Part shown: in pieces, positions 1 to 64,000 of the stretch
Layout: each line of letters opens with the position of its first letter
Numbering within the stretch: the stretch's first letter is position 1
Origin: Escherichia phage p000v
Sequence record: NC_055781.1
Reading direction: 5' to 3' (one strand)
Length of the DNA stretch: 64,000 nucleotides
The notes under the pieces: model-generated
Database searches by the model: none
What the model was told of the DNA's origin: nothing
Seen by the model: the letters and a program-made list of their open reading frames with translations, nothing else
Program-made: the position numbers and the translations under genes

Positions 1-1763
1 TGAACGAGAATGCTAATAAAGATTCTCGTGTTTTTCCAACTCAACGGGACCTTATGGCTGGTATTGTGTCTAAGCACATTGCCAAAAATATGGTCCCGTC
101 TTTTATTATGAATGCGCATGAAAGTGGAATTATCCACATGCATGATATTGATTATTCTCCTGCTCTTCCGTTTACTAATTGTTGTTTAGTCGATTTAAAG
201 GGGATGCTTGAGAACGGATTTAAATTAGGCAATGCTCAAATTGAAACGCCTAAATCGATTGGTGTTGCTACTGCAATTATGGCACAAATTACTGCACAAG
301 TTGCTTCACATCAGTATGGCGGAACTACATTTGCAAATGTCGATAAAGTTCTTTCTCCTTATGTTAAACGTACATACGCTAAACATGTTGAAGATGCAGA
401 AAAATGGCAAATCGCTGATGCGTTGAATTATGCTCAATCTAAAACAGAAAAAGACGTATACGATGCATTCCAAGCTTATGAATATGAAGTAAATACTCTC
501 TTTAGTTCAAACGGACAAACGCCTTTTGTAACAATTACATTTGGTACGGGAACCGATTGGACTGAACGAATGATTCAGAAGGCAATTCTGAAAAATCGGA
601 TTAAAGGTCTTGGTCGTGATGGGATAACTCCTATTTTTCCTAAACTTGTTATGTTTGTTGAAGAAGGTGTTAATCTTTATAAAGATGATCCAAACTATGA
701 TATTAAACAACTTGCGTTAGAATGTGCAAGCAAAAGAATGTATCCTGACATTATTTCGGTTAAGAATAATAAAGCTATTACCGGTTCTTCAGTTCCTGTT
801 TCTCCAATGGGTTGCCGTAGTTTCTTGAGCGTATGGAAAGATTCAACTGGAAATGAAATTCTTGACGGTCGTAATAATCTCGGTGTTGTAACACTGAATC
901 TTCCTCGCATCGCATTAGATTCTTATATTGGAACACAGTTCAATGAACAGAAATTTGTTGAATTATTCAATGAACGAATGGATTTATGTTTTGAAGCTTT
1001 GATGTGTAGAATTAGTTCCTTAAAAGGAGTTAAAGCGACTGTTGCTCCTATTCTTTACCAAGAAGGTGCATTCGGGGTTCGTCTTAAACCTGATGACGAT
1101 ATAATTGAGTTATTTAAAAACGGTAGAAGTTCAGTGTCTTTAGGATACATCGGTATTCATGAATTGAATATTCTTGTTGGTCGTGATATTGGACAAGAAA
1201 TTTTAACTAAAATGAATGCTCATCTTAAACAGTGGACTGAAAGAACTGGTTTTGCTTTTAGTTTGTATTCTACTCCTGCTGAAAACCTTTGTTATCGCTT
1301 CTGTAAACTCGATACAGAAAAATATGGAAGTGTAAAAGATGTTACCGATAAAGGCTGGTACACTAACAGTTTCCACGTTTCAGTAGAAGAAAATATTACT
1401 CCGTTTGAAAAGATTTCTCGTGAAGCGCCATATCATTTCATTGCGACAGGTGGTCACATTTCTTATGTTGAACTTCCAGATATGAAAAACAATTTAAAGG
1501 GACTTGAGGCCGTCTGGGATTATGCTGCACAACATTTAGATTATTTTGGTGTTAATATGCCAGTGGATAAATGTTTTACATGTGGAAGTACCCATGAAAT
1601 GACTCCTACTGAAAACGGATTTGTTTGTTCAGTTTGCGGAGAAACTGATCCTAAAAAGATGAACACCATAAGAAGAACATGCGGTTATTTGGGAAATCCG
1701 AACGAACGCGGATTTAATCTCGGTAAAAATAAAGAAATCATGCATAGGGTTAAACACCAATGA
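1..1763 (+). CDS. nrdD: anaerobic ribonucleoside-triphosphate reductase (class III), 5' end cut by window edge
   Basis: ORF track 54..1763 but the frame is open back to nt 3; C-terminal glycyl-radical motif RTCGYLG and Cys4 zinc site CFTCG...CSVCG; nrdG follows. Confidence 0.9.
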   Translation, partial: NENANKDSRVFPTQRDLMAGIVSKHIAKNMVPSFIMNAHESGIIHMHDIDYSPALPFTNCCLVDLKGMLENGFKLGNAQIETPKSIGVATAIMAQITAQVASHQYGGTTFANVDKVLSPYVKRTYAKHVEDAEKWQIADALNYAQSKTEKDVYDAFQAYEYEVNTLFSSNGQTPFVTITFGTGTDWTERMIQKAILKNRIKGLGRDGITPIFPKLVMFVEEGVNLYKDDPNYDIKQLALECASKRMYPDIISVKNNKAITGSSVPVSPMGCRSFLSVWKDSTGNEILDGRNNLGVVTLNLPRIALDSYIGTQFNEQKFVELFNERMDLCFEALMCRISSLKGVKATVAPILYQEGAFGVRLKPDDDIIELFKNGRSSVSLGYIGIHELNILVGRDIGQEILTKMNAHLKQWTERTGFAFSLYSTPAENLCYRFCKLDTEKYGSVKDVTDKGWYTNSFHVSVEENITPFEKISREAPYHFIATGGHISYVELPDMKNNLKGLEAVWDYAAQHLDYFGVNMPVDKCFTCGSTHEMTPTENGFVCSVCGETDPKKMNTIRRTCGYLGNPNERGFNLGKNKEIMHRVKHQ

Positions 1764-2230
1764 ATTATGATAGATTTTATCCTTGCGATTTTGTGAATGG
1801 CCCGGGATGCAGGGTCGTTCTTTTCGTTACGGGTTGTTTGCATAAATGCGAAGGGTGTTATAATAAATCAACATGGAATGCTAGAAATGGTATTCCATTC
1901 ACTGGTGAAACACTAGAACAATTAATTGAATGTTTGAATAATGATTATATAGAAGGATTAACTATAACCGGAGGTGACCCTCTCTATCCTGATAACCGAG
2001 ATGTTATTCATTGCATTGCTCAAACAGTAAAAAATCTTTATCCCAATAAAAGCATTTGGTTGTGGACAGGATATAAGTTTGAAGATATTAAACAACTAGA
2101 AATGCTTAAATATGTTGATGTTATTATTGATGGGAAGTATGAGAAAAATCTTCCGACTAAAAAGCTGTGGCGAGGATCAGATAATCAGCGACTTTGGTCA
2201 AATACCGATGGGGTGTGGAAACATGATTAA
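1760..2230 (+). CDS. nrdG: anaerobic RNR activating enzyme (radical SAM)
   Basis: 156 aa; CxxxCxxC motif CLHKCEGC near N-terminus; ATGA overlap with nrdD stop. Confidence 0.85.
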   Translation: MNYDRFYPCDFVNGPGCRVVLFVTGCLHKCEGCYNKSTWNARNGIPFTGETLEQLIECLNNDYIEGLTITGGDPLYPDNRDVIHCIAQTVKNLYPNKSIWLWTGYKFEDIKQLEMLKYVDVIIDGKYEKNLPTKKLWRGSDNQRLWSNTDGVWKHD

Positions 2231-2340
2231 ATTGAATTACATTATGGATACTATAAATGATATGATTTTTCGTTTTGGTCCAGAATTTTATTCGCAATAT
2301 AGTTTAATGATTATCAATGCTTAGTTAATTAAGGGTAAAT

Positions 2341-2556
2341 ATGTACAAATTTCGTAAAGGTTTAGCTGATTTTCTTACAACTGTAACGTTCTTTTTGTTT
2401 ATGGCAGTTGGAGCTATTTTTCTTATTCCTTTTACTGGTGTATTTTTCGTGATTAGTTTAATTTCTCCAGAAAAGGGTTTATCCTCCAGCGAATTCAATG
2501 AACGTTTGGACAAAATTACTAATAAACTGAATTCTGTTCTTGATAAAAAGGCTTAA
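2341..2556 (+). CDS. small membrane protein (hypothetical)
   Basis: 71 aa with one long hydrophobic stretch (FLTTVTFFLFMAVGAIFLIPFTGVFFVISLI). Confidence 0.4.
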   Translation: MYKFRKGLADFLTTVTFFLFMAVGAIFLIPFTGVFFVISLISPEKGLSSSEFNERLDKITNKLNSVLDKKA

Positions 2557-2558
2557 TT

Positions 2559-2876
2559 ATGATTAGTTTTGAGCGGTATGTAGTAGAGAGTTGGAATGGT
2601 TTTGATATGTTCGGTAATGACTATTATTTCTATGAATGTAGTCTGAACCCAAGCTTCTGGGCTGGACGTGAACAAGACCTCGAAGAAATCAACGCTCGTG
2701 CCGATTTGTTAGGTGAACTGCCTACGGTTTATTTTACCTTTGATGAATCCGGCTTCGTTATCCAGGTTTATTTTCCTGAAGAAAACTCTGGTGAGGATTC
2801 TGTTAATCCTCCTTATTGGGCTTACCAAGGAATTATTTCTCGTGGAACAAAACTCGAACTTAAAGAACAAGATTGA
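2559..2876 (+). CDS. hypothetical protein
   Basis: 105-aa ORF, 2-nt gap from upstream ORF; no recognisable motif. Confidence 0.4.
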   Translation: MISFERYVVESWNGFDMFGNDYYFYECSLNPSFWAGREQDLEEINARADLLGELPTVYFTFDESGFVIQVYFPEENSGEDSVNPPYWAYQGIISRGTKLELKEQD

Positions 2877-3165
2877 AATTTATGGCATCCCTGAAGAAGT
2901 TGGACGTTGTCCAGGATGTTATACTGTTACAAAACTTTTAAAGGAGCTCAATGCTCCTTATACATTTTATAAAGTCCTCACTAATAATGGTAAGATTGAA
3001 TATGACCGTCCTTTAATCGTATCTCTTGCTAAACGTGCAGGATTCACTTCACTTAATATTCGTTATCCTGTCATATTTTTAAATGATAAGAAACAAAAGA
3101 ATATTGCAGAGTTTAAAAAGTCCTTGATTTCATTAGGATATGACTCTGATATCATAGAAGATTGA
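2842..3165 (+). CDS. nrdH: glutaredoxin-like protein, start uncertain (GTG at 2842 proposed)
   Basis: IEIYGIPEEVGRCPGCYTVTK thioredoxin-fold CxxC motif; no in-frame ATG nearby, the ORF-track N-terminus 2713.. overlaps the upstream gene; AAGGA 12 nt before GTG. Confidence 0.55.
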   Translation: MEQNSNLKNKIEIYGIPEEVGRCPGCYTVTKLLKELNAPYTFYKVLTNNGKIEYDRPLIVSLAKRAGFTSLNIRYPVIFLNDKKQKNIAEFKKSLISLGYDSDIIED

Positions 3166-3190
3166 CCAGGTGCCGCCTGGTCTTCTTTAT
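3164..3190 (+). terminator. intrinsic terminator (GACCAGG-tgccg-CCTGGTC then T-rich)
   Basis: 7-bp stem hairpin right after the nrdH stop, followed by TTCTTTAT. Confidence 0.5.
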
Positions 3191-3273
3191 CCCATTTCCA
3201 ATATAATCTATTGGAATCTTCACTTCACTATCTCCTTGTGCCCCTCTCAAACCAAAAATATTTTCATAAAACA

Positions 3274-3302
3274 GTTTACATCCTCAATAGTTGTGTTAAG
3301 AT
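3274..3302 (+). promoter_or_regulatory. T4-type early promoter (GTTTAC -17- TAAGAT)
   Basis: -35-like GTTTACA and -10-like hexamer 17 nt apart, about 30 nt upstream of the ATG at 3331. Confidence 0.45.
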
Positions 3303-3330
3303 TAAACCATCTACTATAGAGGAAAATAAA

Positions 3331-3513
3331 ATGACAATTGAAGATAAAGAAATTAAGGTTGACCAGTACTATTCTGTCAACGGTAATGCAGTACAGATAA
3401 CCAGAGTTTCAAGCCTGGATGTTTGGTACCGTTCAATCAAATATCCAGAAATTGGTGAAATGCTTTGTGACCGTGGTATCTTCTGTTCAATTGCAAAGGA
3501 AATTAAGCCATGA
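3331..3513 (+). CDS. hypothetical protein (60 aa)
   Basis: internal ATG of ORF 3211..3513, preceded by GAGGAAAATAAA RBS and an early promoter. Confidence 0.4.
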   Translation: MTIEDKEIKVDQYYSVNGNAVQITRVSSLDVWYRSIKYPEIGEMLCDRGIFCSIAKEIKP

Positions 3514-3758
3514 TTAGTTTAGACTCAAAGAAAGTTGTTCTAACCCTTAAAGTTAATGACGAGCGACTGGTATTCATTACCATTTCCGATTTACATGTTG
3601 AAATTGCTAATGGCGTCCGTACTTATCAAGCAAATAAAACTCATTGGGATTATATCCCGATGTTGACGCTTACTCAGCGTTTAGAATCAATCGGTCTTAA
3701 AGACCTTTCAGTAAGTGAAGTGAATTTTATCAAACGTGTCGTATCAATCAACCTCTGA
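3510..3758 (+). CDS. hypothetical protein
   Basis: 82-aa ORF, ATGA overlap with upstream gene. Confidence 0.4.
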   Translation: MISLDSKKVVLTLKVNDERLVFITISDLHVEIANGVRTYQANKTHWDYIPMLTLTQRLESIGLKDLSVSEVNFIKRVVSINL

Positions 3759-3765
3759 GGTACTT

Positions 3766-4059
3766 ATGGGTAAAACATATCGTCGTAAAGATTTGAAAGT
3801 TCGCGATTATGACTATTTTGGTAAGCGTAAAGCTCCTGACGGTGTTAGCCACAAGGACATGGTTGAAAACATTTTCCGCTCAGATAAATGGAAACGTATG
3901 AAAGGAGTTGATTCTGAAGTCAAGAATGAAATGAATCGACAACTCCGCAAAGAAGTTCGTAAGTTGAAAAAAGATGTTTACAGTAAAGAAGAGTATGATT
4001 ATAATACTTCTCATACTGAAGCCAAACGTAAAGCTAACGAATGTTATCGTTACAGTTGA
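3766..4059 (+). CDS. hypothetical basic protein
   Basis: ATG at 3766 with GAGG RBS; Lys/Arg-rich (RRKDLKVRDYDYFGKRK). Confidence 0.4.
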   Translation: MGKTYRRKDLKVRDYDYFGKRKAPDGVSHKDMVENIFRSDKWKRMKGVDSEVKNEMNRQLRKEVRKLKKDVYSKEEYDYNTSHTEAKRKANECYRYS

Positions 4060-4066
4060 GGAAATT

Positions 4067-4201
4067 ATGAATATCAAACGAATGCTTTTTAAGCAGGGAT
4101 TATATACTTTAAATGTTAATCCAAAGGGTGATACAACTAAATGGTCTGTAAATGACTGGATTAAGTTCATCGATGAAAATGGGGCGTGGAACACAAAATG
4201 A
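4067..4201 (+). CDS. hypothetical small protein (44 aa)
   Basis: ATG preceded by GAGGAAATT RBS right after the upstream stop. Confidence 0.3.
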   Translation: MNIKRMLFKQGLYTLNVNPKGDTTKWSVNDWIKFIDENGAWNTK

Positions 4202-4398
4202 ATCCTGAAAATATTGTGTCATGGCAACTTCGTGAAGAACGTGCCGAATTCTTTGCCAATATGAAACTCAACGGTGTTGAGGATGAAGACTTTTTACGCT
4301 GGTTCTGGATTTACAAATACAAAGAATGCCAACATGCTGTGCTATTGACTTGCGCAATTATGTACGAAGGCTGGAAAGGCGCTAAAAAGTTCGGTTAA
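4198..4398 (+). CDS. hypothetical protein
   Basis: ATG overlapping upstream stop (ATGA); 66 aa. Confidence 0.4.
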   Translation: MNPENIVSWQLREERAEFFANMKLNGVEDEDFLRWFWIYKYKECQHAVLLTCAIMYEGWKGAKKFG

Positions 4399-4453
4399 TA
4401 GTTTATGATGGTAGGAAGAAGTGTTATCTTCCTACCAATTTGAGGAGAATATC

Positions 4454-4693
4454 ATGGAACAAGAATTAGACATTATTACATCGAAAAAACGTCTTGAAGT
4501 TGTAGTGAACGGCTCAACTATTAAGTTTGTATATGACACTTTAACTGATGCTATTACCGTTAGTTGTGGCGGAAAGGCTTTTAGTCTAGATTCTACTGAA
4601 AACAAATACCCGTTCTATAAAGGTATCTTTGATATGGGTGTTGATATCAGTGTTCGTCAAGCAAACTATTTACATTATCTTATCACGAAATAA
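4454..4693 (+). CDS. hypothetical protein
   Basis: ATG with GAGGAGAATATC RBS; 79 aa. Confidence 0.4.
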   Translation: MEQELDIITSKKRLEVVVNGSTIKFVYDTLTDAITVSCGGKAFSLDSTENKYPFYKGIFDMGVDISVRQANYLHYLITK

Positions 4694-4696
4694 CGC

Positions 4697-4728
4697 ACAA
4701 ACTCTTGAGAGCAGAGTATAATGCTCTC
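4697..4728 (+). promoter_or_regulatory. promoter module, copy 1: AAACTCTTGAGAGCAGAG-TATAAT-GCTCTC (repeated at ~49641)
   Basis: perfect TATAAT lying in the loop of the 6-bp inverted repeat GAGAGC/GCTCTC; an identical ~30-nt sequence recurs upstream of ndd. Confidence 0.45.
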
Positions 4729-4759
4729 GTTGGATAATAAAATAACAGAGGAAAATAAT

Positions 4760-5092
4760 ATGTCTACTAAAATCAAAAACGTAGTGAACTCTTTCGCTTT
4801 CGATAAAGTTGTTAGTCTTCTAGAAAAAGGTGGTATTGTTACTCCTCAAGTTCTTGACGCGTGGGAATTCCGTCTTTATGAAATCATGCAAAAACACGAC
4901 CAGAAAATTGGACGTAATTCTATTCGTGAAATTCTAGTACAATATATTCTTTCTGAATTTGACGTTGCCGCATTTGGTGTTGAATCTAAAGCTTATCAGA
5001 AACATGAAATCTCTGAAAAAACTATCCGTCGTATGAAAAATCAACGTAAGAAAAAATTCGCTGACTTGAAAATTGTTAAGGCGGTAAAATGA
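4760..5092 (+). CDS. hypothetical protein
   Basis: ATG with AGGAAAATAAT RBS; 110 aa. Confidence 0.4.
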   Translation: MSTKIKNVVNSFAFDKVVSLLEKGGIVTPQVLDAWEFRLYEIMQKHDQKIGRNSIREILVQYILSEFDVAAFGVESKAYQKHEISEKTIRRMKNQRKKKFADLKIVKAVK

Positions 5093-5316
5093 GCATACTA
5101 ACAGAAACTTTGATTAATGATCTGCGTCTAGCTGGTTACGAAGTTGGTACAAATAGTCTAGGTCTTCCTCAGATCGAAGGTCCTGGATTTATTCTAGAAT
5201 ACGAATTCAAACAATGGTGGTTATATGCTACGGTTGACGATGCGTTGAATATTGATTTCGTTGACCAATTTGATTCATTGGATGCTGCCTTATTTGCAGC
5301 AAAGGAACTAGAATGA
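5089..5316 (+). CDS. hypothetical protein
   Basis: 75 aa, ATGA overlap with upstream gene. Confidence 0.4.
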   Translation: MSILTETLINDLRLAGYEVGTNSLGLPQIEGPGFILEYEFKQWWLYATVDDALNIDFVDQFDSLDAALFAAKELE

Positions 5317-5582
5317 AATTAACTCGAATCAGTATAACTGAAGAAAAGCTGGGCGAATTTTACGTCGACAACTTTATGAAAGTTACGTATTTTCCATTTG
5401 TTAAAGGTGTCGGTTTTTGGGAAACTCATGTATCTCAATTAAACGAAGGCGACTATAACGAAACACATGAGAACTTTTTAGATTTTCTTTATGGAGCTGG
5501 ATTAACCGAGCTTTATATTGATATACATGAGTTCAAACGTTTAATGGAAAAAGTATTCCAGGCGTATTGTTTGCTCCGATAG
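5313..5582 (+). CDS. hypothetical protein
   Basis: 89 aa, ATGA overlap with upstream gene. Confidence 0.4.
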   Translation: MKLTRISITEEKLGEFYVDNFMKVTYFPFVKGVGFWETHVSQLNEGDYNETHENFLDFLYGAGLTELYIDIHEFKRLMEKVFQAYCLLR

Positions 5583-5589
5583 TATCTCG

Positions 5590-5633
5590 TGCTTTAAGAT
5601 AGGTCTCTAAATATTATGATATAATAGACCTAT
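5590..5633 (+). promoter_or_regulatory. promoter region upstream of gene 55 (MotA-box-like TGCTTTA plus several -10-like hexamers inside an 8-bp inverted repeat)
   Basis: TGCTTTA at 5590-5596; TATTAT/TATGAT/TATAAT overlapping; inverted repeat ATAGGTCT (5599-5606) / AGACCTAT (5626-5633). Confidence 0.35.
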
Positions 5634-5654
5634 GAATTGAGCCAAGAGGTACTT

Positions 5655-6212
5655 ATGACTGAACAAAAACCTAAAAATAACTATGTGAATAATAAAGAGC
5701 TTCTCGCCGCTATAATCGAGTGGAAAAAGGAGCTCTTAAATAATAAAGACCCAAACAAAATTATTCGTCAGAATGATACCATCGGTTTAGCAATTATGCT
5801 TATCGCCGAAGGCCTGTCCAAACGTTTCAACTTTTCAGGATATACCCAGTCTTGGAAGCAGGAGATGATTGCAGATGGGATTGAAGCCTCTATTAAGGGA
5901 CTTCATAATTTCGACGAAACTAAGTACAATAACCCACATGCATACATAACTCGAGCTTGTTTTAATGCTTTTGTCCAACGTATCAAAAAAGAACGTAAGG
6001 AAGTTGCAAAGAAATATAGTTACTTCGTTCATAATGTCTACGACAGTCATGACGATGATATGGTAGCGTTGGTAGATGAAACGTTTATTCAAGACATCTA
6101 CGATAAAATGACGCATTATGAAGAATCCGCTTATAAAGCTCCTGGGGCTGAAAAGAAGGAAGTTGTTAGCGATTCGCCTAGTTTGGATTTTTTATATGAG
6201 GATGACAATTGA
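5655..6212 (+). CDS. 55: late-transcription sigma factor gp55
   Basis: 185 aa (same length as T4 gp55); ATG at 5655 after GAGG RBS; position between the nrd cluster and gene 47. Confidence 0.85.
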
Positions 6213-6411
6213 CATCTCTAACTACTTAGAAGAACCTTTTGACGAAGCAATCCCTTATTTGGTAAAACTGTTGGGTCGTGAATTTAAAATTAATTTTGAC
6301 ATCGACCCTTTGAACCCACATGACGTGTCATTTTCAATAAATGGGACTCCAGTTGAGTACGAGTTCTGTATTGAAGAGGATGGACGTTTTTATTTTAATT
6401 TAATGAGATAA
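6196..6411 (+). CDS. hypothetical protein
   Basis: ATG overlapping the 3' end of gene 55; about 71 aa. Confidence 0.35.
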
Positions 6412-6412
6412 T

Positions 6413-6736
6413 ATGACTACCGAGATTATTGAAAATAAAGAAGCAGAAGATGCAGTAGCTAAAATGCTACAAGAAATCCAAAAGAAAAATGAAGCTGAAG
6501 CACGTAAAAAATCCGAAAAGATTCTTAAAAAGAATCGTTTTGAACTAAACCGTCTTTATGCACATGCTCAAGAAGCAGCAATTCAAAACAACTTCGAAGC
6601 TTACGAATATGCTATTAAGAAATCTCGGGATATTCTACGACAACCATATAATGACAAGTTAATTAAAATCCAGTGGATTACTACTCGTCAGGCTATTGAG
6701 GACATCATTAATGGCGCTAGTTCAAACAAAGTTTAA
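6413..6736 (+). CDS. hypothetical protein (predicted helical, charged)
   Basis: 107 aa, Lys/Glu-rich. Confidence 0.4.
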   Translation: MTTEIIENKEAEDAVAKMLQEIQKKNEAEARKKSEKILKKNRFELNRLYAHAQEAAIQNNFEAYEYAIKKSRDILRQPYNDKLIKIQWITTRQAIEDIINGASSNKV

Positions 6737-6917
6737 ACGTCTGAAGCTGAACGCAGGGTTCTCTCTTAAATTGGGAGGTCCTCTTTGTGTTAAAATTTCT
6801 GAAAAGGAATATCACGACGGTTCTATTACAGAAATTTGTCCGCCTATTGTAAAGGCAGACCCAAAACAACTCGTATGGGTCGATTCATTTCAAGTTAAGA
6901 AATGGTGGAAACGATGA
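6711..6917 (+). CDS. hypothetical protein
   Basis: ATG at 6711 with GAGG about 10 nt upstream, overlaps upstream 3' end; 68 aa. Confidence 0.35.
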   Translation: MALVQTKFKRLKLNAGFSLKLGGPLCVKISEKEYHDGSITEICPPIVKADPKQLVWVDSFQVKKWWKR

Positions 6918-6956
6918 GAGAAATTGATTTAGGCATTTTCTGAGAGGTGCTTATGC

Positions 6957-7130
6957 ATGACGAACATCCCGACTTCTGAAAATTTCGATAAAATCCGTAA
7001 AGGCAAAGCAGAAAGAATGAGACGTTTTAAAGAGTCTTATGATAAAGCTAAAGCCGAAGGAACTATTACGTACAAGCCCATTCGATTTAAAAGTTCAAAT
7101 GAGCCTTTGTACGGTGTACTATGTGGATAG
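6957..7130 (+). CDS. hypothetical small protein (57 aa, below ORF-track cutoff)
   Basis: ATG after GAGAGG RBS; ends 1 nt before an intrinsic terminator. Confidence 0.3.
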   Translation: MTNIPTSENFDKIRKGKAERMRRFKESYDKAKAEGTITYKPIRFKSSNEPLYGVLCG

Positions 7131-7153
7131 GAACTCTTCGGAGTTCCTTTTTT
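7129..7153 (+). terminator. intrinsic terminator (AGGAACTC-ttcg-GAGTTCCT then TTTTT)
   Basis: 8-bp stem, UUCG tetraloop, T-run. Confidence 0.6.
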
Positions 7154-7176
7154 GCTTTATAAACGGATGATAGAAT
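7153..7176 (+). promoter_or_regulatory. MotA-dependent middle promoter upstream of gene 47
   Basis: TGCTTTA MotA box, 11-nt spacer, TAGAAT -10; 24 nt before the ATG at 7200. Confidence 0.55.
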
Positions 7177-7199
7177 GAATTAACTAATGAGGAAATAAT

Positions 7200-8219
7200 A
7201 TGAAAATTTTGCACTTAGGCGACTTCCATATCGGAGTCAAACAAGACGACCCATGGGTCCAAGATATTCAACGTGATGGTATTCGTCAAGCAATTGAATA
7301 CTCTAAGAAACACGGGATTAAAACTTGGATTCAGTACGGTGATTGGTTTGACGTCCGTAAAGCAATAACACATCGTACAATGGAATTCAATCGTGAAATC
7401 GTTGATATGATTTCTAAAGCAGGCATTCACGTTCATGTCACGATAGGAAACCATGACATGGCGTTTAAGAATACAATAACACCTAACACTGTTTCTGAAT
7501 TGTTAACTCAATTTGAAAACTTTACTATTTACGAACATCCAACTACTGTAGATTTTGACGGATGTCTGATTGATATCGTTCCGTGGATGTGTGAAGAAAA
7601 TACAGGTGAAATCTTAGAGCACATCAAGACTTCTTCTGCTGCGTATTGCGTTGGTCACTGGGAACTGAACGGCTTTTATTTCTATAAAGGAATGAAGTCT
7701 CATGGGCTTGAACCTGATTTCTTAAAGACCTATAAACAAGTCTGGTCTGGCCACTTCCACACAATCTCTGAAGCTGCTAACGTCAAATATATTGGGACAC
7801 CATGGACCCTTACTGCAGGTGACGAGAACGACCCACGTGGATTCTGGGTATTTGACACTGATGTTGAACGTATGGAATTTATTCCTAATGAAACAACATG
7901 GCATCGACGAATCACTTATCCATTTAAAGGCAAAATCAATTATTCTGATTATACTAATCTAGCCGTACGTGTTATAGTATCAGAAATTGATTCAGAGTTG
8001 ACTAAATTTGAATCTGAACTTGAAAAAGTAGTTCACTCTCTTCGTATGGTTTCTAAAGTTGATAACAGTGTTGAATCTGATGACGACCAGGAAATCGAGA
8101 TTAAATCACTTCAAGATATCATTAAAGAATATATTGACGCGATTCCAGATATCTCAGACGAAGACAGAGAAGCGCTGGTCAAATATTCCAACGAACTTTA
8201 TATTGAGGCAACACAATGA
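7200..8219 (+). CDS. 47: recombination endonuclease subunit gp47 (Mre11-like)
   Basis: 339 aa; phosphoesterase motifs LGDFH, GDWFD, GNHD. Confidence 0.9.
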   Translation: MKILHLGDFHIGVKQDDPWVQDIQRDGIRQAIEYSKKHGIKTWIQYGDWFDVRKAITHRTMEFNREIVDMISKAGIHVHVTIGNHDMAFKNTITPNTVSELLTQFENFTIYEHPTTVDFDGCLIDIVPWMCEENTGEILEHIKTSSAAYCVGHWELNGFYFYKGMKSHGLEPDFLKTYKQVWSGHFHTISEAANVKYIGTPWTLTAGDENDPRGFWVFDTDVERMEFIPNETTWHRRITYPFKGKINYSDYTNLAVRVIVSEIDSELTKFESELEKVVHSLRMVSKVDNSVESDDDQEIEIKSLQDIIKEYIDAIPDISDEDREALVKYSNELYIEATQ

Positions 8220-8473
8220 CTTTAGATGAATTTAACAATGCTGGGCTAGGGCTTGAAGTTGAAATAGACGTTAAAGATGATGATGGATTCGAGAACACTA
8301 TCAAGTATTGGATTGAGCCATTACGTGTTGAAGGCAATGAAGTTAAAGCAGTTCATGTCTACACCGACTGGGCTATTGAATTTAGCTTTAATATAATGGA
8401 CAACGATACTCCTGGCTCTATTCTTAAAATGGCTGAAGCATGTATCAAGGATGCGTATAATGACGAAGACTGA
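8216..8473 (+). CDS. hypothetical protein
   Basis: 85 aa, acidic; ATGA overlap with gene 47 stop. Confidence 0.4.
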   Translation: MTLDEFNNAGLGLEVEIDVKDDDGFENTIKYWIEPLRVEGNEVKAVHVYTDWAIEFSFNIMDNDTPGSILKMAEACIKDAYNDED

Positions 8474-8699
8474 CTATGAAATCCATCGTCACGAATTTAG
8501 TATTGGTGACGGTTATATTGGTATCGTTGAATGGACTGAGAATTACGAGGAATCAACTCCTCGTTTCTTTGGAACAATGTATGTTACCTGTGAGTACGCA
8601 CCAGGTGTTGTTATGTATGCAGAACTAGATGAATATTTTTCTGATAGGGATGACATGTTAAAATATGTAGAGGACTTCATTCGAAGAGAATACATATGA
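8451..8699 (+). CDS. hypothetical protein
   Basis: 82 aa; overlaps neighbours. Confidence 0.4.
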   Translation: MRIMTKTDYEIHRHEFSIGDGYIGIVEWTENYEESTPRFFGTMYVTCEYAPGVVMYAELDEYFSDRDDMLKYVEDFIRREYI

Positions 8700-10384
8700 A
8701 ATCATTTAAATTAAATCGTGTTCGTTATCAAAACATCATGTCGGTAGGTGGGAATCCTATTGATATCCAATTAGATAAAGTCCAAAAGACATTAATCACT
8801 GGTAAAAATGGTGGTGGTAAATCTACGATGTTAGAAGCCATTACTTTCGGACTTTTCGGTAAACCATTTCGTGATGTTAAGAAAGGACAAATCATTAATA
8901 GCACGAACAAGAAAGAGCTCTTAGTTGAGCTTTGGATGGAATTCGATGATAAAAAATACTTCATTAAACGTGGCCAAAAGCCCAATATTTTCGAAATCTC
9001 CGTTGACGGTGTTCGTCTTGATGAATCTGCCAGCAGTCGTGACTTCCAAGAAGAATTTGAACGTAGCATCGGAATGTCATACGCGTCTTTTAAACAGATC
9101 GTTGTGCTTGGGACGGCAGGGTATACCCCTTTCATGGCTCTTAGCACCCCTGCTCGTAGAAAACTTGTCGAAGACCTTTTAGAAGTCGGCACACTCGCTG
9201 AAATGGATAAAATCAATAAGTCTCAAGTTCGAGAACTTAATTCCCAGGGGCAAGTTCTCGATGCCAAGAAAGATGGTATTATCCAACAAATTAAGATTTA
9301 TAACGAGAATATCGAACGCCAAAAGAAATTATCTGGCGATAATGTAGCACGTCTACAGAATATGTATGACGACCTAGCCAAAGAAGCTCGTTCATTAAAA
9401 GCAGAAATTGAAGAAGCTAATGAGCGTCTACTTAATATCGTTCTTGACGAAGACCCTACTGAGGCATTCAACAAGATCGGACAAGAAGCATTCTTGATTA
9501 AATCTAAAATCGACTCATATAACAAAGTTATTAAGATGTATCATGACGGTGGCACATGTCCTACTTGTGCATCACAGTTGCACCAGGGTGATCCTATTGT
9601 CTCTAAGATTACCGATAAGCTTCATGAATGTAATCACTCATTCGAGCAACTTACCTGTCACAGAGATAATCTGAGTGTCCTAGTGGACGAATATAGAGCT
9701 AATGTTAAGACTAAACAGGACCTTGCATCTGATATTCGTACCAAGAAACAAGCAATGATTGCCACTATTGATAAAGCTAAGAAAGTTAAAGCTGCAATAG
9801 AACAAGCCTCGGCGGAATTTATCGACCATGCCGATGAGATAGCTTTGCTTCAAAAAGAACTTGATAAAATCATTAAAACAAAATCGGATAACGTTCTTGA
9901 AAAATACCATCGTGGTATTATAACAGATATGTTAAAAGATTCTGGTATTAAAGGTGCTATCATTAAAAAATATGTGCCTCTGTTCAACAAGCAGATTAAC
10001 CATTACCTTAAAATCATGGAAGCTGATTATGTGTTTTCTATTGACGAAGAATTCAATGAATCTATAAAATCACGTGGTCGTGAAGATTTTAGTTATGCTT
10101 CATTTAGTCAAGGTGAAAAGGCACGTATCGATATCGCATTGTTGTTTACATGGCGAGATATTGCTGAAAAAGTTTCTGGTGTTAAAATCAACACGTTGAT
10201 TCTTGATGAGGTTTTTGACGGCGCTGTAGATTCTGAAGCTGTTAAGGCTATAGATACCATTCTTGGAAGTTTACAAAATACTAACGTGTTCATTATCTCT
10301 CATCGAGACCATGACCCTCAACGTTATGGACAACATCTTCAGATGAGTAAAGTTGGACGATTTACTGTAATGACTGTTTCATAA
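8696..10384 (+). CDS. 46: recombination endonuclease subunit gp46 (Rad50/SbcC-like ATPase)
   Basis: 562 aa; Walker A GKNGGGKST, zinc-hook CPTC, C-terminal LILDEVFDG. Confidence 0.9.
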   Translation: MKSFKLNRVRYQNIMSVGGNPIDIQLDKVQKTLITGKNGGGKSTMLEAITFGLFGKPFRDVKKGQIINSTNKKELLVELWMEFDDKKYFIKRGQKPNIFEISVDGVRLDESASSRDFQEEFERSIGMSYASFKQIVVLGTAGYTPFMALSTPARRKLVEDLLEVGTLAEMDKINKSQVRELNSQGQVLDAKKDGIIQQIKIYNENIERQKKLSGDNVARLQNMYDDLAKEARSLKAEIEEANERLLNIVLDEDPTEAFNKIGQEAFLIKSKIDSYNKVIKMYHDGGTCPTCASQLHQGDPIVSKITDKLHECNHSFEQLTCHRDNLSVLVDEYRANVKTKQDLASDIRTKKQAMIATIDKAKKVKAAIEQASAEFIDHADEIALLQKELDKIIKTKSDNVLEKYHRGIITDMLKDSGIKGAIIKKYVPLFNKQINHYLKIMEADYVFSIDEEFNESIKSRGREDFSYASFSQGEKARIDIALLFTWRDIAEKVSGVKINTLILDEVFDGAVDSEAVKAIDTILGSLQNTNVFIISHRDHDPQRYGQHLQMSKVGRFTVMTVS

Positions 10385-10385
10385 A

Positions 10386-10419
10386 CGCTTTAACACGATG
10401 TGGTTATAATGACCACATC
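10386..10419 (+). promoter_or_regulatory. middle-type promoter with -10 in a hairpin loop
   Basis: CGCTTTA box, 12-nt spacer, TATAAT; TATAATG sits in the loop of the 8-bp inverted repeat GATGTGGT/ACCACATC. Confidence 0.45.
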
Positions 10420-10426
10420 AAATTAA

Positions 10427-10627
10427 ATGGAGAACAACATGGAGTATTCAACCGGACAACATCTTCTTGTTGTCCCTGAAATTAAAAAATATGTTTTGAC
10501 CAATACGTTTTCAGGTGAAGAACATATTGTTACTGAACAAATGCTCAAATCTGCTTTTAAAGATGAGTATAATAAAATAATGTCTAATCGCAATTCCGCA
10601 TGGACAGTTACTGACTTCTACGAATAA
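10427..10627 (+). CDS. hypothetical protein
   Basis: 66-aa ORF between 46 and the rpbA-like gene. Confidence 0.4.
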   Translation: MENNMEYSTGQHLLVVPEIKKYVLTNTFSGEEHIVTEQMLKSAFKDEYNKIMSNRNSAWTVTDFYE

Positions 10628-10639
10628 GAGAGAAATAAT

Positions 10640-11056
10640 ATGTTTACTACTGCTAAAGGTTTCACTGCTGCTGATCTGAAAGTTACTTCTATCCGTACTG
10701 ACGCTAACCCGCATAACCATAATCGTGTTCGTAAAGCATGGGTCCTGCATTGTGATGACGCAAGTGCTAAAAAGCTTCAATCTTTGCCACAAGAAACTCG
10801 TTTTATGATTTATGGTTTTATTGATAACGATGTATCTGATATGTGGATTCATCTGATGCGTAAGCACTATAAAGATTCTATTGAAGCAGGTGGAAAAATC
10901 GTTCTTGATAAAGATGGTTCTGAGCGCCTGGAAGATTTCTACTGTGTTGATGCTGACGAACAACTAATTGCAGCTGGCGAAATTGTTGCTTCTAAAATTC
11001 CAGAATATATTGAATCACTGCCTGAAGCTATTAAAAAGCAGATGGTTGCTGCATAA
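10640..11056 (+). CDS. rpbA: RpbA-like protein (assigned by position)
   Basis: 138-aa ORF immediately upstream of gene 45, where T4 has rpbA; no motif checked. Confidence 0.45.
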   Translation: MFTTAKGFTAADLKVTSIRTDANPHNHNRVRKAWVLHCDDASAKKLQSLPQETRFMIYGFIDNDVSDMWIHLMRKHYKDSIEAGGKIVLDKDGSERLEDFYCVDADEQLIAAGEIVASKIPEYIESLPEAIKKQMVAA

Positions 11057-11098
11057 TAAATTTGTTATAAACTTTGAATTGTCTTGAAAGGAAATAAA

Positions 11099-11785
11099 AT
11101 GAAACTGTCTAAAGATACTATCGCTATTCTGAAAAACTTTGCCTCTATTAACTCCGGTATTCTGCTGAGTCAAGGTAAATTTATTATGACCCGTGCAGTT
11201 AATGGCACCACTTATGCGGAAGCAAATATCTCTGATGAAATTGATTTTGACGTAGCACTTTATGATTTGAATAGCTTCTTAAGCATTTTGAGTCTAGTGT
11301 CTGATGATGCTGAAATTTCAATGCACACCGATGGCAATATTAAAATTGCAGATACACGTTCCACAGTTTATTGGCCTGCTGCCGACAAGAGCACCATTGT
11401 TTTTCCTAATAAGCCAATTCAATTCCCGGTGGCTTCTGTGATTACTGAAATTAAAGCTGAAGACCTTCAACAATTGCTTCGAGTTTCACGTGGTCTTCAG
11501 ATTGATACAATTGCTATTACAAATAAAGATGGTAAAATTGTTATCAACGGTTACAATAAAGTTGAAGATTCTGGCTTGACCCGTCCTAAGTATTCTTTGA
11601 CTCTTACAGATTATGATGGTTCTAACAACTTTAACTTCGTAATCAATATGGCTAATATGAAAATCCAGCCAGGTAACTATAAAGTAATGTTGTGGGGAGC
11701 TGGTGATAAAGTTGCAGCCAAGTTTGAAAGCTCTCAAGTAAGTTATGTTATTGCAATGGAAGCCGATTCTACTCACGACTTCTAA
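11099..11785 (+). CDS. 45: sliding clamp gp45
   Basis: 228 aa from ATG at 11099; N-terminus MKLSKDTIAILKNFASINSGI matches T4 gp45 as recalled. Confidence 0.9.
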   Translation: MKLSKDTIAILKNFASINSGILLSQGKFIMTRAVNGTTYAEANISDEIDFDVALYDLNSFLSILSLVSDDAEISMHTDGNIKIADTRSTVYWPAADKSTIVFPNKPIQFPVASVITEIKAEDLQQLLRVSRGLQIDTIAITNKDGKIVINGYNKVEDSGLTRPKYSLTLTDYDGSNNFNFVINMANMKIQPGNYKVMLWGAGDKVAAKFESSQVSYVIAMEADSTHDF

Positions 11786-11790
11786 GTCAA

Positions 11791-11815
11791 AGCTTTACGT
11801 TTAATGTAGTACGAT
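11791..11815 (+). promoter_or_regulatory. middle-promoter-like element upstream of gene 44
   Basis: AGCTTTA box, 12-nt spacer, TACGAT. Confidence 0.35.
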
Positions 11816-11860
11816 TATGGAGGAGAAATCCTCCAGTTTAATGATAATGAGGAAAATTAC

Positions 11861-12823
11861 ATGATTACTATCAATTCCAAAGAACACATTCTAGAACAGA
11901 AATATCGTCCTTCTTCCATTGACGAATGTATTCTGCCTGCGTATGACCATGAAACATTCAAGTCTTTAGTATCTAAAGGAAAACTTCCTCATATTATTTT
12001 GCACTCTCCTTCTCCTGGTACAGGTAAAACAACCGTAGCAAAAGCATTATGTAATGATATCAATGCCGAAATGATGTTCGTCAACGGTTCTGATTGTAAG
12101 ATTGATTTTGTGCGTGGTCCGTTAACTGCATTCGCTCGTTCAGTCTCAATGGAAGGCAAGCCTAAAGTTATTGTTATTGATGAATTCGACCGTAGTGGCC
12201 TCGCCGAATCACAACGCCATCTTCGTACGTTTATGGAAGAATTCTCTAGTAACTGCTCTATTGTTATTACTGCTAACAACATCGATGGAATTATTGAACC
12301 ATTACGTAGCCGTTGTCGAGTTATCGAATTCGGTCGTCCAACCGAAGAAGATAAAATCTCGATGATGAAGAAAATGATTCATCGTATGGTTGAAATCTGT
12401 AAGAACGAAAATATCGAAATCGCTGATATGAAAGTTGTTGCAGCTCTTGTTAAAAAGAACTTCCCAGACTTTCGTCGTACAATTGGACAATTAGACCAGT
12501 ACTCGTCTAAAGGTGTTCTTGATGCGGGTATTCTGTCTATCGTAACTAATGACCGTGGCACAGTCTCTGATGTTATCGAAGCAATGAAGAACAAAGATAT
12601 AAAACAGCTTCGTGCATTAGCTCCAAAATATGCTGCAGATTATTCATGGTTCATCGATAAATTAGTTTCAGAATGTTATGACCAAGTTGCACCTGGTAAA
12701 AGTATTATTTCGCTTTACGAAATTGCAGGCGAAAATAATAAGTTTCATGGATTAGCAAGTAATATTGAATTACATGTTATGTATATGCTTCTTCAACTGA
12801 CCTGCGAACTGACTTGGAAATAA
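11861..12823 (+). CDS. 44: clamp loader large subunit gp44 (AAA+)
   Basis: 320 aa; Walker [11 protein letters not shown], Walker B VIVIDEFD. Confidence 0.9.
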
Positions 12824-12824
12824 T

Positions 12825-13388
12825 ATGAACTTATTCGATGATGACGTCCAGCTTAACGAGCACCAAATTGCATGGAAGTCTAATGACGCTGATGCGATTC
12901 AAAAATGTGCTGATATGTTTAAAGAAAAACCTGAGAATGAATTCTTTAAAATCATTAATGCTATTAATGAAAAGAAATCTATGTCAATTGCTCAGGTCGA
13001 CTACTCAAAATTTATGGTTGAGAACTCATTATCCCAGTTTCCAGAATGTATGCCAGCCGTTTACATGATGAACTTAGTCGGTTCTGAATTAAGTGATGAA
13101 GCGCACTTCAACTATATGATGGCGGCAATTCCACGTGGTCGTCGATTCTCTAAATGGGCTAAACTAGTCGAAGACACTTCAGAGTTACTAGTTATCAAAC
13201 TGTTGATGAAACATTACACAATCAACATGAATGATGCCACCGAGTATAAACGGCTCCTTGAAAAAAATAACAAGCTGCCAATAGTCCTTAAAGAACTGAA
13301 GGCCATGGTCACTGATGAATTTCTCAAAGAAGTTACTAAAAACGTAAAAGAACAAAAACAATTTAAAAAATTAGCATTGGAATGGTAA
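12825..13388 (+). CDS. 62: clamp loader small subunit gp62
   Basis: 187 aa (T4 gp62 size) directly after gene 44. Confidence 0.8.
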
Positions 13389-13759
13389 AAATGATTGAAA
13401 TTAAATTGAAGAACCCTGAAGATTTTCTGAAAGTCAAAGAGACTCTGACCCGTATGGGCATCGCTAATAACAAGGATAAAGTTCTTTATCAGTCCTGTCA
13501 TATCCTCCAAAAGCAAGGTAAATACTACATCGTCCACTTTAAAGAAATGCTGCGTATGGACGGACGTCAGGTTGATATTGATGGTGAAGACTATCAGCGA
13601 CGTGATTCGATTGCTCAGTTGCTTGAAGACTGGGGATTAATTGTTATTGAAGACTCTGCTCGTGAAGATCTATTTAGCCTGACTAATAACTTCCGAGTTA
13701 TCTCTTTTAAACAGAAAGATGACTGGACTTTGAAAGCAAAATATACAATTGGTAATTAA
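13382..13759 (+). CDS. regA: translational repressor RegA
   Basis: 125 aa, overlaps gene 62 3' end, directly upstream of gene 43 as in T4. Confidence 0.8.
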
Positions 13760-13764
13760 AGCAA

Positions 13765-13783
13765 TGGGACTTCGGTCCCATTT
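13765..13783 (+). terminator. intrinsic terminator (TGGGAC-ttcg-GTCCCA then TTT)
   Basis: 6-bp stem with UUCG tetraloop after the regA stop. Confidence 0.55.
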
Positions 13784-13840
13784 GGAGTATAATAAGTTCA
13801 TCAACAAACAAAAGACAATAACTCGTCTAAAGGAAATTAA

Positions 13841-16552
13841 ATGAAAGAATTTTACTTAACGGTTGAACAGATTGGTGATTCAATTTTTGAACGTTACATC
13901 GATTCTAATGGCCGTGAACGTACTCGTGAAGTAGAATATAAACCATCACTGTTTGCTCATTGTCCGGAAAGTCAGGCTACGAAATATTTTGATATCTACG
14001 GTAAGCCGTGTACTCGTAAACTATTCGCTAACATGCGTGATGCGTCTCAATGGATTAAACGCATGGAAGATATCGGACTTGAAGCACTTGGCATGGACGA
14101 TTTCAAATTAGCGTATTTGTCTGACACTTATAACTATGAAATCAAATACGACCATACAAAAATTCGTGTGGCTAACTTCGACATCGAAGTAACATCTCCG
14201 GATGGGTTCCCTGAGCCGTCACAAGCAAAACATCCTATTGATGCTATCACCCATTATGACTCAATTGACGACAGGTTCTACGTATTTGATCTATTGAATT
14301 CTCCATATGGTAATGTAGAAGAATGGTCTATTGAAATCGCTGCTAAGCTTCAAGAACAAGGTGGTGATGAAGTTCCATCTGAAATTATCGATAAAATCAT
14401 TTATATGCCGTTCGATAACGAAAAAGAATTGTTGATGGAATATCTCAACTTCTGGCAACAGAAAACTCCTGTCATTTTGACTGGATGGAACGTTGAGTCA
14501 TTTGATATTCCATATGTGTATAACAGAATCAAGAATATTTTTGGCGAATCTACTGCGAAACGTTTATCACCACATCGTAAAACTCGTGTTAAAGTTATCG
14601 AAAACATGTATGGTTCTCGTGAAATCATTACATTGTTCGGTATCTCTGTTCTTGATTACATTGACCTTTACAAAAAATTCTCTTTTACCAATCAACCGTC
14701 GTATTCTCTGGATTACATTTCAGAATTTGAATTGAACGTTGGTAAACTGAAATATGACGGCCCTATTTCTAAGCTTCGTGAAAGCAATCACCAACGATAT
14801 ATTTCTTATAACATCATCGACGTGTATCGTGTATTGCAAATTGATGCTAAGCGCCAGTTCATCAACTTGAGTTTGGACATGGGTTATTATGCTAAGATAC
14901 AGATTCAATCTGTGTTCAGCCCAATTAAAACATGGGATGCTATTATTTTTAATAGCCTTAAAGAGCAGAACAAGGTGATTCCACAAGGTCGTTCTCACCC
15001 GGTTCAACCTTATCCTGGCGCTTTTGTTAAGGAACCTATTCCAAATCGATACAAATATGTAATGAGTTTCGACCTTACATCTCTGTATCCAAGTATTATT
15101 CGCCAAGTGAATATTAGCCCAGAAACAATAGCAGGAACGTTTAAAGTAGCTCCATTGCATGATTATATTAACGCAATCGCTGAACGTCCTTCAGATGTGT
15201 ACAGCTGCTCTCCTAATGGCATGATGTATTATAAAGACCGTGATGGTGTAGTTCCAACTGAAATCACTAAGGTCTTTAATCAACGTAAAGAACATAAAGG
15301 TTACATGCTTGCAGCTCAACGTAATGGTGAAATAATTAAAGAGGCATTGCATAATCCTAATCTTTCTGTTGACGAACCATTAGATGTTGATTATCGTTTC
15401 GACTTCACTGATGAGATTAAAGAAAAGATTAAAAAGTTGTCTGCTAAATCTCTTAATGAAATGTTGTTCAGAGCTCAACGTACTGAAGTTGCAGGTATGA
15501 CTGCACAAATTAACCGTAAATTGCTTATCAACTCACTTTATGGTGCACTTGGAAACGTTTGGTTCCGTTATTACGATTTGCGTAATGCAACTGCAATCAC
15601 AACATTTGGTCAAATGGCTTTACAGTGGATTGAACGTAAAGTTAATGAATATCTGAATGAAGTTTGTGGTACAGAAGGTGAAGCTTTCGTTCTTTATGGT
15701 GATACAGACTCTATTTACGTATCTGCAGATAAAATTATTGATAAGGTTGGTGAATCTAAATTCCGTGATACCAACCATTGGGTGGACTTTTTAGATAAGT
15801 TTGCACGTGAACGTATGGAACCGGCTATTGATAGAGGTTTCCGTGAAATGTGTGAATACATGAACAATAAACAACACTTAATGTTCATGGACCGAGAAGC
15901 TATCGCTGGTCCTCCGCTCGGTTCTAAAGGTATTGGTGGATTCTGGACTGGTAAGAAACGTTATGCATTAAACGTGTGGGATATGGAAGGTACTCGTTAC
16001 GCTGAGCCTAAACTCAAAATCATGGGTCTAGAGACTCAGAAATCTTCGACCCCTAAAGCAGTACAGAAAGCTCTTAAAGAATGTATTCGTCGTATGCTTC
16101 AAGAAGGTGAAGAATCATTACAAGAATATTTTAAAGAGTTTGAAAAAGAATTCCGTCAATTGAATTATATTAGCATCGCGTCGGTATCTTCTGCGAATAA
16201 CATTGCTAAATATGACGTTGGTGGATTCCCTGGTCCTAAATGCCCGTTCCATATTCGTGGAATTCTGACATATAACAGAGCTATCAAAGGTAATATTGAT
16301 GCTCCACAAGTTGTAGAAGGCGAAAAGGTATACGTTCTGCCTTTACGTGATGGAAACCCGTTCGGTGATAAATGTATCGCATGGCCTTCTGGTACTGAAA
16401 TCACAGATTTAATTAAAGACGACGTACTTCATTGGATGGACTACACTGTTCTCCTTGAGAAGACATTTATTAAACCACTTGAAGGATTCACATCAGCAGC
16501 GAAACTCGATTACGAGAAGAAAGCATCTCTGTTCGATATGTTCGATTTTTGA
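13841..16552 (+). CDS. 43: DNA polymerase gp43 (family B, with 3'-5' exonuclease)
   Basis: 903 aa; exo motif FDIEV, polymerase motifs DLTSLYPSII, KLLINSLYG, YGDTDS; sequence matches RB69 polymerase as recalled. Confidence 0.97.
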   Translation: MKEFYLTVEQIGDSIFERYIDSNGRERTREVEYKPSLFAHCPESQATKYFDIYGKPCTRKLFANMRDASQWIKRMEDIGLEALGMDDFKLAYLSDTYNYEIKYDHTKIRVANFDIEVTSPDGFPEPSQAKHPIDAITHYDSIDDRFYVFDLLNSPYGNVEEWSIEIAAKLQEQGGDEVPSEIIDKIIYMPFDNEKELLMEYLNFWQQKTPVILTGWNVESFDIPYVYNRIKNIFGESTAKRLSPHRKTRVKVIENMYGSREIITLFGISVLDYIDLYKKFSFTNQPSYSLDYISEFELNVGKLKYDGPISKLRESNHQRYISYNIIDVYRVLQIDAKRQFINLSLDMGYYAKIQIQSVFSPIKTWDAIIFNSLKEQNKVIPQGRSHPVQPYPGAFVKEPIPNRYKYVMSFDLTSLYPSIIRQVNISPETIAGTFKVAPLHDYINAIAERPSDVYSCSPNGMMYYKDRDGVVPTEITKVFNQRKEHKGYMLAAQRNGEIIKEALHNPNLSVDEPLDVDYRFDFTDEIKEKIKKLSAKSLNEMLFRAQRTEVAGMTAQINRKLLINSLYGALGNVWFRYYDLRNATAITTFGQMALQWIERKVNEYLNEVCGTEGEAFVLYGDTDSIYVSADKIIDKVGESKFRDTNHWVDFLDKFARERMEPAIDRGFREMCEYMNNKQHLMFMDREAIAGPPLGSKGIGGFWTGKKRYALNVWDMEGTRYAEPKLKIMGLETQKSSTPKAVQKALKECIRRMLQEGEESLQEYFKEFEKEFRQLNYISIASVSSANNIAKYDVGGFPGPKCPFHIRGILTYNRAIKGNIDAPQVVEGEKVYVLPLRDGNPFGDKCIAWPSGTEITDLIKDDVLHWMDYTVLLEKTFIKPLEGFTSAAKLDYEKKASLFDMFDF

Positions 16553-16592
16553 TATAATGCCATGGACGGTAAACTAATTAAATGAGAGAAAT

Positions 16593-17228
16593 ATGAAAAC
16601 TACACCAATCACTATCGCTATTGACGCAATCGTAAAACAAGCTTCATCTCTTGCCACTATGGCTAAAGTAATTAGTCAAAACTCTGCCCGATATAATGCT
16701 ATTCTTGAAACTCTTCGTCGCCCTGGACTGAGTAATTATGAAAGCCGAGTAATTATTACAGGTGTTGGTAAGAACGCTAATATCGCAACTAAAGCTTCCG
16801 AGACTTTTGCTTCACTAGGTATTCCTAGCATGTATTTGAACACCGGGCATTATTCTCATGGCGACGCAGGATTTATTGCACCTAATGATGTATTAGTTCA
16901 CATCAGTCGTTCTGGTAAGACTGAAGAAATGATAGGTGTTGCTAAACATCTTCGTATGATTCGTCCTCAGGTTAAACAGATTCTGTTACATTGTAACCCT
17001 GACATTCCGCAAGAATACGAAGCTCTTTTTGATTATACGTTCTGTACAGGCATCGCGGTAGAGGTTGATGAGAATTCTCTGGCTCCGACCATGTCCACTA
17101 CATTGTTGTTAGCGCTTATCGATACGTTTGCTATCAACCTTTCGTCTGAACGTGGATTTACCTCTAATGACTTCCTTAAGTTCCACCCTGGTGGTGCACT
17201 AGGTGCCATGTTACGAGGCGAACAATGA
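16593..17228 (+). CDS. SIS-domain sugar-phosphate isomerase, arabinose-5-phosphate isomerase-like (KdsD/GutQ N-domain type)
   Basis: 211 aa; VIITGVGKNANIA, HISRSGKTEE and C-terminal HPGGALG motifs typical of A5P isomerases; no CBS domains. Confidence 0.75.
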   Translation: MKTTPITIAIDAIVKQASSLATMAKVISQNSARYNAILETLRRPGLSNYESRVIITGVGKNANIATKASETFASLGIPSMYLNTGHYSHGDAGFIAPNDVLVHISRSGKTEEMIGVAKHLRMIRPQVKQILLHCNPDIPQEYEALFDYTFCTGIAVEVDENSLAPTMSTTLLLALIDTFAINLSSERGFTSNDFLKFHPGGALGAMLRGEQ

Positions 17229-17368
17229 AAGCAATAACAATAGGACTTTTACTATTGATGCTTGTCATGACTATCTACTGGAGCTTAACGGCTCCAGTAA
17301 TGATTCCGACTCTTATAATCGGATGGATTATGATTGGACTACAAGCAAAGTATGAATGCTTTAACTAG
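17225..17368 (+). CDS. small two-helix membrane peptide (47 aa)
   Basis: ATGA overlap with isomerase stop; MKAITIGLLLLMLVMTIYWSLTAPVMIPTLIIGWIMIGL; below ORF-track cutoff. Confidence 0.35.
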   Translation: MKAITIGLLLLMLVMTIYWSLTAPVMIPTLIIGWIMIGLQAKYECFN

Positions 17369-17381
17369 AATAGTGTACAAT
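17357..17381 (+). promoter_or_regulatory. MotA-dependent middle promoter upstream of the nucleotidyltransferase-kinase gene
   Basis: TGCTTTA box, 12-nt spacer, TACAAT -10; 28 nt before the ATG at 17410. Confidence 0.5.
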
Positions 17382-17409
17382 ACACCTACTTACCAATGAG
17401 GACTTCAAC

Positions 17410-19095
17410 ATGAAAAAAGCTGTTATTCTTGGTGCTGGACTGGCAACTCGTTTGTATCCAATAACGCACCATATTCCTAAGGTGCTTGTTAACTATAAAC
17501 AAGACACTATTCTGAGCAATTTGTATACAATTTATTCTGACCTTGGCGCAGATGAAATTATTGTAGTAGTTCATTCAAAATTTGCTGAAACTGTTCGAGC
17601 TTATTGCGAGCAAGAAGGGTTCAATGTGACTATTCGTACAGTTGATGAAGCGTATGGTTCTGCTTATGCTCTTGCTAAATTATACAAAGATTTAGATGGC
17701 CATAACGTAATTGTTAACTGGTGTGATATTATTCCTGACTTTGGTTCATGGTCTTGGAATGTTAACGCAATCTATGTTAAGGGTGATGAATGTCGATATA
17801 ATTTCGATGGTGAAAATATCACTAACGTAGGTTCAACAGGTGGTAATGTTGTAGGAATTTATCAGTTCAAAGACTGGGAATTCTACATGGGTTCTACTGA
17901 TGAGGAAATTCACGAATACTGCAAAGGTCGTGATTTCGTAGAATTCCTTTACGGCAGTGCATTCAATAAATCAGAGCTTATGAATCTAATTGATTTAGGT
18001 GATATGCCTAAACTTGAAAAGGCTCATGAAGTTCGTGAACTGAATCGTAGTTTTAATGCAGTTGAAATTGGCGAAGAAACTGTAACTAAATTCGCGTTAA
18101 CCGAACAAGGTCGAGCTCTTCAAAAAGATGAGATTTCATGGTATTTGAAAGTGAAATCAGATTCAGTTCCTCAGTTAGTTTCGGTAAATGAAAATAATTT
18201 TGAAATGGAACGTATTAAAGGTAAGCCGGCATTTGAATATATTAAATCCAAATCAAGTCTTGCTCGTCCACAAATTGTTGATGCAATTTTAGATGCACTG
18301 AAATTCAGCACGGACACTTATTTTGTAAGTCCTGAAACTGTTCGCCGTGATTTCACTAAAGAGTTCTATACGAAAGTTATTGATCGTTGTGAAAGCATTC
18401 AGCCATTGATTGATTCATTTGGTAAAATCACACGTGTGAACTACACTAAGATTGGACGTCTGAAGCCAATGTTGAAACAAGCTTTAGAACATCTTATTCG
18501 TTATCATAACCGTTCTCAGGGACAGTACTCTGTTATTCATGGTGACCCGAACTTCAGTAATACTATGATTACCGATAACGGCGAAGTCAAGTTTATCGAC
18601 CCTCGTGGATATTTTGGTGAAACCAAGATTTACGGGCCAAAATTGTATGATGAAGCTAAAGTGCTTTATGCTGTTTCAGGTTATGATGAATTCAATGCTA
18701 ATCCGACCTGGGGTCAGTTTACTATTGATGAAACAACTTGTAATGTGACTATTAACATCAATCCATTAGTTTACAAATATGGAAAGATGAGTTCGTTTAA
18801 CGAGTATCATCATTTGGCAGTAGCAATTATCTGGATTGCATTAGGTGGTTATTTCAAGAATAATCCACTTAAAGCGGTTGCCGCATATTATAAAGGTATG
18901 GAACTTCTGACTAAGCAATTACGTAACATGGGCCGTGTACTTCAAGACGGCTCTATTAGTTATGACGTAGCAGAACCTGTAACGGCTACTCTGATTACAA
19001 AAAATCCTGGTAAATGGGTACTAACTGATAAAGAAACTGGTGTTTCCTATCGTCCAATCGGCGGCGATATCACTCATCAATGGGAACGAATCTAA
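17410..19095 (+). CDS. bifunctional sugar-1-phosphate nucleotidyltransferase (N-terminal) / sugar kinase of APH-choline-kinase type (C-terminal)
   Basis: 561 aa; N-terminal KKAVILGAGLATRLYPIT (G-x-G-T-R-L-x-P-x-T nucleotidyltransferase signature); C-terminal HGDPNFSNTMI...IDPRG catalytic-loop-like motifs. Confidence 0.7.
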   Translation: MKKAVILGAGLATRLYPITHHIPKVLVNYKQDTILSNLYTIYSDLGADEIIVVVHSKFAETVRAYCEQEGFNVTIRTVDEAYGSAYALAKLYKDLDGHNVIVNWCDIIPDFGSWSWNVNAIYVKGDECRYNFDGENITNVGSTGGNVVGIYQFKDWEFYMGSTDEEIHEYCKGRDFVEFLYGSAFNKSELMNLIDLGDMPKLEKAHEVRELNRSFNAVEIGEETVTKFALTEQGRALQKDEISWYLKVKSDSVPQLVSVNENNFEMERIKGKPAFEYIKSKSSLARPQIVDAILDALKFSTDTYFVSPETVRRDFTKEFYTKVIDRCESIQPLIDSFGKITRVNYTKIGRLKPMLKQALEHLIRYHNRSQGQYSVIHGDPNFSNTMITDNGEVKFIDPRGYFGETKIYGPKLYDEAKVLYAVSGYDEFNANPTWGQFTIDETTCNVTININPLVYKYGKMSSFNEYHHLAVAIIWIALGGYFKNNPLKAVAAYYKGMELLTKQLRNMGRVLQDGSISYDVAEPVTATLITKNPGKWVLTDKETGVSYRPIGGDITHQWERI

Positions 19096-19481
19096 TGCAC
19101 CGTGTAGAAAACATGCTTAATCTTTGTTTTGATGTCGATGATTGTATAACAGAGTGGAATAACAATCGTGATTACGTGAACTTCAAACCAGACGTCGAAA
19201 TGGTGTCTGCCATTAATGCCCTGTATGATGCAGGGCATACCATAACGCTTTACACTGCCCGTGGTATGAAGTCGGTAGGTCCTGGTCGTATAGCAATTGA
19301 CATTCTCCCAAGTCTGATTCAGAACTTGGAAAACATTGGTTTGAAGTACCATAATTTGCTAACACATAAACCAGTATATGATTGGATTATCGACGACAAA
19401 GCTATGCGTCCTGACGAATTCAAAGCTCTTATGAATAAAGGCGAATTCGAAACATTTAAATCATATAAACCAAATCTATAA
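19095..19481 (+). CDS. small HAD-like phosphatase (putative)
   Basis: about 129 aa from ATG overlapping upstream stop (TAATG); FDVDDCIT resembles HAD motif I, WIIDDK resembles motif IV; capless. Confidence 0.45.
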   Translation: MHRVENMLNLCFDVDDCITEWNNNRDYVNFKPDVEMVSAINALYDAGHTITLYTARGMKSVGPGRIAIDILPSLIQNLENIGLKYHNLLTHKPVYDWIIDDKAMRPDEFKALMNKGEFETFKSYKPNL

Positions 19482-19538
19482 TAATTTAAGTAAGACCTGC
19501 AAAAACCATCGCATCAATTAACGCGAGATGCAAAAAAA

Positions 19539-20699
19539 ATGAATACTTTTAAAATCGGAACGAATTTTGATTTAGCTCTTCTTGATAAAATCGTAGAGCT
19601 CAATAAAACCTATCCTAATAGCTTGATAAACGAAGTATATGGCTCTACAAGAGAAATGGCTTTTGTAGCAGCCAGACCTGATTTTAGGCTTCCTGACGTT
19701 GACAAAAAGATGTTAGAAGACTACGTTAAACGTTGTAACGAATTAGGTATTTGCTTTAACTATACACTCAACACGATAAATCCTGGTTCAAAAAGAGAAC
19801 TAGTTGAGTGGAAGAAGAAAGCTATTCAGGATTATGTTCAGTATCTTTGGTCAATAGGCGTATGGCGTATTACTATCGCTAACCCTGTTGTTATGGAAAT
19901 TGTTCGTGAAGTCAATAAAGATATTGAGATTGAAGTTTCAACAATTCTACATGTCGATGCGGTAACTCAAATCAAATACTTACATGACCAATATAACATC
20001 AAAAAGGTCTGTTGCGGAATTCATAAGAACCGTTCAGTTTCTTTCCTGAAGCGTGCAGCAGAGTTTTGCAATAAGAACAATATAATATTTGAAGTTCTTG
20101 TAAATGAGTTCTGTTCTAATGCTGGTAAAGGGTATACAACACATTGTAGTTATCGTGACTCTTGCTATATTTTCCATAGTACTGATGTTACCGCTGATGA
20201 TGCTAAATCCTTAAATGGATATCCTATGCAGCACTGTATTAAAGCTCGTGATACAGACCCATTTAACTGGTTGAGAACTCGTTTTGTTCGTCCTCAAGAT
20301 TTGAAACTTTATAATGATATTGGTATCACTCAATTCAAAGTTTCAGGACGTACAGGTAGCACAGACTACATTTTGAAAGTTCTTGAAGCATACGCTTCTG
20401 AAAAGTTTGAAGGTAATTTGTTAGAACTGTGGAAGCCTTTAGAGACTATTTTCACTCTTGAAAATGAGACTGAGTTTTCACATACAGTAAATATTGAAAC
20501 CTCTTTGTTAGATGGCTTTTTAGAAAAAAGGTGGTTCAGACATCCAGATTTTGATTGTGCTAATGAAATCTGTGGGTCAACGTGTACATATTGTGAAAGG
20601 TATTATAAACGTCAATTATCTAAAAACGGGTTAGCAGAAAACTCCATATCTATTATTGATATAACTAACTCTGATGACGCTTTGAGGTACCCGGAATGA
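19539..20699 (+). CDS. Cys-rich protein, possible U32-family TIM-barrel/Fe-S enzyme
   Basis: 386 aa; motif order FKIGTNFD, NEVYGS, YTLNT, EVLVNEFCSNAGKGYTTHCSYRDSC resembles peptidase-U32 signatures by eye; C-terminal CANEICGSTCTYC Cys4 cluster. Confidence 0.35.
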   Translation: MNTFKIGTNFDLALLDKIVELNKTYPNSLINEVYGSTREMAFVAARPDFRLPDVDKKMLEDYVKRCNELGICFNYTLNTINPGSKRELVEWKKKAIQDYVQYLWSIGVWRITIANPVVMEIVREVNKDIEIEVSTILHVDAVTQIKYLHDQYNIKKVCCGIHKNRSVSFLKRAAEFCNKNNIIFEVLVNEFCSNAGKGYTTHCSYRDSCYIFHSTDVTADDAKSLNGYPMQHCIKARDTDPFNWLRTRFVRPQDLKLYNDIGITQFKVSGRTGSTDYILKVLEAYASEKFEGNLLELWKPLETIFTLENETEFSHTVNIETSLLDGFLEKRWFRHPDFDCANEICGSTCTYCERYYKRQLSKNGLAENSISIIDITNSDDALRYPE

Positions 20700-20935
20700 T
20701 TTCTAGAAAAAGTTTTAATTATAAACTTAACGAAGAGATTTTGACTATGAAACTGAACACTAACGAACAAATTCTTAAAAAGGCCCTTATGGGCCTGTTT
20801 GAAACCAAAGCGGCTAAAGTGATTAAAGAACCTGTTCAATTGGAATACTACGCTGATGCATTTCTTCATAGTGTTCTTGGAAGTATCGATGCTGAAGCTT
20901 TACGTTATATCAACATTGTCAAGAAATTCAAATAA
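20696..20935 (+). CDS. hypothetical protein
   Basis: 79 aa; ATGA overlap with upstream gene; not hydrophobic, so not Imm-like. Confidence 0.4.
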   Translation: MISRKSFNYKLNEEILTMKLNTNEQILKKALMGLFETKAAKVIKEPVQLEYYADAFLHSVLGSIDAEALRYINIVKKFK

Positions 20936-20958
20936 GCTTTACGAATTGAGTATATAAT
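20935..20958 (+). promoter_or_regulatory. middle-promoter-like element upstream of gene 42
   Basis: AGCTTTA box, 11-nt spacer, TATAAT; 20 nt before the ATG at 20978. Confidence 0.4.
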
Positions 20959-20977
20959 AAATTGTATTGAGGTAAAC

Positions 20978-21694
20978 ATGGGAAAACATAACACAATGAA
21001 ATATATCAAAGCCGCAGATTTTCAAACCGCATTTAAAGCAGTCAATCGTGAAATTTTAGAAAACCCGGAATTCGTAACTGATTCTCGTATTGGACGTTGT
21101 AATGAAATTGGGTCTATGACAGTAGTTGTTGACACTCCATCATCATTCAAAATGACCGACCCACGTATTAACCGCATCTCTTATGAATATGCCGAAGACT
21201 TCTGGAAGTTTATGATTTCTGGTGGTACCAACGCAGAAGAAGCGTTTAAGGCATATCCTAATGTCGCTAAATTTATTTCTAAACCAAAATCAGATGTTTT
21301 GCCGGCGAACTTCAACACTTTCTATGGTCCTCGCATTGCGGCCCAATTACCAACTCTTCTAAAAGAACTTAAAGAGAAGCCTAACTCCCGAAGAGTTGTG
21401 TTCCAAATTCTAGAAAGTTCTGATCAGGCTTTGCTTGATTCGGACGAAACACTTGAATATCCATGTACTGACTCAGTAACTTATTATATTCGTGATGGTA
21501 AGCTTTATACCCACTGTCATATGCGTTCTCAGAACTGTGCTGTTGTTATGCAGTTGGATTTTTATCTCCAAGGAAAATTACTTCATTATATCGCTAACGA
21601 ATGCGGTGTAGAAGTTGGTGATTATACTCATACCATGGTAAGTGCCCATGTGTTTGAACGTGATTTTGATTATGTTAAAGGATTCCTTGACTAA
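20978..21694 (+). CDS. 42: dCMP hydroxymethylase gp42 (thymidylate-synthase fold)
   Basis: 238 aa, close to T4 gp42 length; assigned by position after gene 43 and size; no catalytic motif checked by eye. Confidence 0.85.
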   Translation: MGKHNTMKYIKAADFQTAFKAVNREILENPEFVTDSRIGRCNEIGSMTVVVDTPSSFKMTDPRINRISYEYAEDFWKFMISGGTNAEEAFKAYPNVAKFISKPKSDVLPANFNTFYGPRIAAQLPTLLKELKEKPNSRRVVFQILESSDQALLDSDETLEYPCTDSVTYYIRDGKLYTHCHMRSQNCAVVMQLDFYLQGKLLHYIANECGVEVGDYTHTMVSAHVFERDFDYVKGFLD

Positions 21695-22593
21695 TGGCTA
21701 TTTTCCGCGTACCAATCTTGAGTATGCGGTCTTATGAAACTGGACAGTATGCTATCCTTAAGGATGGCAACTTCCAACTTCATTTGCACCGTGCTAATCC
21801 GGGTGATGTGATTACATATCCACGTAATGCATCTGATATTAAAGAATGCGAACGTCTTTTCCCAGAATTTAAGTTTGTTCCATTATGGTATAAAGATAAC
21901 GCGTATAACACTCGTAAATATTTCTGGACTGAAAATGAATTTGTGGTTGATTCATTAATTGATTATTATGATTGTGATTTTCTAATCACAGATATCACTG
22001 GTTATGGTGGCGCTTTTGATGTGGAATTCAATTTCAATATCACTGCAGACCCTAATAAACCACGTTTTTATATTGATGAATTCTTAAAAACCGACATGTT
22101 GTCTGTTAATCGTTCACTTCAAACTACTGTGTTGAATGAACGTCAAAAAGAAGTGCTGGTTAACGCAGGTGCAGATGGTAATAAGATTATCGTAACGCAG
22201 AAAGTTATACGTCCTTCCATCATGCAGCGTCTTGTAGGTGATTTGGCTCCTATTCATCTAGATGGTATTTTTCATCCATTTCGAATTAGTGACCCATGTT
22301 ATCGTTTTGAACAAGTGGTTGAATGTGCAATTCAATTAGGTCAACCGCTTTATATAACCGATCCAAATAATAGCTTCGACAGAAATAAGTATCCTGAAGA
22401 AGCGCTGATTCGAATTTTTAAACCAACTAAAACTGAGTACTATCAAATTCTTAAAGGACGTCCGAAAATTCAATATTTCGAAAATCCTGAAGAAGTATTC
22501 CATCCAGGTCTTGGTGAGTTCATCTACTTTAATGCTTTAATTTCTTCGCCGTATAATATACCTAAATACGAAGATGTCGTAATCGAGGAATAA
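21694..22593 (+). CDS. hypothetical protein occupying the T4 beta-glucosyltransferase slot
   Basis: 299 aa; TAATG overlap with gene 42 stop; no resemblance to T4 beta-gt seen by eye. Confidence 0.45.
   Translation: MAIFRVPILSMRSYETGQYAILKDGNFQLHLHRANPGDVITYPRNASDIKECERLFPEFKFVPLWYKDNAYNTRKYFWTENEFVVDSLIDYYDCDFLITDITGYGGAFDVEFNFNITADPNKPRFYIDEFLKTDMLSVNRSLQTTVLNERQKEVLVNAGADGNKIIVTQKVIRPSIMQRLVGDLAPIHLDGIFHPFRISDPCYRFEQVVECAIQLGQPLYITDPNNSFDRNKYPEEALIRIFKPTKTEYYQILKGRPKIQYFENPEEVFHPGLGEFIYFNALISSPYNIPKYEDVVIEE
22533..22557 (+). promoter_or_regulatory. MotA-dependent middle promoter inside the 3' end of the 299-aa gene
   Basis: TGCTTTA box, 12-nt spacer, perfect TATAAT; 38 nt before the ATG at 22595. 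Confidence 0.5.
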
Positions 22594-22594
22594 A

Positions 22595-23143
22595 ATGGCT
22601 AAAATTATTTTAGTAGATGGCCCGGATAATGCCGGTAAAACAACTTTCATTAATGACATAATGGAAATTAGTGAAAGATATGTAAAGATTGATTTCCCTA
22701 AACGAACAGTTGATGGACGTTTCGATGTTAAGTCTCGAAATGAAGTTGGCTGTTTCGAAACGATGTTGAATTATTTAGACCCTACTAAGATTTATCTGTT
22801 AGACCGTGGATATATTAGTAACTGGGTTTATGGACGTATTCGACAAGATGCGGACTCGATTCTTGACGTTTATGAACAGGACTATGTTCGTCTTTGCCAA
22901 AACCATGATGTGTTCACAATTATTTTAACACGTAACGAAATGACTGAAAGTTTTGAAGACGACCTTATTACTTTGTCTTCATTCGGTTTTAATACAGTCA
23001 TTTCACATTTTGAAGAGTTTGCAATTCATAACAAAATCCAAACATATCAATTACTTAATCATGATGGTGCTAACAAAGTTATAGGATTTAATGCAAGCGA
23101 ACGTAATGGTTTGATTACAGAAATCATCAAATGGGCTCGTTAA
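22595..23143 (+). CDS. P-loop nucleotide/nucleoside kinase-like protein (thymidylate-kinase-like fold)
   Basis: 182 aa; Walker A VDGPDNAGKTT and DR motif LLDRGYISNWVYG. Confidence 0.55.
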   Translation: MAKIILVDGPDNAGKTTFINDIMEISERYVKIDFPKRTVDGRFDVKSRNEVGCFETMLNYLDPTKIYLLDRGYISNWVYGRIRQDADSILDVYEQDYVRLCQNHDVFTIILTRNEMTESFEDDLITLSSFGFNTVISHFEEFAIHNKIQTYQLLNHDGANKVIGFNASERNGLITEIIKWAR

Positions 23144-23164
23144 GAGCCTGTTTAAAGTTTTAAA

Positions 23165-23189
23165 TGCTGTATAACCCTTAGTATATAAT
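23165..23189 (+). promoter_or_regulatory. middle-promoter-like element upstream of uvsX
   Basis: TGCTGTA box (one mismatch), 12-nt spacer, TATAAT. Confidence 0.4.
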
Positions 23190-23242
23190 CGTTTTATCTT
23201 TTAAACATGAGTAAAATATAATGATGCCTATGGAAAAATACA

Positions 23243-24415
23243 ATGTCTGATTTAAAATCTCGTCTGATTAAAGCTTCTACTTCTAAAATGACTGCAGACT
23301 TGACTAAGTCTAAGCTGTTTAATAATCGTGATGAAGTCCCTACTCGTATTCCGATGTTGAATATTGCACTAGGTGGTGCTCTGAATGCAGGATTGCAATC
23401 AGGCTTGACTATTTTTGCTGCACCTTCTAAACACTTTAAAACGCTGTTTGGACTAACTATGGTTGCAGCGTATATGAAGAAATATAAAGATGCAATCTGT
23501 TTGTTCTATGACTCAGAATTTGGTGCTTCAGAATCTTATTTTCGTTCAATGGGTGTTGATTTAGACCGTGTAGTTCATACACCAATTCAGTCCGTCGAAC
23601 AACTTAAAGTTGATATGACTAATCAGCTTGACGCGATTGAACGCGGTGATAAAGTTATTATCTTTATCGATTCAATCGGTAATACTGCATCTAAGAAAGA
23701 AACCGAAGATGCATTGAATGAGAAAGTCGTAGGTGATATGTCTCGTGCTAAGGCACTTAAATCTCTGTTCCGTATTGTGACCCCGTATCTGACTATTAAA
23801 GATATTCCGTGTGTTGCAATCAACCATACAGCAATGGAAATCGGCGGACTATATCCTAAAGAGATTATGGGTGGTGGTACAGGTATTCTTTATTCTGCCA
23901 ACACGGTATTTTTTATCTCTAAACGTCAGGTTAAAGAAGGTACAGAATTGACCGGTTATGACTTCACGTTGAAAGCAGAAAAATCTCGTACAGTTAAAGA
24001 GAAATCTACTTTCCCGATCACGGTTAATTTCGATGGTGGTATCGACCCATTCAGTGGCTTGCTAGAAATGGCAACTGAAATCGGTTTTGTGGTTAAGCCT
24101 AAAGCTGGTTGGTATGCTCGTGAATTCCTTGACGAAGAAACAGGTGAAATGATTCGTGAAGAAAAATCATGGCGTGCTAAAGCTACTGATTGTGTAGAAT
24201 TCTGGGGACCTTTGTTTAAACACAAACCTTTCCGTGATGCGATTGAAATGAAATATAAGCTAGGCGCTATCTCGTCTATTAAAGAAGTTGATGACGCTGT
24301 TAACGACCTTATTAATTGCAAAGCAACAACTAAAGTTCCGGTTAAAGCTTCTGATGCTCCGTCTGCAGCAGATATAGAAAACGACCTTGACGAAATGGAA
24401 GATTTCGATGAATAA
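23243..24415 (+). CDS. uvsX: RecA-like recombinase UvsX
   Basis: 390 aa; N-terminus MSDLKSRLIKASTSK matches T4 UvsX as recalled; RecA-fold ATPase. Confidence 0.95.
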   Translation: MSDLKSRLIKASTSKMTADLTKSKLFNNRDEVPTRIPMLNIALGGALNAGLQSGLTIFAAPSKHFKTLFGLTMVAAYMKKYKDAICLFYDSEFGASESYFRSMGVDLDRVVHTPIQSVEQLKVDMTNQLDAIERGDKVIIFIDSIGNTASKKETEDALNEKVVGDMSRAKALKSLFRIVTPYLTIKDIPCVAINHTAMEIGGLYPKEIMGGGTGILYSANTVFFISKRQVKEGTELTGYDFTLKAEKSRTVKEKSTFPITVNFDGGIDPFSGLLEMATEIGFVVKPKAGWYAREFLDEETGEMIREEKSWRAKATDCVEFWGPLFKHKPFRDAIEMKYKLGAISSIKEVDDAVNDLINCKATTKVPVKASDAPSAADIENDLDEMEDFDE

Positions 24416-24749
24416 TCTCGATGATTTAAATCTAGAAATCGTTGATGAATCCCCTTCTTCGGAAGGGGAAGACATTCGCAAAGAACGAGTGTTTAATGAA
24501 TCTCTTAAAATTATCCGTTCAGCAATGGAAAATGTCATTCAAGAGATTCTGATTACACTTGAAGATGGTTCTCATCATATAGTCTATATTACAAAACTAG
24601 ACTGGGTTGATGGTAAAATCGTAATGGACTTTGCAGTTCTTGACCAGGACAGAAAAGCAGAACTTGCACCACATGTTGAAAAATGTGTTACAATGCAAGT
24701 ACAACAAGCTTTTAATGAACGAACCAAGAAAAAATTTAAATTCTTTTAA
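24408..24749 (+). CDS. 40: gp40-like protein (assigned by position)
   Basis: about 113 aa from ATG overlapping the uvsX 3' end; between uvsX and 41 as in T4. Confidence 0.5.
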   Translation: MNNLDDLNLEIVDESPSSEGEDIRKERVFNESLKIIRSAMENVIQEILITLEDGSHHIVYITKLDWVDGKIVMDFAVLDQDRKAELAPHVEKCVTMQVQQAFNERTKKKFKFF

Positions 24750-24758
24750 GGAGTTATC

Positions 24759-26201
24759 GTGGTAGAAATTATTTTGTCTCATCTAGTATACGACCAGGCT
24801 TATTTTTCTAAGGTCTGGCCTTATATGGATTCTGATTACTTTGAGCGTGGACCGGCAAAAAACGTCTTTAAAATTATAAAGAGCCACGTTAACGAATATA
24901 ATGCAATGCCATCTATCAATGCATTAAAGGTGGCTTTAGATAACAGTTCTTTAACTGAAGCTGAATATAAAGGAACTTCAGACCTAATTGAAAAATTGGC
25001 TGATACTCCTGAAGACCATGAATGGCTGGTTAAAGAAACTGAGAAATATGTCCAGCAAAAAGCGATGTATAATGCTACATCCAAAATCATTGAGATTCAG
25101 TCTAATGCTGAACTACCTCCAGAACAACGTAACAAGAAAATGCCTGACGTAGGAGCTATTCCTGATATTATGCGTCAAGCGCTTTCAATTTCGTTCGATA
25201 GTTATGTTGGACATGACTGGATGGAAGACTACGAAGCACGCTGGCTTTCTTATCTAAATAAAGCACGTAAGGTCCCGTTCAAATTAAACATTTTGAATAA
25301 AATCACCAAAGGTGGTGCCGAAACCGGTACACTAAACGTTTTAATGGCGGGTGTTAACGTTGGTAAATCTTTAGGCCTTTGTTCACTTGCTGCAGATTAT
25401 CTTCAAACAGGTCATAATGTTCTTTATATTTCCATGGAAATGGCTGAAGAAGTTTGTGCTAAGCGTATAGATGCAAACATGCTTGACGTATCACTTGATG
25501 ATATCGATGATGGTAACGTATCTTATGCTGAATATAAAGCCAAGATGGAAAAATGGCGTTCAAAAACAACATTAGGACGTTTAGTAGTTAAACAGTATCC
25601 TACCGGTGGAGCTAATGCTAATACATTCCGTGCATTGCTTAATGAGTTAAAACTCAAGAAGAACTTTGTGCCGTCTGTAATCATGGTTGATTACTTAGGT
25701 ATTTGTGGGTCTTGTCGTATCAGAGTTTACACTGAAAATAGCTACACATTAGTTAAAGCTATCGCAGAAGAACTTCGTGCATTAGCAGTAGAATCTGAAA
25801 CAGTTCTATGGACTGCTGCTCAGGTAGGACGTGCAGCATGGGATGCTTCAGACATGAACATGAGTGATATCGCAGAATCAGCAGGTTTACCAGCAACGGC
25901 AGATTTCATGTTGGCTGTAATTGAAACCGAAGAACTTGCACAAGCTGAACAACAACTTATCAAACAAATCAAATCACGATATGGTGATAAGAATAAGTGG
26001 AATAAATTCCTGATGGGTGTACGTAAAGGCAATCAGAAATGGGTTGAGATTGAGCAAGAAGGCATGAACACACCTAACACAGTAAATGAAAACGCAGGTG
26101 CTCAGATGCGTCAAGCAGAGGTGAATCGTACGGAACGCGTAGGTAAAGCCAAAGCAACACGTGCTGACCTAGATAGCTTAGCCAACGAGTTAAAATTTTA
26201 A
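24759..26201 (+). CDS. 41: replicative DNA helicase gp41 (DnaB-like)
   Basis: 480 aa; Walker A GVNVGKS; GTG start preceded by AAGGAG RBS. Confidence 0.95.
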   Translation: MVEIILSHLVYDQAYFSKVWPYMDSDYFERGPAKNVFKIIKSHVNEYNAMPSINALKVALDNSSLTEAEYKGTSDLIEKLADTPEDHEWLVKETEKYVQQKAMYNATSKIIEIQSNAELPPEQRNKKMPDVGAIPDIMRQALSISFDSYVGHDWMEDYEARWLSYLNKARKVPFKLNILNKITKGGAETGTLNVLMAGVNVGKSLGLCSLAADYLQTGHNVLYISMEMAEEVCAKRIDANMLDVSLDDIDDGNVSYAEYKAKMEKWRSKTTLGRLVVKQYPTGGANANTFRALLNELKLKKNFVPSVIMVDYLGICGSCRIRVYTENSYTLVKAIAEELRALAVESETVLWTAAQVGRAAWDASDMNMSDIAESAGLPATADFMLAVIETEELAQAEQQLIKQIKSRYGDKNKWNKFLMGVRKGNQKWVEIEQEGMNTPNTVNENAGAQMRQAEVNRTERVGKAKATRADLDSLANELKF

Positions 26202-26207
26202 TAAAAA

Positions 26208-26226
26208 GGAGACTTCGGTCTCCTTT
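26208..26226 (+). terminator. intrinsic terminator (GGAGAC-ttcg-GTCTCC then TTT)
   Basis: UUCG tetraloop hairpin right after the gene 41 stop. Confidence 0.55.
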
Positions 26227-26230
26227 CGGG

Positions 26231-26260
26231 GTTTACATCTTCCTCTAGGCATGATATGAT
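26231..26260 (+). promoter_or_regulatory. T4-type early promoter (GTTTAC -18- TATGAT)
   Basis: consensus-like -35 and -10 upstream of ORF 26290. Confidence 0.45.
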
Positions 26261-26289
26261 GTACTTACACTAACCAAGAGGAAAACATT

Positions 26290-26664
26290 ATGAATATGTC
26301 TCAAGCAATTTTTACTGCAATCACCGAAAACACAACTGTTGAAGTAGTTTCTCCGCTGGCAACCTACGTTATTCTTGCTCCTAAATCTATTGTATCTCGT
26401 ATGGAAAACATGGGCAAACGTATCGTACAAATCGTTGGAGCCGGAAATCAAAAACTTGATTATCTGCGAACCATCAAAGCTTATGAACATTTCCAACTCG
26501 AAAAAGGTTCTCCCATCCAGGTAGAACTCGTAAATGGTGATATCGTTCGAGCAATGTTCCATCATTTCTATGCATTGAATGACCCATCTAAAGCGGTTCG
26601 TTTAATTGCATACGACGCAAACCAAAACGAAATCAACGCAGATATATCTAAATTACGTTTTTAA
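26290..26664 (+). CDS. hypothetical protein
   Basis: 124-aa ORF. Confidence 0.4.
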   Translation: MNMSQAIFTAITENTTVEVVSPLATYVILAPKSIVSRMENMGKRIVQIVGAGNQKLDYLRTIKAYEHFQLEKGSPIQVELVNGDIVRAMFHHFYALNDPSKAVRLIAYDANQNEINADISKLRF

Positions 26665-26715
26665 GTTTACTTCTCCAGTAGTTATGTTATTATAGATCTA
26701 TCAACTACTGGAGAA
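26665..26715 (+). promoter_or_regulatory. early promoter (GTTTAC -17- TATTAT) embedded in a 13-bp perfect inverted repeat
   Basis: TTCTCCAGTAGTT (26671-26683) / AACTACTGGAGAA (26703-26715); -10 in the loop; the right arm contains the GGAGAA RBS of the next gene. Confidence 0.5.
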
Positions 26716-26719
26716 CAAA

Positions 26720-27037
26720 ATGAAAACCATCGATTGTAAAGCAGAATTTAAGATTTTTTATCACGGTTCAAGTAGTTCAGCTAACATCGAAAACATGCTT
26801 TGTCCTCCTGAAGAAACAGGAGTTCTGTCTGAAACCGGACGTAAGAAAAACTTGAATCGTGTATTCTTTACTGAAGATATCGGTTTAGCAAAGATTTACG
26901 CAGGACGAGCAGCACGCTCTTATGGAGGTGAACCACGTCTCTATCGAGTAATTTCTCCGGTAGATGTAGTTCAAATGAATGATACTAAAGGTGCTACAGT
27001 TTATCATGCTGAATGGGCATTTTGCGAGGAAATATGA
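26720..27037 (+). CDS. hypothetical protein
   Basis: 105-aa ORF with RBS; no recognisable family. Confidence 0.4.
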   Translation: MKTIDCKAEFKIFYHGSSSSANIENMLCPPEETGVLSETGRKKNLNRVFFTEDIGLAKIYAGRAARSYGGEPRLYRVISPVDVVQMNDTKGATVYHAEWAFCEEI

Positions 27038-27222
27038 GCAAATTAACTAAAATTACTTTTATTGGCTGGTTTAAAAGCGGTGAGATGTTCACTAAAGATA
27101 TCATGTTATCAGGTGATCGTGAAGAAATCGAGTGGGTTGCGGTGCAACTCGCCGAAGTGAACAATGCATTAGTTAAAGCATTTATTAATGACGAGAAAGT
27201 TTTTGAAGCTGATTTTCGATAA
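27034..27222 (+). CDS. dmd: Dmd-like small protein (possible antitoxin, discriminator of mRNA degradation)
   Basis: about 62 aa from ATG at 27034 (ATGA overlap); size and position between 41 and 61 match T4 dmd; assignment from recalled family features. Confidence 0.4.
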   Translation: MSKLTKITFIGWFKSGEMFTKDIMLSGDREEIEWVAVQLAEVNNALVKAFINDEKVFEADFR

Positions 27223-27235
27223 TTTTAAAATAACT

Positions 27236-27265
27236 GTTTACAAGCACCACATACTGTGTTACTAT
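27236..27265 (+). promoter_or_regulatory. T4-type early promoter (GTTTAC -18- TACTAT)
   Basis: upstream of lipoprotein ORF 27294. Confidence 0.45.
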
Positions 27266-27293
27266 CTTTTTATCAACTACAGAGGAAATTGAA

Positions 27294-27662
27294 ATGAAAA
27301 AATTAATCGCTTTAGCAATGGTATTTGGATTAACAGGATGTGGTGCTCATGGCTTTATCCCTAATAACGTTGGCCAATTGATTTATAACCCGAATGTTAA
27401 ACAGTACAACCAACCTAAAGTTGAAGTGGAAGACCCGGTTACTGTAGGTAATCGAATGATTCAAGCTGATGCCCATGCTCAACGTTATCGTGATTCTGAT
27501 ACTGTAGCATTGTCAAAAGAACAACGCGTTAAAGAACATTGCTTACAGGCTACTGAAATCGCATTCATTCGCTATGTTGAAACAACTGGCAAAGAGCCTT
27601 CCCAGAAACAAATCGCGAATAACTACGTCCAGTGTATTGAACGTTTAAACAAATTTAATTAA
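27294..27662 (+). CDS. putative lipoprotein
   Basis: 122 aa; signal peptide with lipobox MKKLIALAMVFGLTGC. Confidence 0.5.
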   Translation: MKKLIALAMVFGLTGCGAHGFIPNNVGQLIYNPNVKQYNQPKVEVEDPVTVGNRMIQADAHAQRYRDSDTVALSKEQRVKEHCLQATEIAFIRYVETTGKEPSQKQIANNYVQCIERLNKFN

Positions 27663-27665
27663 TTG

Positions 27666-27695
27666 GTTTACACCAAAGTTAAACCAAGATACTAT
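27666..27695 (+). promoter_or_regulatory. T4-type early promoter (GTTTAC -18- TACTAT)
   Basis: upstream of ORF 27724. Confidence 0.45.
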
Positions 27696-27723
27696 AAACA
27701 TAACAAATCAAGAGGAAATTAAC

Positions 27724-27972
27724 ATGGAATTATTCGTGGCTAGTTCAGTAGCAGTTTTAATCGCAGGTATTGGTTCAATCATCATTTACATGTTGCCTTG
27801 GGTAATCGCACTTATTCGTGGCACAAAAAGCACAACAGCAATCTTCTTTGTATCTTTACTCTTTAACTGGACGATGATTGGTTGGATTGGAACTTTAATT
27901 TGGTCTATCGTTGCCGAAAAGAAATCTGCTCAGCAGACTCAACAAGTAATTATTATTCGCGAAAAAGAATAA
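27724..27972 (+). CDS. small inner-membrane protein (two predicted TM helices)
   Basis: 82 aa, two hydrophobic segments. Confidence 0.45.
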   Translation: MELFVASSVAVLIAGIGSIIIYMLPWVIALIRGTKSTTAIFFVSLLFNWTMIGWIGTLIWSIVAEKKSAQQTQQVIIIREKE

Positions 27973-27976
27973 ACTT

Positions 27977-28011
27977 GTTTACATTATAGATGGACTATAG
28001 TATAGTAGTCC
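27977..28011 (+). promoter_or_regulatory. T4-type early promoter (GTTTAC -18- TATAGT) with inverted repeat GGACTA/TAGTCC around the -10
   Basis: upstream of ORF 28036. Confidence 0.45.
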
Positions 28012-28035
28012 TATCAAATCAACTAAGGAGTTAAA

Positions 28036-28329
28036 ATGAAAAAGTTATCATTGGCAGCAATCCTACTTGCAGTATCATGTGCACCGGCTCCAGTTACGGC
28101 AGGTTATGATAAAGACCTCTGTGAGTGGTCAATGACTGCAAATCAAGAAGATGTTGAACAACAAATCTTCTCTGATATCATGAACATCACTAAACGAGAC
28201 CGTCCTAATATGGTTAATAAAGTTGTTGAACAACTTAAGTCTGGCGGTATCATGCAGTACAACTATGTTTTGTATTGTGACCCTAATTTCGATAACAAAG
28301 ATATCGTAACCGAAATCACAGGTGAATAA
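28036..28329 (+). CDS. sp: secreted/periplasmic protein, Spackle (Sp)-like
   Basis: 97 aa with N-terminal signal peptide (MKKLSLAAILLAVSCAPAPVTAG); size and position between 41 and 61 match T4 sp. Confidence 0.45.
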   Translation: MKKLSLAAILLAVSCAPAPVTAGYDKDLCEWSMTANQEDVEQQIFSDIMNITKRDRPNMVNKVVEQLKSGGIMQYNYVLYCDPNFDNKDIVTEITGE

Positions 28330-28330
28330 T

Positions 28331-28981
28331 ATGATTTATTATATGCACAAAAACGCGCCATTTAAATATGGTAAATTTCCTAATGCACAATGTTATAATA
28401 TAACGCCGAATGAAAATAATAACGGATACCATATTGGTGTAATTTTTGTAATTGTTAAAGATAACGAAATCGTTGCCTGGGCAGATTTTAAAGGTACAAC
28501 ATATGATGTTAATCCTGTGCCTTTCACATATTACAATATAATGGATTTGGCATATGATTATAATTGGTTTACTCATGACACGTTGGCTCATATTGAAGGT
28601 GTAGGATTTGACATCTCTTATTCTAGCTATTCGTTACGTCCTATGAGCCGAGCTCACGGTAAAGATGTATCATATCTTTCAATTCGGAAACGTGTAAACT
28701 TCAAACGTAGTACAGAGTATGTTGGTGGACTCTTTGTTAAAGATAATAAAATAACCCGTATTAGTTATCCTTTAAGTGTAGATCAAAAAGATGTTGATGT
28801 TGATTTAGTCTTAACTGAAAGTAACATTAATCGTATTGCTTCTGTATATTTTGATATCAATGAAAAAATTGTAGTGTGTGGATACGAATTACCACTTGAA
28901 GAAAAGGCTGAAGCAATTGAAGTCGAATTAGAAATTTCTGTTGATGACCAAATATTTAATGCATTTATGAATCGAGGTTAA
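28331..28981 (+). CDS. hypothetical protein
   Basis: about 216 aa from the ATG right after the upstream stop. Confidence 0.4.
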   Translation: MIYYMHKNAPFKYGKFPNAQCYNITPNENNNGYHIGVIFVIVKDNEIVAWADFKGTTYDVNPVPFTYYNIMDLAYDYNWFTHDTLAHIEGVGFDISYSSYSLRPMSRAHGKDVSYLSIRKRVNFKRSTEYVGGLFVKDNKITRISYPLSVDQKDVDVDLVLTESNINRIASVYFDINEKIVVCGYELPLEEKAEAIEVELEISVDDQIFNAFMNRG

Positions 28982-28982
28982 A

Positions 28983-29180
28983 ATGACTACTGCAATTTGC
29001 ACTGGTTCTAAAATTAGTGTTTTTACAAGTTTTGAAGATTATGAAGTTGTTTCAAAACACCAATACAATATTAACGTAAAAGCTAATGATGGTGTAATTT
29101 GGAATATTCCACACTATGAAGACACTACATATGAAGTCACAGATGCGAACGGTGATAAAGCGATCTTTGTGATTGATTAA
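28983..29180 (+). CDS. hypothetical protein
   Basis: 65-aa ORF. Confidence 0.35.
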   Translation: MTTAICTGSKISVFTSFEDYEVVSKHQYNINVKANDGVIWNIPHYEDTTYEVTDANGDKAIFVID

Positions 29181-29199
29181 ATATACTCAGGAGGTACCT

Positions 29200-29667
29200 A
29201 TGGGTATTATTAACACTGCAATAGATTCTGTTTACGCATATAAGTTTATTCGACTAATGCAAAAACCTTTTACCGAATGGAAAGCGTACGAAGCCAAAAT
29301 AATCGACGAACGTGGAAGTGTTCTTAAACGTCCTTCTACTCCCGAAGAGAAAGCGGCTTATACACCTTTTCATGCTTCAGTTCGTTCAATGAAGCGAATG
29401 ATGAGTACTGTTCCAGGTCTTAATGGAATGGCCTCAATGATGTCTGCCTGGAGTGCTGTAGCTTCACGCTATAACATTACTGAAGAACAACAGAAAGAAA
29501 TATTTAAAGAACTCCCTTTATTTGAGGATATGGTTGCTGGTGATTCAGGTGGCAGTCCTCAAGCTATTGCATCAGGAACAACTACAGGTGCAGTCGTAAA
29601 TAAAGGTCCAGAACAAATTCCTTCCAAGAAAAGAAAGCGAATTAAAGTAAATATTAATAAGTTGTGA
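29200..29667 (+). CDS. hypothetical protein
   Basis: ATG at 29200 with CAGGAGGTACCT RBS; 155 aa. Confidence 0.45.
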   Translation: MGIINTAIDSVYAYKFIRLMQKPFTEWKAYEAKIIDERGSVLKRPSTPEEKAAYTPFHASVRSMKRMMSTVPGLNGMASMMSAWSAVASRYNITEEQQKEIFKELPLFEDMVAGDSGGSPQAIASGTTTGAVVNKGPEQIPSKKRKRIKVNINKL

Positions 29668-29706
29668 TAAGATGGCCTTATTAATTTAAGGCCTCTGGAG
29701 AATACT

Positions 29707-30729
29707 ATGGCTGAATGGATAGATAATGAATTTGCTTATCGTGCGTTTTCTCACCTACCTCGTTTTAGACAAATCAATAATTCAAGCACATTTAAATTAA
29801 CATTTCGATGCCCAGTTTGTGGCGACTCTCAGACAGATGCAATGAAAGCCCGCGGATGGTATTATGGCGGTACTCCAGGTAATGTGCATTGCTATAACTG
29901 CCAATATCATAATACAATTTCTGGATACTTAAAAGAGTACGATGAAGAGCTTTATCGCGAGTATCTAATGGAAGTTCGTAAAGAAAAAGCTAGAATGGAA
30001 CCAAAGATTGAAAAGGTTCCTGAACATAAACCGGAACCGGAGAAAAAGACTATAAATTCTTTGCCGTCTTGTTCTCGTCTGGACAAGTTGCCTGAAGAGC
30101 ATCCTATTGTGAAATATGTTAAGTCTCGGTGTATTCCTAAAGAATCATGGAACAGATTATGGTTCACATTAGAATGGCCCAAATTGGTCAACAAGATTCA
30201 ACCTGGTACGTATAAGAAAGAGATTCCCGAGCCACGTTTAGTGATTCCTATTTTTAATAAAGACGGGAAGGCCGAGTCATTCCAAGGACGTGCACTTCGT
30301 AAAGATGCTCCTCAAAAATATATCACTATTAAAGCTTTTGAATCCGCAACAAAAATTTATGGTGTTGAACGTGTTAAGGAAGGGGACGTCTGGGTAATGG
30401 AAGGCCCTATTGATAGTTTATTCATACCCAATGCAATAGCTATTACAGGCGGCTCAATAGATTTAGATGTGGTGCCATTTAAAGAACGTCGGGTATGGGT
30501 AATGGATAATGAACCTAGGCATCCGGATACTATAGCTCGTATGAAGCGATTAGTTGATGCAGGCGAACGTGTCATGTTCTGGGACCGAGCTCCATGGAGA
30601 TCAAAGGATGTGAATGATATGGTAATGAAAGAAAATGCAACACCACAAGAAATTTTAGAATATATGAAACAGAATATTTCAAGTGGGTTGCATGCTAAAA
30701 TGAGATTATCTCGTTATTCGAAGATTTAA
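29707..30729 (+). CDS. 61: DNA primase gp61
   Basis: 340 aa; N-terminal zinc ribbon CPVCGDS...CYNC; TOPRIM-like acidic motifs. Confidence 0.9.
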   Translation: MAEWIDNEFAYRAFSHLPRFRQINNSSTFKLTFRCPVCGDSQTDAMKARGWYYGGTPGNVHCYNCQYHNTISGYLKEYDEELYREYLMEVRKEKARMEPKIEKVPEHKPEPEKKTINSLPSCSRLDKLPEEHPIVKYVKSRCIPKESWNRLWFTLEWPKLVNKIQPGTYKKEIPEPRLVIPIFNKDGKAESFQGRALRKDAPQKYITIKAFESATKIYGVERVKEGDVWVMEGPIDSLFIPNAIAITGGSIDLDVVPFKERRVWVMDNEPRHPDTIARMKRLVDAGERVMFWDRAPWRSKDVNDMVMKENATPQEILEYMKQNISSGLHAKMRLSRYSKI

Positions 30730-30923
30730 ACAAGCCCTATAATAGCAAAGGCCAAATCAACTACAGTATCCAATGGAACAGAAGGAACTATAATACCATG
30801 GGCAACTAACAATGGTGCAATCCCGAAGTTCCATGAAATAATGCCACCTACAACTATTGCAGCGATAGCAGTTTTCTTTTTATTGCCTTTAATAGCGTTG
30901 ATTAACGATGGAAGTTTAAACAT
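30726..30923 (-). CDS. small membrane protein encoded antisense to the early genes
   Basis: 65 aa, strongly hydrophobic; AAGGAGATATT RBS before the ATG on the - strand; convergent with gene 61. Confidence 0.45.
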   Translation of the reverse strand: MFKLPSLINAIKGNKKKTAIAAIVVGGIISWNFGIAPLLVAHGIIVPSVPLDTVVDLAFAIIGLV

Positions 30924-31011
30924 AATATCTCCTTAGTTACCTATTATTTATTACGCTTTATAAAATTAATGTTAGAATTAACTCTCTTATACTGAATTGA
31001 AAGGAAAAATA

Positions 31012-31533
31012 ATGGCACACTTTAACGAATGTTCACAACTTATTTCTGGTGTTGATAAAGCAGAAGAAGCTTATTTTAATGCTCTGATTCACGAAGATAA
31101 AGACCCACTGCAGGTAATGCTTGATATGCAGAAATCTTTACAGGTTCGTCTGGCAAATGACAAGCCTGAACATAACAAACATCCTGATGAATTGGCCACT
31201 GCTGGTGATGTTGTTGATTGGCTGCGTAATCAGAAAGATTATATTGATGATGAATTTCGTGAACTGCTGACTTCACTTGGTGGTATGAGCAACGGTGAAA
31301 AAGCCGCCAGCAGTGTATGGAAGCCGTGGAAGGCACAACACGCTGAATATCGAAATCGTCGTATCGATGAACTGTCTCCTGAAGACCAGCTCGAAATTAA
31401 ATTCGAAATGATTGATATTCTGCACTTCGTTCTGAACATGTTCCAAGGTCTGGGTCTTTCCGCTGAAGAAATCTTTAAACTTTACTACTTGAAAAACCAA
31501 CACAACTTTGAACGTCAGGATAATGGTTACTGA
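31012..31533 (+). CDS. 56: dCTP pyrophosphatase gp56 (MazG-like)
   Basis: 173 aa from ATG at 31012; T4 gp56 size; MazG-like helical acidic motifs. Confidence 0.8.
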   Translation: MAHFNECSQLISGVDKAEEAYFNALIHEDKDPLQVMLDMQKSLQVRLANDKPEHNKHPDELATAGDVVDWLRNQKDYIDDEFRELLTSLGGMSNGEKAASSVWKPWKAQHAEYRNRRIDELSPEDQLEIKFEMIDILHFVLNMFQGLGLSAEEIFKLYYLKNQHNFERQDNGY

Positions 31534-31539
31534 TTAAGT

Positions 31540-31547
31540 TATAAATA
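31540..31547 (+). promoter_or_regulatory. late promoter TATAAATA upstream of soc
   Basis: exact T4 late-promoter octamer 32 nt before the soc ATG. Confidence 0.55.
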
Positions 31548-31578
31548 CACCTGTAATTAAACAACAAAGGAGTTAATT

Positions 31579-31815
31579 ATGGGTGGTTACGTTAATATCA
31601 AAACCTTTACTCATCCAGCGGGTGAAGGCAAAGAAGTTAAAGGTATGGAAGTTTCTGTTCCGTTTGAAATCTATTCTAACGAGCATCGTATTGCAGATTC
31701 TCATTACCAAATCTTTCCATCAGAAAAGGCAGCTTATTCTACTGTAGTTTCTGATGCAGCTGACTGGAAAACTAAGAACGCTGCAATGTTTACCCCTACA
31801 CCAGTAAGTGGTTAA
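31579..31815 (+). CDS. soc: small outer capsid protein Soc
   Basis: 78 aa; GYVNIKTF...FPSEKAAYSTV matches T4 Soc as recalled; late promoter upstream. Confidence 0.8.
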   Translation: MGGYVNIKTFTHPAGEGKEVKGMEVSVPFEIYSNEHRIADSHYQIFPSEKAAYSTVVSDAADWKTKNAAMFTPTPVSG

Positions 31816-31823
31816 ATAATTTA

Positions 31824-31849
31824 AGGAATCCTTCGGGATTCCTTTTTTC
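31824..31849 (+). terminator. intrinsic terminator (AGGAATCC-ttcg-GGATTCCT then TTTTT)
   Basis: 8-bp stem, UUCG loop, T-run after soc. Confidence 0.6.
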
Positions 31850-31858
31850 GTTTCTAGA

Positions 31859-31888
31859 GTTTACATCTACTAAAAACTGTGTTAAGAT
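31859..31888 (+). promoter_or_regulatory. T4-type early promoter (GTTTAC -18- TAAGAT)
   Basis: near-duplicate of the promoter at 3274. Confidence 0.45.
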
Positions 31889-31916
31889 ATTCTTACTTAC
31901 TCAAGAGGAGAACAAT

Positions 31917-32144
31917 ATGTTAAATCGTTGGATTAAACCTAATAACACATTAGGTGCTTTGATTGCTCAAGAAGTTTCGTTGAAATACGGTCTTGGATAT
32001 TACGATGATGTAGTCGTACACTCATTCATGATGGATGGTGAAGACGTCAAATTTAATGCCGAAATCCGTTGGGATGATGGTGGTGTTCGTTTTGTTCGAG
32101 GAACAATTAATGCTTACGATACTGAAGAAGTTATTTGCTGTTAA
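31917..32144 (+). CDS. hypothetical protein
   Basis: 75-aa ORF. Confidence 0.4.
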   Translation: MLNRWIKPNNTLGALIAQEVSLKYGLGYYDDVVVHSFMMDGEDVKFNAEIRWDDGGVRFVRGTINAYDTEEVICC

Positions 32145-32157
32145 ACCAGGCGAAGGT

Positions 32158-32346
32158 ATGATGCCTATTCCTGATACACACGAAAAAAGTTGGGAATACA
32201 TTGGTGACGGCATGATGGAAGAAGTTATTCGTCCTAAGTCTGCTTCAAACTCTTCAAGTTATAATCATTCATACGTATCGTCTTGGCCTGGTGATTCCGG
32301 GTCAAGTTATTCTGATTGTGGTTCAAGCTCAGGGAGCTGCGAATGA
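32158..32346 (+). CDS. hypothetical Ser-rich protein
   Basis: ATG ATG after GAAGG RBS; 62 aa, C-terminal Ser/Gly/Cys-rich tail. Confidence 0.3.
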   Translation: MMPIPDTHEKSWEYIGDGMMEEVIRPKSASNSSSYNHSYVSSWPGDSGSSYSDCGSSSGSCE

Positions 32347-32522
32347 ACAAGATAGTTAAATGGTTTAAAAGCTGGGACGATGGTGTCGGTCCAGAAGATT
32401 GGCTGGATGTTCTTGAAGAGAATATGGCTAAAGAATTCCAGAAACATGAAGAAAAGCTCGTCGAAGATGAAGGCGAACGTATTGTAAAACTTTATATGGG
32501 TGAACCATCGAGGAAATTATAA
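32343..32522 (+). CDS. hypothetical protein
   Basis: 59 aa from ATG overlapping upstream stop. Confidence 0.35.
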   Translation: MNKIVKWFKSWDDGVGPEDWLDVLEENMAKEFQKHEEKLVEDEGERIVKLYMGEPSRKL

Positions 32523-32986
32523 TGGATGCTATGTTATTTAAAATGTACTTGCTTGAAGCCAAGTCGTTTAAACATATACCAGTAGAAGATAAGACTCCAC
32601 TAGAAATAGCTATTCTCATTAACAAAAGTCTAAATAATCCGCAATATATCGTAGAAGAATTCTGCAAATTGCAGATTCCTAAAGGTTACAAAATTCGTGT
32701 AGAGCGAGTTGGAGCTATTACTCGTTCTAAAAATTCTCCGTTTAGTCTTGAAGAAGGCATAAAGGACTTAGGTTATGAATCTACGGAAAATGCCGTTTAT
32801 GTGAATCCTGAAAAGCGTTTAGACTTGTTTGAAAAGCGAGACCATAAGTATTTTGCCAAAAAATACTTTATTACATCATTAGCAGATTTAATCCATTTGC
32901 AACGAGCTATTTGGAAATTTTTTAAGACAAAAGGTGTAGCGCTAGAAACATTCTCCGAGCAGCCTAGTTTTTATTTAGGTGAATAA
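32522..32986 (+). CDS. hypothetical protein
   Basis: 154-aa ORF. Confidence 0.45.
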   Translation: MDAMLFKMYLLEAKSFKHIPVEDKTPLEIAILINKSLNNPQYIVEEFCKLQIPKGYKIRVERVGAITRSKNSPFSLEEGIKDLGYESTENAVYVNPEKRLDLFEKRDHKYFAKKYFITSLADLIHLQRAIWKFFKTKGVALETFSEQPSFYLGE

Positions 32987-33167
32987 TATGGACCTTATGA
33001 GTATGTTTGACGAGCCTGAAGTTGAGGCTCCTAAAGTGCATCGTAGTGAACTTGTTGATGAACTAGATAGTATTATACAACGACACGGCTTTAGTTTACC
33101 TGTTGAAGCCCTGAAAGACCTTGCCTCTTATTATGACGACCCTCCACCATGGAGTCCTTGGAAATGA
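32979..33167 (+). CDS. hypothetical acidic protein
   Basis: 62-aa ORF; the start could instead be the ATG at 32988. Confidence 0.35.
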   Translation: MNNMDLMSMFDEPEVEAPKVHRSELVDELDSIIQRHGFSLPVEALKDLASYYDDPPPWSPWK

Positions 33168-33326
33168 AAGAGAAATTTAAAGAGAAATTCTTACTAGAAA
33201 TCAAGGAAAAAGACTTTGAGACATGGTATCGAATGGTGAAAGGGTTGACATTGCTTTTTAAAGCATCCTTATTCATGTTAGAACAACCTGGTCCTGATGG
33301 ACCTTTAGTAGGAAAGCTTAAAAAGT

Positions 33327-33356
33327 AGTTTACATTCCCTCCTCTCGTGTTATGAT
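33327..33356 (+). promoter_or_regulatory. T4-type early promoter (GTTTAC -18- TATGAT)
   Basis: followed by an 18-codon micro-ORF, then a second promoter-like element before the modA-like gene. Confidence 0.4.
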
Positions 33357-33514
33357 AGGCTTATCTTTAAATGGAGGTCTATCATGACATGTCAATCTGA
33401 ACTTCAAGAACGCGAATACCTAACAAAATCATTCATTTGAAAATGTTGAATTTTTAGTGTACAAACTCTACTGACGATGATACTATACTTTTATCAACCA
33501 CAGGAGAAACCTAA

Positions 33515-34123
33515 ATGTTTATGCCGTATAATGAATGTGAAATTGAAGAAATGGTTCGTCGTGCTCAAAACCCCGAATATCAAGATGTATTGCAGTACGA
33601 AATTGATAGTCAATTCAGCGACATTGAACAAAGTGTACTGTGGCAGTGTATGGAAAACAAGCCTGATAGCATCCAACAGGAGTTAAGTTCAATCGTTCGT
33701 AGAAATTGGACGTCTTCTGTTCCTGAGACAATGTATCGTGGAATCTCTAAGAAAACTATGGCCACACTCGATGATAAAGGCGTTGGTAGTATTATTAAAT
33801 TTGACAGAGTAATGAGCTTTAGCCCGGTGTTTGGTGTAGCACGTAACTTTGCTTCGTATAATTTTTACGGAACATTTAATATGTTCTGCATCAAAGATGC
33901 ACCATTTGCTTTCAACTTCCGTGAACATATGCTTAACATGATTCTGGCTGCGCCATCTTGTGAGTTCAATGGAGCTTTCCCTGAAGCGACAAGACGGTCT
34001 AATGCTAGACTTATATCTGACGAATGTGAATTTATGCTCCCTATAGGGACTACACTGCGTGTAGATTCTATTATTCAAGATGGAAGTTATACAATCTGGA
34101 ATCTGTCTATTGTCGGTTACTGA
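33515..34123 (+). CDS. modA: ADP-ribosyltransferase, ModA/ModB-like
   Basis: 202 aa; R-S-E pattern (YRGIS, FSPVFG, ECEFMLP); T4 mod position relative to dda. Confidence 0.55.
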   Translation: MFMPYNECEIEEMVRRAQNPEYQDVLQYEIDSQFSDIEQSVLWQCMENKPDSIQQELSSIVRRNWTSSVPETMYRGISKKTMATLDDKGVGSIIKFDRVMSFSPVFGVARNFASYNFYGTFNMFCIKDAPFAFNFREHMLNMILAAPSCEFNGAFPEATRRSNARLISDECEFMLPIGTTLRVDSIIQDGSYTIWNLSIVGY

Positions 34124-34197
34124 CTGGATTGGAATAACCGGATGGAACTCAGAACCATTATAACACATAAAAAATTAAAGCATTTTATGAAAAAAGA

Positions 34198-34226
34198 GTG
34201 TACACTACCTGAGGGCATGATATTAT
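34198..34226 (+). promoter_or_regulatory. early promoter (GTGTAC -17- TATTAT)
   Basis: upstream of ORF 34277. Confidence 0.4.
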
Positions 34227-34276
34227 AGACCTATCAGCTAAATGACCTTAACGTCCGTAAGACAGAGGAAAATATT

Positions 34277-35023
34277 ATGTTATCAAATAATAAAATTAAC
34301 AAAATCAATCGTCGTCTTGACCACACCAGAGCTTCTGCGAAGAGACGCTCTAAGGATTTTAACTTAGACTTTAATTACCTTAAAAACATTCTTGATCAAA
34401 AGGTCTGCGCTTACTCAGGTGAATCTTTCAATAACGCTGTTGAAGGTGAGAAATTATCCTTAGAACGTTTTAATAACGATATCGGCTACATTAAAGGTAA
34501 TGTTATCCCAGTTAAGAAAAAATATAACACGGCTCGTTCTGATTTAACATTAGAAGAACTTATTGAGAAACGTGATGCCATTGCAAGACGTATCGCTAAT
34601 CCTTCTGTCCGTAAAGTAGAGAAACTTAATCTCGACGAGAAGAAATGGGCCCAAATCAAAAAGGTTTATGATACCATTTTAAAAATCCGAGCAAAACGTG
34701 AAAATCGTGTTAAGCATATGGCGAACATGATGAAAAATCAACCTTTATCTAACGAATCTAAACTTAGAATTGTTGCTTTGAAAGCACGCATTAACGGCTC
34801 ACATCAAGCGGAAGGACATGAACTTACTAAACTCAACGTTCTTCTTAAAGGCTCTGACTGGAAAACTAAAACTAAATTAACTGACGCTGAATCGCTTTTC
34901 GATACATATGATAAAGTTATCCAAGGTCTGCAACGTTTTGAAAAGATTGGTTTCATTGGTAAATTAAAATTGAAACGTGGCCTACCACTTAGCGCATCAT
35001 TATTCCAACTGATTAAAGGTTAA
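34277..35023 (+). CDS. srd: Srd-like basic protein (assigned by position)
   Basis: 248 aa, Lys/Arg-rich; between the mod-like gene and dda as in T4. Confidence 0.35.
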   Translation: MLSNNKINKINRRLDHTRASAKRRSKDFNLDFNYLKNILDQKVCAYSGESFNNAVEGEKLSLERFNNDIGYIKGNVIPVKKKYNTARSDLTLEELIEKRDAIARRIANPSVRKVEKLNLDEKKWAQIKKVYDTILKIRAKRENRVKHMANMMKNQPLSNESKLRIVALKARINGSHQAEGHELTKLNVLLKGSDWKTKTKLTDAESLFDTYDKVIQGLQRFEKIGFIGKLKLKRGLPLSASLFQLIKG

Positions 35024-35025
35024 TT

Positions 35026-35337
35026 ATGGTTTATGTATATGCAATAGTTTATCGAGATATGGAAGGATTTACTGTCCCGGTTCCACTTGATGAGCATCGT
35101 CCTGCAGTATTTTTTAGAAAGGATATTGCAGATAAAGTTTTCGATACTTTGAAAACACAGTATAAAACAGATTTAAAAATGGGAGTTCTAAGAATGGTCG
35201 AAACTCCGCGTAAGTTCTGGTTTAATAAGCTTGAAATGAAACACATTAAACTAGATGCGGAGACGCAAAGATTGTATCAACGAATTCTAGATACTGGCCG
35301 TATTGTTAGTATTCCAATTGCAGGGACTTTACGATGA
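35026..35337 (+). CDS. hypothetical protein
   Basis: 103-aa ORF directly upstream of dda. Confidence 0.4.
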   Translation: MVYVYAIVYRDMEGFTVPVPLDEHRPAVFFRKDIADKVFDTLKTQYKTDLKMGVLRMVETPRKFWFNKLEMKHIKLDAETQRLYQRILDTGRIVSIPIAGTLR

Positions 35338-36647
35338 CATTTGATGATTTGACTGAAGGCCAGAAAAACGCCTTCAACGTTGTTATGAAAGCTATTAAAG
35401 AAAAGAAACATCACGTAACTATTAATGGGCCTGCTGGTACAGGTAAAACAACCCTTACTAGATTCATCGTTGAAGCCCTTATTTCTTCTGGAGAATCAGG
35501 TATTATTTTAGCAGCCCCTACACATGCTGCTAAAAAGGTTCTAAGCAAACTTGCAGGTCAAGAAGCATCGACTATTCATAGCATTCTTAAAATCAACCCA
35601 ACTACATACGAAGAAAACGTATTGTTTGAACAGAAAAAGGTTCCCGACTTAGCCTTGTGTCGTGTACTGTTATTTGATGAAGCATCAATGTGCGACCGTT
35701 CTCTGTTTAAAATAATGTTAGCTAGTATCCCTAAATGGTGTACAGTAATTGGAATCGGCGACAGATGCCAGATTCGTCCAGTGGACCCCGGCGAATCAAC
35801 TGCGTATCTAAGTCCTTTCTTCACTCACAAAGACTTCGTGCAATGCAACCTTACAGAAGTTAAACGTAGCAATGCACCAATTATTGATGTTGCGACTGAT
35901 ATTCGTAATGGCAAATGGATTTACGATAAAGTAGTTGATGGACACGGTGTTCATGGATATACAGACCTTAAATCGTATATGATGAACTATTTTAATGTCG
36001 TTAAAACTCCTGAAGACCTTTTCGAAAATCGAATGATGGCATTCACAAATAAGTCGGTTGACAAGTTGAATTCAATTATTCGCCGAAAACTTCTTGAAAC
36101 AGAAAAGCCATTTATTAAAGACGAAGTCATTGTTCTACAAGAGCCGTTTACCAAGACGTATAAGCTAGATGGCAAAAATATGACTGAAATGCTTTTCAAT
36201 AACGGGCAATTCGTTCGTATTCGAGATGCCGTAGAAACGTCTACATTCGTTAAAGCACGCGGTGTTTCAGGCGAATATATGATACGATACTGGAATCTTA
36301 CAGTAGAAACATATGGGGATGATGAAGAATACGTCCGCGAGGATATAAAGGTTATTTCTTCCGAAGAAGAGCTTTATAAATTCAATTTGTTTTTGGCTAA
36401 GACCGCAGAAACATACAAATTCTGGAATAAAGGTGGTAAAGCTCCATGGAGTGAATTCTGGGATGCTAAACGTATGTTCACTAAGGTGAAGGCACTACCA
36501 GTATCAACCTTCCATAAGGCCCAGGGTATGTCTGTTGACACGGCCTTTGTTTATACACCGTGTATCCATTATGCTGATTCAGAATTAGCTAAACAGTTAT
36601 TGTATGTCGGCACAACTCGTGGTCGTTTTGACGTCCATTTTATTTGA
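35334..36647 (+). CDS. dda: DNA helicase Dda (SF1)
   Basis: 437 aa; Walker A GPAGTGKTT, Walker B LFDEASM. Confidence 0.9.
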   Translation: MTFDDLTEGQKNAFNVVMKAIKEKKHHVTINGPAGTGKTTLTRFIVEALISSGESGIILAAPTHAAKKVLSKLAGQEASTIHSILKINPTTYEENVLFEQKKVPDLALCRVLLFDEASMCDRSLFKIMLASIPKWCTVIGIGDRCQIRPVDPGESTAYLSPFFTHKDFVQCNLTEVKRSNAPIIDVATDIRNGKWIYDKVVDGHGVHGYTDLKSYMMNYFNVVKTPEDLFENRMMAFTNKSVDKLNSIIRRKLLETEKPFIKDEVIVLQEPFTKTYKLDGKNMTEMLFNNGQFVRIRDAVETSTFVKARGVSGEYMIRYWNLTVETYGDDEEYVREDIKVISSEEELYKFNLFLAKTAETYKFWNKGGKAPWSEFWDAKRMFTKVKALPVSTFHKAQGMSVDTAFVYTPCIHYADSELAKQLLYVGTTRGRFDVHFI

Positions 36648-36656
36648 GAGAAAATT

Positions 36657-37334
36657 ATGAGCACTGATGTTATTATAGATTTTGAAACATTCGGCAATAC
36701 GTCAAAAGCTGCTGTTATTGACCTTGCGGTTATTGCATATAATTCAGACCCTGAAGTTGTTGAAACATTTGAAGAACTTGTTCAACGAGGTAAGCGAATT
36801 AAATTTAATTTAGCTTCTCAAAAAGGGAAGCGAGTTTTCGCTAAATCCACTATGAAATGGTGGAAAGAACAATCGGCTGAAGCACGTAAAAACCTGGCTC
36901 CGTCTGAAGACGATGTCACTACGCTTGAAGGCATTAAAATCTTTTTAGATTATTGTCGAGCTAATAAAGTTGACCAATGGAAATCACAGATGTGGTGCCG
37001 TGGTATGAGCTTTGACTTCCCGATCTTGGTCGATTTGATTCGTGACCTCTATCGTGATGAAGGTGTTCTTGAACCAGATATTGATACCGATAAATTAGAA
37101 CCTGTTAAATTCTGGGCTCAACGCGATATTCGTACGGCAATCGAAGCTTACTCGTTGACACGAGGATTAAGTATGTGTCCATTACCGATGGGTACGCTAA
37201 AAGGATTCGTTGCCCATGATAGTATTCATGATTGTGCTAAAGATATTTTGATGTTAAAATATGCTCAGCGTTATGCGCTTGGCCTTGAAGATGTCCCTGA
37301 GAATCCTGACCCGTTAAGTGTAAAACAGCGATAA
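36657..37334 (+). CDS. dexA: exonuclease A (DEDD family)
   Basis: 225 aa; N-terminal IIDFETFG; adjacent to dda as in T4. Confidence 0.8.
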   Translation: MSTDVIIDFETFGNTSKAAVIDLAVIAYNSDPEVVETFEELVQRGKRIKFNLASQKGKRVFAKSTMKWWKEQSAEARKNLAPSEDDVTTLEGIKIFLDYCRANKVDQWKSQMWCRGMSFDFPILVDLIRDLYRDEGVLEPDIDTDKLEPVKFWAQRDIRTAIEAYSLTRGLSMCPLPMGTLKGFVAHDSIHDCAKDILMLKYAQRYALGLEDVPENPDPLSVKQR

Positions 37335-37339
37335 AACCA

Positions 37340-37369
37340 GTTTACAACCAAGGATGGTTGGAGTATAAT
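37340..37369 (+). promoter_or_regulatory. early promoter (GTTTAC -18- TATAAT), duplicated at 37898
   Basis: GTTTACAACCAAGGATGGTTGGAGTATAAT. Confidence 0.5.
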
Positions 37370-37400
37370 CTTTCTATCTTAACCAAACAGGAAAAACATT

Positions 37401-37895
37401 ATGAATATCAATACTATGGCTACTTACATCCTGAAAGACGAAAAACAAATCAACTGGTACGGTGCTTCAGTGCGAGCTTATGAAAAGTTTTGTGAAATTT
37501 TAGGTGCCACTCAAGGTAATAGTTTCACTATTGTTAACTTCATCAAACAAGTTGAAGGCCCTTGGTTATTCTTAGAAATTAAAAATTCATATGGTACAAT
37601 TTCTACTACCGCCCTTCCAAGCACCGACTTTGAACTGTTGATTGAAGAAGCACCTGTTAAAGATGGTCTCCACTTTGATATGGATATCGCTTGTATGTAC
37701 GGTACTCTGATTAAGCCTATTGAGCCTACTGATTTGTTGTGTAAATATGTTTCAATTCGACGCCCATTCGTTGGTCCAGTAAATGGATGGGTAACTGACC
37801 AATGGATTGAAGACGGTGTTGAACTTCTGAACGTTGTTCATGCAGGTGATTTTAGTGTAGTTCCACGTAGTGCTGTGGTTAATATCCTTAATTAA
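37401..37895 (+). CDS. paralog family member A (hypothetical)
   Basis: 164 aa; C-terminal GWVTDQWIEDGVELLNVVHAGDFSVV shared with the two following genes. Confidence 0.5.
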   Translation: MNINTMATYILKDEKQINWYGASVRAYEKFCEILGATQGNSFTIVNFIKQVEGPWLFLEIKNSYGTISTTALPSTDFELLIEEAPVKDGLHFDMDIACMYGTLIKPIEPTDLLCKYVSIRRPFVGPVNGWVTDQWIEDGVELLNVVHAGDFSVVPRSAVVNILN

Positions 37896-37897
37896 TG

Positions 37898-37927
37898 TTG
37901 TACATCCAAGGATGGATGGAGTATAGC
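37898..37927 (+). promoter_or_regulatory. early promoter (TTGTAC -18- TATAGC), near-copy of the one at 37340
   Basis: TTGTACATCCAAGGATGGATGGAGTATAGC; 25 of 30 nt identical to the upstream copy. Confidence 0.45.
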
Positions 37928-37957
37928 GAATTCAATTTAAACAAAGAGAGAGAAATT

Positions 37958-38413
37958 ATGATTACTATTGGTGAAATTAAGCGTGTATCGTCTGCATCTC
38001 GTTCTAAAGCTGCAGGTCGTCTAGTTGAAGTTGTCGGACTTCGTACTAATGGTACTGGTCGTGTTAAAGAAGTTAAAGTTCGAATCATTCCTAGTTCTGG
38101 AAAAAGTGAAACTCAGTACGCTTACGTAAGTCCTAAATTCTTGGAAACTCATGTGAGCGCTCATTTTGCTTCTACTGAACCTAATGTACAGTTCAAATGG
38201 GCCCTTTGCAAAGGCGTTGAATTCCAGACTGATAAAGAATTTGATTTCATCGACGAATATGGTTATCCAAGCAAAACTGATATCATGTGTGGCTTCATTA
38301 GTGACCAATGGGTTGAAGATGGTGAAAAGTTATACAATATCGTATTCTTAGGTGACTTCCGAGTTGTTAAAGAATCTGAAATCACTCGCTATGTATCTCC
38401 TCGTAAAGCTTAA
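37958..38413 (+). CDS. paralog family member B (hypothetical)
   Basis: 151 aa from ATG at 37958; ASRSKAAGRLVEV and GFISDQWVEDGEKLYNIVFLGDFRVV shared with member C. Confidence 0.5.
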   Translation: MITIGEIKRVSSASRSKAAGRLVEVVGLRTNGTGRVKEVKVRIIPSSGKSETQYAYVSPKFLETHVSAHFASTEPNVQFKWALCKGVEFQTDKEFDFIDEYGYPSKTDIMCGFISDQWVEDGEKLYNIVFLGDFRVVKESEITRYVSPRKA

Positions 38414-38422
38414 GGAATTATT

Positions 38423-38842
38423 ATGAATATTGCAAATCTCTCTATTGGTGATTATGTACACGTATCAGATGCTTCTCGCTCTAAAGTTGCTGGGAAGTTG
38501 GTTGAAGTTCTTTATGTAAGTGATCCGGTTTTTGGACGTAACGAAGTTAAAGTTCGTGACGCCGATGGCAACATTGGTTACGTTAAAAGCCAATTCATTG
38601 AACCAGAAGAAAAAGCGTTCAAATGGGGACTATGCAGATCAGTTTCTGTTGAAAAAGACCATGAATTCACTATTGCTGCGGCAACTGATGGGACACCGTG
38701 GAAAACTAAGCAAATCGCTGGATTTATTAGCGACCGTTGGGTAGAAGATGGTGTTAAGCTTTATAACATCGTTTTCGCTGGACAGTTCATGGTAGTTCCT
38801 GAATTCCAAATTAAAAAATATAGCCCAGCTGCTTTCGCATAA
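38423..38842 (+). CDS. paralog family member C (hypothetical)
   Basis: 139 aa; ASRSKVAGKLVEV and GFISDRWVEDGVKLYNIVFAGQFMVV. Confidence 0.5.
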   Translation: MNIANLSIGDYVHVSDASRSKVAGKLVEVLYVSDPVFGRNEVKVRDADGNIGYVKSQFIEPEEKAFKWGLCRSVSVEKDHEFTIAAATDGTPWKTKQIAGFISDRWVEDGVKLYNIVFAGQFMVVPEFQIKKYSPAAFA

Positions 38843-38846
38843 AGTT

Positions 38847-38875
38847 GTTTACTTCTCCTCTGGTTTTGATATTAT
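38847..38875 (+). promoter_or_regulatory. early promoter (GTTTAC -17- TATTAT)
   Basis: upstream of ORF 38902. Confidence 0.45.
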
Positions 38876-38901
38876 AACCATATCAACCAGAGGAGAATAA
38901 T

Positions 38902-39426
38902 ATGTTAGTTTACCGCGTAGAACGTAGTTTTTGTACTCAACGTGAATCATTACCAGGAGTTGCTATCGAAGACGGTAAAGCCGTCAGAATTTGGGAAACC
39001 TCCTGGAATAAAGAACCTCGTTCGCCATACGGTTGGTCGGGCACCGACAACTCTGAAGAAACATGGGAGTTCCTTGATAAGCATGGAATACTCTCAGGTA
39101 ACTTCTACCATCACGGCGACAACTATAATGTACCTAATCGTCCTACAGTAAATGAAGACAAACTCCTTGAACAAAATATCTTAAGATACTATAGAATTGA
39201 GCACACATTTGAATTGAACGAAGATTGGGCTCAAGGGTTCTATTTTGGATTTGAAAGCGTTGACGCGGTTTATGCATGGTTTGATGACCAGGTGGATGTT
39301 GAACTCTTGAAAGCTAAAGGATACTACATCGCGGTCTATGAAGCACCTGATTTCATCCTCGGAAGTTGTCAATTAATGTTTAGACGTTCATTGGCAGAAC
39401 AAGTTGATTTTATTTTGCTAAAATGA
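38902..39426 (+). CDS. hypothetical protein
   Basis: 174-aa ORF with GAGGAGAATAAT RBS. Confidence 0.45.
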   Translation: MLVYRVERSFCTQRESLPGVAIEDGKAVRIWETSWNKEPRSPYGWSGTDNSEETWEFLDKHGILSGNFYHHGDNYNVPNRPTVNEDKLLEQNILRYYRIEHTFELNEDWAQGFYFGFESVDAVYAWFDDQVDVELLKAKGYYIAVYEAPDFILGSCQLMFRRSLAEQVDFILLK

Positions 39427-39460
39427 TGTACAACAACTATGGTCTATGATACTATAGACC
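39425..39460 (+). promoter_or_regulatory. early promoter with -10 in hairpin (GGTCTAT-gatact-ATAGACC)
   Basis: TACTAT -10 overlapping a 7-bp inverted repeat. Confidence 0.4.
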
Positions 39461-39483
39461 TATCAAAACAAGAGGAGAATATT

Positions 39484-39711
39484 ATGAAACGACAAATCAT
39501 TAAAAACGTAACTACTGATTCAAACATCGATGAGTTTGAAGATGTTCTGTTTAATCCTGATTTAGTTGTTGTACAGAAAAACTGGACCGGATTTTTATGC
39601 TACACCGAAGTGGTTTACGTTTACGAAAAACTCGGTGATGAAATGCCTATCTACGGTATCTTCCGTGAAATCACTGAAAACGGTACAACTTATTGGAAGG
39701 AAACTTACTAA
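39484..39711 (+). CDS. hypothetical protein
   Basis: 75 aa from ATG with GAGGAGAATATT RBS. Confidence 0.4.
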
Positions 39712-40121
39712 TGGCTAATAAATTCCGCGTTAACTCATGGTACCAATTTAAAGATAAACGTGCCCAAGAAGAGTTTATTAAAGACCATACTGATAACGGG
39801 ATTTATGCACGACGTCTTGGCATGGAACCATTTAAAGTATTAGATGTTGACCATCTTGGTCGTCCTACTAAAATTGTGACATCTACTGGCATGGTTGGAT
39901 ACGCGACAGGTGGTGATATCCTTGATGAAAACTTTATCTGGCTCTCCACGAATGAAGCAGAGTTCTTTGACGAAGTTGGAAATCCATATCAAGCGTCTGA
40001 AGAGCAAGACTCTGGAGAACTTGATGAATTGTCTGAATTTCCGGTGATGACGATTACTATCAAAAATAACGACCAGGCATGGTCTTTGTATCAAATGTTG
40101 AAAGCACATTTTAAGGAATAA
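39711..40121 (+). CDS. hypothetical protein
   Basis: 136 aa from ATG overlapping upstream stop (TAATG); ORF-track start 39693 is an upstream TTG. Confidence 0.45.
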
Positions 40122-40123
40122 TA

Positions 40124-40303
40124 ATGCCGTTATACGACTATAAATGCCAATCTGAAGATTGTGGTCATGAATATGAAAAAATTAAAAGGATTTCTGAACG
40201 AGAAAACGATGTTTGCCCTGAATGTCATCGTCTGTCTACTCGTCGGGTTTCTGCTCCTAAACATGTGAACGGTGGTTTTTACGACTTACTTAAAAAGGGT
40301 TAA
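40124..40303 (+). CDS. zinc-ribbon protein (FmdB-like, 59 aa; below ORF-track cutoff)
   Basis: MPLYDYKCQSEDCGHEYE...CPECHRLSTRR: CxxC-x17-CxxC; starts 3 nt after upstream stop. Confidence 0.5.
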   Translation: MPLYDYKCQSEDCGHEYEKIKRISERENDVCPECHRLSTRRVSAPKHVNGGFYDLLKKG

Positions 40304-40305
40304 TT

Positions 40306-40728
40306 ATGGCTTTTAAAGGTTTTGAAGTTGGTAAGAAATATCGTATTATCAAAGGTCAAGAAGATAATTTCTTGAGAATTCTTAATACGACTGGTAAACG
40401 TCTTAACACTACTCTGCATACAGTTTTATTATCAAGAGATTTTATTGTAGAAGAGATGATTGGCTACGGTGTTTCAATGATTGCCGCTGAAACCGATGGA
40501 CCTGGACGTACAATCATTAGTATGCAAGGTGATATTCTAATTTACGGTGCAGAATTTAAATTCTTTGAAGAAGTTCAGGAACCAGATACAGCTGTCGATT
40601 TCAAAAAAGGCTCTATAGAATTTGTTGATGGTTCGGTGATCGTATCAGGCGATGTGGTCATTACAGTTAAAAGTGAACAAGGGCGTTTGGCTGCAATTGA
40701 TGCACTTCAGAAAATTAAATTTAAATAA
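40306..40728 (+). CDS. hypothetical protein
   Basis: 140-aa ORF; followed by a terminator. Confidence 0.45.
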   Translation: MAFKGFEVGKKYRIIKGQEDNFLRILNTTGKRLNTTLHTVLLSRDFIVEEMIGYGVSMIAAETDGPGRTIISMQGDILIYGAEFKFFEEVQEPDTAVDFKKGSIEFVDGSVIVSGDVVITVKSEQGRLAAIDALQKIKFK

Positions 40729-40746
40729 GGGCTTCGGCCCTTTTTG
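40728..40746 (+). terminator. intrinsic terminator (AGGGC-ttcg-GCCCT then TTTTT)
   Basis: UUCG hairpin and T-run upstream of gene 39. Confidence 0.6.
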
Positions 40747-40791
40747 CTTTAGATTTCGGATGATAGAATACCTTCATAACGAGGAGACAAC

Positions 40792-42612
40792 ATGATTAAA
40801 AATGAAATTAAGGTATTGTCGGATGTAGAACATATTAAGAAACGTAGTGGCATGTATATTGGTTCTTCTGCTAAAGAAGCCCACGAGCGTTTTTTGTTTG
40901 GTAAATATCAACAAGTTGAATATGTTCCTGGTCTGGTTAAATTAATCGATGAGATTATTGACAACTCGGTTGATGAAGCTATTCGTACATCATTTAAGTT
41001 TGCAAATAAAATTGATGTGCAAATTAAAAATAATCAAGTTTCGGTGGAAGATAACGGACGTGGTATTCCTCAAGGTTTAGTTACCGACCAAACAGGTGAA
41101 CAAATTCCTGGGCCTGTAGCAGCCTGGACTATTCCAAAGGCCGGTGGTAACTTTGGTGATGACTCTGAACGTAAGACTGGTGGTATGAACGGCGTCGGGA
41201 GTAGTTTAACTAATATCTTCTCTACGTTGTTTACAGGCATCACGTCAGATGGCGAAAATGAAATCACTGTTAACTGTTCAAACGGAATGGAAAACAAATC
41301 ATGGTCTTCTAAGAAATCTAAAGGTAAAGGCACTAAAGTAATCTTCACTCCTGATTTCACTTCATTTGAAGAGCATAATTTATCTCAAATTTATTTAGAT
41401 ATTACTTTAGACCGACTTCAAACATTGGCAGTCGTTTATCCTGATATCAAGTTCACATTTAATGGTAAAAAGGTCGATGGTAATTTTAAACGATTTGCTA
41501 AACAATTTGGTGAAGATAACATCATTCAAGAAAATGATAAAGTCTCTATAGCATTCACAACATCACCAGATGGCTTCCGTCATTTAACTTATGTGAATAA
41601 CATCCATACTAAAAATGGTGGACATCATGTTGAATGTGTAATGGACGATATCTGCGAACATCTTTTGCCGGGTATTAAAAAGAAATATAAGGGTATTGAA
41701 GTCACTAAAGCTCGTGTTAAAGAATGTCTCACAATGTTGATGTTTATTAGAGACATGAGCAACATGCGTTTTGATTCTCAGACTAAAGAACGTTTAACGT
41801 CAACGTACGGTGATATTCGTAATCATATCCAATTAGATGCTAAGAAAATTGCTCAGGCACTTCTTAAAAATGAAGCCTTGATTATGCCTATTGTTGAAGC
41901 AGCATTAGCTCGTAAATTGGCGGCAGAAAAGGCTGCAGAAACTAAAGCAGCTAAAAAGGCAACTAAAGCTAAGGTTCATAAGCATATTAAAGCTAACCAA
42001 TGTGGTAAAGATGCAGATACGACATTGTTTTTAACAGAAGGTGATTCGGCAATTGGATATCTCATTGATGTTCGTGACCGTGAACTACATGGTGGATTCC
42101 CATTACGTGGTAAGGTGATGAATAGCTGGGGTATGTCATATGCTGATATGATGAAGAACAAAGAGCTCTTTGATATCTGTGCTATCACGGGTCTTATTCT
42201 TGGTGAAAAAGCAGAGAATACGAACTATCGTAATATTGCAATTATGACCGATGCCGATCATGACGGCCTTGGAAGTATTTATCCTGCTTTGCTTGCTTTC
42301 TTTAGTAATTGGCCTGAATTGTTTGAACAAGGACGTATTCGCTTTGTTAAAACACCTGTAATTATTGCACAAATTGGCAAAACTCAAAAATGGTTTTATA
42401 CTGTAGCTGAGTATGAAGAAGTTAAAGATACACTGCCTAAGCATAGTATTCGATACATCAAGGGATTGGGCTCACTTCAGCGGGATGAATATAAAGAAAT
42501 GATTCAAAACCCTGTGTACGACGTAGTTAAACTTCCTGAAAATTGGAAAGAACTATTTGAAATGCTCATGGGTAACGACCCTGAACTCCGTAAAGATTGG
42601 ATGCTAGGATAA
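40792..42612 (+). CDS. 39: DNA topoisomerase II large subunit gp39 (GyrB-like), uninterrupted
   Basis: 606 aa; GHKL ATPase region (IDEIIDNSVDEA) and TOPRIM (LFLTEGDSA, IMTDADHDG); no split into 39 and 60. Confidence 0.9.
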   Translation: MIKNEIKVLSDVEHIKKRSGMYIGSSAKEAHERFLFGKYQQVEYVPGLVKLIDEIIDNSVDEAIRTSFKFANKIDVQIKNNQVSVEDNGRGIPQGLVTDQTGEQIPGPVAAWTIPKAGGNFGDDSERKTGGMNGVGSSLTNIFSTLFTGITSDGENEITVNCSNGMENKSWSSKKSKGKGTKVIFTPDFTSFEEHNLSQIYLDITLDRLQTLAVVYPDIKFTFNGKKVDGNFKRFAKQFGEDNIIQENDKVSIAFTTSPDGFRHLTYVNNIHTKNGGHHVECVMDDICEHLLPGIKKKYKGIEVTKARVKECLTMLMFIRDMSNMRFDSQTKERLTSTYGDIRNHIQLDAKKIAQALLKNEALIMPIVEAALARKLAAEKAAETKAAKKATKAKVHKHIKANQCGKDADTTLFLTEGDSAIGYLIDVRDRELHGGFPLRGKVMNSWGMSYADMMKNKELFDICAITGLILGEKAENTNYRNIAIMTDADHDGLGSIYPALLAFFSNWPELFEQGRIRFVKTPVIIAQIGKTQKWFYTVAEYEEVKDTLPKHSIRYIKGLGSLQRDEYKEMIQNPVYDVVKLPENWKELFEMLMGNDPELRKDWMLG

Positions 42613-43409
42613 TGAATTATCGTAAAATTTATGATAAACTTATCGCTGCGGCTAAAAACCGCAGCACTATTCCTAATTATACTGAAACTCACCATATTTT
42701 GCCTAAATCTATGGGTGGGAGTAATGCTAAATCAAATCTAGTTAAAATGACCCCTAGAGAGCATTTTATCGCCCATTTATTGCTTTATAAAATTCATAAG
42801 AACCGTTCTATGCTTATGGCTATTAGAGCTTTTTACATGGGAGCTAGAAATTCTAGAGATTATGATTGGCTTAAACAAGAATTCTCTAAAGAGCACTCTA
42901 GATTTATGAAAGAATGGATTGCTAAAAATGGCAACCCATTTAAAGGTAAAAAACATACTAAAGCAACAAGAGAATTAATGTCACATATTGCTTCACAACG
43001 TATAGGCGAATTAAATCCGTTTTATGGTAAAACTCATACGCAAGAAGCAATAGATAAAATAATACAGGCCAACAAGTTATCTTGGGAGAATGGGCGAAAA
43101 GCACCTGTAAAAACAAAAGAACACCAGGATAAAATAACTAAATCAAGAATGGAAACATTTAAAACAAAAGGATTTAAACCATACACTCCTAGGTCGGAAG
43201 AAACTAAAGCTAAGACTAGAGAGTTGTATAAATCTAAATATGAAAGAAGGCCTATAAGAATCACAAGTGTAAAAACAGGTGAAACTATTGATTTTAACTA
43301 TCTTTATGAATTAAGGGAGTATTTAGGTATAGGGTCTTCTAATATATTGAAAGCATTAAATAATCCTAACAGAACCTGCAAAGGTTATAAAATGTGTTGG
43401 ATGTCCTAA
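42612..43409 (+). CDS. HNH homing endonuclease with NUMOD3 repeats (freestanding mobile gene)
   Basis: HNH motif ETHHILPKSMGGSNAKSNLVKMTPREH; repeats NPFKGKKHTKATRE and NPFYGKTHTQEAIDKI; ATG overlaps gene 39 stop. Confidence 0.8.
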   Translation: MNYRKIYDKLIAAAKNRSTIPNYTETHHILPKSMGGSNAKSNLVKMTPREHFIAHLLLYKIHKNRSMLMAIRAFYMGARNSRDYDWLKQEFSKEHSRFMKEWIAKNGNPFKGKKHTKATRELMSHIASQRIGELNPFYGKTHTQEAIDKIIQANKLSWENGRKAPVKTKEHQDKITKSRMETFKTKGFKPYTPRSEETKAKTRELYKSKYERRPIRITSVKTGETIDFNYLYELREYLGIGSSNILKALNNPNRTCKGYKMCWMS

Positions 43410-43430
43410 GCTCCTTCGGGAGCTTCATTT
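43408..43430 (+). terminator. intrinsic terminator (AAGCTCC-ttcg-GGAGCTT then T-rich)
   Basis: UUCG hairpin right after the HNH gene. Confidence 0.5.
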
Positions 43431-43451
43431 TAATTTTAATAAGGCTTAATT

Positions 43452-44552
43452 ATGAAAGTTATGTTTATCCCATCTCGCGCAGTCCCATTTAACCCAGAAC
43501 GTGTACAAGGTGGTCTTGAAGCAGTACATTTAAATGTATTGAAATATCTTGTGTCCATCGGTGCTGATATTGATTATATCGGCTTTGATAATGACACGTT
43601 TGGTGACTGGAAGGTTAATCATCATCCTGTTGGTCATCTGACTAAATTCAGTCTAGGTATGAGTTATACTATGGCTCGTAAGATTGTTGAACTAGCCGGC
43701 ATCCATGAATACGATTTTGTTGTTACTATGGAACCGACTAAACTAACCGTTCAGGCAATTAAAGACGCAGGTCTCTCTAAAGTTCATAAGAATTTTATGG
43801 CAACACCATTTGAACCGGTATCTCGTGGCATTGTTCAAATTTGGGACCAGACTATTCAAATTCATAAGAATGGTGGTAAGAGTTATGCTCCTACTAAAGC
43901 CTTCCGTGAATTTGAACGCAAATATTGTTATATGACTTCAGGTCTGACTGACAAAATTGATTATGATTATTGGCGAGCAAATCCGTTGTTTGAAGCCGAA
44001 GATTATCCGGTTATTTGTTTGACTGAAAAGCCAGAAGTTCTTCCGGCGACGGATCTGATTATTAGTGCACAACGTTATGACACTAAAATGCGTCGTACTG
44101 ATGTTGCTCTTGAAGCGATTAAAGCACTAGGCGAAAATGGTGCAGGATACTGTCCTAGTAAATGGGCACCACCAGCTAAATATCCTGTTATTATTGATGC
44201 TCCACACAGCGAAATCATGGAACGTCTTAAAACAGCTAAAGCACTTATCAATACGTGTCCTGACACGGGTACGGTAGAGAATAGTTCTATTGAAGCCATC
44301 TCTAAAGGTGTCCCTGTGATTCAGTTAGTTTTTAAGGATTATCCGCACGCGACATTCGAATATGACCCAGATACTGTGCGTGTAGAAATTGATTCCTCTA
44401 CTCCTAAGAAAGAAGTAGTTGCGCTTTACACAAAAGCTGTATTAGAATTCACTGACACATACGAAGCTCGAGTTAAACGTGCTGAAGCAGTATGGAAGAA
44501 GTATAACCGAGATGCAGTTGTTGCGATGTGGGATAAAATCTTCACAGCGTAA
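43452..44552 (+). CDS. GT-B fold glycosyltransferase (GT4-like), candidate DNA hydroxymethylcytosine arabinosyltransferase
   Basis: 366 aa; N-terminal MKVMFIPS...GGLEAVHLNVLKYL and C-terminal TGTVENSSIEAISKGVPVIQ resemble the GT4 E-x7-E/PVI motif. Confidence 0.65.
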   Translation: MKVMFIPSRAVPFNPERVQGGLEAVHLNVLKYLVSIGADIDYIGFDNDTFGDWKVNHHPVGHLTKFSLGMSYTMARKIVELAGIHEYDFVVTMEPTKLTVQAIKDAGLSKVHKNFMATPFEPVSRGIVQIWDQTIQIHKNGGKSYAPTKAFREFERKYCYMTSGLTDKIDYDYWRANPLFEAEDYPVICLTEKPEVLPATDLIISAQRYDTKMRRTDVALEAIKALGENGAGYCPSKWAPPAKYPVIIDAPHSEIMERLKTAKALINTCPDTGTVENSSIEAISKGVPVIQLVFKDYPHATFEYDPDTVRVEIDSSTPKKEVVALYTKAVLEFTDTYEARVKRAEAVWKKYNRDAVVAMWDKIFTA

Positions 44553-44568
44553 ATCCTGAATCGCCTGA

Positions 44569-44619
44569 GGCACTATTACACATAAGATGATAGATTATAT
44601 GGTCTTTAGTAATAGTGCC
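44569..44619 (+). repeat. 11-bp perfect inverted repeat GGCACTATTAC / GTAATAGTGCC with 29-nt AT-rich loop
   Basis: read directly; lies between the glycosyltransferase gene and the small ORF before rIIA. Confidence 0.6.
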
Positions 44620-44644
44620 CTAGGAATCTACTGAAGAGAATATT

Positions 44645-44845
44645 ATGAGAACATATAACGTGGACTTGGAACTTTTTGATAAAGCAGTGCTCCGGGAATT
44701 CCGGCTTATCCAAAGATTTTTTGATATCGAATCAGCAGAGTCCTTTAAAGAACGCTTTAAAGAAATTCGATATAAAATACAAACCGATACAGCTACTAAA
44801 GAAGAACTTCTTGAAGTAGCAGAAATTTTTAAACGTAACTTGTGA
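44645..44845 (+). CDS. hypothetical protein (rIIA.1 position)
   Basis: 66-aa ORF with GAAGAGAATATT RBS. Confidence 0.4.
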   Translation: MRTYNVDLELFDKAVLREFRLIQRFFDIESAESFKERFKEIRYKIQTDTATKEELLEVAEIFKRNL

Positions 44846-44857
44846 TGAGAGAAAAAT

Positions 44858-47071
44858 ATGATTATTGAAACGGCTAAAGAAACGATTATTGGTTCAGGCG
44901 GTAAGAGCACAGCATTCACTATTCAAGGCAATAGCAAAGTTTATAAGATTTTGTCTAATGACCTTTATACAAACAAAGAATTGGCTTGTGTACGTGAATT
45001 AATTACAAACTGTATCGATGGACAAATTCTTAACGGTTGCACTGATAAGTTTATTGTTCAGGCTCCAGGTCGTTTAGACCCACGCTTTGTAGTTCGAGAC
45101 TTTGGTCCTGGTATGAGCGATTTCACCATTAGAGGTAATGACGAAGAGCCAGGAATCTATAACTCATATTTTGCTTCAACTAAAACATCGAGTAACGATT
45201 TCATCGGTGGATTCGGACTCGGTTCTAAAGCTCCGCTAGCATATACCGATACGTTTAACCTTACGTCTTATCACAACGGTGAAGTTCGTGGTTACGTAAT
45301 CTACCAAGATGACACAGGTCCACAAATTAAGCCGACCTTCGTAGATAAGATGGGTCCTGATGACCGTACGGGTGTAGAAGTAGTTGTACCGGTTAACCCG
45401 GAAGATTTTGAAAAGTTCGCATCCGAAATTGCATATGTTATGCGTCCTCTAGGTGATATTGCAGAAGTTCGTGGTGTTAAAGATATTAAATACTTCCCGG
45501 AATTTGACGATGTATATTTGGCCAAGGAAGCTCCATGGGGTGAACGTGGTAATATCATGGCTGTTTATGGCGGTATTGTATATCCAATCGGAAGCGTTAT
45601 TAAAGAACAAACATGGATGATGACACGATGCACTACAGCTTATATTAAATTCCCTATGGGTGAACTAGATGTAGCTCCGTCTCGTGAAGCATTGTCATTT
45701 GATAAACGTACGGTAGCAAATATCCATAAACGCGTTGCAGAAATCGATGCTAAATTGTTCGCTGAAGATTCTAAGAAATGGATTGATTGTAAATACCCAC
45801 GTCATGTGTTCCGTGAAATTGATTCTCTTGGCTATACCGCTCGTAAATACATGGAAAAGGCTGGGTCTAATATTGAATCACTGAAATACTCTAAAGAACA
45901 ACTAACTTATTCTGAGTTGTACAAACGTTTTAAAATGGGGCCTGAGTGGTGTAATCTTGGTGTCGTATACGATATCGTTGAATCCCCTCGTCTTCGTCGT
46001 ATTCGTGAAAGTGGTAGCTCAACGGCAACCATTTCAATTAACAGTCTGATTGGCATTAACATTAAAAACGTTGAAATTGTTATTGACGACGTTAAGGGAC
46101 GCGTTCCATTAATGCGAGCTCTTAATTCAATTGAAATGTCTAAAGACGAGGTTAAATTAACTGGTAAAGTTCCACGCGGTTTTGGTAAAAGCGTACTATT
46201 CGTTGACCCTACAGACGAAGATGCAATGAAACTTCTGGAACGCCTTAAAGTTATCTTTGATGGCGACAACATTAACATGTACAAGACTTCAGAGCTTTTA
46301 CAAATCGTTAAGCCATGGATTGAAGTCAGGAAACGGACTAATGAGCCTCGTCCTAAATCGCCAAGTGCTCATCGATTCTTTAAGAATGAAAACGATGTTT
46401 GGGTATCAGAAGACCTCTTTATTCCGGCAAGTGAAGCAGATGAAATCCAAGGTTATGCTATAGTTCGTAATCGTTCTAATGCTGAATGTCTTGACGCAGA
46501 TAAAGGTTGGTTGAACTATGACTCCAATTTCTTGACCCGTATTGCTGATTTGTCAGGTATTAAAGAGTTCACTGTAGTTCGTCCACAGATTGCTAAGAAA
46601 GTTCGTAAACTTGGTGAAGTAGAATGTTTGTTCGAAAAATCAATTAATGACTATATTACGCTAATCGATAAAGTGGATTATGATGAGTATGTATCACCAA
46701 GTCGTAGAGCACAGCCTTATTTGAATCATATTACTCGTAATGAAGAGCTTAACTTCCTTAGTAAGTATTTTAGCTCTAAGAACAAAGAAATCAGTAAAGA
46801 CTTTGCAAAACTCTCAACAGTAAATAATCGTTGGGGATGGAATCGATTCGCAGGTGCTACTAATACAGACATGAATAAGAAGTTAGAACTGTGTGCTAAA
46901 ATTTTCGATAAGCTTAAAGATAATGCTTACGATAATGATGATAAAATGGTTATTGAATTCGAAACCAATTATCATATTGTGTCAGAATACATGGGACGAC
47001 GTGGTACTCTTTCCAAAGAACAGGTCGCTCAAATCGTTAAATTCATGAAGGCCGTGGAAGCGGCCAAATAA
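44858..47071 (+). CDS. rIIA: rIIA protein
   Basis: 737 aa; N-terminal GHKL-ATPase-like region; immediately upstream of rIIB. Confidence 0.9.
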   Translation: MIIETAKETIIGSGGKSTAFTIQGNSKVYKILSNDLYTNKELACVRELITNCIDGQILNGCTDKFIVQAPGRLDPRFVVRDFGPGMSDFTIRGNDEEPGIYNSYFASTKTSSNDFIGGFGLGSKAPLAYTDTFNLTSYHNGEVRGYVIYQDDTGPQIKPTFVDKMGPDDRTGVEVVVPVNPEDFEKFASEIAYVMRPLGDIAEVRGVKDIKYFPEFDDVYLAKEAPWGERGNIMAVYGGIVYPIGSVIKEQTWMMTRCTTAYIKFPMGELDVAPSREALSFDKRTVANIHKRVAEIDAKLFAEDSKKWIDCKYPRHVFREIDSLGYTARKYMEKAGSNIESLKYSKEQLTYSELYKRFKMGPEWCNLGVVYDIVESPRLRRIRESGSSTATISINSLIGINIKNVEIVIDDVKGRVPLMRALNSIEMSKDEVKLTGKVPRGFGKSVLFVDPTDEDAMKLLERLKVIFDGDNINMYKTSELLQIVKPWIEVRKRTNEPRPKSPSAHRFFKNENDVWVSEDLFIPASEADEIQGYAIVRNRSNAECLDADKGWLNYDSNFLTRIADLSGIKEFTVVRPQIAKKVRKLGEVECLFEKSINDYITLIDKVDYDEYVSPSRRAQPYLNHITRNEELNFLSKYFSSKNKEISKDFAKLSTVNNRWGWNRFAGATNTDMNKKLELCAKIFDKLKDNAYDNDDKMVIEFETNYHIVSEYMGRRGTLSKEQVAQIVKFMKAVEAAK

Positions 47072-47080
47072 GGAAACATT

Positions 47081-48028
47081 ATGTACAATATCAAATGCTT
47101 GTCCCAAGAAGAACAGTTAGAAGCTTACGGCCTGGTTGAATCAGGCAAATGGACTCGTAAAGAAATTGCCGATTACTTCGACATTTCAACAGATACTCTT
47201 CGTAAGATTGTTAAGAATTTTAAAGCAGAAGGCGTTGTCCCTGAAGCAAACGATGCCTCTTATGTAATCGAAGAAGTTCCAGAAAATGATGAACCTATTA
47301 TCGGCGGACATCGTCCTGAAATCGTATGGAACGCGTCATCTAAATTTATTTCAATTATTGAAGGACGCGTAGCATACAATGCGACCCCATCAAGTCATGC
47401 AAATTTTGAAGAAATTAAAGCTAATCTGGTCGCAGGAAACCTTAGTAAAGCTGTCGAACTTATTAACATCAAGAAAGCTATTAGTAAGTTTGTTGACGGT
47501 AATGTTGTTATTGAAGGTGGTAGTTTATTTTATCAAGGTATAGAGATTCGTTCTGGCCTGGTTAATCGTATTATTGATTCCATGGAAAAAGGCGAAGACT
47601 TTAAATTCTATCTGCCGTTCCTTGAAAACCTGTTAGAAAACCCAAGCGAAAAAGCTGTACAACGTTTATTCGACTTCTTGGTTGCAAACGATATTGAAAT
47701 CACTGAAGATGGGTATTTCTATGCGTGGAAAGTAGTTCGTAAGGACTATTTAGACTGCTATAGTGGTACATTTGATAACTCCCCAGGTAAAGTTGTTTCA
47801 ATGCCTCGTACTCGAGTTAACGACGATGATACTCAAACCTGTTCTCGCGGTCTCCACGTTTGTGCTAAATCTTATATTCGCCACTTTGGTTCAAGCTCAG
47901 ATAAAGTTGTGAAAGTTAAAGTTCATCCACGTGATGTTGTATCCATCCCGGTTGACTACGGTGATGCTAAGATGCGTACTTGTCGTTATGAAGTAATTTC
48001 AGACGTTACTGAATTATTTGCAGAATAA
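47081..48028 (+). CDS. rIIB: rIIB protein
   Basis: 315 aa; N-terminus MYNIKCL and C-terminal region match T4 rIIB as recalled. Confidence 0.85.
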   Translation: MYNIKCLSQEEQLEAYGLVESGKWTRKEIADYFDISTDTLRKIVKNFKAEGVVPEANDASYVIEEVPENDEPIIGGHRPEIVWNASSKFISIIEGRVAYNATPSSHANFEEIKANLVAGNLSKAVELINIKKAISKFVDGNVVIEGGSLFYQGIEIRSGLVNRIIDSMEKGEDFKFYLPFLENLLENPSEKAVQRLFDFLVANDIEITEDGYFYAWKVVRKDYLDCYSGTFDNSPGKVVSMPRTRVNDDDTQTCSRGLHVCAKSYIRHFGSSSDKVVKVKVHPRDVVSIPVDYGDAKMRTCRYEVISDVTELFAE

Positions 48029-48033
48029 TAATT

Positions 48034-48056
48034 GGGGACTTCGGTCCCCTTTTTTT
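48034..48056 (+). terminator. intrinsic terminator (GGGGAC-ttcg-GTCCCC then TTTTTTT)
   Basis: strong UUCG hairpin and T-run after rIIB. Confidence 0.65.
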
Positions 48057-48070
48057 CTTTAGGGGTAATT

Positions 48071-48358
48071 ATGATTCATCCATTTGACGTATCAGAATCC
48101 AAAATTGCTAATCTTCGTGGTCATCATAAGTGTAAATCAGTTTATTGTGCTAAATTGGTAAAACATCCTGGTGATGCACACTACGGCTGGTTAGAATGCG
48201 ACGAAGTTGTTATTGAAATCCCGCCTGTAGATGCAGAATATCTTGAAGAAGGAGACCGCATTTATTTTGGCGAACTACACATCAGAGGTATCTATGGTAA
48301 AGACGAACTTGGGACTGTTGAGGCTGAAGAATCTTCCGACATTTATCCTGTCGAATGA
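48071..48358 (+). CDS. hypothetical protein
   Basis: 95 aa from ATG after AGGGGTAATT RBS; ORF-track start 48032 lies inside the terminator. Confidence 0.4.
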   Translation: MIHPFDVSESKIANLRGHHKCKSVYCAKLVKHPGDAHYGWLECDEVVIEIPPVDAEYLEEGDRIYFGELHIRGIYGKDELGTVEAEESSDIYPVE

Positions 48359-48374
48359 GTTTTTGACTAGCGAA

Positions 48375-48851
48375 ATGAAGGTTAAGATCGCTGATACTGC
48401 TCGGTACTCGTTGAAACAAGATCCAGGTCAAATAAAAGAAGACGTTGTTCGACGTTGTAAGGTTGCAGTCTTTGCAGAGTATGTAGTAGCAAATTGGCTA
48501 GACGGATATGTTAATAAAGGTAATGAAGACGTAGAAGACCCGTACACGTATGCATGGGACGTTTTAGCTCATCCTAAGTACTGTGGTCTACGCATAGAAG
48601 TAAAGACCCATCAGATGGATTCGAAATGGATTTCGGTTACCACAGGATACAGTGGTGATTATCCGGGTGGTAACGGAATCAACATAGGGCCCTTCTTGAA
48701 CCATCGAGTCGCTGACTGTATTATTATATTGAATGTCAAAGAAACCTCACCTGACGTCTTCTCTTATTCTATAAAGTTCGTGGGAGACCATGAAGACCTA
48801 AAGAAAATCGTCCGCAAGAGCAACTACAACGGATGGTATCTTCATCTTTAA
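48375..48851 (+). CDS. hypothetical protein, possible PD-(D/E)xK nuclease (T4 denB position)
   Basis: about 158 aa from internal ATG; AWDVLAH...RIEVKTH resembles a D...E-x-K nuclease core. Confidence 0.3.
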   Translation: MKVKIADTARYSLKQDPGQIKEDVVRRCKVAVFAEYVVANWLDGYVNKGNEDVEDPYTYAWDVLAHPKYCGLRIEVKTHQMDSKWISVTTGYSGDYPGGNGINIGPFLNHRVADCIIILNVKETSPDVFSYSIKFVGDHEDLKKIVRKSNYNGWYLHL

Positions 48852-48863
48852 TTTCATAAAAGT

Positions 48864-48900
48864 GTTTACAACTAAGTAGGACTATGATATAGTAGTCCTA
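48864..48900 (+). promoter_or_regulatory. early promoter (GTTTAC -18- TATAGT) with inverted repeat TAGGACTA/TAGTCCTA
   Basis: upstream of ORF 48920. Confidence 0.45.
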
Positions 48901-48919
48901 TCTAAAAGAGGATAACATC

Positions 48920-49183
48920 ATGAAATTTAAATTTTTCTACGCAAAACATAAAGTAACAGGCGAATTTGTTTCAATGTACAACACTGCAGATGACGAAGGG
49001 ATGATTTATACCCATTTGGGTCTATCTCATTGGGACTCGGACGTGCCTTATATGTCATCTGAAGCCGAAATAACTCGTTTAGTTAACGGACATATGAACG
49101 ACCATTTTGGTGTTATTCTTTCTAAAGACCTTAAAGAGGTTATCAACAAAGGATATATGGAACTCGCGGAAGTTGAGATATGA
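48920..49183 (+). CDS. hypothetical protein
   Basis: 87-aa ORF with AAGAGGATAACATC RBS. Confidence 0.4.
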   Translation: MKFKFFYAKHKVTGEFVSMYNTADDEGMIYTHLGLSHWDSDVPYMSSEAEITRLVNGHMNDHFGVILSKDLKEVINKGYMELAEVEI

Positions 49184-49266
49184 GCTCTAAAATGTGGATC
49201 GGAATATGGTTGCTTAGTATCCCAATGATTTGTATAATATTTTCAATTGTGTTGAGGTACTTATGA
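49180..49266 (+). CDS. micro-ORF, hydrophobic peptide (28 aa)
   Basis: MSSKMWIGIWLLSIPMICIIFSIVLRYL; ATGA overlap with upstream stop. Confidence 0.25.
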   Translation: MSSKMWIGIWLLSIPMICIIFSIVLRYL

Positions 49267-49373
49267 AAAATGCACTTCTTATTGTACTAAGAACAATTTG
49301 TGATACGGGTTTTTACATTGCATGTTCGTTCACTGGAACATGGTTGGCTTTAACATATTTTAATGTAATTTAA
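49263..49373 (+). CDS. micro-ORF, hydrophobic peptide (36 aa)
   Basis: MKNALLIVLRTICDTGFYIACSFTGTWLALTYFNVI; ATGA overlap with the previous micro-ORF. Confidence 0.25.
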   Translation: MKNALLIVLRTICDTGFYIACSFTGTWLALTYFNVI

Positions 49374-49375
49374 TT

Positions 49376-49415
49376 GTTTACAACACAGTAGGATTATGGT
49401 ATAGTAGTCCTACTG
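49376..49415 (+). promoter_or_regulatory. early promoter (GTTTAC -18- TATAGT) with inverted repeat CAGTAGGA/TCCTACTG
   Basis: upstream of ORF 49435. Confidence 0.45.
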
Positions 49416-49434
49416 AAACATGAGGAATACAAAA

Positions 49435-49635
49435 ATGGCTAAGCTTTTTAAAGATGTTGAAATTGGTGAAAAATTCGTCCTGAATAATGGACAGCAGCTT
49501 ATTCGTGTAGCTTCTATAGCCGGACAAACTCATAACTGTATCGCCCCAACGTGTTGGACTCGATTCTTTATTGAAGATGACACTGAATGTTTAACTGTTG
49601 AAGAGCTTTTTGAACGTTCTGATATAGCCGAATAA
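49435..49635 (+). CDS. hypothetical protein
   Basis: 66 aa from ATG after GAGGAATACAAAA RBS. Confidence 0.4.
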   Translation: MAKLFKDVEIGEKFVLNNGQQLIRVASIAGQTHNCIAPTCWTRFFIEDDTECLTVEELFERSDIAE

Positions 49636-49637
49636 AA

Positions 49638-49674
49638 TTGTACAAACTCTTGAGAGCAGAGTATAATGCTCTCA
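49638..49674 (+). promoter_or_regulatory. promoter module, copy 2: TTGTAC -18- TATAAT inside GAGAGC/GCTCTC inverted repeat
   Basis: about 30 nt identical to 4697..4728; upstream of ndd. Confidence 0.45.
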
Positions 49675-49711
49675 TGGATTACAAAAACATTAATCAATTG
49701 AGGAAATTAGC

Positions 49712-50158
49712 ATGTCCAAATATTTAACTCGTAAAGACCTTCTGGCAGTTGGTGGTGAAGTTGTTGCAGTAGTTCGTAATGGCGAATACGGTTCTGAAGT
49801 TTCTAAAGAGTTTCGTTCTCGTGAAGGTTTTTACTTCTTCGTTAAAGGTTCATCTGACTGGCGACAAGTAGCAGCACGATTCTTTGTAGGACGTCAACGT
49901 TCTAAACAAGGGTTAGATGCAATTCTTTCTCACATTCGTCAAGGCCGTTCACAACTCGCCCGTACTATGGGCACTAACAATATTGAATATGATGTAATCT
50001 TTGTTTCAGCTAAGAACATGAAACCTCTGACTACTGGTTACGGTAAAGGACAATTGGCTCTAGCGTTCACTCGCAACCATACATCAGAATATCAAACACT
50101 CACTGAAATGAACCGTCTTCTGGCCGATAATTTCAAATTCATTCTGCAGAGTTACTAA
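49712..50158 (+). CDS. ndd: nucleoid disruption protein Ndd
   Basis: 148 aa; region [29 protein letters not shown] and C-terminal [10 protein letters not shown] match T4 Ndd as recalled. Confidence 0.65.
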
Positions 50159-50165
50159 TTTATAC

Positions 50166-50198
50166 AGGCCTATTAAGTTAGGCCTTTAATTTATTTTT
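50166..50198 (+). terminator. terminator-like hairpin (AGGCCTA-ttaagt-TAGGCCT) with T-rich tail
   Basis: 7-bp stem followed by TTAATTTATTTTT after ndd. Confidence 0.45.
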
Positions 50199-50210
50199 GA
50201 GGTAATTAAA

Positions 50211-50357
50211 ATGGTAGCATGGATTATTGCATTGCTGTGTTGGTCGTTTTTATTCGTTAACACTTTAGTTACAGGCGAAACAACAGTACTTCAACAGGCC
50301 GTATCACAAGGTACCTTAGCGGTCTTAGCTCTTCTTAACGTATTAAAAGGCGAGTAA
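50211..50357 (+). CDS. small membrane peptide (48 aa), ac-like position
   Basis: MVAWIIALLCWSFLFVNTLVTGETT...; GAGG RBS; between ndd and 52, where T4 has ac/stp. Confidence 0.35.
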   Translation: MVAWIIALLCWSFLFVNTLVTGETTVLQQAVSQGTLAVLALLNVLKGE

Positions 50358-50497
50358 TGATTAAGAAAATCTTAGCAGGAGCCTTAGGGCTCTTGTTGTT
50401 GCTTACGGTTCTGTACTACGGTGTGATGTTTGGACTAATCCAAGTAGTGCTTTTCATTTCAGATGTTATAATGGATATTCGTTCATTAATATGGTGA
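50357..50497 (+). CDS. small membrane peptide (46 aa)
   Basis: MIKKILAGALGLLLLLTVLYYGVMFGLIQVVLF...; TAATG overlap with the previous peptide gene. Confidence 0.35.
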   Translation: MIKKILAGALGLLLLLTVLYYGVMFGLIQVVLFISDVIMDIRSLIW

Positions 50498-50501
50498 AAA
50501 T

Positions 50502-51827
50502 ATGCAATTGAATTCTCGTAATCTAAAAAGTATTATTGATAACGAAGCCTTAGCATATGCGATGTACACCGTTGAAAACCGTGCAATCCCAAACATGATT
50601 GATGGATTTAAGCCGGTTCAACGTTTTGTGGTTCATCGTGCATTAGATTTGGCTCGTGGTAATAAAGAAAAATTTCATAAACTTGCGTCAATTGCAGGCG
50701 GTGTCGCAGATTTAGGTTATCACCATGGTGAATCTTCTGCACAAGATGCAGGTGCATTAATGGCTAACACATGGAACAACAACTATCCACTGTTAGATGG
50801 TCAAGGCAACTTTGGTTCTCGAACAGTCCAAAAAGCTGCAGCATCTCGTTATATTTTTGCTCGTGTAAGTAAAAATTTCTATAACGTATATAAAGATACT
50901 GAATATGCTCCAGCTCATGAAGATAAAGAACACGTTCCACCAAAATTCTATCTTCCTATTATTCCGACAGTTCTTTTGAATGGCGTCTCTGGTATTGCAA
51001 CCGGTTACGCAACAAATATTCTGCCTCATAGTTTTAAATCGGTAAAAAAGGCTGTATTACAAGCTCTTCAAGGTAAAAATGTCACTAAGCCAAAAGTTGA
51101 ATTCCCGGAATTCCGTGGTGAAGTGCATGAAGTTGATGGGCGTTATGAGATTCACGGAACATATAAGTTCACATCTCGTACTCAAATGCAGATAACTGAA
51201 ATCCCATATAAATTCGACCGTGAAACGTATGTGAGTAAGGTTCTCGACCCGTTGGAAGACAAAGGTCTAATCTCATGGGAAGATGATTGTGGTGAACACG
51301 GCTTTGGGTTTAAGGTGAAGTTCCGTAAAGAGTACTCGCTTCCTGATGATGAAGAGCTACGTCATGAAAAAATCATGAAAGATTTTAGTCTCATCGAACG
51401 TCGTTCACAAAACATCACAGTGATTAATGAAAAGGGTAAATTAGCTGTCTATGATAACGTAGTGGACTTAATCAAAGATTTTGTTGAAGTCCGTAAGACT
51501 TACGTTCAGAAACGTATTGACAACAAAATCCTTGAATCTGAAAAAGCATTTAAACTGGCTTTTGCTAAGGCACACTTCATCAAAAAAGTTATCAACGGTG
51601 AAATTGTGATTCAGGGCAAGACTCGTAAAGCTTTGACTGAAGAGCTAGCACAAATCGAAATGTATAAAGAACATGTCGATAAACTGGTAGGTCTTAACAT
51701 CTTCCATATCACTTCCGATGAAGCACGTAAACTAGCAGAAGAAGCTAAAGCTAAGAAAGAAGAAAATGAGTATTGGAAGTCTACTGATGTTGTGACAGAG
51801 TACACTAAAGACTTGGAGGCACTTTGA
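50502..51827 (+). CDS. 52: DNA topoisomerase II medium subunit gp52 (GyrA-like)
   Basis: 441 aa; N-terminus with PNMIDGFKPVQR motif typical of type IIA topoisomerase A subunits. Confidence 0.9.
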   Translation: MQLNSRNLKSIIDNEALAYAMYTVENRAIPNMIDGFKPVQRFVVHRALDLARGNKEKFHKLASIAGGVADLGYHHGESSAQDAGALMANTWNNNYPLLDGQGNFGSRTVQKAAASRYIFARVSKNFYNVYKDTEYAPAHEDKEHVPPKFYLPIIPTVLLNGVSGIATGYATNILPHSFKSVKKAVLQALQGKNVTKPKVEFPEFRGEVHEVDGRYEIHGTYKFTSRTQMQITEIPYKFDRETYVSKVLDPLEDKGLISWEDDCGEHGFGFKVKFRKEYSLPDDEELRHEKIMKDFSLIERRSQNITVINEKGKLAVYDNVVDLIKDFVEVRKTYVQKRIDNKILESEKAFKLAFAKAHFIKKVINGEIVIQGKTRKALTEELAQIEMYKEHVDKLVGLNIFHITSDEARKLAEEAKAKKEENEYWKSTDVVTEYTKDLEAL

Positions 51828-51904
51828 GTGCCCTAGCCTTAGGATTTCTCGGTGCAATAGCTGCACTAGTGATTTGGCTGTATTGGTTGGACAAACATGA
51901 TTAG

Positions 51905-51923
51905 GGAGCTTCGGCTCCTTTTT
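51905..51923 (+). terminator. intrinsic terminator (GGAGC-ttcg-GCTCC then TTTTT)
   Basis: UUCG hairpin and T-run after gene 52. Confidence 0.6.
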
Positions 51924-51944
51924 GTGCATTTTTCTCACAAAACA

Positions 51945-51973
51945 GTTTACACGTGCTTCAAACATGATATTAT
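51945..51973 (+). promoter_or_regulatory. early promoter (GTTTAC -17- TATTAT) upstream of motA
   Basis: consensus-like elements 45 nt before the motA ATG. Confidence 0.5.
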
Positions 51974-52017
51974 AAACCTATCAAAACAAAACAAAACAAC
52001 CGAATTGGAGAAATAAA

Positions 52018-52650
52018 ATGTCTAAAGTTACTTACATCATCAAAGCTTCTGAAAACGCTCTGAATGAAAAAACTGCTGCAATAATGGTTTATATCATTAA
52101 GAACAACTTCACCACTGCTGCCAATGTCCGTGAAGCTCTGGAAGCAGAATACAATGCATCAGTTGTTAACTCTAACATCGGTGTATTGATTAAGAAAGGT
52201 TTAGTCGAAAAATCAGGTGATGGACTTGTAGCAACAGGCGAAGCAATGGATATTATCCAAAAAGCCGCAGATCTATTTGCTCAAGAAAATGCTCCAGAAC
52301 TTCTTCAGAAACGTAACACTAGAAAAGCACGTGGAGTTACTCCTGAAATGCATGAATTAGCAAACTTTGTTTTTGAAAATATTAAAGATAAAGTTGAAGT
52401 TAAAGAAATTGGTGAAAACCGTAGTAACTTAGAAGTTCGATTTGCAAAACGAGTTCTAGGTATTCGTCAGATCGAAATTCGTCGAGATGGCGCTCTTAGA
52501 ATCTTTGCATACAACATGTCAGAAACTGAATCAAAGCTGTTTACTTCTCTTGAAAATGATGTTAAGATTAAGATCGGTGGTAAATATACTTACATTGACT
52601 TCCCTAATGTGTCCAAAGAAATCATTACCCTTGTAACTAACGTACTGTGA
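52018..52650 (+). CDS. motA: middle-transcription activator MotA
   Basis: 210 aa (T4 MotA is 211); N-terminus MSKVTYIIKAS and SNIGVLIKKGLVEKSGDGL match T4 MotA as recalled. Confidence 0.8.
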   Translation: MSKVTYIIKASENALNEKTAAIMVYIIKNNFTTAANVREALEAEYNASVVNSNIGVLIKKGLVEKSGDGLVATGEAMDIIQKAADLFAQENAPELLQKRNTRKARGVTPEMHELANFVFENIKDKVEVKEIGENRSNLEVRFAKRVLGIRQIEIRRDGALRIFAYNMSETESKLFTSLENDVKIKIGGKYTYIDFPNVSKEIITLVTNVL

Positions 52651-52660
52651 GGAATACATA

Positions 52661-52990
52661 ATGAATAAGCTGAATATTATTAACGAACTTCGTAAATGTG
52701 CAGAACCTACTCAGGAAGGATGGGATATTTGGTACCACGGGGCTTATTTAGGGACAATTGTAAAGATTAAAGCAGGTCAATATACGGTTATTCGTGAAAA
52801 TAATGACGCGCCATTTGGCCTTCGTAAAAACTACATGGCAGCGATCAGTTCATTTGTTGATGCAGCTTACGAAATCTATAAAGAAGATTATAAAGAATAT
52901 CAGCAGTCACAACCGGTTATTCGTTCGATTGGTGTAAATAAACAATCACAAAAATCTATTTGGCAACGTATTAAAGGATGGTTTAAATGA
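52661..52990 (+). CDS. hypothetical protein
   Basis: 109-aa ORF. Confidence 0.45.
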
Positions 52991-53448
52991 AAACTTTTAA
53001 AGAACGTTTAGCTCTGTTAGATAAAGCTTTGTCGCGTGAGACTCCGGAAAGTCTGGCTGCTAAATTAGCTTCTTACGGTGGTGAATATACAGAACAAAAT
53101 GTTTTAGACGAAGTTCCTGAAATCTGTTGGCAGACTCTGTATTGGGATGAAAACCAAAAGTATCAACGACGAATTGTCTGCGCAGCCAACCGTTTTAAAT
53201 TAAAAGATGGACGAACTCTTATTATTCCAGGTGCTCGTCATTATTCTAAAGATATGGCAGAAGTTTTAGATGTAGTTAAACCTCAATTAGTTACTCAACA
53301 AGTTTGTGATGATGACCAAGGGTTTATTGACCAATATAGTAATTATTGGACACGTGAAGAAGCAATGATTATTGCAACTTACGCTGGACAAGTACGTATT
53401 GAACGTGGTGGTAATGAAAAAGAACTTTACTCTGAGGACCTTTACTAA
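52987..53448 (+). CDS. hypothetical protein
   Basis: 153-aa ORF, ATGA overlap. Confidence 0.45.
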
Positions 53449-53729
53449 TGAATCTTAAACAACTCCAGATTGATGCTATTGAAGCCCACATTAATCATAT
53501 CAAACGCCTGAATGCTATGATGGAAGAAAATTATGGTATGTATGCTAATCAGCCTGGTTGGGATGCTTTAGATCATCCTTATTTGGTTAATTTATGTAAA
53601 GGTGATACGTTAGCAATTATTCGTGATGGGTTAAAACCTTTCTTGCGCGACATGTATATTAAAATGAACGAAGAAATTATTAGCTCGTTGCAATATCAAT
53701 TAAGGAAATTAGATGATGAGAATAATTGA
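53448..53729 (+). CDS. hypothetical protein
   Basis: 93-aa ORF, TAATG overlap. Confidence 0.45.
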   Translation: MNLKQLQIDAIEAHINHIKRLNAMMEENYGMYANQPGWDALDHPYLVNLCKGDTLAIIRDGLKPFLRDMYIKMNEEIISSLQYQLRKLDDENN

Positions 53730-53940
53730 TTCTAAAGCAGATTATTTTAATTCTGTTAATGATAAGAATAAAGCTTTAATTCGCCACTTTATTACTGAGA
53801 TGGGTTATACTGACTCTAAAGATTTGAAAGAGCACATTATCGAATGTTCTGTGGCTAAAAAGTTTTCTTTCACAGACAAATGTTTAAATGAGGTTATAAA
53901 TCATTATGAACAATCTTGTAGCAAAACACGATTTCAATAA
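53713..53940 (+). CDS. hypothetical protein
   Basis: 75-aa ORF overlapping upstream 3' end. Confidence 0.35.
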   Translation: MMRIIDSKADYFNSVNDKNKALIRHFITEMGYTDSKDLKEHIIECSVAKKFSFTDKCLNEVINHYEQSCSKTRFQ

Positions 53941-54014
53941 GGCTTCCGTCCATAAGGACAAGAAGAAATCAGAACTTCAATCTAAACGCAAACAAAAACA
54001 TAAGGGTAAAGACT

Positions 54015-54302
54015 ATGCTTACTAAAATCAAAGAAAATCCTGCCACTGAACTTGTTATTCGTTGTGAAGAACTTGCAGAGCTTTATCAGGTTAACCGAGA
54101 AGTGTGTCGTAGTGTTATCGTAGATATGGCAGACGAAGTATGTTCTCGTATTCCTTTTAGTGTCGATTTCAACCATATGAAGCCTGGTGAAATCACTATC
54201 GTCTTTGGTTCTGACTATACTGAAGAACGGGCTCTTAATGTCCTAGAATATGAAATGTCATTCTTTGACATACAGGATTACATTGATAGTTATAAGGAAT
54301 GA
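54015..54302 (+). CDS. hypothetical acidic protein
   Basis: 95 aa, Asp/Glu-rich; lies in the T4 arn/motA.1 neighbourhood. Confidence 0.4.
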   Translation: MLTKIKENPATELVIRCEELAELYQVNREVCRSVIVDMADEVCSRIPFSVDFNHMKPGEITIVFGSDYTEERALNVLEYEMSFFDIQDYIDSYKE

Positions 54303-54303
54303 T

Positions 54304-54465
54304 ATGAGTCATAATCTTCAGAACGTAGTAGAGGCCGAACGTGAGCGTGAGGCTTTAATCTATAATGAACTATTAGTTCCATTCTTGGCCTTACACTCGT
54401 ATGAACAGGAAGACTACATTGATTACGTTAAAAGCGTAGAAAAAGCCGTTTACAATCAACACTGA
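54304..54465 (+). CDS. hypothetical small protein (53 aa)
   Basis: ATG right after upstream stop; acidic. Confidence 0.3.
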   Translation: MSHNLQNVVEAEREREALIYNELLVPFLALHSYEQEDYIDYVKSVEKAVYNQH

Positions 54466-54511
54466 TAATGGTACTATATCCATATCAACTAAGTGGAATG
54501 AATAAAACGTT

Positions 54512-54784
54512 ATGAATAAAGACATTGAAATCGTACGCGAAATTATTACTATTGCTTCTATTTTGATTAAATTCTCTAGGGAAGATATTGTTGAAGACCG
54601 AGCAAGTTTCATCGGATTCTTGAATGAGATTGGAATTAAAAAAGATGGTCGGCAGCTAAATCAGAATTCGTTCAGAAAACTAATTACAAATTTAACTGCC
54701 GAAGAAAAGAAAACACTGATTAGTGAATTCAATGAAGGTTTTGAAAATATTTATCGTCATTTAGCGATGTATTCTAACAACTAA
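54512..54784 (+). CDS. asiA: anti-sigma70 factor AsiA
   Basis: 90 aa; MNKDIEIVREIITIASILIKFSREDIVE... matches T4 AsiA as recalled. Confidence 0.85.
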   Translation: MNKDIEIVREIITIASILIKFSREDIVEDRASFIGFLNEIGIKKDGRQLNQNSFRKLITNLTAEEKKTLISEFNEGFENIYRHLAMYSNN

Positions 54785-55444
54785 TTATTTAGCCCTTCCT
54801 AGTATTCGGACCGCTTGGTTGCATATAGCTGCTAAGCGATCTTCCTCAAGTATATTACTCCCCTTATACCAATACATCGTCACAGTTCCAGCGTAGATGT
54901 TATCCAAATTAAAGTATGGACAACTATACATATAAGAAAGTTCGGCAGTCTTAGATTTTGTAGGCAAAAATGCAAATTCTGATTTAGACGAGAAATGACG
55001 GCCACTTAAATGAATTATATATTCATTGGCCGTTTTATCCACCGGGAATCCCCCAAGGGACTTTTCAGAAATTGTGCTAGGTAGTTTGCCTTCATAAGCT
55101 ATAAGGTCGACGAAATAATTTAAGTTTTTAGGTCTGAAAGAATACACAGCACTAAAATCTGCACCAGATGAGATATGAACTATTTGCAGTTGTTCTAGAG
55201 CCGCAGATTCAAAACGTAAAGCTCGTTCTTTTTGGATTATTTCAGTATAAGTATCATACTTAGATCTTACATAATAATCCAGCAAAATACTTCCTTTGTA
55301 CCATATTAGTGCCATTAGGAACAAAAGAATAATTACCGCTACTCGGGACATTAAAACCTTTCCAGTAGCGTTATCTTTGAAAATACGATCTAGCAACCCA
55401 AATAGAATATCACTAGGCGAAAATGACACTTTTGGTGTTGCCAT
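54785..55444 (-). CDS. t: holin (gene t)
   Basis: 219 aa; N-terminal TM segment; sequence matches T4 holin T as recalled; abuts the asiA stop with no spacer (convergent). Confidence 0.9.
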   Translation of the reverse strand: MATPKVSFSPSDILFGLLDRIFKDNATGKVLMSRVAVIILLFLMALIWYKGSILLDYYVRSKYDTYTEIIQKERALRFESAALEQLQIVHISSGADFSAVYSFRPKNLNYFVDLIAYEGKLPSTISEKSLGGFPVDKTANEYIIHLSGRHFSSKSEFAFLPTKSKTAELSYMYSCPYFNLDNIYAGTVTMYWYKGSNILEEDRLAAICNQAVRILGRAK

Positions 55445-55453
55445 AATACCTCC

Positions 55454-56005
55454 TTACTTAAAGATATTTATAATCGCTTTGATAATAGATTTGTTTTCAA
55501 GGTCAGGGAATTTAGGGAATTCGCCGCCAAGATGTTCATGTTTTTCTAAAAGGGCAAAGAATTTTTTGAGCTCTTTAAATTTTCGTTTTTCTTCTCTATT
55601 AGCAACCTCTGCGTCAATAAGAGAACTTAAAACACTGAATAATTTATAGAGTTCATGAATTTTCTTATCACGTTGAACTACACGTTTATATGCTTCATCT
55701 TCCTTCCACCCGTCGTCGGTCCAAAGGTCAAATTCACCAGGTTCTTCTGTAGTAACATTTTGAAGAGCACCTGGAGTGTCAATAACAATTTTTTGCTTAT
55801 CATATGTCCATACTGTTTTTCCTCGATGGTCTTCAACATATACCCATTCTTGCTCGCGTTCGTCAAATATAACAGCATAGCCTTCTTTAGGGTCTAAAGG
55901 TTTTTTTGGTGTCGAATGAGCCGGAAATCCTACGCCTTTTAATGGTTTATAATTTTCTTCTTTGTAAAATTCTTTAGTGTCAAAATAATAGTGATAGAGT
56001 TTCAT
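55454..56005 (-). CDS. 38: long tail fiber assembly/adhesin protein gp38 (short T4-type)
   Basis: 183 aa (T4 gp38 length); N-terminus MKLYHYYFDTKEFYKEENYKP. Confidence 0.85.
   Translation of the reverse strand: MKLYHYYFDTKEFYKEENYKPLKGVGFPAHSTPKKPLDPKEGYAVIFDEREQEWVYVEDHRGKTVWTYDKQKIVIDTPGALQNVTTEEPGEFDLWTDDGWKEDEAYKRVVQRDKKIHELYKLFSVLSSLIDAEVANREEKRKFKELKKFFALLEKHEHLGGEFPKFPDLENKSIIKAIINIFK
55465..55472 (-). promoter_or_regulatory. late promoter TATAAATA (- strand) for gene t, inside the 3' end of gene 38
   Basis: + strand reads TATTTATA about 20 nt upstream of the t start. Confidence 0.45.
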
Positions 56006-56010
56006 ATTAT

Positions 56011-56030
56011 AAAAAGGGACCGAAGTCCCT
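56011..56030 (-). terminator. hairpin with UUCG loop and U-run on the - strand between genes 37 and 38
   Basis: - strand reads AGGGAC-ttcg-GTCCCT then TTTTT; ends 5 nt before the gene 38 ATG. Confidence 0.45.
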
Positions 56031-56035
56031 TCTCC

Positions 56036-59000
56036 TTATGCTAAACGAACGATATAGTTAAAAGCAACGTTTTTAACTGTGTTTTCTGTATTTCCTGTGG
56101 CATTTACAGTTATTGTATGTCCATGGGAACCAATTGCAACAGTATGAGAATGAGCACCAATACCTACCGAATGGGTATGAGCACCAATACCCACAGTATG
56201 AGCATGGTTACCCGTAGCGCTAGTAGTTCCAGACCAACTATGGGTGTGGGCACCATCTGAAGAAGTTTTGGCCATATTCGACGATGCAGTGGCACCACTC
56301 ACGGTTGCAGTGAATTTAGCGTTACCGTTTGGACCCGCACTATTGTATCCATCATAGAATACGCTAGTGGGTATGCCGCCTTGTACCTGAGGACCTGAAC
56401 GCGCGTGTTGGTGCGCACCAGCGGAACTAGTATTACCACTCACTGTATGGTTATGGTTACCAGTGGTATTACTGGTCTTAGTACCATAATCAAAGCTTGA
56501 AGTCGTTTTGCTTCCGTAATCAAAACTAGAAGTGGTCTTAGTACCCAAATCTGTGCTTGATGCACTTGCACTATGGCTATGTGACTTAACACCATCTGCT
56601 TCTGTACTTAATACTGCACGTCCGGATGGTTTACCTTTAATCGTTTGCCCACGCATATCAGGCAGAGAGCCGGAAGGATACACTGCAGCTAACTTAGGAT
56701 ACAAGTCGACATCAAATGTTTGACCTTCCATTATGGCATAACCTTCAGGAGGTGTATCAGTAGGCCAAGGAATCGGAGCGCCAATTGGATAACTTGAGAC
56801 GATATCCGTCTTAAGGTTATTTATTGTGGTGTTCAAGTTGGCAAAGTTACCAGAACCACCTGTGATGTTACCATCAGTACCTAATTGAGCATTACCGACT
56901 TTAAGAGGTTTAGCTATATCAACCGTATCAGAGTTTAATGCAATACCATGGGAGTAGGTGTAACTGTGCATACGAACGATGTTACCACCATCGCCAATAC
57001 CTAAATACCATTTCGGAACATCTGCTTTACGTCCTTGGATGAAGTTAGAATATTCTTGTGTTGGGGCATTTATTCTAATAGCATCGGAGGCAGTATTAAC
57101 TGTAATACGTTGCCCTGATGTTGTTCCACTAGTTTCTACTTTAAATCTTCCACCACCGATATCAACATCATGATCCATGCTGACTTTACCAGTACTTAAT
57201 GTAATATAGAACGGACGTAAATTAGAAATACCACCTGATTCACCAACATTCTGTGGAGTTGGAATAATATAAAGCTTATCTTCAGAACGACGGAAAATAG
57301 CCCCGTATTCAGCATCGTAAATACGGAAAGCATCAGCAGTCCCGCCAATTTTAACCTGTCCGGTAATTGAGGCACCACCTTGAACAAACAATCCATTATT
57401 CATTGTAACGTTGCCAACTAGAGTGCTTAATCCGTTAACTCTAAGACTTCCGTCGGTTATTAAGCTTCCTCTAGCATTAACCTGTCCATTGAACTGAGTT
57501 ACAACAGGGCCTGTAGTTTCAGAACCGGTCGGAGCTACGCGTTGAGAATAGAAATAATAACCTTGGCCATCAGAAACCTCAAATACGGTTTCTCGAGCTT
57601 TATCACCAGTAGCATTAAATGAGTTACCCCATGCTTTAACTGTAACAGGGCTTTTGTTTTGACCTGCGCGAGTACCACTGTTCCAGTATATACTTCTAGT
57701 ACCATCTGCAGCCGTCGGAGCGTTAAACTGGAATCCCTGATTATCAGGTCCATCAATAATTATGCCTTTATTAAGACGAAAAGCTAATGTAGAATTAATA
57801 CTTCCAGTTGCGGCATTAAAGCTAATACTTTCACCGCCGGTGGTTAACTTCAATATACCTGGGTTAACTTCCATGCCTTCTTGAGTATTAATATTAGTTT
57901 TGCCTTTACCACGGAAATAGTGGTTCATTTTTCCGCCAGAATTATATCCAATATGGGTTTGACCGTCTCCAGCAGTGTTTTCATCAGCTTGTGTTTGAAC
58001 TGATAAAAATGCAACATTCGTTCCAGGCATAATCCATGTAGTGCCTTGGTCTTCTGAACGACCAAATATACCTTTACGAGTACTACGGAAACTATCAGGA
58101 GTAATAGAAGCAACAGAATTCCAATTACCTACTAAATCATAAACACCCTGCTTAATGTATTTTAAACCAGTGGCAGCATCACCCAAAGCAATATATCTTT
58201 CTCCCATTGGAGTAGGAGAGCCGTAGTTATTGGTATTTTCATCAGTGGTAATTGTGCCAATAGCAAGTGAACGACGTAATACCATTGCGCCATCATTACG
58301 AAGACCCATTAATTTAGTAGTAAGTGTATTTCCGGTCCACCAAGAAATTTCATCATTCTTACCAGTTTGAGCTGAAGCGATTTCATGGTAAATAGTTCCA
58401 CCTGATTTAGCTCGAACTTTACGAAGATAGTTTATACCATTTTCTTCACCTGTTCCAGGATAAACATACTGAACTAATGATTGCGAATCATATTGTCCAA
58501 ATGCTTTTGTATCTAAAATAATATTTTTAGTATTAATCTGAGGCGAAGTAATATTTCCGAGAGCTGCAATATTTCCAGATGTAGTTATACTACCTCCTGA
58601 TACTGCTAAACCTCCACCATCAACAGTAAATCCACCGTCACGGTGAAACGTCCAATATTTCGAATAACCAGATTCATTCATAAAATGAATTTTAAAACTT
58701 CCTTCGTTTACTAACGTACCAACAGAAAAAGTTCCATCTTTATAGCGTTGTTTAATCAGCGGATGATATTCTGAAACAGAAGTAGTTGAACTTAAATCTG
58801 TAAAGATAGGAGCTTTATTTAGATGTTGATTTGCCCAAGCGCCATTTCCAGCAGTTTTTGGCAAGAATTCAATATACTTTCCTGCATAAACAAACTGGTT
58901 TCCATTAAGATTATATGTGCCGTTTTGTAAATAATCACCATTTTGAGTTACATTACCGTTAATATCCCCGCCCTTAGCAAAGCCTAGGCTAATAATATTA

Positions 59001-59134
59001 CCGAGGTCATCTTTAGTAAAAAGAGTTCGATCTTTTAAGTTTATCGCTAATTCGCCTTCGGCTAATTGTGCTGCAGTAGGATTAACTCCTGCCACTTTGC
59101 TTCTTTTAAATTGTATCTGTTTTAATGTAGCCAT
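56036..59134 (-). CDS. 37: long tail fiber distal subunit gp37
   Basis: 1032 aa; C-terminal His-x-His repeats ([32 protein letters not shown]) typical of the T4 gp37 needle. Confidence 0.9.
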
Positions 59135-59142
59135 AAGTCCTC

Positions 59143-59808
59143 TTAATAATAGCCGAAATCTTGAACAGAATCTTTAATTACAATCTGGTCGAAACGAGGA
59201 ACATGATTAGCCTCAGACGCCGGATTCTGTGAGAAAAAGTTTGGTGCTGTTAAAGTACCAGTCATGGTATCGCCTTTACGCAATACACGGGAATTTGCGT
59301 TATCCGTAACAATATTTATTCGTCCATCAACATAATCTTTTCTTGTGAGATCATTTGCTGCAACTGGAGCAGTCATATCGCTTCTTACTTGTCCTGAAGC
59401 AGATACAACGCCTTTTGTGTTAATATCACCATTACGTGCATTAATTACTACAGTTCTACCTGCAGATCCTTGTGATGATTTAAAACCAATGCCATACCAT
59501 GAAACAATATCAATATTTGCTGTAACAAAAGTAGCAGCATCACCATTGCCAGGAAAAATACCGCTTTGGTTTGTGTTGTTTATAGCATATGGTATTTGCA
59601 CGCCACTGTTAAATGTTACCTTTGAAGCGTAAGTACCACCATTTGCTTTAGAAACGAAATCGTTATCAGCCGCTTGTGGTTTATTATATTCTGAATAGAG
59701 TTTAAACGTTTTATACAGGACGTCATCACCTGCTGGCATTAAAGGGAAATTACCTTGATGCCATATAACGGCACCGCCAGTTGTACTACCAGCTTTTAAA
59801 TCGGCCAT
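59143..59808 (-). CDS. 36: long tail fiber distal connector gp36
   Basis: 221 aa (T4 gp36 length); late promoter upstream. Confidence 0.85.
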
Positions 59809-59832
59809 AGTTGTCTCCTTATATGTATACCA

Positions 59833-59840
59833 TATTTATA
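59833..59840 (-). promoter_or_regulatory. late promoter TATAAATA (- strand) upstream of gene 36
   Basis: + strand reads TATTTATA about 25 nt before the gene 36 ATG. Confidence 0.55.
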
Positions 59841-59865
59841 CAAAAATGGGAGACCGAAGTCTCCC
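59841..59865 (-). terminator. intrinsic terminator on - strand (GGGAGAC-ttcg-GTCTCCC then AUUUUUG)
   Basis: between the gene 35 stop and the gene 36 late promoter. Confidence 0.5.
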
Positions 59866-59870
59866 TAAAT

Positions 59871-60998
59871 TTATTCTGATGCTTCTTTAAATTCTTGTCC
59901 AAATACCTTACCGGTATCAGTTGAAGATTGAGTAGGTAATGTCATTATGTCTGGAGCACTTAAAGATTCTGAAACATAATTTACACGAATACCATTTATA
60001 CCAAACTCAGCAGGTTTTGAAACGCTTCCATTACATGATACTTCAGTGAATATAACGTTTCTTAATCCGCCTTGCCCGACTGGAGCTGTACGATAACAAT
60101 AAATCGTGAACCCGTCAGCACCAGCAGGAATTTCTATGTAGTCTTCATATATCTTCCATTCACCTGCATCCCCATCAAAGTTTATATCCTTAAATGAAAT
60201 AGGTGAAGTAGAAGGAGATTTAAAGAAACGAATAGAAAGTCGTGTCGTCCCTTGTGCTAACAAATCAGCATCGGCCATTAGTTGGAATTTCATATAAAGG
60301 AAATCTCCGGGCTTCAATTTATACCCAGCGAGAGGTGTAATAATGGATGTTGTAGGCATCCTTTTAATTTCATTATTAGTACCTCCAATGGCAGATAAAA
60401 ATGTGTCTGTCGATTCATACGTACGACTAGGGAAGCCGGTAGCACCGATATCATCAATCGTGTCGTACACAACATCAAGTGGTGTACTATAGTCGGTTGA
60501 AGTTTTCTTATTACTATACTTAATATGTTCTAGTGCTATAGCATTCTTACCAGAAATATAAAATGCAGAATAAGAAATGTCAACTATATTTAAAACCTGT
60601 TGAGCTAATGGAATAACAGAACTCCCAGCTTTCGTAAACCATGCAAGAACTTCAGGAGGAAAGTTTGTTTTAGCGTTAGTGACAAGAGCAAATATAAAAT
60701 TCGAAGCATATGTGTCCATGTAAGTAACAAATGCACTTGATGTGGCGTCGTTTTCAGTAGAGAAATTATATGACTTAGATTCAACTACTGCACCTGTTGT
60801 AGGATTTATTACACGAACGTTTAATCCAACAGAAAAAACCTGGGACCCAAGTGGATTATCTTGGAACTTAATATAAGCAGGAGATGTTGATAGCGGACAA
60901 GAGCCCGCTATGCTTAATTTAAATCGTACTGAATTGCTTTCCGATAAAAATGGCGTTTGGACGTATCCTTGTCCAAACTTAGCCATAAATTTTTCCAT
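59871..60998 (-). CDS. 35: long tail fiber hinge protein gp35
   Basis: 375 aa (T4 gp35 is 372); between 34 and 36. Confidence 0.85.
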   Translation of the reverse strand: MEKFMAKFGQGYVQTPFLSESNSVRFKLSIAGSCPLSTSPAYIKFQDNPLGSQVFSVGLNVRVINPTTGAVVESKSYNFSTENDATSSAFVTYMDTYASNFIFALVTNAKTNFPPEVLAWFTKAGSSVIPLAQQVLNIVDISYSAFYISGKNAIALEHIKYSNKKTSTDYSTPLDVVYDTIDDIGATGFPSRTYESTDTFLSAIGGTNNEIKRMPTTSIITPLAGYKLKPGDFLYMKFQLMADADLLAQGTTRLSIRFFKSPSTSPISFKDINFDGDAGEWKIYEDYIEIPAGADGFTIYCYRTAPVGQGGLRNVIFTEVSCNGSVSKPAEFGINGIRVNYVSESLSAPDIMTLPTQSSTDTGKVFGQEFKEASE

Positions 60999-61006
60999 AA
61001 TACCTC

Positions 61007-64000
61007 TTATTCAATCCACTCGAATTTAACAGATTTATTCACAGGGTCTGGAATAATGCGGACATTACCAATCCTTAAGAAATCCCTTATTGTCAAGTTT
61101 CCGATTGTTGCATTATCAGAAGGTAAAGCACCAATATCAGAAGGTTGAGGAGGGTTTCCGCCATCAAATACCTGAACAAAACTTGACCAAGAATTTTTAG
61201 TTTTCTGCCATGTACGAGTCCAACGGGTTGTACGTGCTTCTGGAGTTGTTGGATAAGTAATCCAATCTTGGTAAAGAGAATCAAGCGTATTACCAAACTG
61301 AGTCAATGTACCAGGAGATTTAACTTCTTCGCCACGTTCTAAGTATGGAAGCCCAGTCACTTCATTAGTTTTTTCAACCATTTTAAAATAACCCGGGAAC
61401 TGGTTATAAGTGGCTGAATCGTTAATATCGATTGACCAGAATCCTACAGTATCAGATGTCGGTGCGCGAGTGTATAAATCAGCAGTTTTAGAGCCCTGAG
61501 AACGAATTCTCGAGTTAACAGTTAAACCACCTGAATTTATAGTAGCACCTTTGGCAATGATTAAGCTTTCACCAATCGTTACTTGGCCAGATGCATTATT
61601 AATAGCTAAAGGACGTAATCCATTAAATCCGCCGGTCTGATCGCCTGATGCAGTGAGCATAAAATAGGTATTAACAGCGTCATTACGAATAAAGAATCCG
61701 TAATCACCACTAATTGCTCTGAAAGCATTTGCAGACTTACTAATGAATTCACCATTGGCTGTAACTGAACTATTAAACGTTGAGACACCTGTAACGTTCA
61801 GAACGCCACGAACGCTAGCGTTGACTGATTGCATCGTACCTGAAATATTGAACAGCACATTATTCGACGTATCTCTTTGAGAATAGAAATGAGAGCCGGT
61901 AGCATCAGAGAATTCTATAATCGTTGCACGAGTTACATCAGAACCTCCGCTGTACTTATTACCCCATACACGAACATACAATGCAGAATCAGCATTACTA
62001 CCAGAAGCAGGACCTTTCTCAAATGTAAATCGAGAAGAAGTCGTTCCAGTATTAGAAATAGTCAGTGTACTATTAGCAGATACTGAACCACCAAACGTAG
62101 CAGTACTAGTTGATACAAGAGGGGCACTCAGATTCGTTTGTTGGGTTAAGGTTAGTGAACCATTAACCGTCTGTGCAATGTCCCTACGAATGAACTGAGA
62201 TGAATCTAGGCCATCTAATAAATTACTATCTACGGCTTTAGCTTTCAATGGCAAATAGTTAGCAAGTACACGGTTTAATTCATATGGTGATACTGCATAG
62301 CTATTTTTTTCGTATGATTCTAAAGGTTGTGTTGAACCAACTGTATCATTACCAACAAATGTAATAGAACCGGACGAAGTTTTAACGAATCCGCGAATTG
62401 CTGTAGTAGCAGCCCATGTTGGTTCATTCTGGACAATCCATTTTAAATTCTTAGGAGATACAGCAGTATTAGCAGAAGTTCCTGTTACAGTTTCAGCCTG
62501 AGTAGCAACCTTAATTACGCCTTCAGACGTTTCAGTGGACTTAGTCCCTAAAAGCTTTTTAGGAGTAATAAGAACATCATCTAAAGTTCCTGCATTAGAT
62601 TCTGCCTGGGTCGCTACGCGGAGTGTACCACGTTGTGTTTCATTTGCTTTAGAAATATCAAGAGTATAATGGTTCCACAAGGTTCCTTCTTCAATAAGTC
62701 CGGAATCAGAATTAACACTGGTACGGTCAGAAGAATCAAAATGAGTTTTAATTTTCAGTGGAGTCGAGATACGAGTATCATCAGTTCCAGTATCAAATTC
62801 AACTTGCGTAGCAAGTTCGGCTATGCCGGATAATCCTTCCGTAGCTTTCCTATCATTTAACGTCTTAGGCGTTACTGCACGTGTATAATCAGTCCCAGCA
62901 TTAGTTTCTGCTTGCGTAGCAATTTCAATTAAACCAATACGTCCATCAGTAGAAGTTTTCTTATGTAGTGTTTCAGGAGTTACTACAGCGTGAGAATAAC
63001 CTGCTTGTGATTGACCAGCAATTACTTCACTATCAACAGCTAAAATTACTGCACCTTGTTGAGCATAAGTTGCTTTATATTGGTCAAGGGCTTTAGGAGA
63101 AATAGTTAAATTATTTACGGTTTTATTATAAACGTTAGTGCCTGCAGCCCCACGAGTTTCAGCAGGAGTAGCAGAAGTAGTTGATACATATTTAACTATA
63201 CCAGACAGTGTTTCAGAACCCTGACGTGCCTGTAATTTCTTAGGTGTAATAATCGTTGTGTCATCAAGACCAGCATCGGTTTCAACCTGAGTAGCAATTT
63301 CAGCAAGACCACGACGAGTTTCAGTTGCTGTACGCTCATTTAGTTTTTTAGGCGTAACAATAGTATCATCCACAAATGTTGCAGTGGAATTCTGGTTAAC
63401 TTGTGCTGTTGTAGCAATTTTAGCGATACCACGTCGAGCTTCAGTTGCTGTACGATTTGCCAATGTTTCAGGAGTAATAGCAACTTCTTTAGCCGGAGAA
63501 TTTTCAAAATCAACATTTGCCTGTGCCTGAGTTGCAAGAGCAATAACACCTACACGAGCTCTAGTTGTATCGGTTCCAGCATCGACACGTTCTACAGTTG
63601 GGACATTCTGTTGAACAACCCAATAACGTGTACCAGCAACGGTGTCTTCGATATACGCTAATTCTAATACAGGAACATATGAAGTAGTGCCATTGAATTC
63701 CAATTCAGTAACAGAGACCCATTGAGCATCAGGTGGATATTCAGAACGTTTAGGGAACTGAAGCAATGCAACAGAAGAAGCAATTGTATCACCTTCAGCA
63801 GCTTTAATTTTTACTGTTTGGCCTTTACGCATGTAGTTCATTGAAATTTTAACAGTGTCACCACTCAAAATTCCGCTAGGCAGCGTAAGATTAATAGTTC
63901 CGGCTGTAGCGTTATTTGTGCCAAAAATAAGAACTTCTTCATTTGGACGAATATTTGAATCCGCACGGATAATACGAAGACGCGATTTCTGGTCGCCTTC
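61007..64000 (-). CDS. 34: long tail fiber proximal subunit gp34, 5' end outside window
   Basis: at least 997 codons open to the window end (ORF-track start 63868 is an internal TTG); repeated motifs TPKKL and GTLRVATQ; C-terminus matches T4 gp34 as recalled. Confidence 0.9.
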   Translation of the reverse strand, partial: EGDQKSRLRIIRADSNIRPNEEVLIFGTNNATAGTINLTLPSGILSGDTVKISMNYMRKGQTVKIKAAEGDTIASSVALLQFPKRSEYPPDAQWVSVTELEFNGTTSYVPVLELAYIEDTVAGTRYWVVQQNVPTVERVDAGTDTTRARVGVIALATQAQANVDFENSPAKEVAITPETLANRTATEARRGIAKIATTAQVNQNSTATFVDDTIVTPKKLNERTATETRRGLAEIATQVETDAGLDDTTIITPKKLQARQGSETLSGIVKYVSTTSATPAETRGAAGTNVYNKTVNNLTISPKALDQYKATYAQQGAVILAVDSEVIAGQSQAGYSHAVVTPETLHKKTSTDGRIGLIEIATQAETNAGTDYTRAVTPKTLNDRKATEGLSGIAELATQVEFDTGTDDTRISTPLKIKTHFDSSDRTSVNSDSGLIEEGTLWNHYTLDISKANETQRGTLRVATQAESNAGTLDDVLITPKKLLGTKSTETSEGVIKVATQAETVTGTSANTAVSPKNLKWIVQNEPTWAATTAIRGFVKTSSGSITFVGNDTVGSTQPLESYEKNSYAVSPYELNRVLANYLPLKAKAVDSNLLDGLDSSQFIRRDIAQTVNGSLTLTQQTNLSAPLVSTSTATFGGSVSANSTLTISNTGTTSSRFTFEKGPASGSNADSALYVRVWGNKYSGGSDVTRATIIEFSDATGSHFYSQRDTSNNVLFNISGTMQSVNASVRGVLNVTGVSTFNSSVTANGEFISKSANAFRAISGDYGFFIRNDAVNTYFMLTASGDQTGGFNGLRPLAINNASGQVTIGESLIIAKGATINSGGLTVNSRIRSQGSKTADLYTRAPTSDTVGFWSIDINDSATYNQFPGYFKMVEKTNEVTGLPYLERGEEVKSPGTLTQFGNTLDSLYQDWITYPTTPEARTTRWTRTWQKTKNSWSSFVQVFDGGNPPQPSDIGALPSDNATIGNLTIRDFLRIGNVRIIPDPVNKSVKFEWIE

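Follow-up and report, generated by a model that had tools for sequence, protein, structure and literature searches.

A GT-B-fold protein and a thymidylate kinase-like protein encoded at the end of the arabinosylation gene cluster of Escherichia phage p000v

According to published papers, DNA containing arabinosyl-5-hydroxycytosine protects a large group of coliphages that are candidates for therapy, as well as Acinetobacter phages, against restriction enzymes and certain CRISPR systems. The closest described pathways are those of phages RB69 and DLP3, for which Lee et al. (NAR 2026, PMC13326640) designated RB69 gp46:47 as 'arabinosyltransferase 1' and gp45 as 'nucleotide kinase', with gp79 and gp78 as the respective DLP3 counterparts; both roles are predictions in that paper. 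The function of the flavin-dependent 5-hydroxy-dCMP synthase, gp48, was shown experimentally for RB69 (PMC13326640), and the conversion of dCMP to 5-hydroxy-dCMP has been demonstrated for both RB69 and HY126. In RB69, gp159 (a homologue of the T4 dNMP kinase gp1) is reported to form the diphosphate of 5-hydroxy-dCMP in vitro; in E. coli it suffices for this step. Di- and tri-arabinosylated members (RB69, DLP3) have been reported from the Mosigvirus and Acinetobacter-phage groups, while Thanatos is reported to be mono-arabinosylated and to have a single glycosyltransferase, syntenic with gp46:47 (PMC13326640).

The window analysed here is a stretch of 64,000 nucleotides from Escherichia phage p000v (NC_055781.1), a Mosigvirus (RB69-like coliphage) with 99.6% identity to phage p000y. 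It contains an arabinosylation gene cluster (16593-23143), the last two genes of which encode the proteins referred to below as GT1 and the kinase. The genes concerned are as follows:

16593-19481, plus strand: UDP-arabinofuranose supply genes (NCBIfam and Pfam matches; roles from PMC13326640), comprising the next three entries
16593-17228, plus strand: arabinose-5-P isomerase (NCBIfam KpsF/KdsD, 8.5e-32)
17410-19095, plus strand: 561-aa bifunctional nucleotidyltransferase/kinase (NCBIfam nucleotidyltransferase matches)
19080-19481, plus strand: HAD phosphatase (NCBIfam capsule-biosynthesis phosphatase, 1.9e-13)
20978-21694, plus strand: 5-hydroxy-dCMP synthase, thymidylate-synthase homologue, orthologue of RB69 gp48
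21694-22593, plus strand: GT1, 299 aa, GT-B (GT4-like) glycosyltransferase, orthologue of RB69 gp46:47
22585-22589, plus strand: Shine-Dalgarno sequence GAGGA of the kinase gene, as read in the sequence
22595-23143, plus strand: kinase, 182 aa, nucleoside-monophosphate kinase of the thymidylate-kinase fold, orthologue of RB69 gp45
23243-24415: uvsX, the downstream neighbour of the kinase gene
43452-44552, plus strand: GT2, 366 aa, GT4-like glycosyltransferase, orthologue of RB69 gp3, predicted second arabinosyltransferase

The synthase stop codon overlaps the GT1 start codon (TAATG), and a single base separates the end of GT1 from the ATG of the kinase gene. Both reading frames lie where an initial annotation of this DNA had placed them, with the lengths it gave, and the pair occupies the beta-gt slot of T4, as had been noticed there (T4 order: uvsX-segA-b-gt-42). 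Their conservation in about 345 phage records indicates that both genes are real. The label 'unknown' given to them at that stage has to be abandoned, as these folds and roles were attributed to the RB69 orthologues in 2026 (PMC13326640). The pair is real but largely known, and its description repeats annotations published in 2025-2026; what we add are co-inheritance counts, the distribution of GT2 and an assessment of the promoter.

The gene upstream of the pair had been taken for 42 (dCMP hydroxymethylase), and the modified base for hmC. Its product matches Pfam Thymidylat_synt (1.9e-15) and is almost identical to the HY126 enzyme of known structure (9iqc/9ir2, E 2.9e-160). It carries the signature MRSQN, with Asn at the position of D169 of E. 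coli ThyA, whereas T4 gp42 has MRSND; the same MRSQN was found in five distant loci. The signature and the near-identity to 9iqc identify a 5-hydroxy-dCMP synthase instead, and the base is arabinosyl-5-hydroxycytosine, not hmC (PMC13326640). The window has the arrangement of a 5-hydroxycytosine (5hoC) module, i.e. an Asn-signature ThyA homologue adjoining GT1 and the kinase.

GT1 is a minimal member of the GT-B/GT4-like glycosyltransferases, by fold only, having two Rossmann-like domains with an inter-domain cleft; its closest structural neighbours are sucrose-phosphate synthase and MshA/BshA-type enzymes. The earlier remark that this protein has no recognisable motif proved correct at the sequence level: there was no Pfam, NCBIfam or PDB profile match (Glycos_transf_1 and Glyco_trans_4 included), and the single PHROG match, PHROG 3891, is to a family of unknown function. 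Invariant residues of the C-terminal half are F193-P195-F196-R197-D200, K246 and H270-P271-G272, with no canonical E-x7-E; R12, K23, R33 and R74 are likewise invariant. The pI of GT1 is 5.1 (family median 5.2), as compared with 9.05 for T4 beta-GT and 6.1 for T4 alpha-GT; protein charge was considered as a proxy for DNA binding by GT1 and dropped because T4 alpha-GT is also acidic.

The kinase has a nucleoside-monophosphate (NMP) kinase fold closest to that of thymidylate kinases (TMK), and both of the following TMK motifs:

22619-22645, plus strand: Walker A/TMK-type P-loop GPDNAGKTT, residues 9-17, including the TMK-typical acidic D11
22802-22807, plus strand: D70-R71, the TMK 'DR(Y/H)' motif, invariant in both family alignments

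Profile alignment to E. coli Tmk pairs VDGPDNAGKTT with IEGLEGAGKTT and LDRGYISNWVY with GDRHDLSTQAY, which confirms the two motifs recognised in the initial annotation. A deeper profile was needed for this, since a shallow one aligned with single Tmk and T4 gp1 sequences over the P-loop alone. Within the family, no variation was seen at G9, D11, G14, K15 or T16. Some relatives of the kinase are fused to a DNA-glycosylase domain of the MBD4 type; no MBD4-like domain was found in the window.

The GT1 family was found in 347 phage records, i.e. in every synthase-bearing phage, and 342 records, spread over hosts in the same way, have the kinase, so that transferase and kinase are co-inherited with the synthase in about 345 phage genomes. 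The kinase family is confined to phages with the 5hoC pathway, always inside the module, and does not occur in T4-type hmC phages. The usual gene order is synthase-GT1-kinase, Dhakavirus having kinase-synthase-GT1; the three genes also adjoin one another in another five genera, with two gene orders represented, and in divergent metagenomic phages. In IMG/VR, the kinase was located within 4 kb in 44 of 44 informative loci whose GT1 has at least 33% identity, and 49 of 59 loci contain an Asn-signature synthase.

A middle-promoter-like site lies within this gene pair, and the window also encodes the corresponding activator:

22533-22557, plus strand: MotA box TGCTTTA, 12-nt spacer and TATAAT, in the 3' end of the GT1 gene, 38 nt upstream of the kinase ATG
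52018-52650, plus strand: MotA, the activator needed by MotA-box promoters (Pfam MotA_activ 2.4e-39, MotCF 2.2e-08)

The extended site, TAATGCTTTA-N12-TATAAT at 22530-22557, fits the consensus (a/t)(a/t)TGCTT(t/c)A, 11-13 nt, TAnnnT. The window holds 14 occurrences of TGCTTYA-N11-13-TANNNT, where 1.73 would be expected (8-fold); none of 100 shuffles reached 14, and therefore this class of motif is not a product of chance. A scan of 20500-23600 for sigma-70-type promoters and terminators returned promoters at background level and zero terminators. Among five T4-like genera checked, the site is kept in Mosigvirus and in Tegunavirus fHe-Yen9-01 and missing in Winklervirus, Kagamiyamavirus and Kanagawavirus, a partial conservation that is confounded by the coding sequence. 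The site is thus present as initially annotated; its proposed role in driving the kinase is plausible as a consensus match, absent from three of the five genera.

Based on our observations, we suggest a pathway in which synthase, kinase, GT1 and GT2 act together, and to this combination of roles we assign a probability of roughly 55%. The synthase homologue hydroxylates dCMP to 5-hydroxy-dCMP, the step demonstrated for RB69 and HY126. The kinase, judging by the fold found here, would phosphorylate 5-hydroxy-dCMP or a derivative of it to the diphosphate and so feed the dNTP pool. GT1, again judging by its fold, would link the 5-hydroxyl to the first arabinose, the one proximal to the base, with UDP-arabinofuranose from the upstream genes as the presumed donor; by analogy with T-even glucosylation, this transfer most likely takes place on replicated DNA. 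GT2 would then add the second arabinose. Synthase, GT1 and kinase are probably translationally coupled and read by middle-mode transcription from upstream, to which the MotA-type site inside the GT1 gene may add a separate promoter for the kinase. Of the kinase roles offered initially, action on modified nucleotides is the best supported, the family being confined to 5hoC-pathway phages; a sugar-kinase role is unlikely because the 561-aa bifunctional enzyme of the cluster already provides that step (PMC13326640).

As gp159 already makes the diphosphate from 5-hydroxy-dCMP, a second kinase looks redundant. This would be accounted for if the first sugar were attached before replication, which we regard as possible but rather doubtful: GT1 would arabinosylate 5-hydroxy-dCMP, the dedicated TMK-like kinase would act on the bulky arabinosyl-5-hydroxy-dCMP that a gp1-type dNMP kinase would be unable to handle, the glycosylated dNTP would be polymerised, and only later sugars would be added on DNA. 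Such a scheme explains why a second NMP kinase is strictly co-inherited in T4-like phages despite the presence of a gp1 homologue active on 5-hydroxy-dCMP. The order synthase-GT1-kinase with its overlapping stops and starts mirrors the order of reactions, although that of Dhakavirus does not, and kinase-GT1 pairs persist without a synthase within 4 kb in four loci (L069, L071, L072 and L074). Moreover, the best structural neighbours of GT1 use small phosphorylated acceptors. In DNA, free 5-hydroxycytosine is mutagenic and is excised as a lesion by host glycosylases, and its avoidance would pay. If the scheme were true, this bare mutagenic base need never appear in DNA, and the arabinosylated compound would be the first sugar-bearing nucleotide polymerised into a natural genome. 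When each DLP3 transferase was assayed alone, with either UDP-Araf or UDP-Arap as donor, it was inactive on 5hoC-containing DNA (PMC13326640, data not shown there), and the authors state that they are unable to say if the mononucleotide or DNA receives the first arabinose. However, this negative result comes from unpublished data and could be explained by the wrong donor anomer or an absent partner. Against the scheme, phages glycosylate their DNA after replication in every characterised case, the third DLP3 arabinose is added on DNA (PMC13326640), and the synthase and gp159 alone suffice for synthesis and incorporation of 5-hydroxy-dCTP; protein charge, as described above, does not discriminate.

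The assignment of the base-proximal transfer to GT1, as in the pathway proposed here, draws on the distribution of GT2, a protein closely matching the solved HY126 glycosyltransferase (9iqz/9ir0, E 2e-248). GT2 was found in 210 phage records, almost all of Mosigvirus and Acinetobacter phages, the latter carrying two copies. The family does not occur in Klebsiella, Serratia, Enterobacter, Proteus, Dhakavirus and Thanatos phages with synthase, GT1 and kinase, and in Thanatos the GT1 homologue is the only one of the two transferases present. GT2 is found mainly in groups with reported di- or tri-arabinosylated members, and GT1 is therefore probably the first, base-proximal arabinosyltransferase rather than the second. 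The initial suggestion of a second transferase for poly-arabinosylation was right as to the pathway; 'second' does not fit a protein found in 347 records as against 210 for GT2. It is unlikely that GT1 extends the chain after a first transfer made by GT2. Both are GT-B enzymes, and the crystallisation of the 366-aa HY126 protein suggests that it was the one found to be active, but such a division of labour is at odds with the lack of GT2 in most phages carrying synthase, GT1 and kinase, and with the single glycosyltransferase of mono-arabinosylated Thanatos.

There is a slim chance that the kinase acts simply as a dTMP kinase, or serves as a general back-up for dNMP phosphorylation, and has nothing specific to do with the modification. 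It has the fold and motifs of thymidylate kinases, and many database records carry that name. On the other hand, it differs from Tmk in its restriction to the modules of 5hoC phages and in scoring under the Pfam and NCBIfam thresholds: PF02223 (Thymidylate_kin) gave no match at E<=0.1 and TIGR00041 gave 15.9 bits against a cut-off of 83, with four of six relatives matching PF02223 at sub-threshold to marginal levels. The Arg of Tmk that reads thymine O4 (FYAAR) has no counterpart in the family, which has F54...L58 with an invariant L58 instead, in an ungapped reading of the aligned region, hhalign having left the FYAAR segment unaligned.

Very improbable is the idea that GT1 is not a transferase but supplies the sugar donor as a UDP-pentose pyrophosphorylase, the activity reported for its Thanatos homologue TH1_063 (47.8% identity), which formed UDP-xylose from UTP and xylose-1-P in vitro, as detected by LC-MS/MS (PMC12838424): the fold of GT1 is GT-B and not that of nucleotidyltransferases, a nucleotidyltransferase domain is already present in the 561-aa enzyme (whose HY126 orthologue AfhE has reported UDP-arabinose pyrophosphorylase activity), and the GT1 family occurs in two minimal modules (L004 and L016) with no sugar-activation genes in the retrieved flanks. 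The transfer assays reported for Thanatos used acceptors without 5hoC, and their negative result is therefore uninformative (PMC12838424).

GT1 and the kinase are the least characterised obligatory parts of the pathway: the former probably forms the first sugar-base bond, and the latter is retained beside a gp1-type kinase. The substrates of both enzymes would show at which stage, before replication or after it, the first sugar is attached, and would also define a minimal in vitro set of synthase, kinase, transferase and sugar donor.

The 5-HMUDK of thymidine-hypermodifying phages is reportedly another P-loop kinase whose gene, part of a base-hypermodification cluster, neighbours that of a thymidylate-synthase homologue. 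A similar DNA-base kinase activity was rejected as the main role here, as the domain fused to the relatives is of the MBD4 type and not aGPT-Pplase, and neither the window kinase nor the fusion relatives matched Pfam 5-HMUDK or aGPT-Pplase; the systems also differ in that O-glycosylation from a UDP-sugar does not need a phosphorylated acceptor. In comparison with T4, GT1 has no detectable sequence similarity to the beta- and alpha-glucosyltransferases and is smaller, at 299 aa, and acidic; the sugar of its pathway is arabinofuranose instead of glucose, and the acceptor is the ring 5-OH (forming an ether) instead of the hydroxymethyl group. In Thanatos, TH1_063 adjoins the ThyA homologue TH1_062; the UDP-xylose pyrophosphorylase activity reported in vitro for TH1_063 conflicts with the GT-B fold and the role proposed here. 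RB69 gp159, like the predicted role of the kinase, exemplifies a phage NMP kinase in a modified-cytosine pathway. Finally, the pair shows no substantive difference from RB69 gp46:47/gp45 and DLP3 gp79/gp78, except that a sequencing error breaks up the transferase gene in the RB69 reference, whereas in the window it is a single 299-aa reading frame.

The GT1-kinase pair of p000v lies between a thymidylate-synthase homologue and uvsX, and both of its ORFs were read directly from the window:

20978-21694: thymidylate-synthase homologue (the synthase; Pfam Thymidylat_synt, 1.9e-15), flanking GT1 on one side
21694-22593, + strand: GT1, a 299-aa ORF, the predicted base-proximal arabinosyltransferase
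22595-23143, + strand: the kinase, a 182-aa ORF
23243-24415: uvsX, the other flank of the pair

The GT1 ATG is overlapped by the synthase stop (TAATG), and the kinase ATG, preceded by a GAGGA Shine-Dalgarno sequence, comes one base after the GT1 stop. Across this 1450-bp region Escherichia phage p000y is 99.6% identical to the window, and the region is present at an identity of at least 95% in about 150 Mosigvirus records. The kinases of RB69 and of the window share 98.4% identity. BFVD models of RB69ORF047c (182 aa) and RB69ORF046c (116 aa) show 97-99% identity to the N- and C-terminal parts of GT1, respectively, which indicates that the window has intact, as one 299-aa ORF, the gene that appears in split form in the RB69 reference. 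Database labels are inconsistent: the GT1 gene (21694-22593) is usually a 'hypothetical protein' and in several records an 'RNA polymerase binding protein', its HAD phosphatase neighbour often carries the label 'phosphoheptose isomerase', and 'dCMP hydroxymethylase' is the name given to the 5-hydroxy-dCMP synthase.

Both ORFs, the Walker A and DR motifs and a MotA-box/TATAAT site were found as described in the initial annotation, which had also proposed that the kinase has its own middle promoter. The sites concerned are:

22533-22557, coding strand: TGCTTTA-N12-TATAAT, 38 nt before the kinase ATG
17357-17381: similar MotA-type site, preceding the gene for the 561-aa nucleotidyltransferase/kinase
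40745-40769: similar MotA-type site, preceding gene 39

The perfect box and TATAAT are on the right strand (+), MotA is encoded by the phage, and the MotA-box/-10 pattern is 8-fold over-represented (14 in the window versus 1.73 expected). Internal middle promoters are typical of T4-like genomes, and no terminators were found in the region scanned around the pair. The site is kept in Mosigvirus and one Tegunavirus but is missing in three other genera, a pattern that is hard to read because the site is within coding sequence (F-N-A-L...Y-N). A promoter function of this candidate is no more than plausible. Directly upstream of uvsX lies an intergenic near-consensus site, TGCTGTA-N12-TATAAT (23165-23189, +), with one box mismatch.

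Searches of GT1 against Pfam, NCBIfam and PDB sequences gave no match, and to that extent the earlier description of an ORF with no recognisable motif holds. It has 136 homologues, the lowest identity being 36%. The fold check returned glycosyltransferases, namely sucrose-phosphate synthase 6kih (17.7), BshA (16.7), PimA (15.7), the HY126 phage GT 9iqz (14.5) and T4 alpha-GT (13.2).

The functions of both genes are essentially already in the literature, as predictions, and the earlier interpretation was partly right overall. According to Lee et al. (NAR 2026, PMC13326640), RB69 DNA contains 5-hydroxycytosine (5hoC) with one or two arabinoses, not arabinosyl-hmC. In the same paper gp48, a flavin-binding ThyA homologue, is the 5-hydroxy-dCMP synthase; gp46:47, the GT1 orthologue, is a single ORF with a GT-B model, proposed as "arabinosyltransferase 1"; gp45, the kinase orthologue, is a "nucleotide kinase" with structural matches to thymidylate kinase; and 5-hydroxy-dCMP is phosphorylated by gp159, the T4 gp1 homologue. 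DLP3 transferases assayed singly did not arabinosylate 5hoC-DNA, and the authors were unable to tell whether the first arabinose is added to the mononucleotide or to DNA (PMC13326640, which also cites Mahler et al. 2025 and the work of He et al. 2026 on HY126). The PDB holds HY126 structures near-identical to the window synthase (9iqc, 9ir2, 9iqu) and to GT2, the 366-aa glycosyltransferase (9iqz, 9ir0); no structure of GT1 or of the kinase was found there.

The distribution of the two transferases speaks against the suggestion that the 299-aa protein is a "second transferase". It is GT2 (43452-44552) that is restricted, being found in only 210 records, nearly all from Mosigvirus or Acinetobacter phages (the latter with two copies), groups which include the reported two-/three-arabinose phages RB69 and DLP3. 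The 299-aa type only, without GT2, occurs in Klebsiella, Serratia, Enterobacter and Proteus phages, Dhakaviruses and Thanatos, which is reported to be mono-arabinosylated (PMC13326640). This phyletic pattern, together with the arabinose numbers, supports GT1 as the universal, base-proximal transferase.

GT1 and the kinase are inherited together. By tblastn of 50,697 phage records they were found in 347 and 342 records, respectively, with an identical host breakdown. Synthase, GT1 and kinase follow one another in that order, their stops and starts overlapping, in Kanagawavirus, Winklervirus, Kagamiyamavirus and Tegunavirus; in Dhakavirus the order is kinase-synthase-GT1. The trio is also clustered in divergent phages from metagenomes, among them contigs of 216 kb and 356 kb, where the downstream proteins share the invariant kinase residues and a flavin reductase gene is often beside or close by. 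All linked synthases have Asn at the ThyA-D169 position, versus Asp in T4 gp42. Among 59 loci from an IMG/VR scan, the kinase lies at most 4 kb away in 50, and within 4 kb in all 44 with sufficient flank and a transferase of at least 33% identity; a synthase is present in 52, with the Asn signature in 49 of these.

Flavin reductase (Flavodoxin_2 or FMN_red) genes adjoin, or lie at most about 6 kb from, an Asn-type ThyA homologue in four distant phage loci:

L004, 4715-5275
L016, 6739-7293
L017, 1-523
L018, 7068-7613

L004 and L016 have a compact reductase-synthase-GT1-kinase operon. Such neighbours fit the reported flavin-dependent hydroxylation; none was noted in the window's own cluster. That cluster does contain a U32-family gene (19539-20699, +; Pfam Peptidase_U32, 7.3e-11), for which NCBIfam gives a weak match to UbiU, an anaerobic hydroxylase (E 9e-4). 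U32 enzymes (RlhA, TrhP, UbiU/V) are O2-independent hydroxylases, some making 5-hydroxy-C and 5-hydroxy-U in RNA. As a ThyA-type synthase needs O2, this gene could give an anaerobic route to 5-hydroxycytosine; Lee et al. named it only 'sugar or heterocycle reductase' (PMC13326640). Two jumbo-phage contigs carry a YAcAr (SLOG-family) domain gene at or just past the kinase 3' end (L002, 7600-8010; L017, 9818-10201, with one 47-aa ORF between) and, about 0.75-1.5 kb downstream of it, a dCMP deaminase gene.

The thymidylate-kinase-like nature of the 182-aa protein (GPDNAGKTT, residues 9-17; D70-R71) was borne out. A profile of 58 sequences, gathered by searching 1.8 billion representatives, gave an alignment with E. 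coli Tmk at 82.6% probability, which takes in the P-loop, the DR motif and an FP(K)/FT(R) segment. The window kinase itself is below the TMK thresholds of Pfam and NCBIfam, and four of six relatives touch PF02223. When the aligned region is read without gaps, the thymine-O4-reading Arg of Tmk has no counterpart, which would argue against a plain dTMP kinase.

Some kinase relatives (P0179, P0180, P0185, P0187, P0189, P0196, P0231) carry at the C terminus a fused DNA glycosylase domain of the MBD4-type HhH-GPD class (profile E 2e-21 against PDB MBD4; catalytic G-x-G-K-Y-x-x-D-S-Y conserved), and P0251 is fused to a UDG-superfamily domain. The MBD4-type fusion was located in two loci:

L018, 6001-7074, adjoining a ThyA homologue, flavin reductase and arabinose-pathway genes
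L020, 127-1092, followed by a GT1-like gene

Such fusions might serve in phage repair of deaminated 5-hydroxycytosine (5-hydroxyuracil opposite G). No MBD4-like domain was found in the 64,000-nt window.

The folds of the two proteins (GT-B for GT1), their orthology to the RB69 genes, their joint inheritance and the contrasting distributions of GT1 and GT2 are shown by these observations; sugar donor, acceptor, timing of the transfer and kinase substrate are inferred. We suggest, with a probability of roughly 0.55, that the kinase would phosphorylate a modified pyrimidine dNMP, that GT1 would attach the first arabinose to the 5-hydroxyl, presumably from UDP-Araf and probably on DNA, and that GT2 would then extend the chain. 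The main alternative, that glycosylation is pre-replicative, with a kinase specific for the arabinosylated mononucleotide, is rather unlikely: it would account for the otherwise redundant second kinase and for the report that transferases assayed singly were inactive on 5hoC-DNA, but to our knowledge it is without precedent. That the 299-aa family makes the sugar donor, as the UDP-xylose product reported for the Thanatos homologue TH1_063 would imply (transfer assays there used acceptors without 5hoC; PMC12838424), conflicts with the GT-B fold and with the dedicated nucleotidyltransferase domain already in the cluster.

A 270-aa ORF (42597-43409, +) with an HNH-like motif (ETHHILPKSMGGSN...REHF), probably a homing endonuclease, lies between the topoisomerase large-subunit gene (40792-42612), whose end it overlaps, and GT2. 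In Kosakonia phage 305 (L007, 932-1591) synthase and GT1 are separated by an inserted homing endonuclease gene, much as segA sits beside b-gt in T4, which suggests that mobile endonucleases target this slot repeatedly.

Follow-up and report, generated by a model that had tools for sequence, protein, structure and literature searches.

In phage T4, Imm is an inner-membrane protein that stops the injection of DNA by later-arriving phages, and Sp (spackle) acts in the periplasm, where it inhibits the gp5 tail lysozyme of superinfecting phages. The ADP-ribosyltransferases (ARTs) of T-even phages include Alt, ModA and ModB; AcrF11 (PDB entry 6kyf), which disables a CRISPR complex, is a small phage ART with enzymatic activity. 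On the host side, rnlA and rnlB form an overlapping arrangement in which the toxin gene comes first. The functions of T4 Dmd and TifA have been published, T4 dmd heading an early unit of its own with tifA (PMC9391042), as has that of AdfA (PMC11825919), and the promoter consensus TTTACW-N17-TAYWAT has been reported for the PeSL cassettes of T4-type phages (PMC4122927). In RB69 (NC_004928, positions 18654-20469) the genes run ORF040c-dmd-61.4-imm.1-imm-sp, within a record order of ORF041c, ORF040c, dmd, 61.4, imm.1, imm, sp and 61.2.

We analysed a stretch of 64,000 nucleotides from Escherichia phage p000v (NC_055781.1), hereafter the window, and within it the interval from 26720 to 28329. Judged by its DNA identity, which is 98.6% with Escherichia phage CCU7 and close to 98% with numerous Mosigvirus genomes, the source phage is a Mosigvirus, an RB69-like T-even phage. 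The interval is very probably an RB69-like variable early region between two conserved replication genes, 41 and 61, built of four short promoter-led early units (ART-dmd, imm.1, imm and sp). It has the same strand, the same gene order and the same imm.1 promoter sequence as RB69, the sole difference given for the gene set being that the window is without 61.4/tifA. Compared with T4, the only structural differences are the place of imm.1-imm, the presence of the ART gene and of a 124-aa ORF, and the missing tifA. A sequence-only reading of this DNA had described a Dmd-like ORF, a Spackle-like protein, a lipoprotein and a two-TM membrane protein. All four ORFs are present on the + strand where it had placed them, and its core assignments are borne out by Pfam, the PDB and the comparison with T4. 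Each of the four proteins exceeds its Pfam cut-off, far beyond chance, the match of the neighbouring AdfA is likewise above the curated cut-off for its family, and PHROGs is concordant with the Pfam assignments. The listing was nonetheless incomplete, for it had overlooked a 105-aa ORF at 26720-27037, although its interval began at the very ATG of this ORF. dmd, imm.1, imm and sp are thus known T-even genes, already in the RB69 annotation, and are not new. PADLOC and NCBIfam gave zero matches for any ORF, Rfam returned for positions 26000-30000 just one miRNA match, below threshold and due to chance, and the minus-strand ORFs of the interval are of at most 56 aa each and without support. Immediately upstream lies the 124-aa ORF (26290-26664, + strand), a homologue of RB69 ORF041c (phrog_10668, E = 1.3e-85) that follows a GTTTAC promoter at 26231-26260 and has no match in Pfam, PADLOC or the first 50 kb of T4.

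The promoters were predicted from motif matches only, by scanning the whole window for GTTTAC-N16-18-TAYWRT. The motif occurs 11 times, always on the + strand, against 0.26 occurrences expected by chance. Four of these motifs belong to the interval (starting at 26665, 27236, 27666 and 27977), each with an ATG 27-30 nt downstream. The first, GTTTACT-N16-TATTAT (26665-26693), is followed after 27 nt by the ATG at 26720 and would serve the ART-dmd unit. The second (27236-27265) precedes imm.1 and is identical in sequence in RB69; like the third (27666-27695), which precedes imm, it reads GTTTACA-N17-TACTAT. The fourth, GTTTACA-N17-TATAGT (27977-28006), precedes sp and the closely spaced genes downstream, and a stem-loop covers its spacer and -10 element (z = -2.6). 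All four fit the T4-type early promoter/PeSL consensus and are sited in gaps ahead of variable ORFs; the interval would be expressed as four early units, each behind a GTTTAC-type promoter. The sequence-only reading had given each of its genes an early promoter of its own. This holds for imm.1, imm and sp, i.e. for three of the four listed genes, but not for dmd: the promoter at 26665 heads the 105-aa ORF, the TGA of which overlaps the dmd ATG, and dmd is therefore second in a two-gene unit. The same promoter is entwined with an inverted repeat (26666-26720, + strand) whose 18-nt arms, 89% complementary, lie in the promoter spacer and over the GGAG Shine-Dalgarno sequence of the ART gene. The corresponding RNA fold has an energy of -17.8 kcal/mol (z = -3.4), from which we infer that the ribosome-binding site of the ART gene would be hidden on read-through transcripts and free on locally started ones. 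Since the ART upstream regions from 16 loci are too diverged for a consensus RNA alignment, this masking hairpin is drawn from the window itself.

The least understood gene of the interval is the first one, which makes up about 20% of its length. Located directly upstream of dmd (26720-27037, + strand), with its TGA stop codon overlapping the dmd start as ATGA (27034-27037), it encodes a protein of 105 aa, homologous to RB69 ORF040c and assigned to phrog_2110. This protein has a minimal ADP-ribosyltransferase fold and is kin to Arr and Tpt1. The single protein, or a profile of its close family, retrieves nothing from the PDB in sequence searches; a wider family profile matches Arr (PDB entry 2hw2) with an E-value of 7e-5, over Arr residues 13-82 only, and places His15 and Phe49 opposite Arr His19 and Tyr49, respectively. 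Against the Pfam Arr-ms family (PF12120) the protein scores 13.5 bits, under the 25-bit gathering cut-off, while 18 of 29 scanned family members match Arr-ms at E ≤ 0.01 and, in a separate scan, four of ten full-length relatives exceed the 25-bit cut-off. As the protein itself falls below the cut-off and yet its family matches Arr, we regard it as an Arr homologue rather than a member of Arr-ms. The full-length Arr architecture (about 140 aa with a C-terminal region) is not found in it: Arr (PDB entries 2hw2 and 9iaf) has 143 residues, its C-terminal part is absent from the ART, and its Tyr49 is replaced by a phenylalanine. The family also has an invariant E-x-G-R-K-K-N-L loop of its own, unlike Arr and Tpt1, and the N-terminal RNA-binding domain of Tpt1/KptA is missing. 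The likeness to AcrF11, which is of comparable size and among the closest structural matches, is a structural one. The ART was found in about 600 T4-like phage genomes and remains 60-70% identical between phages of Escherichia, Klebsiella, Acinetobacter and Aeromonas. It was not found in the first 50 kb of T4, where only 58 nt separate gene 41 from dmd; this may explain why we found no experimental work on it in the searched literature. From its fold, conservation and context, the ART would most likely be an early enzyme that uses NAD+ to modify some conserved macromolecule of the host, in aid of takeover or counter-defence and without dependence on Dmd.

We may wonder whether such a small protein is an enzyme acting on a macromolecule at all. 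It could instead be an inactive fold that binds or sponges NAD+, ADP-ribose or an immune signal derived from ADP-ribose, or it could ADP-ribosylate a small diffusible molecule, as Arr does. Its closest sequence relative is precisely Arr, a small-molecule ADP-ribosyltransferase, and small-molecule targets have been raised for phage Arr-family proteins by Iyer et al. Within the H-Y-[EDQ] triad, His15-Gly16 is invariant, but the tyrosine position is occupied by Phe49, a phenylalanine in nearly all members; Phe49-x-Thr51 is conserved and Tyr60 is nearly invariant. His15 and Phe49 align with His19 and Tyr49 of Arr-ms, and the wider family has no invariant acidic catalytic residue. With the triad tyrosine changed to phenylalanine and no acidic residue invariant in the wider family, the ART could be a binder and not an enzyme, and its very small size, without the C-terminal third of Arr (105 versus 143 aa), points the same way. 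On the other hand, both Glu103 and Asp88 are conserved in the close family, the former in at least 90% of its members and the latter in most. The domain is moreover found inside portal-fused and giant polyvalent phage proteins, embedded among other enzymes beside NUDIX, ART-PolyVal, GNAT, Toprim and 2H/Acb1-like domains, and AcrF11 is an active phage ART of comparable size. We consider a role as binder or small-molecule modifier rather unlikely.

The second gene of the unit, dmd (27034-27222, + strand; 62 aa), corresponds to the ORF that had been called Dmd-like on the basis of its size and position. It matches Pfam PF17587 over residues 4-62 (E = 1.4e-19, 70.6 bits for a cut-off of 27) and phrog_2102 (4e-32), and in the PDB it retrieves entry 5i8j, named 'Dmd' (E = 1.2e-36), and the T4 antitoxin Dmd (5hy3_B, E = 2.2e-16). 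The solved 5i8j protein is about 97% identical to it (60 of the 62 printed alignment positions). T4 dmd (61.5) is alike in family, size, position downstream of gene 41 and conserved G-W-F and AEVN-ALVKAF motifs, although the two proteins are only 53% identical; in T4 dmd is the first gene of its unit, with tifA, whereas in the window it is second after the ART gene and last of the unit. By homology to T4 Dmd, for which the inhibition has been shown, the window protein would bind and block the host RnlA/LsoA RNase toxins that otherwise destroy phage mRNA.

The overlap of the two genes raises the question of whether they work as a pair. A toxin-antitoxin pair of a 'p0068-family ART + Dmd' has been predicted computationally in phages of Escherichia, Shigella and Salmonella (Iyer et al., 2022; PMC9503650), and the context described there matches that of the 105-aa ART, with which we equate the p0068 family on this ground and not by accession. 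The ART would then be the toxin of a type II-like pair, perhaps modifying RNA, and Dmd both its antidote and an inhibitor of RnlA/LsoA. If this were true, Dmd would have a second, internal job, that of restraining a phage-made toxin, and a lytic phage would carry a toxin-antitoxin module. Beyond the published prediction, the ATGA overlap, the common promoter and the toxin-first order recall host rnlA-rnlB, the adjacency is repeated in Mosigvirus and Dhakavirus genomes, and on read-through transcripts a hairpin would cover the ribosome-binding site of the ART, which suggests tight control. However, neighbouring genes in this region are by default packed in the ATGA manner (sp/adfA and adfA/next), and comparison of loci weakens the pairing. 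In 65 IMG/VR loci, Dmd is the gene downstream of the ART only ten times, and the 51 callable downstream ORFs make up 23 unrelated clusters. In RB16, Aeromonas phage 65 and Acinetobacter phage Berthold the ART lies elsewhere on the map and beside unrelated genes, and T4 has Dmd with no ART found in its first 50 kb. Loci with 100% identical ARTs have Dmd alleles that are just 54% identical, and hence the two do not co-vary. Across the 65 IMG/VR loci and T4, neither conserved co-occurrence nor co-variation was seen, and an obligate pair is disfavoured because Dmd adjoins the ART in so few of these loci; we hold the toxin-antitoxin reading to be very unlikely. More likely than a toxin-antitoxin role with Dmd is a weaker reading, on which the ART would be an active T-even ADP-ribosyltransferase of a fourth kind, alongside Alt, ModA and ModB, with a conserved host target.

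The lipoprotein and the two-TM protein that follow form the imm.1-imm cassette. imm.1 (27294-27662, + strand) encodes a protein of 122 aa that matches DUF5481 (PF17578; E = 3.7e-9, 37.4 bits versus 27) and shows 33-35% identity with T4 Imm.1 along 97% of its length. Its LTGC lipobox (Leu13-Thr14-Gly15-Cys16), which had been noticed from the letters and is real, goes with a hydrophobic segment at residues 4-22 and fits a predicted bacterial-type lipoprotein, which would be exported to the cell envelope. It is the DUF5481 match, the similarity to T4 Imm.1 and the adjacency to imm that identify this protein as the Imm.1 homologue. A lipobox (LAGC) is likewise seen in T4 Imm.1, the lipobox cysteine being missing in two of the homologues, and T4 Imm.1 has four cysteines in its mature region, two of which are lacking in the window protein. 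The predicted structure of Imm.1 is poor (pLDDT 59.5) and a fold search was uninformative. imm (27724-27972, + strand) encodes an inner-membrane protein of 82 aa that matches Imm_superinfect (PF14373; E = 1.4e-15, 57.3 bits versus 27.9), is 65% identical to T4 Imm over all 82 residues and has the two expected hydrophobic segments (about 1-34 and 40-59 on the Kyte-Doolittle scale); the two-TM protein is thus the T4 Imm orthologue and would block DNA injection by superinfecting phages. T4 has the two genes side by side in this order too, but there they lie between genes 43 and 42 and are separated by 11 nt, compared with a promoter-bearing gap of 61 nt in the window, where the cassette is placed between dmd and sp. 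Since imm.1 adjoins imm in two different genome positions, Imm.1 may act with Imm, as we would guess from this synteny. The sequence-only reading had also allowed that the genes it listed could be novel paralogues. That the lipoprotein and the two-TM protein are such paralogues, or host-interaction genes particular to this phage, could be argued from their place between dmd and sp, unlike T4 where 61.4/tifA occupies this gap, but it is scarcely credible and is refuted by single-copy, full-length orthology: each is homologous over its full length to its T4 counterpart, Imm.1 or Imm, no further imm.1 or imm copy exists in the window or in related genomes (one imm site per genome), dmd and sp are likewise single in the window, the T4 imm site between 42 and 43 is empty of imm in the window, and the RB69 record names all four genes and places imm.1 and imm at the same position.

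The last gene of the interval, sp (28036-28329, + strand), encodes a protein of 97 aa consisting of a signal peptide and a 75-aa periplasmic part, and the signal-peptide protein that had been likened to Spackle is indeed Spackle. The T4_Spackle profile (PF25676) matches residues 1-96 of 96 with an E-value of 1.1e-42 (145 bits versus 27), and PDB entries 6x6o (E = 1.4e-39) and 7cn6 (E = 1.1e-33, the mature residues 23-97 aligning with 1-75) are retrieved. A hydrophobic segment spans residues 4-24, and the protein is 65% identical over all 97 residues to T4 Spackle (PDB entries 6x6o, 6xc0, 6xc1, 7cn6 and 7cn7), which has the same length, a mature start at the same GYDKDLCEWSMTA and both mature cysteines (Cys29 and Cys81 in the window protein), with no notable difference. 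By this likeness it would inhibit in the periplasm the gp5 tail lysozyme of superinfecting phages. One nucleotide after sp begins adfA (T4 61.2; 28331-28981, + strand), the anti-DarT factor, with a Pfam AdfA match of 1e-114 and 66% identity to T4 gp61.2; the source phage carries an Arg-type allele.

Superinfection exclusion by Imm and Sp and neutralization of host toxins by Dmd are textbook T-even functions, and their confirmation here adds nothing new. The strongly conserved ART family, with its occurrence in about 600 T4-like genomes, is a modestly interesting side lead. As for counter-defence, the window is without tifA/61.4, the ToxN inhibitor gene that comes next after dmd in T4 and RB69, and relative to RB69 about 206 nt have been cleanly deleted there; CAU_ECP01, like RB69, is tifA+. 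The counter-defence alleles of this cluster vary among near-identical phages. The lack of tifA together with the Arg-type adfA allele leads us to predict sensitivity to ToxIN and DarTG1, which matters for the choice of therapy phages and for defence-system screens.

Genes 41 and 61 enclose 3.5 kb of sequence that matches Escherichia phage CCU7 at 98.6% identity; for many other Mosigvirus (RB69 group) phages of E. coli and Shigella the identity is about 98%. The sequence-only reading had placed four host-interaction ORFs between these two replication genes, and both flanks are confirmed: the helicase gene 41 lies upstream (24759-26201; 86% identical to its T4 counterpart) and the primase gene 61 downstream (29707-30729; 75%). 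All four ORFs were found where they had been described, on the + strand, each with a curated family match and a Pfam score above the curated family cut-off: a 62-residue ORF (27034-27222; Dmd, 70.6 bits, E = 1.4e-19), a 122-residue lipoprotein ORF (27294-27662; DUF5481, 37.4 bits, E = 3.7e-9), an 82-residue ORF with two hydrophobic segments (27724-27972; Imm_superinfect, 57.3 bits, E = 1.4e-15) and a 97-residue signal-peptide-like ORF (28036-28329; T4_Spackle, 145 bits, E = 1.1e-42). The PHROGs assignments are concordant with Pfam. Judged by these matches, the four are genuine genes and not chance ORFs; the observation was largely right and its interpretation is supported. The suggestion that novel paralogs might be present does not hold: all are orthologues already annotated, the RB69 GenBank record naming dmd, imm.1, imm and sp in the order of the window, and Imm occurs as one copy per related genome.

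The Dmd-like and Spackle-like labels are both borne out by significant similarity. The window Dmd shares all but two of its 62 residues with 5i8j, a solved structure named 'Dmd discriminator of mRNA degradation' (E = 1.2e-36), and 53% of them with T4 Dmd, which is the antitoxin of the 5hy3 complex. For the window Sp, the alignment with T4 Spackle (6x6o; E = 1.4e-39) spans the whole protein at 65% identity; the two proteins share the mature start GYDKDLCEW, and both mature cysteines are retained. By analogy with work on T4, Dmd would bind RnlA/LsoA, and Sp would inhibit the gp5 lysozyme of a superinfecting phage.

In the 122-residue ORF, the hydrophobic N-terminus ends in the lipobox LTGC (Cys16), as the claim of a lipoprotein had it. 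Across 97% of its length this protein shows 33-35% identity to T4 Imm.1, which also has a lipobox (LAGC) and is encoded directly upstream of imm. Two metagenomic Imm.1 homologues are devoid of the lipobox Cys and look soluble and secreted. The residue following this Cys in the window is Gly, not Asp, and the E. coli +2 sorting rule suggests outer-membrane targeting of Imm.1. The 82-residue ORF, rightly described as a two-TM membrane protein, is Imm itself, with 65% full-length identity to the T4 superinfection-immunity membrane protein. The imm.1-imm pair lies between 43 and 42 in T4 but between dmd and sp in the window, where the 43-42 interval holds unrelated ORFs. That the pair is kept together in two genome contexts is the only hint to the function of Imm.1.

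The 64-kb window contains 11 copies of the motif GTTTAC-N16-18-TAYWRT, all of them on the + strand, compared with 0.26 expected from shuffles. Four copies (26665, 27236, 27666 and 27977) fall within the region of the interval, each ending 27-30 nt 5' of an ATG preceded by a GAGG/GGAG ribosome-binding site. Seven more lie outside it (3976, 37340, 38847, 48864, 49376, 51945 and 54448, all +), several having the spacer sequence GGACTAT in common with the sp promoter. These putative promoters fit the consensus TTTACW-N17-TAYWAT, reported from T4-type phages for the PeSL cassettes that border their variable genes (PMC4122927). Promoter-bearing gaps measure 55-88 nt and the remaining junctions -4 to +1 nt, with the sole exception of a 19-nt gap ahead of a 155-residue ORF. 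Gene spacing thereby points to five transcription units: a 124-residue ORF (orf124; 26290-26664, +); a 105-residue ORF with an ADP-ribosyltransferase fold (ART; 26720-27037, +) together with dmd; imm.1; imm; and sp-adfA with the genes packed after them. An early promoter had been claimed for each of the four listed genes; three have their own, but the claim fails for dmd because gene spacing places it in the ART-dmd unit.

Inverted repeats bridge the orf124 and ART promoters, with one arm in the spacer and the other over the Shine-Dalgarno sequence (RNA fold z = -2.2 for the orf124 cassette, 26240-26283, and z = -3.4 for the ART cassette, 26666-26720). In both cassettes an anti-Shine-Dalgarno TCTCC/TTCCTC stands directly 3' of the -35 hexamer and pairs with the downstream ribosome-binding site; TCTCC also comes after GTTTAC(A/T) at 38847 and, in several related loci, upstream of ART. 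The inverted-repeat regions do not align across loci, and the hairpin reading is that of one sequence, in which the ribosome-binding site would be masked in read-through transcripts from upstream and left unmasked in locally started ones. A hairpin with a perfect 9-bp stem and a UUCG tetraloop is located at 26205-26226, 4 nt past the stop of gene 41; it lacks a T-run and is annotated as a terminator in a related phage record.

In T4, JS10, RB69 and CAU_ECP01 (98% identical), 61.4/tifA, the ToxN inhibitor (PMC9391042), lies directly 3' of dmd. In the window, by comparison, 71 nt separate the dmd stop from imm.1 (27222-27294); tifA is absent, and no TifA-like ORF was found among the ORFs of the whole window. 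In the alignment with RB69 DNA, about 206 nt are cleanly deleted from the window, up to a point immediately 5' of the imm.1 promoter. The same deletion is seen in 18 of the 25 closest relatives listed, which give single-piece 3501-nt matches; the other seven carry tifA and give 3707-nt matches. The adfA gene (28331-28981, +), a homologue of the T4 anti-DarT factor gene 61.2, encodes Arg at residue 168 (164 from Met5) where T4 aligns His. This is the R164 of RB69, counted from Met5, an allele reported to be unable to bind or neutralise DarT1 (PMC11825919). The 155-residue ORF (29200-29667) is a single frame whose C-terminal third is a T4 gp61.1 homologue (70% identity). In RB69 the annotation divides the equivalent DNA into two overlapping ORFs (63 and 92 residues), which would reflect either a fusion in the window or a frameshift in the RB69 record. 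As for orf124, which has its own GTTTAC promoter, it belongs to phrog_10668 and is homologous to RB69 ORF041c; Pfam and PADLOC gave no match for it, and the first 50 kb of T4 contain no counterpart.

The ATG of ART, at 26720, is the very start of the flagged interval, and its TGA overlaps the dmd ATG. ART belongs to phrog_2110, a function-unknown family (5e-60), and corresponds to RB69 ORF040c. It is present in 608 phage records, mainly from phages of Escherichia (214), Klebsiella (116), Acinetobacter (68) and Aeromonas (62), with 60-70% identity across these four; most records call it hypothetical and a few 'putative ADP-ribosyl transferase'. Its AlphaFold model is confident (pLDDT 84). The window protein alone scores below the Pfam Arr-ms cut-off (13.5 vs 25 bits); a wider-family profile matches Arr (PDB 2hw2/9iaf; E = 7e-5), and 18 of 29 wider-family members match Arr-ms at E <= 0.01. 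In the profile alignment His15 corresponds to Arr His19 and Phe49 to Arr Tyr49. Across the wide family His15, Gly16, Pro29, Glu38 and Ala57 are invariant and Arg41, Phe49, Thr51, Tyr60 and Gly69-Gly70 nearly so; an invariant acidic catalytic residue is lacking at this breadth, and Asp88 and Glu103 are conserved in the close family. An exhaustive profile search returned 254 relatives, many of them domains in large phage proteins. Some ART domains lie inside very large phage or mobile-element proteins of up to 3,900 residues (P0124-P0194 among these relatives, e.g. P0190, P0139 and P0164). One relative is fused to a lambda-type portal and a 2H/Acb1-like phosphoesterase domain, and polyvalent proteins with an ART domain also carry ART-PolyVal, NUDIX, GNAT and Toprim domains. 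ART was not found in T4, where the 41-dmd gap is only 58 nt and a local tblastn search of the first 50 kb gave no match; ten 'Tequatrovirus'-named records are counted among the organisms with Dmd, Imm and Imm.1 but are missing from those with ART. We found no experimental study of this protein in the literature searched.

Iyer, Burroughs, Anantharaman and Aravind (2022) predicted, for phages of Escherichia, Shigella and Salmonella, a type II toxin-antitoxin system in which the toxin is a 'p0068-family' ART and the antitoxin is Dmd (PMC9503650). Its described context matches the ART-dmd locus of the window, and we equate the two by context, not by accession. ART would then be a toxin and Dmd its dedicated antidote, which we consider improbable because Dmd neither co-occurs nor co-varies with ART as such an antidote should. 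Indeed, Dmd directly follows ART in only 10 of 65 IMG/VR loci that carry ART, and the 51 callable downstream ORFs fall into 23 unrelated BLAST clusters, including a hydrophobic 55-60-residue peptide (nine loci) and a Cys-rich acidic 46-residue peptide (four). ART lies near srd and rnlB in RB16, near tk in Aeromonas phage 65, and between 41 and 61.1 in Acinetobacter phage Berthold, followed there by an unrelated 45-residue ORF. Moreover, loci with 100% identical ARTs have Dmd alleles only 54% identical, and T4 Dmd functions without any ART. In Dhakavirus-like genomes, ARTs 98-100% identical accompany two very different Dmd alleles (51-54% identity; loci L012, L014 and L015 vs L011, L013 and L016, at about 2816-3020), which suggests a cassette-like replacement of dmd alone. 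We therefore favour ART as a probable independent early enzyme, sharing a promoter with dmd by chance in Mosigvirus and Dhakavirus. Unlisted in the sequence-only reading, ART, a conserved mini-ADP-ribosyltransferase related to Arr, is the most interesting object of the interval.

Follow-up and report, generated by a model that had tools for sequence, protein, structure and literature searches.

An intact gene for a 65-residue membrane microprotein lies opposite the early gene block of Escherichia phage p000v (NC_055781.1), and that it is a real gene is in our view virtually certain. It was identified in a 64,000-nucleotide stretch of that genome, hereafter the window, which belongs to a Mosigvirus (RB69-like). 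The balance of the evidence favours a true accessory gene that the Tevenvirinae have passed on vertically, that is most likely transcribed late and that encodes a membrane microprotein. The gene is already annotated as hypothetical, for example in RB69, and only the T4 reference records omit it.

Location and coding status

The microprotein gene and the features that define its surroundings are, in window coordinates:

30726 to 30923, minus strand: coding sequence of the 65-aa membrane microprotein (PHROG 2024; ortholog of RB69ORF029w, S16 gp16.1 and bas37_0144)
30929 to 30934, minus strand: Shine-Dalgarno sequence AAGGAG, 5 nt before the ATG at 30921 to 30923
30945 to 30952, minus strand: late-promoter-like box AATAAATA, 7/8 to the T4 gp55 consensus TATAAATA
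30726 to 30729: tail-to-tail 4-nt overlap of the microprotein CDS and gene 61, stop codons interlocked in TTTAAA
29707 to 30729, plus strand: gene 61, gp61 DNA primase (PHROG 47, E 1.1e-101; annotation of close relatives)
30951 to 30978, plus strand: candidate MotA-type middle promoter of gene 56, read from the sequence, back to back with the late box
31012 to 31533, plus strand: gene 56, gp56 dCTPase (PHROG 173, E 1.6e-45; Pfam dUTPase_2)
28036 to 28329: Spackle (sp), a separate gene about 2.4 kb from the microprotein gene, in the same gene block
54785 to 55444, minus strand: canonical T holin (PHROG 860, E 1e-102)
54785 to 63868, minus strand: late genes t, 38, 37, 36, 35 and 34, on the same strand as the microprotein gene

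A preliminary description of this DNA had reported a 65-aa minus-strand ORF with a strong ribosome binding site, converging on gene 61 between the primase and dCTPase genes. Its coordinates are exact, the AAGGAG sits 5 nt before the ATG, and the PHROG 47 and PHROG 173 matches in the flanks confirm the setting. Translation from the ATG gives MFKLPSLINAIKGNKKKTAIAAIVVGGIISWNFGIAPLLVAHGIIVPSVPLDTVVDLAFAIIGLV. Because the stop-to-stop frame extends just 3 codons upstream of that ATG, there is no alternative start. AAGGAG(G) or GGAGG occurs at the equivalent position in all lineages examined, and the identical 4-nt overlap with gene 61 is annotated in RB69, T4, S16, Entb_45, KLB31 and Bas37. On the other side, the putative middle promoter of gene 56 consists of a MotA-box-like ttaCGCTTTA (30951-30960), a 12-nt spacer and TAGAAT (30973-30978), and corresponds in position to Pm:16038, a middle promoter predicted in RB69 (15998..16038, score 21.6; supplement to PMC1524935).

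The length of the ORF is by itself not beyond chance: the early block (1..54784, 54.8 kb) contains 101 minus-strand ORFs of at least 50 aa. It is the only one of these left uncovered by plus-strand ORFs, which overlap 2% of it as against 41% for the next best minus-strand ORF, and to that extent the earlier remark that opposite-strand genes are rare in the early region stands. What sets it apart from a chance ORF is its conservation and its dN/dS, described below. No second copy of the family was found within the window. Two further minus-strand ORFs, at 51732-51965 and 54391-54612, have no PHROG match, are mostly overlapped, and were treated as spurious.

Family, conservation and annotation

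The window protein matches PHROG 2024 over its entire length (E 1.9e-27, residues 1-65 on profile positions 1-65 of 65). RB69ORF029w (NP_861719) differs from it by 1 residue, and S16 gp16.1 (YP_007501066) is likewise an ortholog; these two and bas37_0144 have in common with it their length, strand, motif and position convergent on gene 61. The PHROG 2024 orthologues show no material difference from the window protein, and all are hypothetical proteins.

The homologue search in T4-like genomes that had been proposed, carried out with tblastn, returned matches in 691 phage records, 684 of which cover at least 80% of the protein. The gene converges on gene 61 in six Tevenvirinae genera (Mosigvirus, Tequatrovirus, Gaprivervirus, Gelderlandvirus, Jiaodavirus and Kanagawavirus), and it is also found opposite the 3' end of gene 61 in KPN6, Entb_45, KLB31 and several metagenomic contigs. 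The gene on its far side varies between genera, being 56, dam or a MazG-like gene. Tandem paralogues are present in two lineages. Length is kept at 62-69 aa across the family, and the few indels of otherwise intact copies are all in frame. Variable columns number 48, 27 and 63 at the first, second and third codon positions, respectively. Within genera, dN/dS is 0.05-0.16 for Mosigvirus and for Tequatrovirus and about 0.35 for Gaprivervirus; between genera, where synonymous sites are saturated, pN is 0.16-0.39.

In T4 itself an intact copy of 66 aa lies between dam and gene 61, and neither T4 reference record (NC_000866, AF158101) annotates it. Most modern T-even genome records label the gene "hypothetical protein", and RB69 has it as RB69ORF029w. 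The suggestion that this is an overlooked small protein thus applies to those two T4 records and fails elsewhere. Our literature search found no paper that names RB69ORF029w, no T4 ribosome-profiling or proteogenomic study reporting the ORF, and no characterised small membrane protein adjoining primase.

An exhaustive profile search of 1.84 billion representatives retrieved 9 proteins at E ≤0.001, all of them small and of phage type. The proteins of the window, T4 and Gaprivervirus had no usable match in Pfam, NCBIfam or PADLOC, a sequence-profile search of the PDB gave a best E of at least 0.1, and Foldseek found no match in the PDB and only family members in BFVD.

A candidate late promoter

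The microprotein gene has the orientation of the late units t and 34-38 in the window. Among 11 lineages too diverged in the flanks of the gene to be aligned there, 9 have the motif ATAAATA 19-29 nt upstream of its ATG; S16 and L023 lack the box. A test with 20,000 shuffles never reached more than 4 lineages with a box. The Entb_45 box is a perfect TATAAATA, the only one whose first base is T, and the other boxed lineages mostly score 7/8. Within the window N-ATAAATA is strongly depleted, and all 8 copies point in the late-gene direction. The -13 position of T4-like late promoters is variable and often A instead of T (PMC1524935), and the RB69 late-promoter listing of Nolan et al. 2006 (PMC1524935) has no entry at this site. 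A scan for sigma-70 promoters and terminators around the ORF gave no signal above shuffled background.

The conservation of the box in 9 of the 11 lineages leads us to regard late expression as likely, with transcription that would start near 30939. A sub-consensus N-ATAAATA promoter would then be used late by gp55-RNA polymerase, and some 6 nt downstream of it a short leader bearing the strong Shine-Dalgarno site would begin.

Predicted topology and conserved motif

That the product is a membrane protein is highly probable. TMHMM places a transmembrane segment at residues 21-41 of RB69ORF029w (PMC1524935 supplement), and an AlphaFold2 model (mean pLDDT 81.6) contains helices at residues 3-11, 15-41 and 51-62. 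Ahead of the hydrophobic core the sequence is basic, with a net charge of +5 in T4; in the window protein this part, up to T18, has 5 Lys and no acidic side chain. Beyond the core the sequence is neutral to acidic (-2 in T4), and the C-terminus, IIVPSVPLDTVVDLAFAIIGLV, is hydrophobic. These features predict a single membrane crossing with the N-terminus inside: a Lys-rich amphipathic N-terminus would lie in the cytoplasm, a single helix, at approximately residues 18-41, would span the membrane, and the short C-terminal tail, both hydrophobic and acidic, would rest at or in the periplasmic leaflet.

Across an alignment of 17 sequences, down to 23% identity, W31, P37 and G43 are invariant, and N32 and P47 are present in at least 90%. 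The window protein carries the family signature in full: W-N-[FY]...P...G...P..[DE], the last position being D/E52, together with the basic cluster and one TM helix. Residues W31, N32, P37, G43, P47 and D/E52 are predicted to sit towards the periplasmic side, within the helix's outer half and the following loop, and for this reason the working surface of the protein is probably the periplasmic face of the inner membrane.

Distant homologues in prophages

Homologous proteins of 80-86 aa (P0096-P0106) are encoded at the ends of prophages of Leclercia and Enterobacter type. They match PHROG 2024 at E 1e-6 to 1e-8, and hhalign aligns them with the T-even profile at a probability of 94.7% (E 6e-8). 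Their TM helix and periplasmic motif, YNFIIIPVLALFGVILPPVPLxE, are homologous to the T-even WNF..aP.a.ahG...PvV.ld and come closest to WNFIIIPVAASNGLVLPPVTIEH of Kanagawavirus members, whereas their N-terminus is longer and unrelated to that of the T-even proteins. Their context differs as well: the host elements are temperate siphovirus-type prophages, in which these genes follow a truncated SegE-like GIY-YIG gene, are co-transcribed with it, and stand beside a T4-type lysozyme gene on the opposite strand. With a prophage homologue as query, tblastn across the phage collection found no match, and the prophage-type profile had no hit among bacterial genome representatives.

The adjacency of these distant homologues to lysozyme, like the tandem paralogues of two lineages, hints at a role in lysis or the envelope. 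The hint is a weak one, the prophage lysozyme gene being on the opposite strand and the region moron-like, with a GIY-YIG fragment and a GTPase.

Possible functions

The preliminary description had proposed a late-expressed membrane factor acting in superinfection exclusion or lysis timing. Late expression is plausible, given the box in 9 of 11 lineages and the late-gene strand, and the protein is of membrane type; for the two roles, however, neither sequence nor fold searches connected the protein with Imm, Sp, RI or a holin family.

The role we favour, tentatively, is in lysis or the envelope: without being essential, the protein would modulate what happens at the envelope late in infection, for instance lysis timing, lysis inhibition, or murein and lysozyme handling. 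By analogy with small regulatory membrane proteins, it would act by binding a larger envelope protein. Proteins of the AcrZ, MgrB and MgtR types are single-pass, 30-70 aa long and nearly all membrane-embedded, and bind a larger membrane protein; the resemblance is one of analogy only, with no homology. RI (the antiholin), Imm and Sp are, like the microprotein, small, non-essential phage proteins at the inner membrane or periplasm, although they share with it no sequence or profile similarity and no Pfam or PHROG family. The periplasmic part of RI is a globular domain of about 70 aa, whereas the tail of the microprotein comprises only about 22 residues. To our knowledge, rI, rII, rIII and t are the only genes that the classical screens for T4 r mutants turned up, which speaks against a strong effect on lysis inhibition. 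The ortholog in the T4 relative Bas37 is dispensable: in a transposon screen, bas37_0144 was disrupted at 20 of 24 TA sites and classed "Non-essential", and the two host comparisons consulted show no significant conditional effect of the gene (10.1101/2025.11.20.689424).

A broader version of this proposal, for which we would claim somewhat less, is that the family is a Tevenvirinae-wide set of late inner-membrane microproteins that may constitute a missing component of T-even envelope control, as a new regulator, at the periplasmic face, of holin T, spanins or lysozyme, or as a processed periplasmic peptide. Six decades of T4 genetics would then have missed the gene because the T4 reference genome never had it annotated.

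We regard as unlikely a late membrane factor for superinfection exclusion or defence, one that blocks the DNA entry or signalling of a secondary phage or counters host abortive infection. The site predicted for the microprotein, on the periplasmic side of the inner membrane, is also where Imm and Sp of T4 act, and its gene neighbourhood is rich in exclusion and anti-defence functions (sp, dmd and an AdfA-like 61.2 gene). In the prophages the homologues occupy a moron-type region beside a GTPase-like gene, and the gene is non-essential in the laboratory, as are imm and sp. The window protein nevertheless lacks similarity to Imm, Sp or any PADLOC model. Imm and Sp are also early T4 genes on the strand opposite to that of the microprotein gene, which opposes early transcription and has a late-type box. 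Furthermore, its low dN/dS is unlike that of an arms race, and bas37_0144 insertions were not significantly depleted in the two host comparisons consulted.

The protein could also be a pre-peptide, which we consider improbable. Its signal peptide would be made up of the basic N-region, the hydrophobic stretch and the conserved small-x-Gly motif A41-H42-G43, where cleavage by signal peptidase I would free a 22-residue hydrophobic, acidic periplasmic peptide. The sequence around the site is compatible with cleavage: all members have Gly at 43 and Pro at 37, a helix breaker of the kind often found near cleavage sites, 16 of 17 sequences carry A, S or T at position 41, and Ala, Gly, Ser and Thr abound in the hydrophobic stretch. 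However, cleavable signal peptides tend to have a hydrophobic region shorter than the roughly 23 residues of this protein, Phe occupies -3 in one family member, and AlphaFold2 shows one continuous helix over residues 15-41. For RB69ORF029w, SignalP 3.0 is negative and TMHMM calls a TM helix (PMC1524935 supplement).

A second holin, or a pore former of pinholin type, seems to us distinctly improbable; a canonical T holin is already present in the window. T4 T and phage 21 S68 are, like the microprotein, small and membrane-embedded, and are products of late genes; the microprotein is itself small, hydrophobic and probably late-expressed. It departs from them in lacking a highly charged hydrophilic C-terminal domain, its charges being N-terminal, and in the position of its gene, outside the lysis cassette and between primase and dCTPase. 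One ortholog (vB_EcoM_OE5505) bears the database name "Holin", against hundreds of records labelled hypothetical. Among the more distant family members, a Jiaodavirus-type protein and two prophage homologues match PHROG holin models weakly (E 0.15-0.44), and prophage homologues adjoin a lysozyme gene, whereas the window protein itself has no Pfam or NCBIfam match and no PHROG holin match up to E 1.

Very improbable is a role at the level of RNA, in which late antisense transcription into gene 61 would shut down primase late and the ORF would be incidental. In Mosigvirus and T4 there is no terminator after the ORF, and a late transcript would enter gene 61 in antisense. In L021, L023 and KPN6, by contrast, a G+C-rich hairpin followed by a T-rich stretch lies between the ORF and gene 61; this would stop read-through, so that antisense transcription into gene 61 is not conserved. 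The amino-acid sequence, moreover, is under purifying selection, and a strong Shine-Dalgarno site is present in every lineage. Finally, a chance ORF without a product, conceivable in an A+T-rich genome with 101 such minus-strand ORFs in its early block, is a negligible prospect and, as far as sequence evidence goes, is refuted by the comparative data: dN/dS is well under 1, the ribosome binding site is conserved, the ORF is intact in six genera at 23-55% identity, and it fills the sole gap between plus-strand ORFs.

Implications

T4 serves as the reference phage of its family, yet its reference records show no feature in the 310 bp that separate dam from gene 61. This interval holds an intact, well-conserved gene under purifying selection, and adding it would correct the T4 annotation. 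Omics studies and knock-down screens based on the NC_000866 gene list currently miss it. The microprotein gene is predicted to be among the very few that oppose the early block with a late-type promoter, and because it is dispensable, mutants should be easy to make. If these have no strong phenotype, it would be an ordinary accessory ORF; if the microprotein modulates lysis, murein handling or exclusion, it would be a new player in a classic system.

Conservation and coding status

The early and middle strand is the plus strand of the window, which carries sp, 61.2, two small ORFs, 61, a gap, 56 and soc in that order; from 54785 on, the minus strand holds late genes t, 38, 37, 36, 35 and 34. 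A minus-strand ORF lies in the gap:

30726..30923, minus strand: 65-aa ORF with an ATG start, from the ORF listing
ending at 30729, plus strand: gene 61, primase (PHROG 47, E 1e-101)
30951-30978, plus strand: putative middle promoter of gene 56 (MotA-box-like CGCTTTA, 12-nt spacer, TAGAAT)
starting at 31012, plus strand: gene 56 (PHROG 173)

The preliminary description of a 65-aa minus-strand ORF with a ribosome-binding site, converging on gene 61, holds: AAGGAG stands 5 nt upstream of the ATG, an in-frame stop lies just 3 codons upstream of it, and the two coding sequences share 30726-30729. Because this A+T-rich DNA carries 101 minus-strand ORFs of at least 50 aa in 1..54784, length by itself proves nothing. 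The ORF is the only one of the 101 within a gap between plus-strand ORFs (2% overlap vs 41% for the next best), which bears out the remark that opposite-strand genes are rare in the early region.

A homologue search in T4-like genomes, proposed earlier as a check, matched 691 phage records by tblastn with the ORF protein, 684 of them at 80% coverage or more, in three main identity bands: Mosigvirus (at least 95%), Tequatrovirus including T4 and T2 (51-56%), and Gaprivervirus (45-49%). Nei-Gojobori distances on 17 extracted coding sequences of the family gave dN/dS of 0.05-0.16 within Mosigvirus and within Tequatrovirus, for pairs with enough synonymous change, and about 0.35 within Gaprivervirus; comparisons across genera show saturation at synonymous sites (pS 0.55-0.87) with pN of only 0.16-0.39. 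Variable alignment columns number 48, 27 and 63 at codon positions 1, 2 and 3, and the indels of otherwise intact copies are in frame (62-aa and 63-aa variants). Single-base frameshifts occur in two records, T4_ev240 (locus L031, ~1110-1150), where one A is lost from an A-run, and ERS-1 (locus L006, ~2640-2650), which is marked 'unverified'; these could be sequencing errors or real losses reflecting dispensability. Judged from these sequence comparisons, the ORF is a real, conserved gene of Tevenvirinae.

Megablast of 29700-31600 returned 153 phage records at 80% query coverage or more, the top at ~98% identity, and the annotated relatives examined are members of Mosigvirus, to which RB69 also belongs. 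The window has no dam between genes 61 and 56 (30730-31011), in contrast to T4 (NC_000866 16785-17935) and its relative Bas37; dam is also absent from some T4-like contigs (L014, T4_ev240). Between gene 43 and uvsX, at 16593-23143 on the plus strand, are several ORFs that T4 does not have and that match in position the RB69-specific ORFs of Nolan et al. (PMC1524935), which are thymidylate-synthase-like, peptidase U32, nucleotidyl transferase and SIS-domain genes.

Family breadth, synteny and paralogues

Searching 1.84 billion representative proteins with a profile brought in family sequences of 60-68 aa (E 1e-4 to 1e-10), and tblastn with three of these matched 164, 116 and 183 records of phages whose hosts include Klebsiella, Salmonella, Citrobacter, Enterobacter and Edwardsiella. 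In each genome examined from this wider set the family gene is again a 61-69-aa ORF opposite to and converging on gene 61, and its neighbour on the other side differs by genome (56, dam or a MazG-like gene):

S16, Gelderlandvirus: opposite strand to 61, convergent; gene named gp16.1
KPN6, Jiaodavirus: opposite strand to 61, convergent
Entb_45 and KLB31, Kanagawavirus: opposite strand to 61, convergent

By protein matches and gene position, the family extends beyond the T-evens proper. RB49 (Krischvirus, outside Tevenvirinae) has no such ORF, its genes 56 and 61 being spaced 14 nt apart.

Some genomes carry a second member. In L021, a metagenomic phage, a 67-aa copy lies directly upstream in the same operon; in the Gapriverviruses TH41, VR25 and VR26 the second copy is directly downstream, and this copy is broken in CJ20 and VR20 by a stop at codon 2, with an additional deletion in CJ20. 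These second copies are tandem paralogues of a type B (MGT.FYQIWKL...LWNL.VVP.AATQ), with coordinates 2805-3008 in L021, ~2708-2908 in L004 and equivalent positions in L005 and L020. A search of the window for a second copy found none.

Annotation status

The ORF is not new: it was annotated long ago in RB69, whose record lists it as RB69ORF029w, hypothetical protein, and now in hundreds of genomes. PHROGs places it by a full-length match in family 2024 ('unknown function'), and most recent T-even records label it 'hypothetical protein'. The T4 reference records (NC_000866.4, AF158101.6) are featureless between dam (end 17625) and gene 61 (start 17935); T4 has an intact 66-aa homologue at 17738-17938 (+), which a Pyrodigal-based annotation of one T4 mutant includes. 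The suggestion of an overlooked small protein is thus apt for the T4 reference records but not for RB69 and the hundreds of genomes in which the gene is annotated.

A probable late-type promoter within the early block

In T4, late promoters have the consensus TATAAATA from -13 to -6, and AATAAATA stands at 30945-30952 (-), 21 nt upstream of the ORF's ATG. We compared 11 lineages whose upstream flanks are too diverged to align: ATAAATA lies 19-29 nt 5' of the ATG that opens the gene or operon in nine, and in 20,000 shuffles the heptamer never occurred in more than four of the 11. The preceding base is A in Mosigvirus, L025 and L014, G in T4, C in Gaprivervirus, L021, KPN6 and KLB31, and T, giving the perfect consensus, in Entb_45; position -13 is poorly conserved in T4-like late promoters, being A or T (Nolan et al., PMC1524935).

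N-ATAAATA is strongly avoided over both strands of the whole window (8 copies vs ~28 expected from shuffles; TATAAATA, 3 vs 7.4; VATAAATA, 5 vs 20.8), which suggests selection against stray late promoters. All eight copies are oriented along the late-gene direction, and three are perfect boxes ahead of soc, t and gene 36. The conserved box, together with the avoidance and orientation of the motif, points to a gp55-type late promoter 5' of the ORF, which would start near 30939 and leave a leader of about 16 nt; the ORF is probably expressed late. The late promoters listed for RB69 by Nolan et al. (PMC1524935) include none at this site. The putative gene 56 middle promoter, which coincides with their predicted RB69 Pm:16038, lies in the same 88-bp spacer as the late-type box, the two facing away from each other.

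No terminator was found 3' of the ORF in the window. G+C-rich hairpins with T-rich tails separate the ORF from gene 61 in L021, L023 and KPN6, where the two stand apart, so antisense read-through into 61 is not conserved.

The soc gene (PHROG 1715, 31579-31815, +) is on the early strand, with one of just three exact TATAAATA in the 64 kb at 31540-31547 (+), 31 nt upstream of its ATG. GATAAATA at 54748-54755 (-) is directly 3' of holin gene t and antisense to a 90-aa ORF at 54512-54784 (+), probably asiA, judging by the gene order of T4. For the 73-aa ORF that comes after this box (54391-54612, -), PHROG gives no match, and 79% of it is overlapped.

Predicted topology and clues to function

The product is predicted to be a single-pass membrane microprotein. 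An AlphaFold2 model built with the family alignment (mean pLDDT 81.6) folds residues 3-11, 15-41 and 51-62 into helices and leaves 42-50 as a loop. Aligned members have a basic cluster ahead of the hydrophobic stretch (five Lys and no acidic residue in the window protein) and, in 16 of 17, an acidic residue at position 52; the T4 flanks carry net charges of +5 before and -2 after the core. By the positive-inside rule, this basic-to-acidic arrangement would place the N-terminus in the cytoplasm and the ~22-residue C-terminal tail in the periplasm or outer leaflet. Residues W31, P37 and G43 are invariant over 17 diverse members, N32 and P47 nearly so; as the invariant ones fall within the outer helix half and the loop, a conserved surface would face the periplasm. 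For RB69ORF029w, TMHMM gives a helix at 21-41 and SignalP no signal peptide (PMC1524935 supplement); signal peptidase cleavage, for which an A/S/T-x-G pattern at residues 41-43 speaks, is a minor alternative to the membrane-anchored product.

No function came from any library searched (Pfam, NCBIfam, PADLOC, PHROG, PDB, Foldseek). One ortholog is named 'Holin' in UniProt, an identity we consider unlikely: the product lacks the defining features of holins, and the window already encodes T, the canonical holin. Leclercia and Enterobacter-type prophages carry, at one end, remote homologues of 80-86 aa (hhalign probability 94.7%, E 6e-8), whose genes overlap a truncated SegE-like GIY-YIG gene at its 3' end, and a T4-type lysozyme gene adjoins on the opposite strand; the lysozyme neighbour weakly hints at a link to murein or lysis. 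The prophage end in L034/L035 (7041-9202) is a compact island of a T4-type lysozyme gene (-), truncated SegE-like GIY-YIG gene, 86-aa homologue and GTPase-like gene, flanked by tail genes and host genes; possible readings are a moron, a defence island or a lysis remnant.

A preprint that applied transposon sequencing to T4 and the closely related Bas37 (10.1101/2025.11.20.689424), and whose T4 annotation omits the ORF, lists bas37_0144 (91945..92145, +, 201 nt, overlapping primase gene bas37_0145 by 4 nt), which we equate with the ORF by position and length. It was disrupted at 20 of 24 TA sites and classed 'Non-essential', and it showed no significant change in the two host comparisons examined. 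The ORF is dispensable in the laboratory.

Of the proposed late-expressed membrane factor for superinfection exclusion or lysis timing, the predicted membrane helix and, from the conserved box, probable lateness stand; no library match supplies the function. We suggest, tentatively, that the product might act late in infection as a small membrane protein tuning a larger envelope protein, with lysis or murein handling the likeliest connection. What merits report is the omission of the gene from the T4 reference, a conserved late-type box within the early block, and the tandem paralogues and prophage relatives of the family.
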